Positions 1-64,000 of a DNA stretch of 64,000 bases are shown piece by piece. Every line of letters begins with the position of its first letter. Position 1 is the first letter of the stretch. The translations under genes and the position numbers were made by a program. Below the pieces are notes generated by a model that saw nothing but the letters and a program-made list of their open reading frames with translations, was not told the origin of the DNA and ran no database searches. Origin of the DNA: an uncultured Lachnospiraceae bacterium (lineage in GTDB: Bacteria; Bacillota; Clostridia; Lachnospirales; Lachnospiraceae); contig CAKRPJ010000001.1 of assembly GCA_934376955.1 (NCBI GenBank), forward strand, positions 21,396 through 85,395. Direction: 5' to 3'.

Positions 1-1246
1 TATTTTTTATGATACCTGCGCCCTGCTCAATATGGGCGCACATGTTGTCGGTCGCCCATTTATTATCTCCGTCCAAACCCTGCTGGAGCTGGAATCCATC
101 AAAACCAGCCGCGCCAAAGATGAATCCGTTCGTTATCGTGCCCGCCAAATGACTCACTATCTCGATAGCACCCATGATTCCGACTTTTATCATGTCTCCA
201 ATGCTACCGATTATCTGAACGATGATGCCTGCCCGTTTCGCAGCACACTGCCCAACACCCCGGATTCCATCATCATTTATGCGGCCTGGAAAGCATACAG
301 CCAAAACCACGATATGATCTTCTGCACGGATGATCTCTGCTGCAAGCACCTGGCCTCTTCTCTTGCCCACCTGCCCGTCTGTTCTTCCAAGGATCTTCTC
401 CCTCGCCAAAGCTATACCGGCTTTCTGGAGGTCACTCCAACCAATGAGCAATACGCTGCCCTCTATGAACAGCCGGAACGAAATACCTTCGGCCTTATCT
501 CCAATCAATATCTTATCGCTCACAGCCCCGCAGACAGCTCCGTACAGGCGTTTAAGTGGGCAGACGGTAAATATGTCGCGGTGGATTATAAGCCCTTCAA
601 AACGCAGGCATTTGGCGCTGTCAGGGCCAAGGATAAAGATATCTACCAGATGCTCGCCTTTGATAGCCTTTTACATAACCAAATCACCATGTTGTGCGGT
701 CCTGCCGGTACTGGCAAAAGCTATCTGGCTCTGGCTCACATGCTCAAGCTGCTGGAAACCCATAAGATTGATAAAATCATCGTGTTCACCAACCCCTGCG
801 CCACATCCGGCGCTGCCCGTCTTGGTTTTTACCCCGGCACCCGCGATGAAAAGCTGCTTGACAGCCAAATCGGCAACATGCTCGGCGCGAAACTCGGCGA
901 TACCATGGAACTCCAGCGCTATATTGACGCCAACAAAATTCAGCTTCTCCCCTTCTCGGACCTGCGCGGCTTTGATACCACCGGCATGAACTGCGCCGTC
1001 TATATTACCGAGGCTCAGAACCTTGATATTGAAATGATGCGGCTTGCTCTTCAGCGTATCGGCGAAGATTCTATCTGTATCATTGATGGTGATTATGACG
1101 CCCAGGTCGATCTCGATATCTACTCTGGTGATAACAACGGTATGCGCCGCCTTTCCCAGGTCTTCCGCGGTCAGGATTTCTATGGCGAGGTCAAGCTCCA
1201 AAAAATCTACCGTTCCCGTATCGCCGCACTTGCACAGGAGATGTAA
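1..1246 (+). CDS. phoH: PhoH-like ATPase with N-terminal PIN domain (YlaK/PhoL-type); 5' end runs off the window (frame continues from nt 2, IFYDTCALL = PIN start)
   Basis: Walker A CGPAGTGKSYLALA and PhoH-like downstream motifs. N-terminal PIN-like segment starts before the first ATG. Confidence 0.85.
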   Translation, partial: IFYDTCALLNMGAHVVGRPFIISVQTLLELESIKTSRAKDESVRYRARQMTHYLDSTHDSDFYHVSNATDYLNDDACPFRSTLPNTPDSIIIYAAWKAYSQNHDMIFCTDDLCCKHLASSLAHLPVCSSKDLLPRQSYTGFLEVTPTNEQYAALYEQPERNTFGLISNQYLIAHSPADSSVQAFKWADGKYVAVDYKPFKTQAFGAVRAKDKDIYQMLAFDSLLHNQITMLCGPAGTGKSYLALAHMLKLLETHKIDKIIVFTNPCATSGAARLGFYPGTRDEKLLDSQIGNMLGAKLGDTMELQRYIDANKIQLLPFSDLRGFDTTGMNCAVYITEAQNLDIEMMRLALQRIGEDSICIIDGDYDAQVDLDIYSGDNNGMRRLSQVFRGQDFYGEVKLQKIYRSRIAALAQEM

Positions 1247-1249
1247 GCA

Positions 1250-1513
1250 ATGACAGCTAATACTGATAAACTTCTTTCAATTCTTACCGGCATTCTCATT
1301 ACCGTTCTGGTTTATTTTCTGGTCTTTTGGTTCCACCTGGCCCTCGCCAAGTTCATTTTGGTTCCCCTGTTTGGCACCGCCATCTGCTCCACATTGAATC
1401 AGTTATTCAATACCGCATCCTTCACCCCGCAAATGCTACCCTCTACATACGCCTGGGCCTGCCTGATCGGCGGCATCTTCTTCTGGGCTCATATCAGCAG
1501 CAGCAAGCATTGA
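1250..1513 (+). CDS. small membrane protein (2 predicted TM)
   Basis: Hydrophobic segments ILITVLVYFLVFWF and LIGGIFFWA. Start is 4 nt after the phoH stop. Confidence 0.4.
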   Translation: MTANTDKLLSILTGILITVLVYFLVFWFHLALAKFILVPLFGTAICSTLNQLFNTASFTPQMLPSTYAWACLIGGIFFWAHISSSKH

Positions 1514-1810
1514 TTATCTTTTCCGTCTTACCACCACTCGCGGCTGTGCATGCCCAAACAAACTCCGCTTCGGCATTTCAAACGCTGTTTCAAACTCCTC
1601 GTCAAATTTGGCCCGCACCTTAAAATAGTCTGTGATTTTTGCCTGGATCTCCCGCAGCGCCTGCTGTTCCTTTTCAATCTGGATGTATTGTTCTCTTGTG
1701 CAGCTGTCCCCTTCCTGTATCCGCTGTTTCCATTCGTTCAGGGCATCCTCCTGGTAGCCGCACAGTTCCAGCATCTCATTGCAAAATCTTACGCTTGTCG
1801 GTCCTGCCAT
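1514..1810 (-). CDS. hypothetical protein (98 aa)
   Basis: RBS AAGGAGTGG upstream of the ATG. Charged coiled-coil-like sequence. Confidence 0.5.
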   Translation of the reverse strand: MAGPTSVRFCNEMLELCGYQEDALNEWKQRIQEGDSCTREQYIQIEKEQQALREIQAKITDYFKVRAKFDEEFETAFEMPKRSLFGHAQPRVVVRRKR

Positions 1811-1866
1811 CCATAACCACTCCTTGCCTTTTTCTTTTATCTTATCATATCAGAGGTGATTTCGCT

Positions 1867-2439
1867 ATGAATTTCTTTACTGCTGACCTTCATTTTTCTC
1901 ACCGTAACATTATCCGCTTCGATGACCGTCCGTTTCAAGACCTGCCCTCTATGCACGCGGAGCTTATCAAGCGCTGGAACAGCGTTGTCTCTCCTGGCGA
2001 TAACGTTTATGTCCTTGGCGATATGTTCTGGGACCCGTCCGAAGCTCCTATGATCCTTGAGCAGCTCAATGGCCATATCCATCTCATCAAGGGCAACCAC
2101 GATAAAATCTCGCCGGAAATGATGCGCTACTTTTCTTCCATCAAGGGCTATGATGAACTCGCAGCCGGCAAATATAAACTTATTCTCTGCCACTACCCTA
2201 TCATGTTCTACAACCACTCCTATTCGCCGGATTGCTACATGCTCTGCGGCCACGTCCATAACACCCGTGAGAATACTTATCTCGCTAAGTGGAAAGCAGA
2301 ACTGCGCGATAACGCGGTCGGTATTGCCAGTAACAAGGGCAACATCATCAACGTTGGCTGTATGCTGCATGATTATACCCCCAAAACCCTTAACCAGCTC
2401 ATTGCCTGGGATAAGGAAGGAGGCTGGAAAGTTGAGTAA
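1867..2439 (+). CDS. calcineurin-like metallophosphoesterase
   Basis: MNFFTADLHFSH...GDMFW...GNHD motif set typical of metallophosphatases. RBS GAGGTGA. True start is an internal ATG of the 266-aa ORF. Confidence 0.8.
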   Translation: MNFFTADLHFSHRNIIRFDDRPFQDLPSMHAELIKRWNSVVSPGDNVYVLGDMFWDPSEAPMILEQLNGHIHLIKGNHDKISPEMMRYFSSIKGYDELAAGKYKLILCHYPIMFYNHSYSPDCYMLCGHVHNTRENTYLAKWKAELRDNAVGIASNKGNIINVGCMLHDYTPKTLNQLIAWDKEGGWKVE

Positions 2440-2671
2440 AACAATTTTTACCTTTACGGAAGAGTTCGATGATGCCGGCCATCTCGTCAAGCGCACCATC
2501 ACAACCGAACAGGGCGAAACAGTTCTGCCGGTAACGCCAAACACCAAGCCGATTGATAACATGCCGTTTATCCCCACTCCAACCCCACGGAAAACGCCGC
2601 TTGATATAATCTGGAAAGCGCCGCCTGATGTAACCTGTAATTCTACCGGAGGTATCGCCCATGAATCCTAA
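2432..2671 (+). CDS. hypothetical protein (TTG start)
   Basis: RBS GGAAGGAGG 8 nt upstream of a TTG. Overlaps the phosphoesterase stop. Confidence 0.35.
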   Translation: MSKTIFTFTEEFDDAGHLVKRTITTEQGETVLPVTPNTKPIDNMPFIPTPTPRKTPLDIIWKAPPDVTCNSTGGIAHES

Positions 2672-2927
2672 AGAATTTGAACTGGCTGCCTGCACTGCCA
2701 TTTCCCGCTACTTCAATGATAACGCCGATGTAACTGGTGTCTATCTGTCACCGGATGATATCTACACCGTCTGGTCGTGCAAAACTCTTCAAAACAATAA
2801 AGGTCTTTTCACCACCCCTGTCAAAGACGGCCTGTATTACGAAGCCACCTATAACGGCGATAAGCAGGAACTCTACGTTGACTGTTATCAAAAGCTTAAA
2901 AACTTTGCAGTAAAAGTCAGCGAATAA
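2661..2927 (+). CDS. hypothetical protein (88 aa)
   Basis: RBS GGAGG before the ATG. Coding-like composition. Confidence 0.5.
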   Translation: MNPKEFELAACTAISRYFNDNADVTGVYLSPDDIYTVWSCKTLQNNKGLFTTPVKDGLYYEATYNGDKQELYVDCYQKLKNFAVKVSE

Positions 2928-2976
2928 AACAACATAGCCCCTATCCACTGTCACCCAGCGGACGGGGGCTATCTTT

Positions 2977-3432
2977 TTAGTTCAGGCCAAAATCAGCTAA
3001 CAACGGGTTCTTCAACAGCATCCCCACAATCACATACCGGTAAGATTTCACACTGCCGTCATAATAAAGGGTTCCTCGTATCCTCTGCTTTTTCACCAGT
3101 CCGGCCATGAACTCTGCCTGCTCTTTTGTAAAGTACAAAGAAACCTGCGGGTAGTTCTTGTCATCCAGCCGCGTTGTAATGTGCCGGTTGATTTCCAGTT
3201 CTGTCGGCAGCACATAGCTTTCTTCCAGGTGCGGCATCAAAGCCCGGTATTCTTTGGTATCTTTCATCACGCAGCGGTCGGCACCCACCGCCATCATCCT
3301 GCCAAGCTCTTCCTGCAACAGCCGGTTTGCCACGGTTCCAATGCGGGTATCTTCAACCTCGGCCTCGTCGTTCAGCACCTCGCGTACACGCATACTCAGC
3401 CGCAGGTTGATTTTCACTTCCTTTGCCATCAC
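2977..3432 (-). CDS. ribbon-helix-helix (CopG/ParG-like) DNA-binding protein with C-terminal extension, translationally coupled to parB
   Basis: N-terminus KINLRLSMRVREVLNDEA is RHH-like. Its ATG overlaps the parB stop (ATGA). Confidence 0.6.
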   Translation of the reverse strand: MMAKEVKINLRLSMRVREVLNDEAEVEDTRIGTVANRLLQEELGRMMAVGADRCVMKDTKEYRALMPHLEESYVLPTELEINRHITTRLDDKNYPQVSLYFTKEQAEFMAGLVKKQRIRGTLYYDGSVKSYRYVIVGMLLKNPLLADFGLN

Positions 3433-4619
3433 TTAACCGTCTCCAGCAGCTCTTTCAACTTCGCAGCTTTTTCAATCAGCTCTGTCAGCGTCTTAATGTC
3501 TTCTGTCCGCTGCTCCTGGCTCATCTTTTTCAGTCCTCTCTTATATGCCGGCGTTGCAATCTTCTTGCCAATCTTACCGGCCAGCGGCTGTAAAGTTTTC
3601 TGAACAAATGTTTTGGTTTCGGCTTTCTTCTCAGCAGTTTCAATCTCGCGTTCAAGTGCAGCCTGTTTTTCGGTTTCAGCAGGCTTTTCGGCCGCCATCT
3701 TTGTTTCAAGTGCGGCCACGCTTGTTTCAAAACTTTGTAATACCCGCTCCAGCCTCTCCTCGCGTTCTTCTGTCGAGTCTCCGTTCCAGGCATCGTCCAA
3801 TCCCTGCTGGGTATCATTGCGGATTCTGTCTCGGTCTTCTTCGTTCACACAGTTAATCGCAAACAATCTATTGTACAAACTCAAAAGTTCCTGTTGCTGT
3901 TTCTCTTCAAATTTGATCAATCTGTCGCATTCTGAGCGTTTCAGCTTTTTGTCATCCAGCAGTTTCAGCAGTCCTTTATTCAGCTCGTTTTCCAGGCGCA
4001 AATCTCTATCAATCATTTTCCCACTTGCGGCACTGATTTCTTTCAAGGCTTTCTTGGCCTCGGTCTGGTTCATGTTATATGGTTCTTCTTGTAAACACTC
4101 AATAAATTCAGCTGATGCCTTGCGCCGGATCATTTCATCCCCAAAACCACCGCGCACCTGCAGGTTAGCGCTGTACAAAATAACTTTCTTTTCATTGTGG
4201 GATAGGGGAGTGGTAACTACATTACAGTTCTTGGCCGCATTCCATGTCGCGTCCTGTTCCTGCAGCAGCATCAATGCTCGGTATCTCCGCTCGCCAGAAA
4301 GCAAAACATACACCGTCTTACCATCTTCCTGCTCAGGGAACACAACCAGGTTGTGCAGCAGGCCATTGCGCTTAATGTCTTCGGCTAATATTTCAATATC
4401 TTCTCCGTTGTCATTCTGACGGAAAATCTCGTTGTCCGGGTTCAGTCGGATGTCTGCCAGGCTGATATCCTTATTTTCAAACTCAATGGTCTTATTGCCA
4501 ACAATCTTTCCAACCAGGGCACGGCCGGCATCGTTATCGTTCACTTCTTTTGCTGCACTGCTGGTAGGAATGTTCAGTTTCTTTTCATTGCCTTTCTTCG
4601 GCTTTGATTTCAAACCCAT
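3429..4619 (-). CDS. parB: ParB-like partition protein (ParB/Srx N-terminal domain)
   Basis: GERRYRA motif in ...VLLSGERRYRALML. Likely start is the internal ATG at 4619, with RBS AAGGAGGA inside the parA 3' end; the ORF-table start is 4649. Confidence 0.85.
   Translation of the reverse strand: MGLKSKPKKGNEKKLNIPTSSAAKEVNDNDAGRALVGKIVGNKTIEFENKDISLADIRLNPDNEIFRQNDNGEDIEILAEDIKRNGLLHNLVVFPEQEDGKTVYVLLSGERRYRALMLLQEQDATWNAAKNCNVVTTPLSHNEKKVILYSANLQVRGGFGDEMIRRKASAEFIECLQEEPYNMNQTEAKKALKEISAASGKMIDRDLRLENELNKGLLKLLDDKKLKRSECDRLIKFEEKQQQELLSLYNRLFAINCVNEEDRDRIRNDTQQGLDDAWNGDSTEEREERLERVLQSFETSVAALETKMAAEKPAETEKQAALEREIETAEKKAETKTFVQKTLQPLAGKIGKKIATPAYKRGLKKMSQEQRTEDIKTLTELIEKAAKLKELLETVK
3876..3900. 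repeat. 25-bp repeat CAAACTCAAAAGTTCCTGTTGCTGT, copy 1, inside the parB coding sequence (putative parS/centromere site)
   Basis: Exact 25-mer shared with two copies upstream of parA. Contains an imperfect palindrome AACTcaaaAGTT. Confidence 0.6.
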
Positions 4620-4620
4620 C

Positions 4621-5475
4621 TCACTTTTCCTCCTTGTCCAGTTTTTCAAGCCGCTGTTTCAGCTCTTTATAAGCTGCCACATAGCTCTTGCCAATCGGTT
4701 GTGTTTTGGCAGAATAACATACCGGCACACATCTTCTCACCGATGTCTTCACGGCCAAAGCGCTGGGTATCTCAGTCTTGAACAGGGTAGGGCCAAGCAC
4801 TCTCTGACATTCTTCCCGCGTCTCTCTCGTGGCCGCACCCTTGTCCACCATGGTCAAAATCACGCCGATTCCTTTCAGGTTCGTCTTTGGGTTCTTGCGC
4901 AGCTCATTGCAAATGGAATAAGTTCTAAATGCTGAATCCTCAGAAAACGAATCGCACATCATCGGGATCAATACATAATCCGCTGCCACCAATGCGTTTG
5001 AAAGGATCATACTGTCACGGGTCGGCTGGGTATCTACAATGATATAATCATAGTTCTCCCGCACTTGGTCCAAAAAGTATAGCAAAAAGTCGGCTGTAGA
5101 TTCCAACCGTCTTGGGTCGCCCACATCATACTGCTGCGCATCAGCCAACAGGTCCGGCAGCCTCTTGTTGATCCGCGGTGTCTGGCTGCTTGCCGGGATC
5201 ATATCAACATTCTCATACTCTGTCCCCACAATATACTCTTTCGTGGAGGTGTACTTGAACCCGTCAAACATATCGTACAGCGCATTGCGGGAATAAGCAT
5301 TGCTTGTAATCGTATTGCCGCCGCTCAATGCAAAGGTCAAGTTGCCCTGCGGGTCGGTATCTACGCACAAAACCTTTTTTCCTTCATCCCCCATTAGGTA
5401 AGCAAGGTTAGAAGCCGTAACCGTCTTACCAGAGCCGCCTTTTTCAATCGCAATCGTAATAATTTTTGCTGCCAT
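4621..5475 (-). CDS. parA: ParA/Soj-family partition ATPase
   Basis: Deviant Walker A IAIEKGGSGKT. Size and downstream motifs fit ParA. Confidence 0.9.
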   Translation of the reverse strand: MAAKIITIAIEKGGSGKTVTASNLAYLMGDEGKKVLCVDTDPQGNLTFALSGGNTITSNAYSRNALYDMFDGFKYTSTKEYIVGTEYENVDMIPASSQTPRINKRLPDLLADAQQYDVGDPRRLESTADFLLYFLDQVRENYDYIIVDTQPTRDSMILSNALVAADYVLIPMMCDSFSEDSAFRTYSICNELRKNPKTNLKGIGVILTMVDKGAATRETREECQRVLGPTLFKTEIPSALAVKTSVRRCVPVCYSAKTQPIGKSYVAAYKELKQRLEKLDKEEK

Positions 5476-5492
5476 AGCTAACCCTCACTTGT

Positions 5493-5517
5493 CAAACTCA
5501 AAAGTTCCTGTTGCTGT
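5493..5517. repeat. 25-bp parS-like repeat, copy 2 (between rep and parA)
   Basis: Exact copy of the 25-mer. Confidence 0.6.
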
Positions 5518-5570
5518 TTAATTTGATTATATCACACTTCGTAGTAATGTCAACGGGGTAGAGCATCTGT

Positions 5571-5595
5571 CAAACTCAAAAGTTCCTGTTGCTGT
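5571..5595. repeat. 25-bp parS-like repeat, copy 3 (between rep and parA)
   Basis: Exact copy of the 25-mer, 78 bp from copy 2. Confidence 0.6.
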
Positions 5596-5642
5596 AACAA
5601 AGTTAAAAATAGGGGAGCCACCTCGTCAGCAGCTCCCCCTGG

Positions 5643-7196
5643 TTATTCTTCAAATGTTGTTTCATCCAGCTGAAACATCGGCTCTTTGCCGTCCTGTCCC
5701 ATCCGCCGTTTCCCGCCTTCAATGATCGTGGCGGAATTTTCTACAATGTCGCTGTACACCACCGTGCGGTAATACTGCGCAGATTTCTTTTCCACATCCT
5801 GCCTCAGCATCACGCTAAACTTCTCCAGTTCACCCAACGCCCAGCTTTTCAGCCCGTGGTTGTTCTGGATGATTCCGTTCAGCGCTTCCAGTGTTTCTTC
5901 AGCCTGGTCTTGTTTGTTCTGGTTGGTCAATATCTTGGCTGCATAAGTAAACACATTTGCCAAAACATTCCGCTCTTCTACGGTCAGCTCCTTCTTGTAG
6001 CCCGCATAGCCAGCCCGGTCTTCTATCTCGCTCCGCGCCTTGCGGAACGTCATTCCCATCACAGCCGGGGGCAGGGGAGAGACCTCTCCGGTTTCAGCCG
6101 CCAACACAGCTTGTTTCTTCGCCTTTTGTTTGCGTGCCACCTCCTGATCGCTGCGCTGGTTCGCGCTCAAAAACGCCCGTACCTTCTCCATCTCTTTGCG
6201 TGATTTGTACTTGATAAAGATATACAGATGAGTGTATTTCCGCACGCCCTTGGTTCGCACCGGCTCATAGTCAAACCACAGGTCTGTCATCTCATTGATC
6301 TCATTTTTTACCAGCTTCAAAACATTGCGTTCAAAGTCTGAAAAATTCGGGTACTTTTCTGTCAATGGTTTTTCGCGGTCATACTTGTTATCCACATCGG
6401 CTTTTTTGCGGTTCATGCCGCGCTCTTCTTTGGTCGGTACAGACAGCAGGTTTTTGAAATCATCAATGCCAAACTTTTTGTACTTGTATCCACGCAGCTG
6501 GTTCCGCTTTGCGGGGAACATCCCCAGCACCTCGTCCGTCACCGGCTCAAACACCAGTCCATTGGCGTATTCGTAGTCCCGGTTTCCATTATCATAAGAT
6601 AAAATAATTTCATACACCCGCATGGAATAGGTGCTCTGCATCATCAGCAGGTATTCAATGCTGTAAGATGTATAATTGCTTGTCAGCTGTGCAATATCTT
6701 TCCAAATGTCCTCATTGAACCGCATACTGATGGTTTTGCCCTCAGTATCAATGATCGAACCTTTGCGTACCCAGCTCATGCTCTTGTACTTGGTTGGGGC
6801 AATCGGTACCCAAAATGTCCGGTTCTCCAAATTTTCAATCGTGTGCTGCAAATATGCCACATAGGCCGGCTTTTCCGCATTCACGCCTGTCAGCTTTGAA
6901 AAGTCGCTGAACGTAATCGTGTAATACTTCGAAGCATCCGTGTCATTTTTCTGGTCGATCTTGGAAAGCAGCATGAACAAAATTTTCTGCTCGTTGCGCG
7001 GCAGGGAATACTTGGTCTTCTGGATCAGGTCATTGCTCTTGGTGATGTAAGAGCCAACGGCAAAAGGGGAGCCGGTCTTCTTTTCCTGCTCCTTTTTCGC
7101 CTTAACCTCTTCGTCCGTCATCACCTCTCCGGTAATCACCGTTCCTGTGCCTGCACGGTTTACTTTTTGGTCTTTCATTATTCTGTTCGCCCGCAT
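5643..7196 (-). CDS. rep: Rep_3-family (RepB-type, iteron-binding) replication initiator
   Basis: ...SYSIEYLLMMQSTYSMRVYEIIL... and ...FSDFERNVLKLVKNEINEMTDLWFDYEPVRTKGVRKYTHLYIFI match the Rep_3 core signature. The iteron field lies immediately upstream. Confidence 0.85.
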   Translation of the reverse strand: MRANRIMKDQKVNRAGTGTVITGEVMTDEEVKAKKEQEKKTGSPFAVGSYITKSNDLIQKTKYSLPRNEQKILFMLLSKIDQKNDTDASKYYTITFSDFSKLTGVNAEKPAYVAYLQHTIENLENRTFWVPIAPTKYKSMSWVRKGSIIDTEGKTISMRFNEDIWKDIAQLTSNYTSYSIEYLLMMQSTYSMRVYEIILSYDNGNRDYEYANGLVFEPVTDEVLGMFPAKRNQLRGYKYKKFGIDDFKNLLSVPTKEERGMNRKKADVDNKYDREKPLTEKYPNFSDFERNVLKLVKNEINEMTDLWFDYEPVRTKGVRKYTHLYIFIKYKSRKEMEKVRAFLSANQRSDQEVARKQKAKKQAVLAAETGEVSPLPPAVMGMTFRKARSEIEDRAGYAGYKKELTVEERNVLANVFTYAAKILTNQNKQDQAEETLEALNGIIQNNHGLKSWALGELEKFSVMLRQDVEKKSAQYYRTVVYSDIVENSATIIEGGKRRMGQDGKEPMFQLDETTFEE

Positions 7197-7361
7197 AGCC
7201 TGTCCGCCATGTCAAGCTCAACCTCCAAATCACAGTGTATGTATCGCATCGCACAGGTGGGTATACCTAACGCATTATATCTTTATCTTACCCTATTTTT
7301 ATCCGCTCGTCAAGCCTAATTTTTTTGCGCTTTTCTTCAAAACAAAACTCGTAGTAAAATT

Positions 7362-7420
7362 TTTTGCGCTTATTATTATTTATTATTTATATTTTATATT
7401 TATATTATATAAGGTATATT
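7362..7420. promoter_or_regulatory. AT-rich tract next to the tandem iterons (putative DNA-unwinding element)
   Basis: TTATTATTATTTATTATTTATATTTTATATTTATATTATATAAGG, essentially all A/T. Confidence 0.4.
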
Positions 7421-7525
7421 GCGAGTTTCTTTTACACGAGCTGCGAGGTTCTTTTATTCCTCATACGAGTTTCTTTTATACTGGCTACGAGTTTCTTTTA
7501 TTCCTGCTACGAGTTTCTTTTACGC
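7421..7525. repeat. five tandem 21-22 bp direct repeats (C)TACGAGTTTCTTTTA(T/C), the reverse complement of the dispersed iteron core
   Basis: Read directly from the sequence. Period is about 21 bp, two helical turns. Confidence 0.7.
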
Positions 7526-8215
7526 AAAATCCTGCTTTTCGCTGTCAAACAACCTCGTAATTGCTGTCAAAAAATCTCGCAGTTCGCATCAAATAATCTC
7601 GTAATTCACGTTAAATTTTTTGTTTCCTGCGCTTTTTGTCAAACAAACTCGTAGTTTTAAGCCAAACGGATAGGGTAGGGGAGTGGTCCCGCCCCTGATT
7701 TTTTTTACGCCTTTTCAAATCAAAAAACTCGTAGTTCATTCCGCTGCATCAACCATCCATATCTGGCCGTCTGAACCATATTTTTTCAATCTTTTGGTCA
7801 AACAAACTCGTAATTCTGGCTATGGGTGGTCATAAATCAACTTCAAGTCCTGTCATGCGCCGCCCGTCCATACCGTCCTGGCTTTATTACAATCGGTATT
7901 TTTTGCGCTTTTTCACCGTAAAAGAAACTCGTAGTTCAGCTCTAAATGCTCTGCCCATCAATCGGCAGCAGGGGAGAGGGTCTGATTTTTTTTGCAGTTT
8001 TCGGCGTAAAACAAACTCGTAATAGCTACAGCAACCAGCGCCGGCCGAATTCAATCTTGTCGCATGTATCATCTATCAATTCATAAACCGTTCATATTGG
8101 CCGTTTTCCCGGTTTCACACCCTATAAGCCTATATACCAAAAAGTATACACCTCACATGCCGGCAATTCAACAAAAATCAATCCCGTCAACCAAATAATA
8201 ACCGCGTACACATTC

Positions 8216-8560
8216 TTGGGTATAACTTTGTGCAACCTGCCTTTGGAAATAACCAGAAAAGTCGTAAACGTAGATGGAACCGATTTGTCAAAAATTCGTT
8301 CGCGCATAAGCGGAACAGTAAATAAAAACTCTAGAACCGGGATAAACGGTGTTGCGCTTACCAAAAAAGGCACCTACAAAGCATATATTAACTTTAAGCA
8401 TAAACGCATTCACCTTGGCTTTTTCACCAATCTAAAAGACGCAGCCGCTGCCAGAAAAGAAGCCGAAGAAATTCTTTACAATAAATTTTTAGACGATAAC
8501 GCCGGTTGGGAACAGCGCCTGGCAGACGCAATGGCCGAATACAAAAAGAACAAGAAATAA
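8216..8560 (+). CDS. stand-alone AP2-domain DNA-binding protein (start uncertain, TTG in table)
   Basis: GINGVALTKKGTYKAYINFKHKRIHLGFFTNLKDAAAARKEAE resembles the AP2/integrase-type DNA-binding domain common in phage HNH nucleases. Confidence 0.55.
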   Translation: MGITLCNLPLEITRKVVNVDGTDLSKIRSRISGTVNKNSRTGINGVALTKKGTYKAYINFKHKRIHLGFFTNLKDAAAARKEAEEILYNKFLDDNAGWEQRLADAMAEYKKNKK

Positions 8561-8569
8561 CCGTCAATT

Positions 8570-8598
8570 TCGCTAAAGCTTAATTTAGCGAAATATAG
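8570..8598 (+). terminator. hairpin TTCGCTAAA-GCTTAA-TTTAGCGAA after the AP2 gene
   Basis: 9-bp perfect inverted repeat. Weak U-tract. Confidence 0.35.
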
Positions 8599-8703
8599 GG
8601 AACCCGATAAAATCTTCAAAACCTCCTTGACATATGACATAAAATGTCGTATCCTATAACCAAAGGAACGACATTAAACGTCATACAGATAGGAGGCTTT
8701 CTT

Positions 8704-9210
8704 ATGGCTTTAACTACAGAACAAGTTTTTGCAATGGGTATTCTCTATAATCAACTAACCACAGCAGTTTATGGTGACGATGGTCCAAAAGCAAACAGCT
8801 TCCAAAACGCCACCATGTATCCGTTTTTGGAAATTACCAAGCTGATTCTTCGTGCCCGTTCTGAACGTCGTATCTCTCCAGAGCTGGATCGCCTGATTGC
8901 CCAAACATATTCAACCCTTACCGAAGAAGACGTTCAGAGCGGGTTTAGCAGCATTCTTCCCGTTGAACTGCAAGGTGCCTTTGCTCTTGGTTATTATCAT
9001 GGCCAGGTCGAAAAGTATTCGGATATCAAGCCCATCGGTCTCAAAGCCATGCGTGCCCGCGCTAATATGACTGTCCAACAGGCAGCAGATAAACTCGGTA
9101 TATCCGCCCGCCAATACCAACGTATTGAATCTGGCGAAAGCAAACCTACTGTTCAGGCAGCACAAACTCTTGCCTCGCTGTTTCAATGCTCTGTCAATGA
9201 TTTATTTTAA
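8704..9210 (+). CDS. XRE-family helix-turn-helix protein (HTH at the C-terminus, novel N-terminal domain)
   Basis: C-terminus TVQQAADKLGISARQYQRIESGES is an HTH_XRE. RBS AGGAGG 9 nt before the ATG at 8704. Confidence 0.7.
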   Translation: MALTTEQVFAMGILYNQLTTAVYGDDGPKANSFQNATMYPFLEITKLILRARSERRISPELDRLIAQTYSTLTEEDVQSGFSSILPVELQGAFALGYYHGQVEKYSDIKPIGLKAMRARANMTVQQAADKLGISARQYQRIESGESKPTVQAAQTLASLFQCSVNDLF

Positions 9211-9221
9211 GAGGTAGTTTC

Positions 9222-9812
9222 ATGCTTCGTCGCTGCACTCGCTGCGGAAGTTCATTTGAAGGGCAAAAAGAACAGCGCCTATGCCCCTCATGTCGTGAAC
9301 AGGCCGCTCATAAACCACGCATGATATCTCATGTTTGTAAGTCGTGTGGTGCTACTTTTACCGGTGGTCCTCGTGCATCTTTCTGCCCAGAATGTAAGGC
9401 GGAACGTGATAAGCAGGCTGTAAAAAAATGTCGGAACCTTGCTAAAAACAAGACCACTCGCCAAATTGGATCTACCGATATCTGTCAGCGGTGTGGCAAG
9501 CCTTATATTGTAAAAGGTGGCCTTCAAAAATATTGTCCAGAATGCGCCCCGATCTCCTTAAAAGAAAAAACCGAGCCGTTAAAACGTGCCTGGGCTGCCA
9601 ATTACCGTGAACAAAACCCAGACCACAAAAAGAACATGCAGAAAAACGGAACAATTTGTGTTGTCTGCGGAAAAACTTTTGCTGCAGTAGATCGTAGTAA
9701 TGCTTGTTCTCCTGAATGTTTAGCAATTCTTAAAAAACAACAGCAATACCATAAGGACATAAAACGTGGGCGTTATAAAAAAATATCAAACACAAAAGGA
9801 GAACCATCATGA
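9222..9812 (+). CDS. protein with four tandem CxxC...CxxC zinc-ribbon units
   Basis: Four units of C-x2-C-G-x(10-13)-C-(P/S)-E-C. RBS GAGG. Confidence 0.6.
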   Translation: MLRRCTRCGSSFEGQKEQRLCPSCREQAAHKPRMISHVCKSCGATFTGGPRASFCPECKAERDKQAVKKCRNLAKNKTTRQIGSTDICQRCGKPYIVKGGLQKYCPECAPISLKEKTEPLKRAWAANYREQNPDHKKNMQKNGTICVVCGKTFAAVDRSNACSPECLAILKKQQQYHKDIKRGRYKKISNTKGEPS

Positions 9813-10237
9813 TAACTGAAATTATTGTAGGGGTTCTTGCCTGTACCCGTAGAACCTCGGAACATGGCCCCGTCACAACAACCTATTTTACCTTTGTGTC
9901 AAATGATCCGTATCAGGCTCACCGTCTTCCGGCTGGCTGGGTTCTTCAAGGTCAAAAACCATCCGGTGTCCCCTGTAAAAAACTCGTCACCATCGAACTG
10001 CCAGATTATATTCATGATGCCAATAGCGATTTTGGCACTTACTATATTTCTGAATATTCCACCAAAGACGGCAACGCAAACAGGGTTTTCTTTTCCTGTG
10101 ATGTTATCCCCGTTCTGGACGGCTTTGAACCCGCAATCAACTCCGCCATTCAAACCATCAAGATCTCCACACCAACCCCATCCGGCAAGCGCGAAGATCT
10201 TCCTGCCAAAGTTCTTTCTGTTTCTGAACTGTATTGA
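9809..10237 (+). CDS. hypothetical protein (142 aa), start overlaps the previous stop (ATGA)
   Basis: Translational coupling. No recognisable motif. Confidence 0.5.
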   Translation: MITEIIVGVLACTRRTSEHGPVTTTYFTFVSNDPYQAHRLPAGWVLQGQKPSGVPCKKLVTIELPDYIHDANSDFGTYYISEYSTKDGNANRVFFSCDVIPVLDGFEPAINSAIQTIKISTPTPSGKREDLPAKVLSVSELY

Positions 10238-10258
10238 TACTTCCAACCTGCTAAAAAA

Positions 10259-10301
10259 TAGGGAGCACCCAAGGTTCCAAACCAAAGGTACTCCCTATTC
10301 C
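10259..10301 (+). terminator. stem AATAGGGAG...CTCCCTATT with a large loop after the + strand regulatory operon
   Basis: 9-bp inverted repeat followed by a T-containing tract. Confidence 0.35.
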
Positions 10302-10515
10302 TGTTTGTATAATTCTTTGCTGTTTTTACTCAAGCGTAAAATTTACTTGTGATCCAACGACTCTTTATGGTATACTATTTTCCAGAGGATTGAAGCTCCG
10401 CTGAATTTCACCCAACTTTATAAGCGCTTAGGCGGCCACCTCCCACTAGCCGGAAGGCTGAATGGAGGTTTAATCATTTTCGCCTTTCGGCAATCTTGTT
10501 GTCGGAGGTGATGTC

Positions 10516-10611
10516 ATGAATTCTATTATAGATGTGCTTGCAATCGTAAGCTGCATCGGTACATGGACTGGCATTTTTGTGGCCATTTATTTTGGTCGTA
10601 AAAAGAAATGA
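10516..10611 (+). CDS. 31-aa hydrophobic peptide MNSIIDVLAIVSCIGTWTGIFVAIYFGRKKK (type I toxin-like or membrane peptide)
   Basis: GGAGG 7 nt upstream of the ATG. Single TM helix plus KKK tail. Sits in a 400-bp non-coding stretch between convergent genes. Not in the ORF table because it is under 60 aa. Confidence 0.4.
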   Translation: MNSIIDVLAIVSCIGTWTGIFVAIYFGRKKK

Positions 10612-10762
10612 GGCTACCTAACTAGCACTTAGGCGGCCTCATCTGAACTGGGTACATTGTCCAAGATGTATTTGGTTCATTTGCAGCTAACTGAGGTATT
10701 CGCTTATTAAGAGCTTCAATCCTCTACTTGTATTATATACCATGGGTGGCAAGCTGTCAACC

Positions 10763-11137
10763 TTAACGCTTAAACAAAAACTCTTGTATATCGTCAAATG
10801 CTCGCTGCATCTGCTCCACATTGTCGCCGTTCAGGTTGTGCCCCAGCTGTGCAAATTCCGCCCGCAGCAGCATGTTAATGCTTTCATCCAGGCTATTCAG
10901 GTGCTTCTTCACACCCTCCAACTGTTTGTCAAACGTGTCGCAGCGCCCTTCCACCGTTTTCAGCCGCCCTTCAATCTTGTCCATCCGGGCATCCTGGTCT
11001 TTGTTTGGCTTTTTCAAAAAGTTGTTGAACTTAACCACCACGGCAATCGCAGCCGAAATACTAACCAACGCCCCACAAACTGAAAGCATCATCGTCAGTA
11101 TGTCCTGCGCCGTAAATGTAAATACCGGGTTAGGCAT
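10763..11137 (-). CDS. membrane-anchored coiled-coil protein, last gene of the lysis cassette
   Basis: N-terminal TM (LSVCGALVSISAAIAVVV) then a heptad-rich region. Confidence 0.5.
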   Translation of the reverse strand: MPNPVFTFTAQDILTMMLSVCGALVSISAAIAVVVKFNNFLKKPNKDQDARMDKIEGRLKTVEGRCDTFDKQLEGVKKHLNSLDESINMLLRAEFAQLGHNLNGDNVEQMQRAFDDIQEFLFKR

Positions 11138-11486
11138 CTGCGTTCACCTTCTCTCCGGCAGCAGCTTCACCCGCCTTCATCTGCTCGTAAGCCGCCTGGG
11201 CAATCGCACGCGCCTGCTCCTCTGTAATGGTAACGCCGGCCTGCTTGGCCACTTCCATAATCAGTTCTGCAGCACGCCTGTTCTTTTCCTCGCCGGAAAT
11301 ATCATTAAAATACTGCTTAATATATTTACAGGCGCTTAACCCCCACTGCATCAACAGCGGATAGCCGCTCAACAGGTTCAGCGCTTTATTTATTGTCTCC
11401 TGGGCGTTCGGCATCACATATTTGCCGACCATAAAAGCAATCACGCAAACCAGGCCCATCACAATATATACAATTCCCTGTTCCAT
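11130..11486 (-). CDS. putative holin (LL-H-like: N-terminal TM, charged C-terminal tail)
   Basis: TM IVYIVMGLVCVIAFMVG. C-terminus GVTITEEQARAIAQAAYEQMKAG resembles LL-H-family holins. RBS GGAGG. Confidence 0.5.
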   Translation of the reverse strand: MEQGIVYIVMGLVCVIAFMVGKYVMPNAQETINKALNLLSGYPLLMQWGLSACKYIKQYFNDISGEEKNRRAAELIMEVAKQAGVTITEEQARAIAQAAYEQMKAGEAAAGEKVNADA

Positions 11487-11488
11487 AC

Positions 11489-11791
11489 CTAACCTCCAAT
11501 CTCTTCCGTGTCACTTGTCTCATCAATCGGCGTAAAAATTTCATCACCAGGGGGCGCATTGTTACCCTCTGTTTTTTCTTCTTCCGCTACTTTTTCCCTC
11601 ACCTTAATCCAGGCGTTACACAAATTCTCTGCACTCATTGCCGCAAACAGCCCAATGTTAAAAGACGATTCCGGTAACTGTCCGGTCCTAAAACACAGGA
11701 TCATGTAAACAATCGCGTAAACAATCGTTGCGCCCATCGTAAAAACAATAATCTTTTTGCTGAACCTCATCAGGCTCCAGTTTTCCTTCAT
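11489..11791 (-). CDS. small 2-TM membrane protein (holin-like), start at the internal ATG
   Basis: Two hydrophobic helices. RBS AGGTGA before the ATG at 11791. Confidence 0.45.
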   Translation of the reverse strand: MKENWSLMRFSKKIIVFTMGATIVYAIVYMILCFRTGQLPESSFNIGLFAAMSAENLCNAWIKVREKVAEEEKTEGNNAPPGDEIFTPIDETSDTEEIGG

Positions 11792-11815
11792 AAAAATCAC
11801 CTGCTTTGGCTGCAC

Positions 11816-12568
11816 TCAGGTATGGCTCTTCACCGCTTTTTGGCTGATATAACCATAAACCGTTTTGAACCAGCCGTTCACGACCGTCTCATACCCAATG
11901 CAAACAGGCTTGCCGGTCTTGGCATCCGGGCTGCTGATCACCCCAACGGACTGGTACTGCATTCCGGCACCCTTGCGCACATTCCATTTGCCGTTGTTCA
12001 GGGTAATGGCTTTTGTCACAGTCTTTTTCACTGCCGGTTCAACCTTCGGCTCCTCAGCCGCTTCCTGCTTGTCCACCTGTACACTGTGCTGGTTTGCATT
12101 GGCCCACAAAATCACACCGCGGCTGGCCGGCTTAAAGTCATCATCCAGCCAACATAGCGGGTTCTCACGCACACCTTTCCAGCGCACCTCAAAGTGCAAA
12201 TGGGCACCAAAACAGTTGCCGGTCTGGCCGCTGTAGCCAATCACTTCGCCGGTTTTCACCTTCTGTCCAGCTTTCACTGTGATAGAATTCAAATGAGCAT
12301 ACAACGTTTCCAGCTTGCCGCCTTTATACGCCGTATGCTCAATCTTTACCATATTGCCATAACTGTTGGTGTCACCCTGGGTCACTCGCCCATTCCAATG
12401 GTAAACCACGCGCACCGTTCCATCTTCCGCCGCAAACACCGGTGTTCCCACCAAAGCGCGAAGGTCGATTGCCCTGTGCAGCGCCCCACTGTTATATTTC
12501 CAGCCAGCCGTAATCACATGCTGCGTCAACGGCCACCCAAAACATACTTCTCCATTCTTCAGCCGCAT
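11816..12568 (-). CDS. M23 (LytM-type) peptidase, putative endolysin
   Basis: GYSGQTGNCFGAHLHFEVRW is the M23 HxH region. RBS AAGGAGG before the ATG at 12568. Confidence 0.8.
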   Translation of the reverse strand: MRLKNGEVCFGWPLTQHVITAGWKYNSGALHRAIDLRALVGTPVFAAEDGTVRVVYHWNGRVTQGDTNSYGNMVKIEHTAYKGGKLETLYAHLNSITVKAGQKVKTGEVIGYSGQTGNCFGAHLHFEVRWKGVRENPLCWLDDDFKPASRGVILWANANQHSVQVDKQEAAEEPKVEPAVKKTVTKAITLNNGKWNVRKGAGMQYQSVGVISSPDAKTGKPVCIGYETVVNGWFKTVYGYISQKAVKSHT

Positions 12569-12579
12569 CTTTATCCTCC

Positions 12580-13530
12580 TTATCTTGTTCTCTTCCACAT
12601 ATAAACCACCAGATAGGGCGGCATGTTGTTGTGGGCTGCCCCGGAACCGCCGGAGGCGACTGTTACGGTTTTGGATTCCCAGTTCGGAATACCCCAGCCA
12701 CTTGATTGCGTTTGGACATACGCATCCGCAGAGCTTCCGGTTTTGGAGCGTATTACGTTGCTTCCGTTGGCCACAGACAGCGAATAATTCGGTAGCTCGC
12801 TTTGTGTAAGCTTATGGGTAAATTCACCCCCAGTACCACCTGCGGGATAACTACTGGAAGCACCAAGCAAAAAGCGTTCAGAAATTCTTTCCCAGGTACC
12901 GCCAAACAAAGTTGCTGGGCTTGTGCTGCTTACGCTCATGTAAATGCTGCCAATCGGCCAGGCTGCAAGTTTTGCTTCCGCAATGGCCGCCTTCACCGCC
13001 GCCGGTGTTGCCGCAATACCACCATTGGTCGAACTCGTTGAACTGGTCGAATCACTCAATTTCACACCGCCCAAAGTCGAAGCATTACCTGTCGGCAGTG
13101 TATATTTCGTATCTGTTGTCGGCGGTGTATACCCCAAAGCATTTGTCACATTCGCCTTTGTCAAACTAATCGTGCCGGAATTCTCCGTAATGTTACTCCC
13201 GATTTTTACACCACCCAAAGTCCAAGCACTCGCGGTTGGCAGTGTGTACTTGGTATCAGTCGTAGGTGGCGTATAACCCAGTGCATTTGTCACGTTAGTC
13301 TTACTAAGGCTGATCGTACCGCTGCTCACCGTAATATTGCTGCCAATCTTTACACCACCCAGGGTTGAACCTGTCGCCGCAGGCAGCGTATAAGTCGATC
13401 CACTACTTGCAGGTGTCATGTAAATCTGGTTTGCATTCAAAGTGCCTGCATTCTTGGCACTGTCATATTGGCTCTGTGTTAGGTAGTTAATTACTAAACT
13501 ATCTAGCTTTGTATTTGTCGCCATAATCAT
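12580..13530 (-). CDS. tail fibre protein with three tandem ~45-aa repeats and a C-terminal tail-collar-like domain
   Basis: Three copies of GGVKIGSNIT..SGTISL..NVTNALGYTPPTTDTKYTLP. C-terminus WPIGSIYMS...LFGGTWE resembles the collar motif. Confidence 0.7.
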   Translation of the reverse strand: MIMATNTKLDSLVINYLTQSQYDSAKNAGTLNANQIYMTPASSGSTYTLPAATGSTLGGVKIGSNITVSSGTISLSKTNVTNALGYTPPTTDTKYTLPTASAWTLGGVKIGSNITENSGTISLTKANVTNALGYTPPTTDTKYTLPTGNASTLGGVKLSDSTSSTSSTNGGIAATPAAVKAAIAEAKLAAWPIGSIYMSVSSTSPATLFGGTWERISERFLLGASSSYPAGGTGGEFTHKLTQSELPNYSLSVANGSNVIRSKTGSSADAYVQTQSSGWGIPNWESKTVTVASGGSGAAHNNMPPYLVVYMWKRTR

Positions 13531-14921
13531 ATACCTCTCGTTACAATCGCACTGATTGCGGATAATTCGCTCGGCAGCCCAGTCAGTTTGCCGTTGCTGA
13601 TGCTTAGGCTCAAACTGGTGCTGCTTGGGCTGCCCCAGCTGGCGCTTTTGTAGTATCTATCGCCCTCAAACGCGATCAGGCTCGTAGTCTGCCCGCCCCA
13701 ACCGCTGGAACTGGTCATGGTGCCGTAGCCCCAAATTTTGATTGCCCCGTCAGTGCGCTTAAAACTAACGCTGGGGTTGGTGTTCGTAATGGCATATGCC
13801 TCAATGTTGTTATTGCTGCTGCCGCTGCTTGACGATACATTCACCGTCACCTTGCCGCTGCCGTTGTGGTAGCCCGCTGGGATTGTATAGCTACCGTTTG
13901 CGGTCATAGTCTTGCTCACCGCCCCGTTGTTGGTCATGGTGCCGGTCAGTTTGCTGCCGTTCACATACGCCGTTTTGCCGCTCAGGATGTTGGCGGCGGT
14001 CGCGGTCGCATCGCTGGTATCCACGCCGCTGGAAGAGCCGCTTGCCGTCACGCTGCCGCGGCCATTATGGTAGCCAGCCGGGATGGTCACGCTTGCGCCG
14101 GGCGCAATGGTCGATGTCCACGCACCGTTGTTGGTCATAGTACCGGCCTGGTTTAGATAACCCCTGTAATAAGTGTAGCTATATGATGGAGAAGGTGACG
14201 TTTTCGTATAATATCCGGAAAAATTGTATCCCTCCAGCACATAATCAGGGGAACATCGCCCCAGATAGCGCACATCAATGCCGAAAGTGTTTTCTCTGGA
14301 GTTATCCAATATAGCTCGCGAGCTGCCGCTTGCGTCCGTTGTATATGTTAAAAAACTTGTCGCTTTGGACTTCGGACTTTCATCCACAAGACTGATTTGG
14401 GCAGAATCTACTACATCGTAATCAGCCTCCACAGAAACCGTACTGTCTGTCAAAGTCCCCGTCACTTTCTCCCCGTTCACATACGCGGTTTTCCCTTTGG
14501 CAATATCACTCGCCGTCGCGTCCGCGTCGCTGGTATCCGTGCCGCCAGAACTGCTGCTCCCAGCATAACTACCTGTCACATTAAAAATCTTCACACCGCT
14601 TCTAATGTTACCGGCGGTCAAATTGCTGTCACCTTTAATCGTCTGGGTTCCATTCAAATACTGGCCGGATGCAATGCTCTGGTCACTCGTTCCCGGCGTA
14701 TAAGTCGCAGCACTCTTTTTCGTTACGCCGCTTCCCACATAAGTTCTCGATACTGCATTTACTGTAACCTGGCTCAAACCGTCATAGCCATTGTCTGCCT
14801 TGATCGTCTGTGCGCTCTCACTGGGGCTAACCGTCTTGCTCTGCAAACTCGCCCCACTGGCACCACCAGTCACAAAACCTCCCTGCATATCCACCTGCGT
14901 ACTTCCTAAATAAACTCCCAT
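13527..14921 (-). CDS. tail fibre-like protein with repeated D(T)SDA(T)A..I..GKTAYVNG.K(L/V)TG(T)(L/M)T motif
   Basis: Internal protein repeats. S/T/G-rich composition typical of fibres. Confidence 0.6.
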   Translation of the reverse strand: MGVYLGSTQVDMQGGFVTGGASGASLQSKTVSPSESAQTIKADNGYDGLSQVTVNAVSRTYVGSGVTKKSAATYTPGTSDQSIASGQYLNGTQTIKGDSNLTAGNIRSGVKIFNVTGSYAGSSSSGGTDTSDADATASDIAKGKTAYVNGEKVTGTLTDSTVSVEADYDVVDSAQISLVDESPKSKATSFLTYTTDASGSSRAILDNSRENTFGIDVRYLGRCSPDYVLEGYNFSGYYTKTSPSPSYSYTYYRGYLNQAGTMTNNGAWTSTIAPGASVTIPAGYHNGRGSVTASGSSSGVDTSDATATAANILSGKTAYVNGSKLTGTMTNNGAVSKTMTANGSYTIPAGYHNGSGKVTVNVSSSSGSSNNNIEAYAITNTNPSVSFKRTDGAIKIWGYGTMTSSSGWGGQTTSLIAFEGDRYYKSASWGSPSSTSLSLSISNGKLTGLPSELSAISAIVTRGI

Positions 14922-14928
14922 ATAAAAA

Positions 14929-16410
14929 TCACCACCTGCTAATTGTCACACTTGTTGCGCCCACACTAGCTGCCGTAATGCTGATAGATTTCGCACTGCT
15001 GCCATCCCATGCACCCTGGCTTGTCCCGTTCAGGTTAATCGTTAAAGCTGCATTCACCTTGTTGGCGCTCGTTGCGGCACCGCCTGCGCTGCTGGACCCA
15101 GCATAATTGTGGGTATGGCCGCTTGCCGCTTTACCATCAATCAAACCTTTCAATACCTTGCCCTGGTTCGCGCTCAAGCTATCTGTAGTCGAAGTCGAAG
15201 TCAAGTTGTCCTGGATTCCTCGCCATGTATTTGCCGGCACAGCCCAGGTTCCGTCTCCACGCAAGTAATATGTCTGTTGGCCTTTGGCCGGTGCCGGAAC
15301 AAGTCCTGTACTACCCGCCACATCAGCGGTCGCTTTCGCAAACACACCATAAGTTGTATTCGTATCCGGGGGTACAGCCCAGGTTCCGTCACTGCGCAGG
15401 TAACGGTTCGCATTGCCCGCCACTGGCGCAATCACCAAGCCGGTACTGCCCGCTTCGCTTGTGGTCGCTCCCTTAAAGGTGCCATAAGTCGTGTTGGTAT
15501 CCTGGGTCGTAATCGTCCCGGTCGTGTTGTCGTCCTTTGTATAAGTAATGGTTGTACCGCTTACACTTAAATTTTTAATTACCCCATGCGTATGGCTGCT
15601 CGGTGTAAAGGTGCTCGGCTTGCCTGTCACGCTATCCCAAGTATGGGTATGTCCCATAGCCGCCTTGCCATCCACCAGGGTTTTCAGCGCTTTGCCCTGC
15701 GCTGCGCTCAAACTGTCGGTCGTACTGTCGCTGGTCAAATTGTTTTGGATGCCGCGCCAAGTGTCGGTATCTGTCAGCTTGTCCTGCACCCATCCGCCCC
15801 AAGTCCCGTTTGCACAATGGCGGCGGTAAGCAGCACTGTCGCCGTAAATAATCTGGGTATAATAATTTCCACTTGCCCGGTGAATCACAATCAGGCCAAA
15901 ATGGTCTACGTTACTTGGTTTATTTGTCACGCTGTTGCCGCCGCCAGAACTGTAAAATCCTGGTGTCACCACATCGTTCAAGTTCTCATTTGTCAACACA
16001 ATCATGGCGGCCTTGCTCTCATTCAGGATCTTACCCTGGTTTGCCGCAAGGCTCTGGTCGGTCGCGCTGCTGGTTAAGTTGTTCACAACCGGCCGCCATG
16101 TGTTTGTGTCCTGTTCGGGTGGGGTGTATCCCAGTGCATTCTTTACATTGTCCGCCGTCACACTAAGCACGCCGCTGTTGTTTGTAATGTTCGCTCCGGT
16201 TTTCACGCCGCCCAACACACTGCTTGTCGCCGTGGGCAGGCTATATTTGTTCGCCCCCTCGGCAATCCCATCCAATTTTTTCTTATCGGCTGCGCTCATA
16301 AAGCCAGCCGCGCTCTGTGTAGCTCCCCCGTGCCCGTGGCTAATGGGCGCAAAAATGGTTTTCAGCTTGCCAAAAAAGTAGCTCAACCCCGCGTTACTCA
16401 AATATCCCAC
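14929..16410 (-). CDS. tail fibre paralog (GTG start) carrying NVKNALGYTPP and AGSTGLV(I/P)AP..G...YLR.DGTWA.P repeats
   Basis: Shares repeat modules with the neighbouring fibre genes. Confidence 0.6.
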   Translation of the reverse strand: MGYLSNAGLSYFFGKLKTIFAPISHGHGGATQSAAGFMSAADKKKLDGIAEGANKYSLPTATSSVLGGVKTGANITNNSGVLSVTADNVKNALGYTPPEQDTNTWRPVVNNLTSSATDQSLAANQGKILNESKAAMIVLTNENLNDVVTPGFYSSGGGNSVTNKPSNVDHFGLIVIHRASGNYYTQIIYGDSAAYRRHCANGTWGGWVQDKLTDTDTWRGIQNNLTSDSTTDSLSAAQGKALKTLVDGKAAMGHTHTWDSVTGKPSTFTPSSHTHGVIKNLSVSGTTITYTKDDNTTGTITTQDTNTTYGTFKGATTSEAGSTGLVIAPVAGNANRYLRSDGTWAVPPDTNTTYGVFAKATADVAGSTGLVPAPAKGQQTYYLRGDGTWAVPANTWRGIQDNLTSTSTTDSLSANQGKVLKGLIDGKAASGHTHNYAGSSSAGGAATSANKVNAALTINLNGTSQGAWDGSSAKSISITAASVGATSVTISRW

Positions 16411-16438
16411 TTTACCACACCTCCTCTTGATTTAGTTT

Positions 16439-17692
16439 TTAAGATGCCAAAATGGTATCAATTTCAGTATTCTGGATCGCATCAATGGTAAACACCTGGC
16501 CCAGTCCATCCCACTTCTCGCCATTCCAAGCATAGTTCATGCCATCGCCAACGTCGTATACATCGCCAATGGTCTGGCCACTGGTCGGCAGCTTGTCATA
16601 GCTTGCCACACTGCCTTTGTAACGGTACATAGCGGTAATGTCGCTCTTCAGGGCATAGGTACTTGCCGCGCCAAAACCATCCAGTTTCTTCTTGTCGGCA
16701 GTGCTCATCAGACCATGGGTGCTCTGGGTAGCATCATTATAGGTGGTGTTGGTGCTGGGAATACCCAATGCCGTAATATCGCCCTTGGCAACCGCAGTCA
16801 CAGCGCTCACATGTCCGGTCGCATCCACAGTAATTTTGTACAGGCCACTGTCATGTGCGGTATAGCTGGGGTGTACATACTTGTTGGCACCGGTGGCAAT
16901 GCCGTCCAACTTCTTTTTATCTGCGGCAGTCATCAGTCCGTGTGCGCTCTGGGTTACATCGTTGTAAGTGGTATTGGTTGGGGTTGCCCAGGTACCATCA
17001 CCGCGCAGGTACAAACCCTGCTGCCCTTTGGCAGGTGCGTTCACCAGGCCGGAACTACCAGCCGTATCAGCAGTCGCACCCTTAAAATTGGTATAGGTGG
17101 TATCTTTGTCGGCAACCCACTTGGCCGTACCATCGGCACTCCAGCCCAGGATCATGCCGTCAGAACCACCTACCGGGATGTGCTTGTTGCCGCTTGTGAC
17201 TGGGTGTACATATTTGTTTGCGCCGTCCGCAACACCGTCCAGCTTCTTCTTATCGGCGGCACTCATCAGGCCAGCGCTCGTGGTGCTTGCAGCTCCATAG
17301 GTGGTGTCCGGCGGGGTCGTCCAAGCACCGGTCGAATCCAGCCAGCGCTGCGCACCCTTCGTCGGGCTGGGCACCAGTCCGCTCTTGCCATCCGCATCAG
17401 CCGTTGCGCCGCTCATCACACTGTAGGTGGTATCCTTTTCGTTTACCCACTTAGCGGTGCCGTCCGCGCTCCAACCCAAAATCTGGTTGGCACTACCGCC
17501 TGCAGGGATATGCTTATTCCCGCTGGTTGTCGGGTGGGTGTAATTCTTCAGCCCGGCCAGCTTATTCTTCTCAGCAGTGGTATAGTCGTTGGTCGAAAGT
17601 CCCTTGCCATCAATCTTATCCACCTTACCGGCCAGCAAAGCTTTAATTTTCTGCCAAAAATAAAGCAGACCGTCATAATTCAAAAATGCCAT
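16439..17692 (-). CDS. tail fibre paralog with KKKLDG and SGLV.(A/S)P.KG... repeats
   Basis: Four to five tandem ~45-aa repeats. RBS AAGGAG. Confidence 0.6.
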   Translation of the reverse strand: MAFLNYDGLLYFWQKIKALLAGKVDKIDGKGLSTNDYTTAEKNKLAGLKNYTHPTTSGNKHIPAGGSANQILGWSADGTAKWVNEKDTTYSVMSGATADADGKSGLVPSPTKGAQRWLDSTGAWTTPPDTTYGAASTTSAGLMSAADKKKLDGVADGANKYVHPVTSGNKHIPVGGSDGMILGWSADGTAKWVADKDTTYTNFKGATADTAGSSGLVNAPAKGQQGLYLRGDGTWATPTNTTYNDVTQSAHGLMTAADKKKLDGIATGANKYVHPSYTAHDSGLYKITVDATGHVSAVTAVAKGDITALGIPSTNTTYNDATQSTHGLMSTADKKKLDGFGAASTYALKSDITAMYRYKGSVASYDKLPTSGQTIGDVYDVGDGMNYAWNGEKWDGLGQVFTIDAIQNTEIDTILAS

Positions 17693-17733
17693 ATTGTTTT
17701 CTCCTTGTATTATAAAGTAGTAGTTTATAGCCC

Positions 17734-18204
17734 CTATTCGTCTTTGAATAAATTATCAATTTCGGTATTCGTGATCTCATCAATCACAGCTTCCGGGTTT
17801 GGGGTGTTGATAATCAGTCGCCCATCTGCATCCGCCGTTACGCTCGTAATGCCGGTGCCGCGCACCTTTACCGTACCCTTTGCCACATCACCATGTTTCA
17901 GCTCCAAATTGGCTTCTGTGGCATCAGCCTTGCTGGCCCCAATTGTAAAATCCGTATCATTCAGCATTACCCAACCAGAGTTATAAATATATAAATCTCC
18001 GGGCGGCAGGTAATAAATCTTCCCGGCCAGCGGGGCCAATGGCAGCTCACTTACTCGTTCCAGATCGCTTCCAATCCGAACTCGCCCACCGGCTGTGTCC
18101 CGGTAAGTGTTTCCCGTATCCAAGCAGCATACCAGCTGTCCATCCACAATAGGAGTTTTATCCAGCTGCGACTGTTGGATCTCGCATAAAGAAAGTTTTG
18201 ACAT
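17734..18204 (-). CDS. hypothetical tail-associated protein (start at the internal ATG)
   Basis: RBS AAAGGAG before the ATG at 18204. The upstream part of the table ORF is a terminator region. Confidence 0.5.
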   Translation of the reverse strand: MSKLSLCEIQQSQLDKTPIVDGQLVCCLDTGNTYRDTAGGRVRIGSDLERVSELPLAPLAGKIYYLPPGDLYIYNSGWVMLNDTDFTIGASKADATEANLELKHGDVAKGTVKVRGTGITSVTADADGRLIINTPNPEAVIDEITNTEIDNLFKDE

Positions 18205-18225
18205 CGTAAAACTCCTTTTTGTAAC

Positions 18226-18264
18226 AATAAAAAAACCGCCCACTTGCGTACAGATAAGCGGTTT
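18226..18264 (-). terminator. rho-independent terminator (GAAACCGC...GGGCGGTTTTTTT on the - strand) after the 361-aa fibre gene
   Basis: GC stem plus a 7-nt U-tract. A second hairpin (11-bp stem) lies at 18335-18401. Confidence 0.55.
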
Positions 18265-18422
18265 CGATTCAGTATTTAATTTGACGAATATAACATCGTT
18301 GTTTGTCAATACAATATAAAACCTTCGCTGCACAGTGCATGTTCTCCTACTCGCAAAACACTGGCCCTGCAGCGAAGGCTATTTTTTTATGTCAACTTGA
18401 AATAACTAACCGCTTGGCCGTC

Positions 18423-19508
18423 TCAGCCAATGGTCTTCCAGGTAATAGCGCCCTCAACAACCTTCACGCGGGTATCCATGGCAGTGTTCAGGCTGTCAGC
18501 ATACGCCTTGGCGGCATCACGGGCAGCATTAGCCTTGGCGGTTGCGTCAGTAGCGGCAGCACCAATGGCCTCGCTCTTGGCGGCAGCCAGCTGTTCAGTG
18601 CTCACCTTGGCATCCCAGGTGGCCTTCTGTTCCTTGGTCACATGGATGTCGGCATTCGCAGCGTGCGTATCCAGGGCGGTCTGCACAGCCTTGATCTTTT
18701 TGTCAGCTTCGGCCTTGGTATAAGCATCGGGCACAGCAACATACAGGCCGTCTTCCTCCAGGGTAATGGAGTTGTCAGCCTTGGCACTCACCTTCACCTT
18801 CACGCTGATCTTATTGTCGGTAGAAACAGTAACCTCAGCGGTGGAAGTTGCCAGACCGGTGTAAATATCAATCAGGCTGCCAACCGGGATCTTAATCACA
18901 TCGCCGCTGGTAATGGTCAGCTCAATATTTTTGTCTTTGGCATTATAAGTACCGCTGGTCACAACCAGATCCTTGCCAAGCGCAATGGTCAGTTCGTCAC
19001 CGCCAAATACCGGCAGCTTGATGGTACGGGTGCTTGCATCATAAGTCGGTGCATGCACAACGCCAGTCAGGGTGGTAGTAACGGGGTCGCCGCCCTTGGC
19101 AACACTCAGCACGCCCTCATTGTAGGTAACATCGGTAACAAACACGCCCTTGCCGCCAACAACGCCCGCAATCTTGGCATCAACGTAGCTGGCAACAGCC
19201 TTAGTGGTCGGCACATTATCATCACTGGCGTTAGCAGCCGGGATCTCAGTTACGGTGGCCTTGTTCAGCTGGATATAGCTGGTGCCATTGAACACATGCA
19301 GGGTAAAGTCACTGGTGCGCACATAAACAACGCCCTGCACCTGGCCGGAAGCAGGCAGGGTGCTCACCAGCTTGCAGCTCTTGGTGTATTCAACTGCGCC
19401 CTTAAAAATCTGCAAAGTGTCAGTCAAAAAATACAGGGTGTCGTTGTCCTTTACCTGCAGGGCTTCAAACTTAGCTTTGGTACCATAATTAAATTTTACT
19501 TCTGCCAT
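18423..19508 (-). CDS. tail fibre / upper-baseplate (BppU-like N-terminus) protein
   Basis: N-terminus KFNYGTKAKFEALQVKDNDTLYFLTDTLQIFKG matches the conserved N-terminal pattern of siphovirus fibre/BppU proteins. RBS AAGGAG. Confidence 0.6.
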   Translation of the reverse strand: MAEVKFNYGTKAKFEALQVKDNDTLYFLTDTLQIFKGAVEYTKSCKLVSTLPASGQVQGVVYVRTSDFTLHVFNGTSYIQLNKATVTEIPAANASDDNVPTTKAVASYVDAKIAGVVGGKGVFVTDVTYNEGVLSVAKGGDPVTTTLTGVVHAPTYDASTRTIKLPVFGGDELTIALGKDLVVTSGTYNAKDKNIELTITSGDVIKIPVGSLIDIYTGLATSTAEVTVSTDNKISVKVKVSAKADNSITLEEDGLYVAVPDAYTKAEADKKIKAVQTALDTHAANADIHVTKEQKATWDAKVSTEQLAAAKSEAIGAAATDATAKANAARDAAKAYADSLNTAMDTRVKVVEGAITWKTIG

Positions 19509-19545
19509 AATTATCTCTCCTTAAATTTCATGTTGTTTTTGTCGG

Positions 19546-19902
19546 TTAAAATTCTTGCCAAACAAATCCAGTGCTTGCAGTGTTGAACGGTTCAACAGCA
19601 AACTTTCCGGTATCCAACAGCTGCACAATCCACGGTTCATACTTGCCCTCGGTGTTTTTAATCATTACGGTCTGCCCGGCATAAGTGTCGCTGCTGTTGT
19701 TCAGCTGTTCATTGGCTTGTCCGTTGCTGTCAAAAACACGGGTTCGGGGGCGGATCGCCTGTTTGCTCTTATCGTCACGGATGTAATAAAACTCCGATGT
19801 ATCCTTGGTAATAACCAGGTCCTTCTCGTCAATAATTCCATTCGTAATCGCTGTATCCAGGTTTTCTGCGTTACCATAGCCCAACTTGCTTGTAGTTGCC
19901 AT
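19546..19902 (-). CDS. hypothetical structural protein (start at the internal ATG)
   Basis: RBS AAGGAGG before the ATG at 19902. Confidence 0.45.
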   Translation of the reverse strand: MATTSKLGYGNAENLDTAITNGIIDEKDLVITKDTSEFYYIRDDKSKQAIRPRTRVFDSNGQANEQLNNSSDTYAGQTVMIKNTEGKYEPWIVQLLDTGKFAVEPFNTASTGFVWQEF

Positions 19903-19959
19903 TCTCCCACCTCCTTTCTCCATTTGTCGCTATATAGAAAAAATGCAGGCGGCCAAGCC

Positions 19960-20610
19960 TTAAAACTCAACCACCCGCATATTTCCATCAGTTGTACCAT
20001 CACCGCCGCTGCCGGAACCGCCGCTGCTCTTGATCTCTACCGCATTGCCAATCGGGCTTCCGTTGGCGGTCAGCTGCAGCATGTCATTCTTGTAGCTCAG
20101 GTTGTCGGCCTTGCTGTTCATCATGGTGTTGCTCTTATCAATCATGGCCTTCAGCATTGCCTGCATCGCAATAATCCGTTGGTCCAAAGCATTCAGTGCT
20201 TCGTCCGGGATCGTGGCCGCCCAGTCGTAAACATCAACAATTTTAATTTCGCCCGGTCCAACCTTGCGGATGTACTGGGTGGTTCTGCCTTCAGCATCCA
20301 TCTCAATGTTGCCAAAGGTCAGCTGGAACTCAATCACACCGGCCTCACTGGTCAGCGCTGTGTCAAAGGGCAACTTATATTCCAGCTTGTTTTTGTACAG
20401 CTCGTCACTCAGCGTCAAAAACTCGGTGCGGTATTTCTTGCTCACCGGCAACCGGTATTCTAGCATCACCACATAGTCGCGCATGTCTTTGCCTTTGTAT
20501 TCCGGGTCAGCCAAAAAATGCAGGGTATCTACCAGTTTGCTCTGCTGCATCACGCGCTCCACCACACTGGCGGTCAGGGTATTGTCCTCGTTAATCAGGA
20601 TCGTGTACAT
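19960..20610 (-). CDS. hypothetical structural protein (start MYTIL...)
   Basis: RBS AAAGGAG before the ATG at 20610. Confidence 0.5.
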   Translation of the reverse strand: MYTILINEDNTLTASVVERVMQQSKLVDTLHFLADPEYKGKDMRDYVVMLEYRLPVSKKYRTEFLTLSDELYKNKLEYKLPFDTALTSEAGVIEFQLTFGNIEMDAEGRTTQYIRKVGPGEIKIVDVYDWAATIPDEALNALDQRIIAMQAMLKAMIDKSNTMMNSKADNLSYKNDMLQLTANGSPIGNAVEIKSSGGSGSGGDGTTDGNMRVVEF

Positions 20611-20745
20611 TGCTCGTCTCCTTTCCGCCCACAATGTAGTCAAACTCATTGCGGCTGATTTTGCCCTTGTGCCACAGCGCATTTAGGGTCGCTTCTTTTA
20701 ATCGGCGATCCAAATACAACCGCCGCAAACTCTCCACAAAGTCGC

Positions 20746-21072
20746 TCATAGCACACCTCCTTCAATTAGGCTCAGGGTATAAGCATCAATAATAGCCTCA
20801 GGGGTTTTGGCCCCCAAGGCTTTCAGCTTGTCATATTCGTAAACACTGATCTCTTCCAACTGCACGGTATCGTATCCTGCCGCCGGAATGTTATAGTATC
20901 CGTCAACATGCCAGATGTAGCGCCCATCACTGCTCACAATTCCTTCGGCATCATCTGCCGTGCAGTTCACCATAATTCCGTGTTTCGCCTGGTATTTCAC
21001 AAAACTCAGGTGGTCAAGGGTATCAATCACCTGGCCGTTATATATCACCTTGTAATACATTTCGTCCCTCAA
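20746..21072 (-). CDS. hypothetical protein (108 aa)
   Basis: RBS AAAGGAGG. Lies in the 3' end of the giant gene. Confidence 0.5.
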   Translation of the reverse strand: MRDEMYYKVIYNGQVIDTLDHLSFVKYQAKHGIMVNCTADDAEGIVSSDGRYIWHVDGYYNIPAAGYDTVQLEEISVYEYDKLKALGAKTPEAIIDAYTLSLIEGGVL

Positions 21073-21078
21073 CCTCCT

Positions 21079-24000
21079 TTACACGCTGAACATCACGCGC
21101 ACGCCATGCTGCTCATTCGGGGTAACATAGCTGTAAATCTGGCCGTCTGCCGCAACCTGCAAAAAGTAATCTGCATACTGAACATTCGGGCTGCGTGTCC
21201 AATAAGTGGTGGCCGCGCCATCATCGTCATAGCAGATTCGGCTCTGATTATCCGTCATGTAACTGATCGTTGTACCTTCATAAATATACGGCTCACTGTT
21301 CATGCTGGGGTTCAGCTCATATGCAGCCGGTATAAAGAAGTAACAATCCGCCGTCACAATTTCCTTGGATGTTCCGCCCGCACTGGATGTCACTTTTACC
21401 TGCTGGATCAACTGCTGCCATCCAATCGGCAAGGCATTCGGCAGCCGCTTGTCCAGGTAGGTGCGCAGCGTTGCTGCGGGCCAACCACCATTGTTGTGAT
21501 AGCTGCTGGTAATCGGCATCTTGCGTGCCAGCGTATTTTTCGCTAAAAACGTCATTGCGCAGCGCTTGTTTGTGTTATCGCTTAAATAAAACTGCTTAAA
21601 TCCGCACATCTCATATTCGCGGGTTTCATGCGGCCATGCAGCCAGCTTCCGGCAGGCATTGTCGCCCAGGTCTGCATACCAAACTTTCGCCCAGTACACA
21701 TCACCCTTGGCAAACCGTTCATATTCCCCGTCATCTGCCTTGGCACAACCAAACACCAGCGTTGCATTGGTCTGTGTAATTCGTCCACGGTTAATCTCGG
21801 TGTAAACAATGTCGTCACCGTAAATGTTAGCCGTATACACATGCAGGTTGTTTTCGCCCTTCTTGTGGCGCATTACCACCATGTCACGGGTTCCAACTGT
21901 GGCAGCTGTTGCGCTTTCGGTGCCCCAACTGATCTTGGCTCCATTATTGTTCCAAATGCGGATACCGTTCATGCCGTTGGTTTCAAAACACTGCATCAGC
22001 ACAGCATTGGCCGTATCGGTTGTGGTCATCCGGTAATCTACCGCCAGCACCCAGTCCCGGTCTTCCTTCAACAGCTGCACACCAGTGTCCACATAGTTGG
22101 TGCCATCAAAGGTCTTTTTCTCGTTAATCAAAACCTTCTCTTCAATGTCAGAGTAGCTAAAGTCGTTGCCCATCGTAATGGTCACAGCGTCCTTGGGGCT
22201 AACCACCTTATTCTCCACACCAACCTTTTTCATTGCGTAAATCTCGACCGGGCGCAAACTGCCAATCTCTTTGCCGTCAAAGTAACCAGAGGTGTATTCG
22301 CAGCTGTCATATACCGCATTGATGTCCTTGTCTCCGTTCACATATCCGCCCTTGTCCCAATGGTCAAACAGGTAGAACTTATAGGCACCTTCCTCCGCCG
22401 TGTAGGTCGGGGTATCGCCTTCGTACAACACCATGCTGCCATAGGGGGCAACTGTTTTCTGTTTCTCCGCACCATTGTTCAGGTAGCGCACGGTATACTT
22501 CCGTACACTCTCGGTATATTTGGCCGTTACGGTCTGGTTGGTAAATACTGTAACAAACTCTGTGTCCCATCCAGCATAGGTAAAGTCAGTGCTCACCGTG
22601 CTCTTCTTGGTCGGCTTCGGGATCGGCTTCTCCGCACGGGTCACAGGGTCAACAGCCTTACCACCCTTGTCAATGTACTGCACATCCAAAACTGTGTGCT
22701 CGTCATCATCATTCACAAAGGTCCAGGTAAACTGTTCCACCAGCGTATTGTAGCTGATCTTCAAATCCGGCCACTGTGCATTAAATTCTGCCAGCTTCTT
22801 TTCACGCATAATGGGCACATGCACCTTGCCCTCCAGTACAGAGTGCTCAGTGTTATAGCCGTTCTCATCCAGGCCGGTCATCGTGTACAGCCGGTCAAGC
22901 AGCGCTGTATCCTCGCATTCCCAATCAAGGCCAGTCAGGCGCACGCGGTTCAAACCTGTGCATTTTTCCAACATAGCTTTCAGGTCAATGGTCGGGCAGC
23001 TTTCCACAACCAGTGTGGTCAGGTTCTCATAGCCGTCAATCTTCAAATCGGTCAGGTGGTTCAGGCTCTGTGCCGTCAGGCTTGCAATCGCAGGCAGTTC
23101 AGCCTTTTCAATCTTGCCGCCCTTGGCAAACGCCACACCGGTAATACCGCTGCCGCCGGCATAAAAATCGGTCAGGTTTACACATCCCGCCAAGCTGATG
23201 GATTTCTTCAGGTTTGGCACATTCTGCAAATTCAGGTGTTCCAGCAGCGTATTGTTACCAACTGCAAAGTCGGTCAGGTTTGTGTTGCGGTAGCCTTCGG
23301 TGCCGTTGCCAACCTTCAAGTCGGTCAATTTCGCACCATGGCTAAAATCAACATACCCAGGGTAAAATCCACTAATGTCGCCAATGCTCTGTATCAGGCT
23401 GGCATTGTAAACATAAACCTCGGTATCGTTCATGGCTGCAATCGGGCACTCAATCGTGTAGGTCTGGCCGCGCTTGCCGCGCATTTTTACCGGGTTGGAG
23501 CCATACAAAACACTCACATAGGTATCTGCATATGGGCGGATATGGAACGTACCGTCCGGCTGCACACCTGTCCAGTTGGTCGGGGTATAGCCGCGGATCG
23601 TCATATCATCAGCCGTGCAGGTCGTGCCGCTATACTTGCTCGCAATATACTTTTCCTGGTATTTCTGGTACTGGCGGCGCTGGTGACGCTTGTTGCCGTG
23701 CATCATCGGCAGGTAACTGGTCGTTCCATTGTCTTCATAGGTGCGGAAATATTTGCGCCGCATGTCCATGATCCAAAGCTTTTCGGGCTTCACATCCTGG
23801 TACGCCTCAATCTTGCGCAAAATACGGTTTGCACTCCAGGCCAAAGCGCTCTCACGGTTCAGGTACATCTTCTGCAAGTCATCTGCAAAAAGATCTCGTA
23901 CCTTGCACCACAGCTTGCTGTCTGCCGCGTTAAACACGCTCTTGGTGCCAATGGTGTCGGTGTCCTCATAGCCGTAAGTCAGTGTCAATCCGCCCTCGTT

Positions 24001-27000
24001 GTCGTTGCCCTGGCAGGTATCGTTGTCGTAATCCATGCAAAAATCCCAATGGATCAGATCTTCTGTGTGGGGGAACACATTCTTGGCGCGGTTATCCACC
24101 ATTGTGTGGCGCTCAGTGAACAGATAAAAGAACAGCACACTGTCCTTGATAAAGTGGTCCTCAAAATGGGTCTTAAACTCTTCATCATCTGCATTTACTA
24201 CCCAGGTCAGCAAGCTCTGCCAGGCATTCTTTGCCGCCTGTGTTTCTTCCTCAGTGCAGTTTTTGCTAATATAGCGAAACTCAAAGCTGTGGTCGCCGTC
24301 CCAGGTTTCCTGGCTCAGATCATCACTCAAAAAGCGGGTCTGGGCATCGGTGTTGTTATCAATCTCAACAATAACTTCCTTGTGGTTTTCGGGGTCCATG
24401 CCCTGGGTATCATTGTTCTTCTTGCTGTTGCCAATATCACCGCAGGCGTAAAAATGCCACTGGCCGTCCTTAAACACCGTTGCGTTCTCCACGTCCGTTT
24501 CCTGAATAAACACCACGCACGGGTAAAACGCCATCGTATCGCGCACCTTCGGGTTATCTTTCTTTGCCTGGCGGGTATATGGGTTAAACGTGTTGTAATC
24601 ATCTGCAATGCAGGCGTTGTTTGCGTTTTCAGAACTTGCAATGTTTACCTTGATATTAAAATATTTCTCCGGGATACTGTCCTTAGTCAAGGTATAGGTG
24701 CTGCCGGTACTATCATCGCCAAACGTAAATCCACCGGAACAGTTAATATCAATGTTTCGGCCGCTCTCGCCATACGCATTGGAGCTGGTGCCCTGGCCTT
24801 TATGGCTGCCGGTCGCGGTCCAGTTATCCTCCACAGCGCGTCCGTTCTTGTAAATCTGCTGAATGGTGGTATTAAAAACCTCATTCTTTTTGCCGGTCGT
24901 AAAGGTCGGGGCACTGATCTTGATAATGCGCAAATCCGGGCACTTCTCGGCCAAAAGGTCAGCATCCAGTTCGCCGCTTACGTTGGTAATATCGTTGCGG
25001 TTATAGCGTTCAATCATCAGCTCGGCGTTCTTGGCATCCGCAATAAAGTTGTCCAGGATCTCATCGTCCGTCAGTTCCATGCCGTAGGTCTTCATGCGGT
25101 ATACCTGCACATCACAGTCCGCAGAGCCAATCGTAATGCCAACCGGGCTTGCCTGTGTAAAGTTGTCGCTTGCATCGTACAGTTCCACCTTACAGGGGAT
25201 ACCGTCGCACCATAGCACCATCTCTTTATACTTGCTGTCCGGCAAAATATTGAACTCAAACTCCAAAAAGTCATCTTCGCAAATCGGCAGCTCAATGCGG
25301 TTCTGCTGGCTGGTCAAGGTAATCTTCTGTGCCTGTACCGTCAAACCAACGTTGCCATTTGCGCAGGTTAGCGCCGTAGCATCGTAGTCTCGCACATTGG
25401 TGGTTTTAAACACCAGCTTAAAGTTCTTACCCTTCTTTTTGGCATCGTCCGCAAACAGCTTATAATCCAGCGTGGCGGTAGTTCCGGCTTTCACGCAAAA
25501 GTAAGTATCGCCGTCCTCATCAATCTGGTAGCCGCCATTGCTCCAGTCAAAGTTGTCGCTTACAGTCATTGCGGTATTGCCATCAGTCCACAGGCGGTTT
25601 TCGTCCGCATTGGTTCGGCCAGCCGGGTTAAAGTCAAACATCAGGTTGGTTTTCACCGGCTCAATGTTAATACCCAGCTCGGTAATTTTTACATTGATGG
25701 TCTTTACCGTCTCGCCGCAGGTAATGGTCAGCACATGGCTGCCAATCTCGCTGCTCTTGTACGTCCAGGTCTGTTTGGTGCGTCCCACCGTTAGCTTGCT
25801 GGCAACAATGCCATCCACAGCCAGGGTCACATTGGTGTTGCTGCTGGCCGGATCATACACGGTATAGCTGATCGCAACATTGCTGTACTGTTTAGCACTG
25901 TAATCCAGCACGGCACAACTGATAATCGGGGTGTTATTGCCCTCTTCCACCCACATAATATCGTGGCGCAGGGTGTTGCTTGTCACCTGTTTGCCATTGA
26001 TCTCCGCCGTCATGCTCACTTCCAGCAGGTGGCTGCCGTGCTTCTGGGTGGGCAAATTGTAGGTCATCTGGCGGCCTGTCACTGCAGTGCTTGTTCCACC
26101 AATCGCCTTGCCATCCAACTTAAAGCTGATGTTTTTGGCAATATTGCCATACGGAGTAAACCGGTAAGTTACTTCGCCGGAATAAAAAAGAGAGTCATCA
26201 AAAATGCTCTCCAAATAAAACTCAACAACATTAACCGACCAGTTCTTGCTGCCCACACTGCCCATGCTGTCCGTAACCTGCAGCCGCACAGTGTTGTCAC
26301 CGCTGTGCAAGTATTGCGTCACATCAAAGGTGTTCTTGCCCTGGATGATGGTCGTGGTTGCCACCTTGGTGTTGCCCACATACCAGTTGCCAGTCGCATT
26401 GCCGGTGTCATCGCCAGCATTGTCCACACTCGTAAACTTAAAGCCGATCAATGCACTGTCACCCTGAACTACCGTCAGGCTGCTGTCACCAATTCGTTCA
26501 ATGGTAATGGTGCTGGTTGCCTCACCGCCACCACCGCCACCACCTTTAATGGTAACAACAGTCTTGGTTGTGCCGTCTTCCAACAGGCTCAAATGACCGT
26601 CATCACTGGTGTAAGTAATGTCGTACTCATGGCCGTTGCTGGGCTTAATATCTTTGATCTTTTCCTGGATTTCTGCAATGTCGCTGTTGGCCGTATCCAC
26701 ACTGCCCTGCAAAGCTGCCACGGTATTCTTGGTCACAGTCAAATCATTGGTAAATCCATCCAGAGCAGTTTTGTCCGCCTTATCAGCCAGCAGTTTGTTG
26801 GTTGCTTCCTTATTATAATAATCACTCTGCAAGGTGTTCGGCAGGTCGCCTACACTATCCTGCAAAGCTTTCACAGCTTCGTTGTTGCTGGTCTTGTATT
26901 CATCCAGCGCTGTACTTACCGGGTCTACCGCCGCGCTGATCTTAGCATCCACCGTCTTGCCATATGCGGTCGTCCACTCTGCGCTGGGGTCGGTGCTCAA

Positions 27001-27957
27001 GGTTACAGTTTTAATCACTGCATCGCCGTTATAAAACGTTAAGGCACGGGTGCCCGCATCATACACACAGTTAAAAGCTGCTAATCCGTCGATCCCAGAA
27101 ATCTTGCCTTCCAACAGTGTAACAAAGCCATCCACTTCTTCCTTGTTATAATACTTGGCAAGCTCCGTGGTCAGCTCAGTTTTCTTGGTATAGTTGGTGT
27201 CAAGGCCACTCTGCAGCTCCTGTTTAATTCCTGCTGCCGCATTCTGGATCTTATTATCCACACCCGCCGCAGCGTTGGCTGCATCCTGGGCACTGGCCTG
27301 TGCGGCACTGGCATAGCTGGAAGCCTGGCCAACCTTCTCGTCCATCAGGGCAACAAAGCTTGTGTACCAGTCTTTGTCCGGTTCCACCATCTTGGTGCCA
27401 CTCAAAGCCTCCAAGATATTCAGCTCGCCGTCTGGTCGTGTGCGCCACATATAGGTCTCGCTGCGTTCATTTACACCAGTTGCAGTGATCTCAAAGCGCA
27501 CGGTCCCCTTCTTGCTTGTCACACTATTTGTAACCAGCCAATAGAACCGGATCGTATCCTCGTTGTAGGTAACATTGATCGGCGTGGCATATGCTTCCTG
27601 CCCGTCCACATTCAGGTAATGCACCTGCAGCATCATCTGCATCAAATCAATGCCGTCATATCGCCGCGGCATCTTAAACGGGATCACCTGGCTGTTGGTT
27701 TCCTGGGTAATGTTGATCTGGCTCTTGTCCATCACAACATTTTTCATCTCGTCAATGGTCGAAAACGCATCATCATTATATTGGTTGTACCACAGGTATT
27801 TTTCACTGCGGGTGTAGCCGCCATCATCATTGGCCTGCGCCTCCGGCATATCAACTACCGCGGCCATGGGGGCAGCCTCAGCCTGCAATGCCACTGGCTC
27901 TGCTTTGGCCGCCATTTCAGCTGCCATCCGTTTCGACTCTTCAAAACTTAATGCCAT
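21079..27957 (-). CDS. giant (2292 aa) tail/host-interaction protein with Ig-like and leucine-rich-repeat segments
   Basis: RBS GGAGGAGG. LRR-like run ...LTDFAVGNNTLLEHLNLQNVPNLKKSISLAGCVNLTDFYAGGSGITGVAFA...LTDLKIDGYENLTTLVVESCP... Poly-Gly linker GGGGGGGE. Confidence 0.8.
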   Translation of the reverse strand: MALSFEESKRMAAEMAAKAEPVALQAEAAPMAAVVDMPEAQANDDGGYTRSEKYLWYNQYNDDAFSTIDEMKNVVMDKSQINITQETNSQVIPFKMPRRYDGIDLMQMMLQVHYLNVDGQEAYATPINVTYNEDTIRFYWLVTNSVTSKKGTVRFEITATGVNERSETYMWRTRPDGELNILEALSGTKMVEPDKDWYTSFVALMDEKVGQASSYASAAQASAQDAANAAAGVDNKIQNAAAGIKQELQSGLDTNYTKKTELTTELAKYYNKEEVDGFVTLLEGKISGIDGLAAFNCVYDAGTRALTFYNGDAVIKTVTLSTDPSAEWTTAYGKTVDAKISAAVDPVSTALDEYKTSNNEAVKALQDSVGDLPNTLQSDYYNKEATNKLLADKADKTALDGFTNDLTVTKNTVAALQGSVDTANSDIAEIQEKIKDIKPSNGHEYDITYTSDDGHLSLLEDGTTKTVVTIKGGGGGGGEATSTITIERIGDSSLTVVQGDSALIGFKFTSVDNAGDDTGNATGNWYVGNTKVATTTIIQGKNTFDVTQYLHSGDNTVRLQVTDSMGSVGSKNWSVNVVEFYLESIFDDSLFYSGEVTYRFTPYGNIAKNISFKLDGKAIGGTSTAVTGRQMTYNLPTQKHGSHLLEVSMTAEINGKQVTSNTLRHDIMWVEEGNNTPIISCAVLDYSAKQYSNVAISYTVYDPASSNTNVTLAVDGIVASKLTVGRTKQTWTYKSSEIGSHVLTITCGETVKTINVKITELGINIEPVKTNLMFDFNPAGRTNADENRLWTDGNTAMTVSDNFDWSNGGYQIDEDGDTYFCVKAGTTATLDYKLFADDAKKKGKNFKLVFKTTNVRDYDATALTCANGNVGLTVQAQKITLTSQQNRIELPICEDDFLEFEFNILPDSKYKEMVLWCDGIPCKVELYDASDNFTQASPVGITIGSADCDVQVYRMKTYGMELTDDEILDNFIADAKNAELMIERYNRNDITNVSGELDADLLAEKCPDLRIIKISAPTFTTGKKNEVFNTTIQQIYKNGRAVEDNWTATGSHKGQGTSSNAYGESGRNIDINCSGGFTFGDDSTGSTYTLTKDSIPEKYFNIKVNIASSENANNACIADDYNTFNPYTRQAKKDNPKVRDTMAFYPCVVFIQETDVENATVFKDGQWHFYACGDIGNSKKNNDTQGMDPENHKEVIVEIDNNTDAQTRFLSDDLSQETWDGDHSFEFRYISKNCTEEETQAAKNAWQSLLTWVVNADDEEFKTHFEDHFIKDSVLFFYLFTERHTMVDNRAKNVFPHTEDLIHWDFCMDYDNDTCQGNDNEGGLTLTYGYEDTDTIGTKSVFNAADSKLWCKVRDLFADDLQKMYLNRESALAWSANRILRKIEAYQDVKPEKLWIMDMRRKYFRTYEDNGTTSYLPMMHGNKRHQRRQYQKYQEKYIASKYSGTTCTADDMTIRGYTPTNWTGVQPDGTFHIRPYADTYVSVLYGSNPVKMRGKRGQTYTIECPIAAMNDTEVYVYNASLIQSIGDISGFYPGYVDFSHGAKLTDLKVGNGTEGYRNTNLTDFAVGNNTLLEHLNLQNVPNLKKSISLAGCVNLTDFYAGGSGITGVAFAKGGKIEKAELPAIASLTAQSLNHLTDLKIDGYENLTTLVVESCPTIDLKAMLEKCTGLNRVRLTGLDWECEDTALLDRLYTMTGLDENGYNTEHSVLEGKVHVPIMREKKLAEFNAQWPDLKISYNTLVEQFTWTFVNDDDEHTVLDVQYIDKGGKAVDPVTRAEKPIPKPTKKSTVSTDFTYAGWDTEFVTVFTNQTVTAKYTESVRKYTVRYLNNGAEKQKTVAPYGSMVLYEGDTPTYTAEEGAYKFYLFDHWDKGGYVNGDKDINAVYDSCEYTSGYFDGKEIGSLRPVEIYAMKKVGVENKVVSPKDAVTITMGNDFSYSDIEEKVLINEKKTFDGTNYVDTGVQLLKEDRDWVLAVDYRMTTTDTANAVLMQCFETNGMNGIRIWNNNGAKISWGTESATAATVGTRDMVVMRHKKGENNLHVYTANIYGDDIVYTEINRGRITQTNATLVFGCAKADDGEYERFAKGDVYWAKVWYADLGDNACRKLAAWPHETREYEMCGFKQFYLSDNTNKRCAMTFLAKNTLARKMPITSSYHNNGGWPAATLRTYLDKRLPNALPIGWQQLIQQVKVTSSAGGTSKEIVTADCYFFIPAAYELNPSMNSEPYIYEGTTISYMTDNQSRICYDDDGAATTYWTRSPNVQYADYFLQVAADGQIYSYVTPNEQHGVRVMFSV

Positions 27958-27981
27958 GTTTTCCTCCTCCCCTTTCTATTT

Positions 27982-29652
27982 TCAAACAAACAATACAATA
28001 TGGGCGTGGCACTTATCGCCATCGCTGTTCAGCTTCACGCGCCATTGGGTGTATGCTGTGGCTGTGTTCAAAGCCTGCTGCTTGTATACAGCCTGCAGTC
28101 CGCTTCCGCTGTCCCACACATCCGTCCAGTTGCTGCCATCGTTGCTGGCCTGTACCCACACTCGGTTAAGTCTGTTTTCTGTTCCGGTCTTACTCACACT
28201 GGCCACAACCCATGCGTGCTGGCAGCTGCCGGTCGTCACCACGTTACTGTAATGGTCGCCGGTGGTTGTATCCTTATCAATCGTTGCAATTCGGCTTCCG
28301 GCTTTACCAGTCAGGTCGGCAATGCTTTCGCCGTTCGCAATCTTATCTTCTGTGCAGCCAATCCCTTTGCGGAAATCGGCCAGGTTCACGCGCACTTCCG
28401 GTGCCCAAAAATTGCCGTCACTTTTGTATGCACCCTCGTCAATATTACGCAGCGCAAAATACTCGCTATCGGTTCCAAACCCCATGTCATGGGCAAAGCC
28501 ATAGCTGCGTCTGGTCAGGGTACCCTGCGTGCAGTTGCCGTTCTTATCAATAAACTTCTTGTCGCTGGCCACATCATTGGCGGTTGCCGCGTTGGTGGTA
28601 TCATCCTCCAACAGGGCTTTGGCCGCCGTGCTTGCGGTTCCCCACAGCCACATCACGTTATCGTAATAGCAGCCACTGTAAATATCGTTGGTTTTCTGGT
28701 TATCTGTGGCTACACACAGCCGGGTCACACCGTCCTTTTTCTGCACGGTCATCTTGGTGCTCTCGCGCTCGCCGCCCTGCAGCTGGGTCGTGGCAGAATA
28801 AGTCTTGATAGATCCTTTCACCAACTTACCATCTACCCAGGCAGTTTTTCCTTCCAAAATAGATTTTTCATCCGCAGTGCCCGGTGTATTGCTGTCCAGC
28901 CCGCTTGCGCTGATCGCACCGCCGCTGTAATAGCCGGCCTTGATCTGGTAGCTCTCGCCGTTGGCCAACTCTGCCGTTACATTGCCGTAATTTTGCATGG
29001 TGCCGGTTTTCAGGGTTTTGTTCTTGCTGTAAAATGTCTGTCCTGCCAGCACCTGGTCCGGCAAAGCAGTCGTGGCAGCCAGCTTGGAAGCCCCAATGCC
29101 GCTGCCATTAGTAAAATTTACAATGTTTCTCCTCGTATCGTACTGAAAAATCACCCACTGCCCAGCACCAATCGCACCGTCGCCCAGCTTCTCTGTGCCG
29201 CAGTAGGCGTTGCTGGTCATGTCTTTGCCATTGATCACCAGTCTGTGCCCGTCATTGAACGCCGTGGTAAAATATGCTTTGCCGTTAGCCGCGTTGCTGT
29301 AACTGCTACCGCTCTTGCATGTCAAGGTATGGGTCCCGCCGCTGTAACTGTAGCTATATTCATGGATCATCATGTCGGGGTCAAACTTGCCATCAATAAT
29401 GTAATTCACCGCTCCGGCATAGTGCTGTTCCAATGCAGTAATCGCATGTTTCACATGGTTAATGTCCGCCGCTTTAATAATGTATTTGCGCAGGCCGCTG
29501 TTCTGGTTCAGGTAATTGCTGGCCTCGGTGTACTTGCCGTCTGCCAGGTACTTGGTGTACTGGGCTGCCGCTGCGGCATGGCCGCTGTCCAGGTCGGCAT
29601 TGTCTTCAAACGTATCAATGCCTTCCGGGAACTTTGTGTAGGTATCTGCCAT
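27982..29652 (-). CDS. tail fibre-like protein (556 aa)
   Basis: Contains the same ILEGKTAWVDGKLVKGS fibre motif. RBS AGGAGAG. Confidence 0.6.
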   Translation of the reverse strand: MADTYTKFPEGIDTFEDNADLDSGHAAAAAQYTKYLADGKYTEASNYLNQNSGLRKYIIKAADINHVKHAITALEQHYAGAVNYIIDGKFDPDMMIHEYSYSYSGGTHTLTCKSGSSYSNAANGKAYFTTAFNDGHRLVINGKDMTSNAYCGTEKLGDGAIGAGQWVIFQYDTRRNIVNFTNGSGIGASKLAATTALPDQVLAGQTFYSKNKTLKTGTMQNYGNVTAELANGESYQIKAGYYSGGAISASGLDSNTPGTADEKSILEGKTAWVDGKLVKGSIKTYSATTQLQGGERESTKMTVQKKDGVTRLCVATDNQKTNDIYSGCYYDNVMWLWGTASTAAKALLEDDTTNAATANDVASDKKFIDKNGNCTQGTLTRRSYGFAHDMGFGTDSEYFALRNIDEGAYKSDGNFWAPEVRVNLADFRKGIGCTEDKIANGESIADLTGKAGSRIATIDKDTTTGDHYSNVVTTGSCQHAWVVASVSKTGTENRLNRVWVQASNDGSNWTDVWDSGSGLQAVYKQQALNTATAYTQWRVKLNSDGDKCHAHIVLFV

Positions 29653-29658
29653 TGCTTA

Positions 29659-31299
29659 TCACTCTCCTGTTTCATCTTTTACAGGGTACGGGTAATACGG
29701 GTAAAACCTCATCAGCGTCACATCCATCGTTCCCTGCCCCAAGCTCTTATCAATCTTTTTAATAATAAATTGCACGGCTGTCTTGCCGCCCATGTAACGC
29801 GGGCAGTATTCAACCTTGGTGTTCACATCCAGCCACGGTACCAGCAGCATCTTCACCGTAATGCTGTCGGTCAATCGCGCCCGTTTCCATAGCTCGTATT
29901 CGGCCACATCCAAAATGCCGTCATCTGTGGTGTAATTATCGTATTCACCGCCGCTCAAAACCACATTGCGCCGTCCAATTCGTTCAATGCTGAACGGGCT
30001 GTTCAAAAACTGGTCGTCCTCCTCATACCCTTCAATATCCGGGTTGGCGGTGCTCACAACCTCCAAATTCTGGCAGTTCTCGGTTTCTTTCAGCTTGTCC
30101 AGCTCTTCCTCGCTCGGTTTTGTATCTTTCAGCATCACCATGGCGTGCGGCTGTACCTGCCCATAAAAATAAAAGCGCCCTTTGCCGCCATTCTCATTTG
30201 GGGAATAATCGGCATCGTAGCGCACCACATATTGTACTTTTGGTTTCATGCAGTCCTGCTTGGCCTTTTTGTTGTTGCCGGCTTCATCTGTGCTGATGGT
30301 ATACAGGCTTAAAACATCGGTCACAACCGCATCGCTGCTCTCTGTTGCTTTGGCGCTGATCTTCATCTGGTACCCTTTGTCAGCATCGTACAGGTCGGTC
30401 ACATTGTCCGGCGGCGTAAACAAAATCAGCTTCTTACCGCTCAATGCCAACCCAACCACGTTTAATGTTATGGTTTTCTTTGTTGTGTCCACCACCAGGT
30501 CTGTGCAGCTCACATCCGGGCTTGCCGCAGCACCAAACACCTCTACGCAGTTTCGCACCTCGCTGTAATCCACCGTTGCGTCTTCGCTGATGATCAAATC
30601 ATTGAACACATCGGCATTCAGCACCAGCGGGTCATCCTCACAGCTTGGGATCTGCTGGCATTTGAACACATCATCCTCAAAAAATATTTCAAACGGGTAA
30701 TACAAATCCCGCAACTGTGTTAAAATTGTCCACACACTGGTCGCCGCATCAAACTCCTGGTCATAAGGGATTGTTCGGTTCCAATATTCTACAAATACTT
30801 TGTTGATCCCCACTTCCTGTAATAGCTCCACCATCGCCCTGCGGATTCCGCCCCCGGCCTTAAACACGGTCTTAATACCTGTTAGCTGTCCGGCCAACGT
30901 GTCATTCAGCATTGCTGTCAGATCCATACAGTTAATGGTCAGGCTCCGGGTCTGCGTGTCATAGTTGTATCCGTTCTGACTGAACACATATACCCCCTGG
31001 CTGTACCAGATAATATCGTCCAGCATCGGGGTCTTCACACCAATGTAAATCCAAACGTACTTGTTCATCCACTCGCTCTCGCTGTACTGGCTGATCGCAT
31101 GTTTTTCATCCAGCACAATGGTCGAAGTGTACGTTCGCCGGATGTCCGCATCTGCATCTACGGAAATTCTTCCCTCGGTCGTAATGCCCTGCAAACTGTC
31201 AATCGTCTTCATCCGGTCGTTCAGCAGGTCAATGCGGGTGTACAGCTCAATGTTATGGGAGTATAAGGTTCGTATGTCTTCTGTGCTTGGCACATACAT
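29659..31299 (-). CDS. putative tail-tip / tail-associated (Tal-like) protein
   Basis: Position and 546-aa size in the baseplate block. RBS GAAGGGAG. No catalytic motif identified. Confidence 0.5.
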   Translation of the reverse strand: MYVPSTEDIRTLYSHNIELYTRIDLLNDRMKTIDSLQGITTEGRISVDADADIRRTYTSTIVLDEKHAISQYSESEWMNKYVWIYIGVKTPMLDDIIWYSQGVYVFSQNGYNYDTQTRSLTINCMDLTAMLNDTLAGQLTGIKTVFKAGGGIRRAMVELLQEVGINKVFVEYWNRTIPYDQEFDAATSVWTILTQLRDLYYPFEIFFEDDVFKCQQIPSCEDDPLVLNADVFNDLIISEDATVDYSEVRNCVEVFGAAASPDVSCTDLVVDTTKKTITLNVVGLALSGKKLILFTPPDNVTDLYDADKGYQMKISAKATESSDAVVTDVLSLYTISTDEAGNNKKAKQDCMKPKVQYVVRYDADYSPNENGGKGRFYFYGQVQPHAMVMLKDTKPSEEELDKLKETENCQNLEVVSTANPDIEGYEEDDQFLNSPFSIERIGRRNVVLSGGEYDNYTTDDGILDVAEYELWKRARLTDSITVKMLLVPWLDVNTKVEYCPRYMGGKTAVQFIIKKIDKSLGQGTMDVTLMRFYPYYPYPVKDETGE

Positions 31300-31305
31300 C
31301 GCGCA

Positions 31306-32253
31306 TCAACTCCCTTCAATATCTTCTGCAATAAACCCGTTGCGGTACAAATCGGTGCTGCTCTCCAAGCTGCCAATCTCCACAAAATCAAACGCCACGG
31401 CAACCTTGTCATAATGGTCACTGTAGCTGACACTCGGCTGGTTAATAATGTTCGCCATCCAGCTGCGTCCGTCAAACAGCTTCAGGATCTTCGGCTTCTT
31501 GTTGGTACACCAGTCCACAAACTGCTTGCGGTACCGGGCACCGCCATCCCCGTCATAATCATCCGTGTCAAAACTGTATTTCAGCACAGTGGCCGTAAAA
31601 TTGCCCTGCTCATAGTTCAGGTCGCTACCGTAAATTACATACGGGTAACGGCTGCTCATAGTTTCCACCACACTGTTTGGCTGTGTTCTGGTCGTACTGG
31701 TCACGCTGGCATCAAATAACAGGTGATAACTAATGTCTCCGTCCGTCAGCACCGCACCGTCAAAGCTGCTCAAAATCTTGTTCGTGAACATGTCCTGCTC
31801 GGCATCGTCAATAATCGGCACAAACGCATATTCATACTCGGTGTTGCGCCCGTCTGCGTACCAATCAATGTGTACCCAGTTGTTCAGTTCTTTTTCCCAT
31901 TCCTTCAGGGTTTCATCATTCACCGGGGTTGGCCGGTGCTTGGTCGCCAGGGTGATCCAGTTGTAGGTTCCAACCCGGCGTCGTTTTAACCGCATCTCGC
32001 TGATCTGTTCTGCCCGGTAGCGCAGGTTGCCGCCCAGGGTATCACCGTTAAAGGCCGCATAAATGGCCGTCTGGGCCTGCCATCCATTGTCCAGATTGTA
32101 TTTGCCGTAATCCTTGTCAGCATCACGGCTTAACAGCAGGTCGTCATAAACACCGTTCTGCAGCTTCAGCACATTCAGCGCTTCATTATAGGGTGGGTAT
32201 GGCAAAATCGCATTCTGTCCCATCAAAATATCGGCTCCCACAATCATTTCCAC
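31306..32253 (-). CDS. putative distal-tail (Dit-like) / baseplate protein
   Basis: Position and 315-aa size. RBS AAAGGAGGGG. Confidence 0.5.
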   Translation of the reverse strand: MEMIVGADILMGQNAILPYPPYNEALNVLKLQNGVYDDLLLSRDADKDYGKYNLDNGWQAQTAIYAAFNGDTLGGNLRYRAEQISEMRLKRRRVGTYNWITLATKHRPTPVNDETLKEWEKELNNWVHIDWYADGRNTEYEYAFVPIIDDAEQDMFTNKILSSFDGAVLTDGDISYHLLFDASVTSTTRTQPNSVVETMSSRYPYVIYGSDLNYEQGNFTATVLKYSFDTDDYDGDGGARYRKQFVDWCTNKKPKILKLFDGRSWMANIINQPSVSYSDHYDKVAVAFDFVEIGSLESSTDLYRNGFIAEDIEGS

Positions 32254-32262
32254 ACCCCTCCT

Positions 32263-33462
32263 TTACTCCCAGTGCAGTTCAAACAGGCCGCCCTGGTTTT
32301 TCAAATACACCTTAAACCAACCACTTGGCGCACTGGTTTTTACATTGCTCTGCAAACAGTATCCGCCGCAGGTCAGTTCCAGGTAATAACATGTTTTCTT
32401 TTCGTTCGTCTGGTAGTTGTAGGCATTGCTGCTGTAATCGTCCGCAATGTCGCGGCGGCACAAAAACAACTTCAAAGCATACGGATCTTCGTCCATTGTC
32501 GGCATACTGATCCCGTTGCTTCGCTTGTTCCATAGCCCAATCAGCAGCTTGTTCCAGCGGTCGCTTCTCATATTCAACCCCAGGGCATAACTGCTATCCA
32601 CCACGCTTCCTTCTTCCACATGGCTACCCTGTACCTTAAATCCGTCTTTGAACGTCATGTCGGCCTTAACCGGGTCGGTGTCGTCCACCGTCAGGTCTAC
32701 TGCTTGGTCCCCGGCCGATCCGCTCACATAGTGGTAGTCATCTTTGTTATCGTTGCGGTCCTTGCCCTCAATCGTCACAACATAAGATTTCACCCAAATG
32801 CAGCCCTCTTCATAATGGTTTTCCAGCGCCACAGCCGCATAGCCGTCACCGCCCACATAGCCAATCAGCAGCTCACAAAATCCAGTATCCAGCTTCATGC
32901 CGTGCTGGGTAATGCCCTGTGCTCTGGCGTAATAAGTCGTGTCGTTGCGTAAGTTGTTGATAATATACGCCTTGTCCGGCATCCGTAGTGTCTCGCTGCT
33001 CTTCACCAGGCTCTTGCTGGCATCATACAGTTCAATCGTATATTCGTTCAGCTCTTCGCCCTGGGTGCTCTCGTATTGCACTGTAAACTCAAAAGCACTG
33101 TATTCAATGTTGGTTTTGTCCTTGGTGCTGATCTCTTTGAACTTAAATACCGGTGTCTCCACACAATAAAACAGCAAGATGTCGCTCCATTCGCTCCACG
33201 CACTGTCCTGGCCGCACACCCGTACCTTAATGCCAAACGCCGCGCTGCTGTTTGTAATGCTGCTGGCCTTCAAAGTAAACTCGGATCTCTGGGTACTCAC
33301 CTCACCGCTTTGGTAAGTTGGGCTGCCCAGTTCCTCTGCACTCATGGCATTGGCCCAAATTTGCGCCTCCACTTTGGTAATCACACCAATGTATCGGAAC
33401 CGGAATGTATAATCTTTTGTCGCATCAAATGCTGATACGGTATATAATGCTGGTTTGCTCAT
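32263..33462 (-). CDS. hypothetical baseplate/structural protein (start MSKPALYTV)
   Basis: RBS GGCGGGAGG before the internal ATG. Confidence 0.5.
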   Translation of the reverse strand: MSKPALYTVSAFDATKDYTFRFRYIGVITKVEAQIWANAMSAEELGSPTYQSGEVSTQRSEFTLKASSITNSSAAFGIKVRVCGQDSAWSEWSDILLFYCVETPVFKFKEISTKDKTNIEYSAFEFTVQYESTQGEELNEYTIELYDASKSLVKSSETLRMPDKAYIINNLRNDTTYYARAQGITQHGMKLDTGFCELLIGYVGGDGYAAVALENHYEEGCIWVKSYVVTIEGKDRNDNKDDYHYVSGSAGDQAVDLTVDDTDPVKADMTFKDGFKVQGSHVEEGSVVDSSYALGLNMRSDRWNKLLIGLWNKRSNGISMPTMDEDPYALKLFLCRRDIADDYSSNAYNYQTNEKKTCYYLELTCGGYCLQSNVKTSAPSGWFKVYLKNQGGLFELHWE

Positions 33463-33561
33463 CCTCCCGCCACTCCCCTCCCTCTCTAAATAACAAAAGC
33501 CGCCCAACCAATCAAGATCAGGCGGTTATTCTTATTTTTCAATAACGCTATTAGCTTATAT

Positions 33562-33807
33562 TTATTTTACGCTTTCTTCCGGCTTATCCTCTGCTGCATC
33601 AACCGGTGTTTCCACGGCCTTTTCTGCCGCAGCCTTCTTAGCCGCTTCCATCTCTTCCTGTATCGCGCTCTTGCGGATATTCTGCACATCACGCAGTAAA
33701 CTCTCCAAAATCAACTCCACTGCATACGGCGGCAACCCAACCTGGTTCACACCGTCACAAATGTAAGTCTTCAACTGTTCACATTTCAAATTAAAATTCT
33801 CCATCAT
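33562..33807 (-). CDS. hypothetical protein (81 aa)
   Basis: RBS GAGGAG. Confidence 0.45.
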   Translation of the reverse strand: MMENFNLKCEQLKTYICDGVNQVGLPPYAVELILESLLRDVQNIRKSAIQEEMEAAKKAAAEKAVETPVDAAEDKPEESVK

Positions 33808-33825
33808 AAAATCTCCTCATCAAAA

Positions 33826-35931
33826 TTAAACCAAAATGCCGCCAATAAATCGCAGCCCATGCTGTTTCAGCTTTACATCGGTCACATAACCCTGCGCATT
33901 TTTTACAAGCTCAATTCCGTATACAAACGGTACGGCCTGGGTGTTTGCGTCAAGAGTGGTTACTTCTTTGCTGCCGTCCCAGCCAAGTGTCTGTCCGCCC
34001 CAGTTGGTGGTGCCATCATAAACATAAAAAGATGGAACAGATTTATCGGTTGGCTTATAAAGTTGTAAAGATCCCTTTGCTTGCGTCGTTGGTGTATCAA
34101 AGATAACCATATATTGAGAACTCAACATAAGTTGGTGGTCGGAATTTCCAGATGTAGCTTCACTATAAATTCCAGGCATTGTGCCACTACCATCATCCGT
34201 AAAATTTACACTTCGACAATTATGAACATCTCCGTACAGCCCAGAAAGACCGATAGACGCACCTTCACTTCCATCGCTTCCTACAAACTTTAATTCGTCA
34301 ATGTTAAGCTCTGAATACCCTTTTGAAATTTCATTATATTCATTAGCCAGAATTAAATATGGCATACCGTTTTCAGAACAATCCAATGTTAATCGTTGAT
34401 TCATATTATTGATTAAGGTAAGTCCGCCATTTTTTAACGTAGTTGTAATTGTTTTATTCTCATTTGTTGTTGTCAAACTACCATCTGCTAAATTGAACAT
34501 AATACTTTGGTCAGATGACATCAGCGTACCAGTAGAGATAAAATCAGCACTAAAATAAAGGTTGCCAGTGTCTTCGTCAATAAAAATACCTTTGGCTGCA
34601 CCATTGTTCGTCAGTCGGTTAAAGATATCTTTCTGTGTCAGCTTCTTATCAACCGCATCAATCACTTCGTCCTTGTTCGTGTAATTGTCTTTCTTGCCCC
34701 AATCGCCGGCATCATATGCCTCGCCTTTTGCCTTGGGTTTTCCACAAACAAGCACTTCTGCCCCCGTGTACCACAAATCACCTTCGTCATACGGCGGGTC
34801 GGGGTGTTCGTCCTTGCTGGCATCTGCCGTAAACACACGCCGCTTTCCATCCGCCGTATCCTGTGCCTTGCTGGCCGCCTCAAGTGCATTGGTTACATCC
34901 TTGTCCTGTACCAGCTCCCACTTGTAGCTGCCATCGTCATCTTTCATAAATCGGTATGCTTTGCCTGTCTCAGTGTTATAAAACAGGTCATCCACATGTT
35001 TTTCTTTTTCTTCATCTGTCGTCCAGCTCTTGGCCGGCTCGTTATCCAGCGTAGGGTCATAGGCGTAAAAATACTGCTCGGCCTTGCTGTCAATCTGGTC
35101 CTGCATATCTTTCGTTACACCATCCACATAATCTTTCACTTCATCTTTGCTGGCGTAACTATCCTTTTTTACCCAGTCGCTGGCATTATATTTGTCACTG
35201 GCCGTGCGTGCTACCGTACAAACCAGAATGTCTTCTCCATTAAACCACAAATCGCCCGTGTCATACGGCGGCTCCGGGTGTTCCCCCTTGCTGGCATCGG
35301 CCGTAAATACCTGGCGCTTACCATCTCCGGTGTCTTGTGCCTTGCTTGCGGCTTCCAGCGCATCCAGCGTTTCCTTATCTGTCACTTCTACCCAGCTGCC
35401 GGTTTTTGTTTCTTCGTTGTATGTCCACTGCCAGCCTTTCTTGCTGTCGGTGTTATAAAACAAATCGCCGTTGTGCGCTTTCTTTGTGGTGTCGTCTTTC
35501 CAGCTCATAGCAGGCCAGTTCTCAAGCGTTGGGTCATAGTTATAAAAATACTGTTCAACCTTGCCGTCCACCTGTTCCTGCAGCTTGTCAACCTTATTCA
35601 CATAATCTTTCAGGTCTTCCTCAACCTTGTCCTGCTTCAACAGGTTCCGGTCAATTTCATACGGCTTAATGTACAGCCGCTTAAAGTCATTCTGCGGGGC
35701 AATCACAGCCACAGCATCGTTCACCTGGAACAGCGCATTACTTGCAATGGTGTATTCCTTGCCAAAAGCCGCCACCACATAGCCGCTGTGGTCGTCCAGC
35801 ACCTTCACAATTGTGCCAACAGCCGTGCGGTCAAACTTGGCATTGCTAATCAGTCTCTCGCAGTAACGCTTCACCTCTTTTGCCAGGTCTTTCAGCCCCG
35901 CAATGGCATCATCCAATGTGTTCTTCGCCAT
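33826..35931 (-). CDS. structural protein with two ~140-aa internal repeats (start MAKNTLDD)
   Basis: Two repeats EQYFY.YDPTL.N.PA.SW...LFYNT......ALEAASKAQDT.DGKR.VFTADASK.EHP.PPYD.GDLW. RBS TTGGAGGAAAAG. Has its own promoter-proximal position after an upstream terminator. Confidence 0.55.
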   Translation of the reverse strand: MAKNTLDDAIAGLKDLAKEVKRYCERLISNAKFDRTAVGTIVKVLDDHSGYVVAAFGKEYTIASNALFQVNDAVAVIAPQNDFKRLYIKPYEIDRNLLKQDKVEEDLKDYVNKVDKLQEQVDGKVEQYFYNYDPTLENWPAMSWKDDTTKKAHNGDLFYNTDSKKGWQWTYNEETKTGSWVEVTDKETLDALEAASKAQDTGDGKRQVFTADASKGEHPEPPYDTGDLWFNGEDILVCTVARTASDKYNASDWVKKDSYASKDEVKDYVDGVTKDMQDQIDSKAEQYFYAYDPTLDNEPAKSWTTDEEKEKHVDDLFYNTETGKAYRFMKDDDGSYKWELVQDKDVTNALEAASKAQDTADGKRRVFTADASKDEHPDPPYDEGDLWYTGAEVLVCGKPKAKGEAYDAGDWGKKDNYTNKDEVIDAVDKKLTQKDIFNRLTNNGAAKGIFIDEDTGNLYFSADFISTGTLMSSDQSIMFNLADGSLTTTNENKTITTTLKNGGLTLINNMNQRLTLDCSENGMPYLILANEYNEISKGYSELNIDELKFVGSDGSEGASIGLSGLYGDVHNCRSVNFTDDGSGTMPGIYSEATSGNSDHQLMLSSQYMVIFDTPTTQAKGSLQLYKPTDKSVPSFYVYDGTTNWGGQTLGWDGSKEVTTLDANTQAVPFVYGIELVKNAQGYVTDVKLKQHGLRFIGGILV

Positions 35932-35941
35932 AGCTTTTCCT

Positions 35942-35978
35942 CCAAAATAAAAAAAACCGGGCAGCCACATAGGCCACC
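35942..35978 (-). terminator. rho-independent terminator after membrane protein A (CCGGGTGGCC..GGCTGCCCGG + T8 on the - strand)
   Basis: Imperfect GC stem followed by 8 T. Confidence 0.5.
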
Positions 35979-35997
35979 CGGTATATCGTCATCGGTA

Positions 35998-36561
35998 TTA
36001 TCGCTTAAACCAATATTTCTTTACATCTGATTTTTCATCATAACAAAGCTCAACGTATTTAATTTCTCCTCTGGGAATCATAACAATTCGGTCATCCATT
36101 GTTGTAAGGACATTACCCTCTTTATCTAAAACATCATATCCAGATAAAAGTAATACGTTCTTTTTATCATCCATTCCAACATAAGAACCACTAAAATCGT
36201 TCTCGCAGTCTGTATAGACTACCATATTGGTTCCACGTTTATAGTCAATAACATCTTCCCACACGCTATCGCTTGGGGACCATTTGAACAGCTTATGCAA
36301 TACTTGCTTAATTTTCACGTTCCTGCGCAGAACAGAAAGAACGGCACCAAGAACACAGGCCACAATGTACTGTAACTTCTTGGTTGGTACCACCTGCATA
36401 AGCAGAAAACTAATTACCACAGAATAAACCAGGTAATGTTGAGGCAACTGTTTGTCAAGCAGCCGGTTATAAATCCATAACATCAATAAACCAGGCACCA
36501 CATACTGCAAAATAGCAGGAATCATGGCAACTAGCTCGTTTAAGTATTGTGTTATTTCCAT
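35998..36561 (-). CDS. 3-TM membrane protein, paralog A (cassette gene 4)
   Basis: Shares with 42814..43371 the motifs Y(V/I)VPG(L/F)(L/I)(M/F)LWIY.RL.DK(Q/K)LP(Q/E)HY and SPS(D/K)(S/T)V(W/F).DVIDY(K/E)(R/K)GT. Confidence 0.6.
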   Translation of the reverse strand: MEITQYLNELVAMIPAILQYVVPGLLMLWIYNRLLDKQLPQHYLVYSVVISFLLMQVVPTKKLQYIVACVLGAVLSVLRRNVKIKQVLHKLFKWSPSDSVWEDVIDYKRGTNMVVYTDCENDFSGSYVGMDDKKNVLLLSGYDVLDKEGNVLTTMDDRIVMIPRGEIKYVELCYDEKSDVKKYWFKR

Positions 36562-36680
36562 CACTTATTTTCCTTTTTGTCCTCTGCTTTTTTCCAAGAG
36601 GAGCTATTTTTATTGTTCTTGGCTTCCGGGTTAAAAGTAAACTCCGTGTTCGGTTTGTTTTGGCTCTCAGTCTTTGCCAT
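36561..36680 (-). CDS. 39-aa lysine-rich peptide MAKTESQNKPNTEFTFNPEAKNNKNSSSWKKAEDKKENK, stop overlaps the start of membrane protein A (TGATG)
   Basis: Own reading. Analogous peptide precedes membrane paralog B. Below the ORF-table size cutoff. Confidence 0.3.
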   Translation of the reverse strand: MAKTESQNKPNTEFTFNPEAKNNKNSSSWKKAEDKKENK

Positions 36681-36803
36681 CGGTATAACACTTCCTACTT
36701 TATTATAATAGGGTCATTATACCATATCGCATAATCCAACTCCAAGCAGATTTTCAAACAATAAAAAGCACCGAGAAGTAATTGCTCCCCGGTGTATCGT
36801 CAT

Positions 36804-37253
36804 TTATTCAAATTTTTCGTTTTCATGACTATCTCTAAAGTCTATCGGCTCACTCGTAGGCGGATACCGAAAAGTAAACACATATTTGTCATCGTAATGG
36901 GTAAACGCGAATTCACCCTTTCCTAAAATATCCATTCCGATTAAAATATCTTCATCGTTACTACCGGTAATAAATTCAGGCATAAAGCGTTCAGCAGCTT
37001 TCATCCGGTGCTCAATAATAAGCCCGGCACGGTACACTTTTACACCTTCCTGCCTACCAGCGGCAGTGTTCGCATCACTAAGTAATACAGGTTTTAGCTC
37101 TGCCTTTTCTGCCAACCGTTTAGAAATACTGGTATATGTCGCCCCAGTGTCAACAACCGCTCTTACAGGATATGTTTTGCCATTAGCCAAAACTTCTACA
37201 TTCAGAACAATACTATTTTGCTCTAACTCTTTTATTGCGGTAAACGGCGGCAT
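36804..37253 (-). CDS. retropepsin-like (clan AA) aspartic peptidase, paralog A
   Basis: VVDTGATYTSIS catalytic DTGA motif plus ILIGMDIL flap/C-terminal motif. RBS AAGGATG. Confidence 0.7.
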   Translation of the reverse strand: MPPFTAIKELEQNSIVLNVEVLANGKTYPVRAVVDTGATYTSISKRLAEKAELKPVLLSDANTAAGRQEGVKVYRAGLIIEHRMKAAERFMPEFITGSNDEDILIGMDILGKGEFAFTHYDDKYVFTFRYPPTSEPIDFRDSHENEKFE

Positions 37254-37265
37254 AACTACACATCC

Positions 37266-37532
37266 TTAAAAAAAGCATTTTCGTTGCCGATAATAAGGAT
37301 AATTTCCAAAACACGGTTGAGTTAAACAATTTTCGTCGCCAAGTATCGGCATTGCTGCCACTGCACAATCTAACCAAGTGTCACCTGTGCAAACAATGGC
37401 CTGATTTTTAATTGTAACCCAGCAGTTATATTTCTTTTTTAGTTCTGCAAAATTAGCTTTATACCATTCCCAGTCTTTTTGCAAAGCCTTATCCTCAAAC
37501 ACCGGTTTTTCACATGATACCACAGTCTGCAT
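37266..37532 (-). CDS. small Trp/Cys-containing protein, paralog A of the 91-aa protein at 45861..46136
   Basis: Shared pattern W(Y/I)..(N/H)...L...Y.....V.(I/V)K(N/D)..IV..G.D. RBS GAGGTTGA. Confidence 0.5.
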   Translation of the reverse strand: MQTVVSCEKPVFEDKALQKDWEWYKANFAELKKKYNCWVTIKNQAIVCTGDTWLDCAVAAMPILGDENCLTQPCFGNYPYYRQRKCFF

Positions 37533-37638
37533 TCAAATTCAACCTCGCAATCTTACTGGTTTTCAACTTTCTACCTTATTATATAAGGGACCTAACCGCT
37601 GATTTCTCTCGGTTGGTTTCCCTCTGTCCTATTTGTAA

Positions 37639-46452: not shown

Positions 46453-47340
46453 CTATGCGGCTCTTAGCCTTTCCCAGCAATTTGGGTATTTAATTATTTG
46501 ACACCTGCATCCTACACAACTATTCCCCTTGTGTAAACGGGCATACAATTTACCACTGGTGCCTTTATTTTTAATAAGTGACGTTACAAGCCCTGCACTT
46601 ACACCACTTATTGCAACTGGAATTAGTCCAATATTATCAACGAGTTTTACAACTGCATCGGCAGCATTAGTAATCCATGTTGCCAGTTCGATAAACTTTT
46701 TAACTATATCGCTATCCAGCACATCCTTAGAAAGCTTCTCAAATGCTGCTGTGAACTGCGAAATCTTACCATTGATACTATTAAGGTAAGTCTCATTTTC
46801 TTTTGTGGCGCTGCCGGCAGATTCAGCAGCAGTCTTGGCGGCATCCTGTGCGTCCTTCCAGTTGTCCAGCATACCGGAAACAACGTTAGCGCGGTTCTTG
46901 CCAGCAACCTGTTCCAACAGGGATGCTTTGTCGACGTCGTTCATTTCTTTCCAGACGTTGGCAATGCCTTCCATGATTTCATAGGTGGACTTAAAATCCC
47001 CGCTCTTGGTTAAGATATCAAATCCGCCCTTACCGTCAACATTGGTCAATGCCTTGATCTGGTCACGCAGTTTAGAGGTGCTTACTGCTACATCATCAGT
47101 GCTTTCGCCCATCTGTTCAAGATCGGTCTTTGCGCCACGGATGCGCAGTGACAATACTTTCAGCGCGTTACCTACCGACTCCGGGTCCTGCGCAACATCA
47201 TTGGCAGCCACAATCATACCAATACTCTGATCCAACGTGTTTCCTGCGGTATGCAAGGCGGATGCCGAGCGCTGTAGCGCACTGCCAACTCCAGCCGAGG
47301 AGATGGCATAATTATTCAAGCTGTTACTTTCACGGATCAA
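46453..47340 (-). CDS. tape measure protein, downstream segment (continues the TP901-type core region; last ~35 aa of the ORF look non-native)
   Basis: NNYAISSAGVGSALQRSASALHTAGNTLDQSIGMIVAANDVAQDPESVGNALKVLSLRIRG continues the core begun in 47561..52711, but in another frame. Confidence 0.7.
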   Translation of the reverse strand: MIRESNSLNNYAISSAGVGSALQRSASALHTAGNTLDQSIGMIVAANDVAQDPESVGNALKVLSLRIRGAKTDLEQMGESTDDVAVSTSKLRDQIKALTNVDGKGGFDILTKSGDFKSTYEIMEGIANVWKEMNDVDKASLLEQVAGKNRANVVSGMLDNWKDAQDAAKTAAESAGSATKENETYLNSINGKISQFTAAFEKLSKDVLDSDIVKKFIELATWITNAADAVVKLVDNIGLIPVAISGVSAGLVTSLIKNKGTSGKLYARLHKGNSCVGCRCQIIKYPNCWERLRAA

Positions 47341-47755
47341 CCGTTACTGACCGTAAACAATACGGCGGGTAGTCATTTCTGGCTACCTCTCATGTTTCAA
47401 GTATTAGGTTATAGCATGAGTTCGGACTGTATATTACCGATGTCTTATCGGAATTTACTTCAACATACCTGTTGCCAAGTATATCCTGCAGTCTCTAGGG
47501 ATTTATAGAATTTAACGATTTTATCTTCAACTTGTTCCGCAGTTAAAGTGTATGGCAATCTTAACAACGGAATTTTATTATCTTTTCGTTTGTTAGAGAT
47601 TGTTCCTTTAATAAACTGACCTTTGTTATTTCTTGTACACATAAAAAAATAACCTCCCTATTGCCATATAGGAAGTTATCGTTAAATTCCATATCTTTCC
47701 TCGGTCTTGGGTGCCTCCACCCTTTAACCGATATAGTAAATTTGGGGCAATGTTG
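47341..47755 (-). other. intervening sequence of ~410 nt splitting the tape measure gene (group I intron-like, boundaries approximate)
   Basis: The conserved core is interrupted between ...FNEVGK(Q) and (S)LNNYAISS. The insert contains stop codons and a free-standing small ORF with its own RBS. Confidence 0.5.
47460..47642 (-). CDS. 60-aa ORF inside the intervening sequence; degenerate HNH homing-endonuclease-like N-terminal fragment
   Basis: NNKGQFIKGTISNKRK resembles the GQF.KGH.PWNKG motif of phage HNH endonucleases. RBS GGGAGG. Confidence 0.4.
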   Translation of the reverse strand: MCTRNNKGQFIKGTISNKRKDNKIPLLRLPYTLTAEQVEDKIVKFYKSLETAGYTWQQVC

Positions 47756-50700
47756 TTTACCCACCTCATTAAATTTATCAACAATGCTGGTTACATCTTT
47801 CGCTTCAACGCCAAACGCTTTCATTGTGGAAATGATAGATTCACTAGCGTCATTGACACTAGAAATTCCATCCCCCACATGTTGGTACAGAACGGCCGCG
47901 TCAGCCAATTCTTTGGAATCTTTCAAATTGTAACCTAACCGTGCAAAATCAGCACTGGCCGTTACAATATCGCTGATAGAAGCGCCCAGATTCTTTGCTC
48001 GCGTACCGGCATCATCCAAAAACGCATCGTATGTATTATCGGTTTCGTTTGTAACCTTTTTCAGCTCGGTCATGGCAGAATCAATATTCACCACGTTCTG
48101 GTAAATCTGTCGCAACCCTTGCTGAACCATGTTAATTACCTGGCTGGCAAACTGACTCTTGATATTTGTCTCAAACAGCTTTTTGAACTTCATTGCCAGT
48201 GTGTCAGTTTCAAGCCCAGCATCCTGTACTGCCTTTTTCAGTTCAGCAAATTCCTTGGATGCTTTGCTTGCATATTCCTGGCCGTTTTGCTGTGTGATTT
48301 TCCCGGATTCTAGCAATTTCTGGTAGCGTTCAATATATTCGAGATACCGTGCATATATCGCAGGATCAGTTGTAATTTTAGAGTTATTAGACAAATACCT
48401 CTGTGCTGTATACAAAGAATTAGAAACACTCTTAATATAAGTGTTCACATCACGCTGAGATTTAAGGTTGCCATTAAACTTATCAGCTTCCGCCTTTGTT
48501 TCGCCAATCTTTGTTTTAACAGCGTTCAACGCATCAGAGACACTTTCAATCGGTGTTTTGGCATTTTCAAACTGCTTGGCCATTGCAGCAATAAAAGTTG
48601 GAACGTCAGCCGCAGATTTAACCTTTTCGGCTTCTTCAACCATCTTTTTAAGAGCACTTTCAGTTTGCTGGTAAATACCATTATCCTTAAATCCCTTATT
48701 GCCAGCGCTCCGCTGTAAAGCCGTTAGCATCGTCTGGTGGTTTGCCAAAAAGTCCTTAATCTGCTCAAACTGGCGCTCATTACTTCTAACGCTATTATCA
48801 GCCATGGTGTCATTGGCTGTATTTACTGCTGTTGTAAAATTTTTAGCAGCAGATGCGCAATTATTCATAGCGATTTTAAGCTTGTCAAAGTTTTCGGAAC
48901 TCCAGTCTTTTTCATACTCTTTTCTGGCTTTTTCTAAAGCTGTTTGAGTCTCTTTGAATTCTTCTCGCAAACGAGTAATTTTTGCGCTTTCTGTACCATT
49001 TACGTCTAGCTTCGAAGCCTTAGAGATGCTGGCGGCAGGATCAATTTTAGAAAGCTCTTGTAACTGAGCTGTCTGGGTTTTAATGTCTGCAATATCTTTT
49101 TCTGCTGCCCTTATTGCAGTTTGAAGAACGTCTGCATTCCTATCCCCGCCTTCTTTATCAAGGCGAGTAATAATCTCTAAAACGTATGAAAGATCGGCAG
49201 AAAGTTTTTTTACTGAATTATCATAATTTTCAGTCGTTTTATTGTCGAATTGAAATTTAGCAGCCTCATCGTATGCCTGAGTAAACTCGGCCCATTTGGC
49301 CACATTAGTCAGCAAGGCATTTGTACTTTCCGATTCTTCATTGGCTACTTGCGCCGCCGCTTTGGCCGCTTCCTGGGTTTCTTTATTAACCTGCTTTACA
49401 CCTTCCGCCATCTCGGTGGTCCGGCTAACAATATCTGCCCATGTTGTTGCGGCTTTTTCGCTGCCATTATAAAAGGCAGTAATGTCATCATTCAGTTCAG
49501 CAAATTGCTTGGTATAACTATCTTTTACAGCGCCTTCTGGCATCTGCTTAATCATTGCACCAAGATTACCGGTCTTCATTGCCAGCGATGTTACATGGCT
49601 ATTATCAGGGCTGGTTTGCAGCATCGCGTCCTTGCGGATCTTAGTGGAGATTTTCTTAATCTGCTCATCAACAGAGTTGTTAATCAGCTCCGCAAACTGA
49701 TCCATGTTTACCTCGTCGGTCATGGTTTTCAGTTTAGCAAGATCCGTCATGCTGTCCGTGATGCTCTTGGCTGCATTCGTTAGACTATTAAATACGGCAG
49801 TAATTTCCGCAAAGCCATTCACAATGTCAGTCTTGGCCTTTTTAGCATCTGTCGTACTCTTCTGTGCCTTGGCAAGTTTTGCATCAAGGCCGCTGGTATC
49901 TTTCAGCGTAGTCAGTGCCTGACTCAATGCTTCATCCAGTGTTGCCTTAAATCGCTGGGTGGCTTCTGCTACTGCTGCATCAACTTTCGGCGTCACCGTC
50001 TTGCCGTTCTCATCTTTCGGCAGTTTAACGCTGTTGATGGCACTCAGCTCACCAATGGACTTCTTATAAAAATCAACGATGTTGTTGATAAAGTTCCCAA
50101 GCTTGCGATAAGTTGTCGCATTCTTGCTGCCATCAATCTCTGCCACTTTGTCCAGGTTTTCCTGTAACCCTGCTGCAATGTTAGCATAACTGGTAAACAG
50201 CCGCTTCAATCGGTTCCCGGCGTTCACAAGGGTCTTTACACTAGCATCAATTGTTCCGCTGGCCTGTGCAGCTTCGCTCAGTGCGGTGGTAACCCGTCCA
50301 ACCTTTTCGCCGGCATTATTCAGGGTCGCACCAACAGTTTCCATCTGGGCAGAAAACTCCTGTGCAGCACTCTGCTGTTGTTTTGCCGCATCGGCCGTTG
50401 TAGTCGCTGTACGCTCGCCAGTGGTTTTATAAGCCAGAATAATAGCGTTTACTTCATCAGATGCCGCAATAATCTGCGCTGCTTTTTCAGCAAACCCATT
50501 TGTCGCAGCGCCAATCTTGGCAAACTTGGTAAACACCGTGTGGATTTGAGTGCTCGCCTCATTCGCTTTTGCAACACTGGCAGCCACATCATCCATGCTG
50601 TCAGTTTCAGTGACGGCTTTCTTCCCGCGCTTGGCTTTGGTTACGGTTCCGTTTATAAGGCCAGCGTTAGTCTTTATGTCAGCTAGGGATTCACTATACT

Positions 50701-52711
50701 GCTTAAAAGTATTGTTCAGGGCAGTTGCAGCCTCAATCATGGGGCGGGTCGCTTCTTTTGCTCCGTCTGCACTGGTAGCCGCTGTTTTCAATTCGGTCGT
50801 AATGGTGTTAATTGAATTACTGGCATTGGTGATAGCATTTTTAACCGTGTCCGCCGCTTTTTCTGCGTTCAATACCAACTGCTGCAGCTTTACAGCTTCA
50901 TCAACCTCGGTGGTTTCGGTTTTCTGTGTTTTCTTGCCACGCTTCCCCTTAGTCGGTTTATCCTCCTTGGTCAGGCTGGTTAAAAAGGCAGTCGAGATTG
51001 CTAAGGTTTTATTGATGCTGTCAATGGCTGCATTAAATTCAGCAGCTTTTGTTTTGGTCGTTTCCAGCTTCGGGTTGCTCTCTACCACAGAATTAACAAA
51101 CGCAGAAACTTTATCCAAAACATCTTTTACCTTGCTGGGGTTAATCGCAGAAAGTGTTTCAAGCAAAGTTTTCGCATCATCAGCCTTGTTTTTACCATCT
51201 GTAATACCGGTAGCCTCAGATTTTAATTTTGAAATTTCTTCTGCAATCTGCTCTTTTTGCTTAACCAGGGTCTGAAGAGCATCAATGCTTTTTTTAGTTT
51301 CTGTGTAAATGGCCTGCTCAGCCTCTAATGTACCATTTTTTGCAGCAGTGACATCCTTTTGCTTTTGAGCCATCGTATCAAGCTGAGAAATAATAGTTTC
51401 AGTAGTGCTTTTTATACGGGCTGTTATTTCAGTATCATCCAAATCCGGTTCAGACATGGTTTTTAACTCTGTCTGCGCATCACTTATTCCGGCAACTTTA
51501 TTTTGAAGTTCTTTTTTTCGTTGTTCAATTCTTTCTTCAACAGCCTGGATTGTATTGTCTATACCAGAAACCATTTGATTTTTTACACTATCAGGTAAAA
51601 TACCAATGGTCGAAGCAATCTCAACCCAATACTCTTGATAATCTTTTGCAGCAGTTTCAACCTCTTCTTCTGTTGATGTAGAACTTAATACTTTTTGACG
51701 GGCTTCATTTAACTTTTTAAACAAGCTTTTAAGAGTCGCAGTATAATTCAAGGCGGCAGAATTTAATTCTTCCGATGCCTTCATATCTATAGCCTTAATT
51801 ACTGTTTTGAACTGTTTCGCTACCTTGTTAGAGTCTTCTTCAGTCTCCGCCAACTGATCCTTTACATAATCAGTAAAACTTTCATACCCTACATCAGGAT
51901 CATCCCACTTTACGATATCTTCAAAGACATTGAAAACTTGTTTGATTTTATCAGTTTCGTTTCCAACGACATTTTTAATCTCTACTGCGCCTTTCTCAAA
52001 GCTATCACTCATCAAAGAAAAATAAGTGTCTATATCCTTACTGATATCATTAGAATTTTCCTGTAATCCCTGTTTTAATGTAGGATTTTTAAGAGTGCTT
52101 AAAAGTTTTTGCTGAAAAGAAGAAATTTCAGAAGAAACATCGTTTCCATTTTTTGCTTTTTCGTCGTCATTAGAATTTGTAGTTTCTGCATTTATTTCGG
52201 CAACAAGTGTTTTGATGTCAGAAATATTTTCTTTTATTTTTTGGTACTGCTTTATTTTTGTATTAAGAGCCGAAATCTCAGTATCTTTATTTATACTGTT
52301 TTTAAGTTCTCGTTCTTGTGTTGCAGTAAGCTTGATTCCCTCATTTAGCTGCTTTTGTGCGACAATCTGCTCTTGAGTGGCACTTGCGAGTTCTTTTCGT
52401 TTCTGTACACTACCAGTAAGTAGATTTATATTAGAAGTAAGCGCCGCCTGTTCCCGCTTTTGTGCCTGTTCAATAACTGCGGCTGCCTGCTGGGCGCTTT
52501 TAGCGTAGTCGTCAATAGCCTTCATGGTATTGGCCATTGCCTTTTCCATCGCCCCGGATATAGTCTGACTGATGCTCTTTAGCTGTGTCTTTAGGTTTTT
52601 ATCGCCAATCTGTACATTAAACTTTTTGTCTTTTGCAATCTCATTCAGTTTCCCCTGCACACCACCGCCGTCAGGTTCCACTTTTACCTTAATACTTAAA
52701 TCTTCCGCCAT
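47561..52711 (-). CDS. tape measure protein, upstream segment (1716-aa ORF; native sequence ends near 47756, the remainder is read-through into the insert)
   Basis: Very long coiled-coil. C-terminal ...TELKKVTNETDNTYDAFLDDAGTRAKNLGASISDIVTASADFARLGYNLKDSKELADAAVLYQHVGDGISSVNDASESIISTMKAFGVEAKDVTSIVDKFNEVG is a TP901-type TMP core. RBS AAGGGGG. Confidence 0.75.
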   Translation of the reverse strand: MAEDLSIKVKVEPDGGGVQGKLNEIAKDKKFNVQIGDKNLKTQLKSISQTISGAMEKAMANTMKAIDDYAKSAQQAAAVIEQAQKREQAALTSNINLLTGSVQKRKELASATQEQIVAQKQLNEGIKLTATQERELKNSINKDTEISALNTKIKQYQKIKENISDIKTLVAEINAETTNSNDDEKAKNGNDVSSEISSFQQKLLSTLKNPTLKQGLQENSNDISKDIDTYFSLMSDSFEKGAVEIKNVVGNETDKIKQVFNVFEDIVKWDDPDVGYESFTDYVKDQLAETEEDSNKVAKQFKTVIKAIDMKASEELNSAALNYTATLKSLFKKLNEARQKVLSSTSTEEEVETAAKDYQEYWVEIASTIGILPDSVKNQMVSGIDNTIQAVEERIEQRKKELQNKVAGISDAQTELKTMSEPDLDDTEITARIKSTTETIISQLDTMAQKQKDVTAAKNGTLEAEQAIYTETKKSIDALQTLVKQKEQIAEEISKLKSEATGITDGKNKADDAKTLLETLSAINPSKVKDVLDKVSAFVNSVVESNPKLETTKTKAAEFNAAIDSINKTLAISTAFLTSLTKEDKPTKGKRGKKTQKTETTEVDEAVKLQQLVLNAEKAADTVKNAITNASNSINTITTELKTAATSADGAKEATRPMIEAATALNNTFKQYSESLADIKTNAGLINGTVTKAKRGKKAVTETDSMDDVAASVAKANEASTQIHTVFTKFAKIGAATNGFAEKAAQIIAASDEVNAIILAYKTTGERTATTTADAAKQQQSAAQEFSAQMETVGATLNNAGEKVGRVTTALSEAAQASGTIDASVKTLVNAGNRLKRLFTSYANIAAGLQENLDKVAEIDGSKNATTYRKLGNFINNIVDFYKKSIGELSAINSVKLPKDENGKTVTPKVDAAVAEATQRFKATLDEALSQALTTLKDTSGLDAKLAKAQKSTTDAKKAKTDIVNGFAEITAVFNSLTNAAKSITDSMTDLAKLKTMTDEVNMDQFAELINNSVDEQIKKISTKIRKDAMLQTSPDNSHVTSLAMKTGNLGAMIKQMPEGAVKDSYTKQFAELNDDITAFYNGSEKAATTWADIVSRTTEMAEGVKQVNKETQEAAKAAAQVANEESESTNALLTNVAKWAEFTQAYDEAAKFQFDNKTTENYDNSVKKLSADLSYVLEIITRLDKEGGDRNADVLQTAIRAAEKDIADIKTQTAQLQELSKIDPAASISKASKLDVNGTESAKITRLREEFKETQTALEKARKEYEKDWSSENFDKLKIAMNNCASAAKNFTTAVNTANDTMADNSVRSNERQFEQIKDFLANHQTMLTALQRSAGNKGFKDNGIYQQTESALKKMVEEAEKVKSAADVPTFIAAMAKQFENAKTPIESVSDALNAVKTKIGETKAEADKFNGNLKSQRDVNTYIKSVSNSLYTAQRYLSNNSKITTDPAIYARYLEYIERYQKLLESGKITQQNGQEYASKASKEFAELKKAVQDAGLETDTLAMKFKKLFETNIKSQFASQVINMVQQGLRQIYQNVVNIDSAMTELKKVTNETDNTYDAFLDDAGTRAKNLGASISDIVTASADFARLGYNLKDSKELADAAVLYQHVGDGISSVNDASESIISTMKAFGVEAKDVTSIVDKFNEVGKQHCPKFTISVKGWRHPRPRKDMEFNDNFLYGNREVIFLCVQEITKVSLLKEQSLTNEKIIKFRC

Positions 52712-52801
52712 ATACTTTCCCCCTTACGGTTCGGCTCAAGCCTTCAAAGGCCGATTTTTTCAAATCAGCCACTCAAGACAAGAGCCGAAGCTCTCGTCGC
52801 G

Positions 52802-53281
52802 TTAGTTATCAGGGAACTGCTCTTTTATGGCTTTCACAATCTCTCCATGTACGGCGCTGTTCCCATCTGCGATTTCTTTTGCCGTGTTTGCCACAAACGG
52901 GCGCGGGTGCAAATAGGCCGCATCAGGTGGCGAACCCCAAATGTTTTTCACATCGCCCTTCTCCACCATCTCAGCAAGCGGTGTATTGGTGCCGGTTTTG
53001 TATTGCCCACCAACGGCTGATTCATTCGGCACACCAATATCCTTTACCGTAAGCACATGTTCTCTCACGCTGCTCACCACACTGCTGTCGGCTTCCAATG
53101 CCCCTTCGCCCTGGCCGCGGCGCTTATATACTTTCGGCTGGTATACATCCAGTACATCTTCCTGGATATGCTTCTTCAAACAATTCTCCACAGCCGTTTT
53201 CGCCCCGCCATTCAGTGCCAGGTTAATTCTCCGCTGCAGTTCCAGTTCCAGCCCTTTCTGTGTGCTTACCGTCTTGGCCAT
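52802..53281 (-). CDS. hypothetical protein immediately upstream of the TMP (tail assembly chaperone position)
   Basis: Gene order. RBS AAGGAGAG. No motif recognised. Confidence 0.5.
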   Translation of the reverse strand: MAKTVSTQKGLELELQRRINLALNGGAKTAVENCLKKHIQEDVLDVYQPKVYKRRGQGEGALEADSSVVSSVREHVLTVKDIGVPNESAVGGQYKTGTNTPLAEMVEKGDVKNIWGSPPDAAYLHPRPFVANTAKEIADGNSAVHGEIVKAIKEQFPDN

Positions 53282-53779
53282 TTAACTCTCCTTGCCGTTC
53301 ACAACCTCAATCTTCACGGGCGGCTTCTTTGCGGGCTGCTCTCCTTCACGCACTTTCTTTACCAGATCAGCCAAAAATTCCTGGTCTCCCAACTGGCTCA
53401 AATTCCCTGCAATCTCTGCAAAGGCGTCTGCAATCCGGTCAAGCGGGTCCGGGTGGTTGATCGCATCAAATACCTTCATGTATTTTTCTTTCCGGTCTTT
53501 CATTTCGGCTTCACATGCCTCATAAAGTCCCGCTGTAATCACCGCAATGTCCGGGTCTTCCACAATCTCAATGCCCTGTCGGCTGTAAACAAAGTCACAC
53601 ATCTCATCTGTGTCCATCTTGTCCAGCTCCGCTTCCGGGGCAAAAAAGGTAATCACCGCAATGCGCCAAGCATAATCAAACAGCGCGTAATACTGCTTGC
53701 CGTCCTTCTCGCACATGTCGCAAACAAAATCCACAAACCGGATTCTGTCGCCTACACGGATGTTCTTCTTAATTTCCAT
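53282..53779 (-). CDS. hypothetical acidic protein (tail assembly chaperone position; start MEIKK)
   Basis: The upstream part of the table ORF is a terminator hairpin. ATG at 53779. Confidence 0.5.
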   Translation of the reverse strand: MEIKKNIRVGDRIRFVDFVCDMCEKDGKQYYALFDYAWRIAVITFFAPEAELDKMDTDEMCDFVYSRQGIEIVEDPDIAVITAGLYEACEAEMKDRKEKYMKVFDAINHPDPLDRIADAFAEIAGNLSQLGDQEFLADLVKKVREGEQPAKKPPVKIEVVNGKES

Positions 53780-53790
53780 AAAAAAATACC

Positions 53791-53825
53791 TCACAAAATA
53801 AAAAGCCCCGCCCTTTTCAGGCGGA
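53791..53825 (-). terminator. hairpin CCGCC-TGAAAAG-GGCGG + T-tract on the - strand, downstream of the IS element
   Basis: 5-bp GC stem followed by GGCTTTTTATTTTG. Confidence 0.4.
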
Positions 53826-53849
53826 GCCGTGTTCATGTTCTATTCGGGT

Positions 53850-54114
53850 ACCATACCCTAATTTTGTCATGCTCAACAAGCTTTTCTGTTGTTTCCTGGC
53901 ATAATCACAATTTTACAGCGTGTCGTAGTGAACCTCCCCACCTAAGCCTTGCGGTTATAGATGAGGCTTCTCCGTGGATTGTAACCCCACGGTAAGTCTC
54001 TGCGTTACCCGAAGGTAGAGATACGGCCCAAACTTAGCTCACAACGCCTGACGGCATTGGCCACCACATAAGGGTTAGTCTCCCGCAAAGTTGTCACAAC
54101 ACAGTACATCTACA
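53850..54114 (-). ncRNA. candidate omega-RNA (right-end element RNA) downstream of tnpB
   Basis: Structured non-coding segment with several hairpins, for example ACGGTAAGTCTCTGCGTTACCCGAAGGTAGAGATACGG, directly 3' of tnpB as in characterised TnpB systems. Confidence 0.3.
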
Positions 54115-55608
54115 TCAGGCAGTTACTTCGGGTTGAATCTCTTTTGGAGTGTTCAAAAAGTCATGCAGCTGTCTGAGAGAATGTAAAGTGCATTGGGTTC
54201 TGCGCTCAATGTCAGGAACTTTGGCCTTACATTGAGACCATGCCTTTTTTGACATGGGTTTTGTTACCTCGCGGATAAAATAGCGTGCGCCGATATTGTA
54301 GCACGCATTCAAATCCGCATTGTATTGTTTGCTGCTTGCAAAAGTAGCAAGGGAATGGTTATCTGGTGCGCGTTTTACTTTGCCGCTGCCGTCATACGCA
54401 AGTTTGCTGGTTCCCCAAGCGCAGATGTGCGAAATGCGGATACCACAGCGGTGAGCTTTATGCTCTGCAATGTGCTGGATACCATTTTTACGCCACATCT
54501 GGATTTTCTGCTTCTTGGACGATGCTTTCTTGCCTTTGAAGTCTAAATGTTCAAAGACAATTACATCGGCAGAATAGAGGACCGCGAATTCTACAACCGC
54601 GGCAGCAATCTTTTTGGATAATTCATCATTAACGCGCTTTGCATAGGCCCAAAAGTTATGTGCTTCACGGGACCCATGTAGTCTTTGGAACTTCTTGATG
54701 CGGTTAAGCACATGATACAGATGGTCTTTGTCACTTGGGAAGTTGATAAAACTCCTGGCAAGGATAGTTCCATCAGCAGTCATGATGCTGCATACCGCAT
54801 CGGTATTGAGACCTAAATCGACGGCACAGACGCGCTGCTTATCGATAGGGGTATCACTCAGTTTAACGTTTTCATCGAACGCAAAACGAAGGCTGTATTT
54901 GCCAAAATGCTTTTCGAGTATAGGGGCTGACGCACAAGCGTGCATCCAGTATTTGCGCAAGTAAGCAATATCTGTCTTACGCAGCGTGACGGTTGCCCAT
55001 ACCCAGTCGTTTTTATAGAAAACCTTCAAGCGGACAGTATAGTGATTGCTCAAAGCAGTCAGCTCATTTTGGGAGTTCTGCAGTTCAACAGCTTTGCGCT
55101 TTGCTTTCTCGATTTTCTTTTCTTCTGCCGTAAGTTCGTCCTTAGGTTTAGGATTTTTTATGACTTTCACTTTTTCGGGTGCGCCGTCCACGAGGAACAT
55201 ATCATCGCGGAAGAATATAGGGAGAGCCTTTCTGTCCACTTGAAGGGTAGGCTGTTTATCCTTTTTGTCGGACACTTCCCAATTTGCCAAGTTGCTGCGA
55301 TAACTGCTCACCGCACCAATAGCGACCGTAATGGTTGCACGACGCAGATACGACGGATACTTATAGAACAACTTGTCGAAATCAGGATACTTGGCTTCAT
55401 GGTTTTTGGTGCTATGAACCAGTTTATCAATATAGCGCTGTTGCTCAAGATTACCGGTATCGATGCGTTTAACAGCATTCCAGTTTTCATTGACAACGCC
55501 AATCAGATAGGCGAGCGCCTTGCGATAAATACAAACAGTTTCATTGAGATTTACACTACAATTAACGATTCTTACCTGATAGCTAGATGTAATATTCAAA
55601 GCACTCAC
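54115..55608 (-). CDS. tnpB: TnpB-like RuvC-fold transposon-associated nuclease (497 aa)
   Basis: RuvC-I VCAVDLGLN, RuvC-II VIVFEHLD, RuvC-III YNADLNACYNIG. The zinc-finger segment between II and III has only one Cys. Confidence 0.8.
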   Translation of the reverse strand: MSALNITSSYQVRIVNCSVNLNETVCIYRKALAYLIGVVNENWNAVKRIDTGNLEQQRYIDKLVHSTKNHEAKYPDFDKLFYKYPSYLRRATITVAIGAVSSYRSNLANWEVSDKKDKQPTLQVDRKALPIFFRDDMFLVDGAPEKVKVIKNPKPKDELTAEEKKIEKAKRKAVELQNSQNELTALSNHYTVRLKVFYKNDWVWATVTLRKTDIAYLRKYWMHACASAPILEKHFGKYSLRFAFDENVKLSDTPIDKQRVCAVDLGLNTDAVCSIMTADGTILARSFINFPSDKDHLYHVLNRIKKFQRLHGSREAHNFWAYAKRVNDELSKKIAAAVVEFAVLYSADVIVFEHLDFKGKKASSKKQKIQMWRKNGIQHIAEHKAHRCGIRISHICAWGTSKLAYDGSGKVKRAPDNHSLATFASSKQYNADLNACYNIGARYFIREVTKPMSKKAWSQCKAKVPDIERRTQCTLHSLRQLHDFLNTPKEIQPEVTA

Positions 55609-55763
55609 CTCCCTTACGGTTCACTATAATTCTATAATATCCAGTTCGCACAACCTGGCGACACCGTTATCAGAACGGAAAACAATAATTTCTGATTTCT
55701 ACCCTTAAACACGAGCTAACCCCGCCTAAATTTTACAGCTATAGACGTTGCGTGCGCTCTCCA

Positions 55764-64000: not shown

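Follow-up and report, generated by a model that had tools for sequence, protein, structure and literature searches.

The presence in a phage genome of an insertion sequence that encodes TnpB and lacks a transposase raises two questions: whether the element is still mobile and whether an RNA-guided nuclease has a role for the phage. We addressed them in a stretch of 64,000 nucleotides (the window) by comparing the element with its relatives in phages and bacteria. Our analysis indicates that the element probably spreads by RNA-guided homing between co-infecting phages, independently of TnpA; this mechanism is already known, and the evidence for it from a natural phage population appears to be new.

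Alignments together with empty and occupied alleles in about 50 related phages delimit the whole mobile element, a TnpB-only insertion sequence of the IS200/IS605 type, at positions 53928..55772 on the minus strand (1,845 bp). The sequence-only reading had placed a TnpB-only element at 53840-55760; the discrete insertion was upheld with these other bounds, as closely related phages show clean empty sites and not the same sequence as native phage DNA. The DNA common to the window and to unrelated contigs is the element only (89.6% identity to L001-3 and 83% to L004-13), and its GC skew, around 0 within the element and -0.2 to -0.3 outside, points to a foreign origin. The window copy starts with TACGAATAATGG, directly after TTGAT, and ends with GAGGTTCAC. 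The TAM, 5'-TTGAT (55773..55777, minus strand), abuts the left end on its 5' side and is kept in empty sites. Across six independent phage insertion sites this position is occupied by TTGAT in five and by TTGAC in one. Furthermore, comparison of L004 with empty alleles of a second phage family (L196, L203, L219 and L225) gave a junction consisting of TTGAT, the element and GGGATGAGG, with zero target-site duplication. Insertion 3' of a fixed motif without target-site duplication was also found at the window site, where the left end has three additional nucleotides (TAC) with respect to other copies and the junction is ambiguous by these 3 nt.

The interrupted gene (55764..56174, minus strand) codes for a DUF1064, Holliday-junction-resolvase-like protein (Pfam PF06356, E 1.7e-27; phrog_190), and carries the TAM, within its last codons, and the target at its 3' end. 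The insertion replaces the last three codons and changes the C-terminus from WIDYDTL in empty alleles to WIDYE in occupied ones, each followed by the stop codon. The insertion is found at the 3' end of this gene, just upstream of a native terminator and not in the middle of an uninterrupted operon, which does not agree with the initial view of an insertion inside a structural operon; the location then given, between major-tail-side and tail chaperone genes, depends on names of neighbour genes that are based on position alone. The terminator (53804..53828, minus strand), an intrinsic one detected by scan as a 10-pair stem followed by a T-run, follows the right end at a distance of about 100 nt. 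It had been noticed earlier as following the omega-RNA region, and it does, as a phage-native feature that is also found in B-type empty alleles. The primary transcript of tnpB and the omega-RNA likely stops at this terminator. An ORF called at 53282-53836, downstream of the element, begins inside it and has its true start at an ATG at 53779. In addition, a consensus scan gave a putative promoter-like site, TCGCCA-16-TATTAT (55634..55661, minus strand), upstream of tnpB within the element, in a region conserved among element copies.

The longest tnpB ORF (54115..55608, minus strand) is intact and would encode 497 aa from a GTG at 55608, as originally proposed. The product is most likely one of 494 aa, judging from a conserved TTG start (55599-55597) located behind a GGGAGG ribosome-binding site (coding sequence 54115..55599, minus strand); this is also the length given by gene callers to all close homologues. 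Sequence comparisons support the assignment of the gene to the TnpB family with an intact RuvC triad, in line with what had been claimed at first sight. D264, E353 and D432 (497-aa numbering; codons at 54817-54819, 54550-54552 and 54313-54315, minus strand) are invariant in 28 of 28 aligned family members and align with the vDlG, vE.L and naD.nAs.Ni motifs (RuvC I, II and III) of the solved TnpB 9nzp and Cas12f 9nzq and 9nzo, the RuvC-III motif of the family being of the NADxN type. The NCBIfam guided_TnpB model matched residues 30-442 (E=1.2e-15) under its curated cut-off; scores compared with curated cut-offs were 17.6 versus 26.3 bits for PF07282, 57.7 versus 100 for NF040570 and 24.8 versus 32 for TIGR01766. 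Precomputed annotation assigns the family, for which more than 4,273 homologues were found, to PF27142 ('Aq_aa04'). An AF2 model (pLDDT 80.5) was compared with the PDB using Foldseek and the top 50 matches were all Cas12, TnpB or Fanzor structures, among them 8j3r (E 9e-14) and ISDra2 TnpB 8h1j (E 1.9e-10); the predicted structure contains the WED-REC-RuvC-TNB fold.

The zinc finger is thought to be structural in TnpB and Cas12f. No CxxC...CxxC was found between RuvC-II and RuvC-III in any of the 28 aligned members, and its place is taken in the family by a conserved DGSG...ATF.SGKxYN. The single nearby Cys that had been interpreted as the remnant of a degenerate finger does exist in the window copy (C396), and the finger is absent from the whole PF27142 family; zinc finger loss has been reported for some large TnpB branches (PMC10691335). 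The dN/dS values of tnpB with respect to the L001 and L004 phage copies (0.06-0.08) reflect strong purifying selection. Elsewhere in the window, a 493-aa ORF (14929-16410) was considered as a second TnpB copy and discarded, since tblastn showed none; junction searches likewise did not reveal this element lineage at other TTGAT sites in these phages. A 295-aa ORF (46453-47340) considered as an AcrVA2-like gene is a tape-measure fragment.

A conserved structured RNA occupies the 187 nt after the tnpB stop codon, its 3' limit coinciding with the right end. The predicted omega-RNA scaffold is bounded by the stop codon and the right end (53928..54116, minus strand), although it may begin further inside the ORF. 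RNAalifold produced 29 pairs in this 3' region, 25 of them with compensatory changes; paired cells reached 91.8% compared to 32-43% in slid controls, and none of 500 shuffles was as good. When a covariance model was made exclusively from 29 bacterial relatives, its single match in the window was at 53928-54116 (26.9 bits, E 2.4e-6). The single-sequence fold of the region is unremarkable (z = -1.29), and only comparative analysis was informative. With nhmmer almost nothing matched between the 3' region of the window and those of the bacterial relatives, and homology of the 3' regions can be detected only through the conserved GAGGTTCAC end and the structure. Rfam searches returned nothing in the region at E<=1 and nothing in the whole window at gathering scores, so that the omega-RNA of this TnpB family is missing from Rfam. 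About 270 nt of non-coding DNA had been attributed to the omega-RNA region; the conserved RNA structure was supported, with 187 nt inside the element and the rest being native phage intergenic DNA. Beyond GAGGTTCAC the sequence is unrelated in every element copy. All these data suggest that an omega-RNA with a flank-derived guide is encoded by the tnpB 3' end and the right end.

The candidate guide-encoding flank, TACGACACGCTGTAAA (53912..53927, minus strand), comprises the first 16 nt past the right end; formally phage DNA, it passes on along with the element. Empty alleles have the same 16 nt directly after TTGAT. In two unrelated phage families the empty allele is exactly the TAM followed by the guide. 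All 14 occupied alleles have an identical 16-nt guide, compared to 8 haplotypes among the empty ones. Within the window the guide sequence has one match only, and the TAM-target junction was found in 14 IMG/VR contigs, all belonging to the phage family of the window.

The zinc-finger-less TnpB clade (Pfam PF27142) is common in gut Clostridia as full tnpA+tnpB insertion sequences; of 80 bacterial relatives, 62 have a Y1 tnpA directly upstream and are multicopy. Searches by tblastn with a TnpA of the same family as query found none in the 64-kb window, as had been noted before, nor in the examined phage loci, and the window copy is non-autonomous because TnpA is absent. Its left end (55720..55772, minus strand) contains a subterminal hairpin (55720-55750) that has decayed in the window lineage (CAACG..AGCTGTAAAATT..CGGGG versus the consensus CCCCGTCTATAGCCGTAAGGCTTAGGCGGGG). 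This hairpin is broken in the window copy and in 13 of 13 occupied relatives. Five other insertion contexts preserve it, L227 with a compensatory variant. The right-end hairpin coincides with the 3'-terminal stem-loop of the omega-RNA plus GAGGTTCAC (53928-53967). Both end hairpins are present and alike (AGCCGTAAGGCTTAGG.GGGG) in five other copies, whereas in the window lineage the left one is disrupted and the right one weakened. First arrival at the window site, and at no fewer than five other phage sites, must have relied on a Y1 TnpA supplied in trans; since the left-end hairpin has decayed in the window lineage afterwards, homing is probably its sole remaining way of moving.

To follow the element in related phages we used about 50 near-identical genomes in IMG/VR; the related contigs come mostly from one IMG/VR compendium record, so that the presence of occupied and empty phages in one community is an assumption. 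The window site is polymorphic, with 13 occupied alleles, about 34 empty ones (TTGAT followed by TACGACACGCTGTAAA) and 2 internal-deletion remnants. Internal-deletion and LE/RE-fusion remnants are represented by L081, L106 and L201, as predicted by the life cycle of homing elements. Element copies differ by 4-7 mismatches per 1,843 bp, compared to 12-24 per 400 bp in the adjacent gene, and pi was 0.0025 in the element versus 0.023-0.038 in the flanks, a roughly 10-15-fold difference. Occupied and empty alleles have equal flank diversity to within 12-50 bp of the junction, and Fst (from pi and dxy) rises only weakly toward it (approximately 0.05, 0.14 and 0.23 at -500..-201, -200..-51 and -50..-1, respectively). 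Furthermore, the element is found on many flank haplotypes that also occur with empty alleles, and the occupied-specific variants end at target positions 17-18, which fall in the cleavage zone of 15-21 bp measured for ISDra2 TnpB (PMC8612924). Presence or absence at one site, an element younger than its flanks and short co-conversion were found again in the second phage family.

About half of the empty alleles carry mismatches in the target, all of them synonymous or located after the stop codon. Natural variants of target and TAM include TAT at position 3, CGT>TGT at position 10, CTA at position 12, AAC/AAAC length variants and a TGGAT TAM (L109). The 16 nt of the target vary no more densely than the neighbouring 300 bp, so that selection for resistant targets is not apparent. 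Regarding GenBank phages, megablast of 53000-57000 gave no match and tblastn of TnpB found only two unannotated faecal phage records (36-38% identity), so no annotated reference phage is available.

The homing that we propose would proceed as follows. A single transcript of the element would encode TnpB and supply, at its 3' end, an omega-RNA whose scaffold ends in GAGGTTCAC and whose guide would be transcribed from the first ~16 nt of the flanking phage DNA (TACGACACGCTGTAAA). Upon co-infection with a relative carrying the empty allele (TTGAT plus TACGACACGCTGTAAA), the TnpB-RNA complex would cut the empty allele at the end of the target farther from the TAM, and repair of the break from the occupied genome would copy in the element together with the guide segment, in an inter-genome 'non-restorative' homing. 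Occupied alleles would be immune to cutting, as their TAM and target are kept apart by the element. We infer that the window TnpB carries out RNA-guided cleavage and that cleavage, and not ordinary recombination, drives the spread.

A rival explanation for the spread is that a single insertion, with TnpA in trans, was spread passively by frequent phage recombination while TnpB and the omega-RNA were kept for 'restorative' repair or for nothing relevant. The flanking genes are a mosaic of shared haplotypes, indicating that recombination is frequent anyway, and the locus is a hotspot for other insertions (L092 and L093); a young insertion combined with very high recombination could mimic the diversity pattern without a nuclease. 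We nevertheless consider this explanation unlikely, as a block of reduced diversity would be expected around a young allele, whereas the flanks of occupied alleles are as diverse as those of empty ones up to the immediate vicinity of the junction, and the strictly linked flank is only the 16-18 nt guide segment, ending at the predicted cut site. Restorative homing, moreover, requires excision by TnpA, which is absent here while the left-end hairpin is broken, and strong purifying selection on TnpB requires a function. TnpB could also serve chiefly to eliminate co-infecting relatives devoid of the element, conversion being a by-product, in parallel with the intron-endonuclease competition described for other phages. 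The molecular steps would be the same as in homing, close competitors alone carry the target, in one of their conserved genes, and the protein is under strong selection; interference of this kind is documented for a phage homing endonuclease (cited in PMC13565253). Killing alone, however, would not place a near-identical element on many flank haplotypes, and conversion evidently occurs, so as a primary role interference seems very unlikely, even if it is compatible with homing.

Repeated and independent TnpA insertions into the same site of different phages would require at least 13 events at one site and none elsewhere in the window, which is implausible because TnpA needs just a 5-nt motif, very frequent in a genome of ~100 kb. 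Additionally, the left-end hairpin needed for TnpA recognition has decayed in every copy of the window lineage. We regard this possibility as extremely improbable, despite the fact that the phage clade has moved to at least six different sites, that the annotation of the related phage locus L011 has a Y1_Tnp gene at one edge and that the host Clostridia hold many tnpA+tnpB copies. Finally, the missing zinc finger and the scores under the curated TnpB HMM cut-offs could suggest that the gene is an inactive relic, or else that it encodes an RNA-guided regulator of the TldR type without nuclease activity; phages do encode such dead relatives of TnpB (PMC10705468). This is hardly credible for a protein whose D/E/D triad is invariant across the family and aligned with catalytic motifs, and whose gene shows such low dN/dS. 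The gene still lies between IS ends, and its guide matches the empty site of the element itself and no promoter; a TldR-like repressor was discarded in view of the intact triad and this guide. A Cas12f or type V CRISPR system was also discarded, as there is no repeat array within ~46 kb of the gene.

RNA-guided homing being the reading that we favor, the sequence variation at this locus fits TnpB acting as a homing endonuclease between viral genomes, whereas TnpB homing between replicons has so far been proposed on theory and plasmid assays only. The locus offers a complete testable system, with a TAM (TTGAT), a guide, a natural target, mismatched and TAM-mutant alleles and deletion derivatives. 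If homing is confirmed, RNA-guided nucleases would shape gene flow and competition among gut phages, and the candidate genome editors would gain a clade of compact (494 aa) nucleases that lack the zinc finger and have a defined TAM. We hold with about even confidence a bolder view, in which the element would be a natural RNA-guided 'gene drive' of wild gut phages that has lost its transposase and left-end hairpin and persists purely by TnpB/omega-RNA homing, the inherited unit being the element plus the 16-18-nt guide flank; a TnpB clade without zinc finger would then provide the first natural case of OMEGA homing that is independent of TnpA ('non-restorative').

This proposal is close to the 'transposon non-restorative homing' put forward in a 2026 OMEGA review (PMC13565253) as a theoretical category together with a laboratory plasmid assay. 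In both cases a second replicon would be cut by TnpB at its orthologous empty site and would acquire a copy of the transposon through repair, independently of TnpA, with the difference that support here comes from natural sequence variation in two gut phage families; full-text literature searches found no description of such homing in phages. A counterpart of the components is ISDra2 TnpB/reRNA of Deinococcus radiodurans (IS200/IS605; Karvelis et al. 2021, PMC8612924), which shares 5'-TTGAT as TAM at the left end, a guide of ~16 nt flanking the right end, a scaffold derived from the tnpB 3' end and right end, a D-E-D RuvC triad and an empty ('donor-joint'-like) site as target. The predicted fold of the window TnpB matches 8h1j (Foldseek E 1.9e-10, TM 0.59 target-normalised), although identity in the structural alignment is ~14%. 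The window protein also differs in having NADxN in RuvC-III ('derived' clade) instead of DRDxN and in lacking the C4 zinc finger; the phage clade has an extra helical insertion of ~50 aa, the window copy has no tnpA, and the presumed repair template is another phage genome and not a sister chromosome. IS1341-type or solo-TnpB elements likewise carry only TnpB between IS200/IS605-like ends and can be mobilised in trans, and PATE/MITE derivatives are short non-coding forms keeping the ends, as in L081, L106 and L201; here, in contrast, the left-end hairpin has decayed and spread is site-specific (one locus, many backgrounds) and not dispersed. Cas12f (type V-F) gave the best structural and profile matches to the window TnpB (AsCas12f 8j3r/8dzj, E ~1e-13; OsCas12f 9nzq) and shares the NADxN RuvC-III motif, but it retains the zinc finger that the window TnpB lacks, and the window gene has no nearby CRISPR array and sits between IS ends with a fixed flank-derived guide. 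The population pattern resembles that of free-standing phage homing endonuclease genes (T4 Seg/Mob type, intronless homing): related phages either have or lack the gene at a single position between genes or at a gene end, the gene has diverged much less than the DNA around it, co-conversion tracts are short, an occupied allele is self-immune and degenerate remnants occur. Recognition would here depend on an RNA guide of ~16 nt plus a 5-nt motif instead of on a protein, and, as happens in intron homing, the insertion itself would distinguish self from non-self by coming between TAM and target.

Comparison with related phages showed that the element (53928-55772, minus strand; 1,845 bp) is a discrete insertion and not native phage DNA. 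Using two flanking proteins we retrieved about 50 IMG/VR contigs (38-233 kb) that share 92-99% DNA identity with the window in their flanking genes; the site is occupied in 13 and empty in about 34, one contig (L081) has an internal deletion that keeps ~55 nt of the left end and the last 150 nt, and another (L106) retains a left-end/right-end fusion of ~70 nt. Empty alleles read ...GGTGGGTGGATTGAT joined directly to TACGACACGCTGTAAAC..., and occupied alleles read ...GGATTGAT, then the element (TACGAATAATGG...GAGGTTCAC), then TACGACACGCTGTAAAA...; past the right end, occupied alleles continue with the very 16 nt that stand after TTGAT when the site is empty. These junctions therefore place the element directly 3' of TTGAT (the TAM), with the 16 nt as guide. 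The sequence-only reading had proposed this comparison for delimiting the ends and had asked for the TAM and guide to be identified from the right end; ends, TAM and guide were all recovered, except that TAC at both junctions makes the cut point ambiguous by 3 nt; the right end was set at ...TTCAC on account of its family-wide conservation. The element is inserted at the 3' end of a gene for a DUF1064 / Holliday-junction-resolvase-like protein, which ends in ...WIDYDTL-stop when the site is empty and in ...WIDYE-stop when it is occupied. The junction of TAM and 16-nt target was found in 14 contigs and that of right end and guide in 15 (all IMG/VR), all from the window's phage family, and the guide 16-mer occurs once in the window.

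A second, unrelated phage family presents the same series of alleles. Its occupied allele reads ...CTATTGAT, then the element (GAACTATG...GAGGTTCAC), then GGGATGAGGTAAATATC, and four empties read ...CTATTGAT joined to GGGATGAGGTAAATATC, an unambiguous junction; in most remaining empties CTGAT precedes a diverged target, and a left-end/right-end fusion remnant is left in one contig. In this family, an 84%-identical element lies at another site (locus L212, 5215-7050), downstream of a 235-aa gene and likewise with TTGAT before it, and isolated fragments of ~35 nt resembling the right-end hairpin occur elsewhere (L197, L204, L225; minus strand), suggesting solo ends and insertions of greater age. 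Phage-like contigs also carry close homologues (78-92% identity) in at least five further, unrelated gene contexts, with which the window shares a single DNA block, 53928 to about 55772 (89.6% and 83% identical), between unalignable flanks. The right end is ...GGCTTAGGTGGGGAGGTTCAC in all copies, followed by unrelated sequence, the left end starts 8-12 nt ahead of the conserved AGAGCGCAC, and the motif before it is TTGAT in five contexts and TTGAC in one. A similar hairpin, AGCCGTAAGGCTTAGG[C/T]GGGG, stands at both ends, as in IS200/IS605 elements.

The 497-aa TnpB with an intact RuvC triad proposed from the sequence was largely upheld. The ORF is uninterrupted (54115-55608, minus strand; 497 aa counted from GTG), but the protein is most likely 494 aa, because the TTG at 55599, preceded by a GGGAGG ribosome-binding site 8-9 nt upstream, is conserved in the alignment with two diverged copies and the upstream GTG is not; 494 aa is also the length of all close homologues. 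Profile matches stayed below the cut-offs (Pfam, Cas12f1-like TNB domain, sub-threshold; NCBIfam guided_TnpB, residues 30-442, E=1.2e-15, under the model cut-off), the precomputed Pfam family of this group being PF27142 'Aq_aa04'. By sequence, the closest solved relative is TnpB 9nzp, followed by Cas12f chains. An AlphaFold2 model built from 28 homologues (pLDDT 80.5) matched exclusively Cas12f, TnpB, other Cas12 and Fanzor proteins among the best 50 Foldseek matches in the PDB (AsCas12f, E about 1e-13; ISDra2 TnpB 8h1j, E 1.9e-10). D264, E353 and D432 are invariant among the 28 members of the family alignment and align with the RuvC-I/II/III motifs of solved proteins. RuvC-III is YNADLNA, of the NADxN type that marks the 'derived' TnpB clade of Altae-Tran et al. 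(PMC10691335). In contrast, the degenerate zinc finger ascribed to this copy was not borne out: CxxC...CxxC between RuvC-II and RuvC-III is absent from every aligned member and its place is taken by a conserved DGSG...ATFxSGKxYN, so the missing finger is a property of the whole family rather than decay of the window copy; such loss is known in some TnpB branches (PMC10691335). In addition, a charged helical segment of ~45-55 aa (roughly residues 140-190) is inserted in the phage-borne clade and absent from the 439-aa bacterial majority. One 616-aa homologue (P0024) has a ~170-aa internal duplication from RuvC-I to the TNB region, which may be an assembly artefact or real.

The hairpin-rich 3' region had been read as a candidate omega-RNA followed by a terminator. 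Its single-sequence fold is not unusual (z = -1.29) and Rfam gave no match there, but comparative evidence supports the RNA. Of 70 bacterial loci, about 40 have GAGGTTCAC 140-190 nt past the stop codon, with different sequence beyond it in every copy. An alignment of 32 regions from stop codon to right end gave a consensus of 29 base pairs in four helices, with 25 pairs changed on both sides; paired cells reached 91.8% (32-43% with partners slid 1-3 columns) and the covariation score 0.446 (at most 0.095 in slid controls), values attained by none of 500 shuffles. Furthermore, a covariance model of 29 bacterial sequences, phage copies excluded, had its sole match in the 64-kb window at 53928-54116 (minus strand; full-length, 26.9 bits, E 2.4e-6), and also matched the corresponding place in other phage copies. 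In ISDra2, the 3' end of tnpB and the right end together supply the scaffold, ~16 nt of flank form the guide and the TAM is TTGAT (PMC8612924), the same layout as here. A promoter within the element is putative, being a consensus match only.

The terminator, by contrast, is phage DNA: it lies at 53804-53828, ~100 nt past the right end, and is present in empty alleles too. Empty alleles have two intergenic types past the DUF1064 stop, each with its own intrinsic terminator right after DUF1064, and therefore the element, placed inside the tail operon by the sequence-only reading, closes a transcription unit ahead of the native terminator instead of interrupting an otherwise continuous operon. 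The C-type intergenic region (loci L067-L112; ~65 nt) and the B-type (L070-L114; ~145 nt) have different terminators, and occupied alleles are all B-type, though many C-type alleles have a perfect TAM and 16-nt target. The longest reading of the next ORF (53282-53836, minus strand) starts at ATG 53836, within the terminator hairpin; the start that is conserved, ATG 53779 (MEIKKNIRV...), gives 165 aa, not 184. The 'major tail' and 'chaperone' labels of the neighbours rest on position only; the 241-aa gene matches a virion structural PHROG, and the two genes upstream of the tape measure had no informative matches.

Relatives carry other variable inserts at this locus, a hotspot of accessory DNA between the structural and tape-measure modules. 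Locus L092 has a ~0.8-kb ORF-bearing insertion within a B-type intergenic region (9060-9980), and in L092 and L093 a further ~1.6 kb separates the structural gene from the 87-aa gene (about 6727-8440). The tape-measure gene itself is seemingly split (37639-52711, minus strand), with at least three ORFs matching consecutive parts of one tape-measure profile (phrog_4211): 47561-52711 (profile positions 556-722, with a junk-like tail), 46453-47340 (722-952) and 37639-41151 (1138-1671), all on the minus strand, separated by a ~220-nt gap (47341-47560) and by ~5.3 kb with plus-strand ORFs (41152-46452). Introns or inserted cassettes are possible; Rfam detected no intron. Elsewhere in the window, non-coding, iteron-like tandem repeats of 13 and 22 nt (3-4.6 copies; 7376-7616) could be a replication origin or regulatory array, and a 144-nt tandem duplication (13060-13392; 2.1 copies, 72-75% matches) lies within ORF 12580-13530 (minus strand).

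Bacterial members of the family are conventional IS605-type elements. Scanning one genome per species gave 528 relatives, mostly in Lachnospiraceae, Oscillospiraceae and Blautia and often multicopy per genome; a 146-aa Y1 (HUH) tnpA lies directly upstream in 62 of 80 sampled loci, and the elements span ~2.06 kb from TTGAA... on the left to GAGGTTCAC on the right. As had been noticed from the sequence, the window element has no TnpA: no homologue was found in the 64 kb, where the element is present in one copy with a GC skew of ~0, against -0.2 to -0.3 in flanking phage genes. Moreover, five other contexts retain an intact left-end hairpin (L227 carrying a compensatory variant), whereas all copies of the window lineage have it broken at six positions; their right-end hairpin, which also serves as the terminal stem of the RNA, shows only weakening. 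The broken hairpin together with the absent TnpA argues against continued peel-and-paste transposition in this lineage. One contig of the second phage family (L011, 9594-9640) has a PF01797 (Y1_Tnp) gene starting ~8 kb downstream of the element, the locus ending after 47 nt, which could be a phage-borne TnpA source in trans. Additionally, the 11-mer GCTGTAAAATT occurs in the decayed left-end hairpin (55731-55741, minus strand) and in the guide and flank past the right end (53909-53919, minus strand), and the differences between the window left end and the family consensus GCCGTAAGGCT are precisely those that create this match; it could be a repair or gene-conversion scar of homing, or chance.

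The comparisons establish what this TnpA-less IS605-family element is and how it is built; cleavage and its part in the spread are inferred. The best-supported reading is that TnpB and its omega-RNA would cut the empty allele of a co-infecting relative, and that recombinational repair would then copy the element into the cut genome. A break at target positions ~17-18, repaired from an occupied genome, would transfer the element and guide segment and little else, and the occupied allele would escape cutting, since its TTGAT and target are kept apart by the element. Most related contigs share one IMG/VR dataset prefix, probably of a compendium, so that co-occurrence of both alleles in one community is an assumption. 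The main rival, in which ordinary phage recombination has moved a young insertion onto many backgrounds, is disfavoured by two features, namely the lack of a low-diversity block around the element and the abrupt end of the tract at the predicted cut site. Between the window copy of the element and those of the 13 occupied relatives, 4-7 of 1,843 positions differ; the adjacent 400 bp of DUF1064 hold 12-24 differences and the next 3 kb 62-81. Nucleotide diversity is 0.0025 within the element; in the flank it is, for occupied and empty alleles respectively, 0.038 and 0.040 (-500..-201), 0.036 and 0.051 (-200..-51) and 0.028 and 0.025 (-50..-1), and 0.023 and 0.024 in the downstream gene. Divergence between occupied and empty alleles is barely above within-group diversity (Fst about 0.05, 0.14 and 0.23 across the same three intervals approaching the junction), and the last 50 bp hold at least four haplotypes among occupied alleles, common to empties, with one polymorphic site just 12 nt from the TAM.

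On the other side, the 16-nt guide is identical in 14 of 14 occupied alleles, against eight haplotypes among empties. Occupied-specific variants, TAAAA[T/C]TG (TAAAC/TAAC in empties), stop at target positions 17-18, and from about position 29 occupied alleles are polymorphic again at sites also variable in B-type empties; this boundary coincides with the staggered cut of ISDra2 TnpB, measured 15-21 bp from the TAM (PMC8612924). Repeated TnpA insertion at one 5-nt motif fits these data poorly. So does a dead relic or TldR-like repressor; dN/dS among phage TnpB copies is 0.06-0.08 at dS 0.5-1.1, which denotes strong purifying selection. Interference competition, in which rival phages would be killed, is compatible with the homing reading, and neither excludes the other.

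The class of mechanism that homing would represent is already known. TnpB is established as an RNA-guided nuclease restoring excised transposons (PMC8612924; PMC10055086), solo TnpBs are known to be mobile (PMC10691335), and a record of TnpB genes in some gut phages exists that stops short of functional analysis (PMC11054128). A full-text literature search, with most subscription journals outside it, returned no paper on TnpA-independent (non-restorative) OMEGA homing in natural phage populations. What appears to be new with respect to these systems is the transposase-independent, phage-to-phage setting, with a natural allele series in two phage families.
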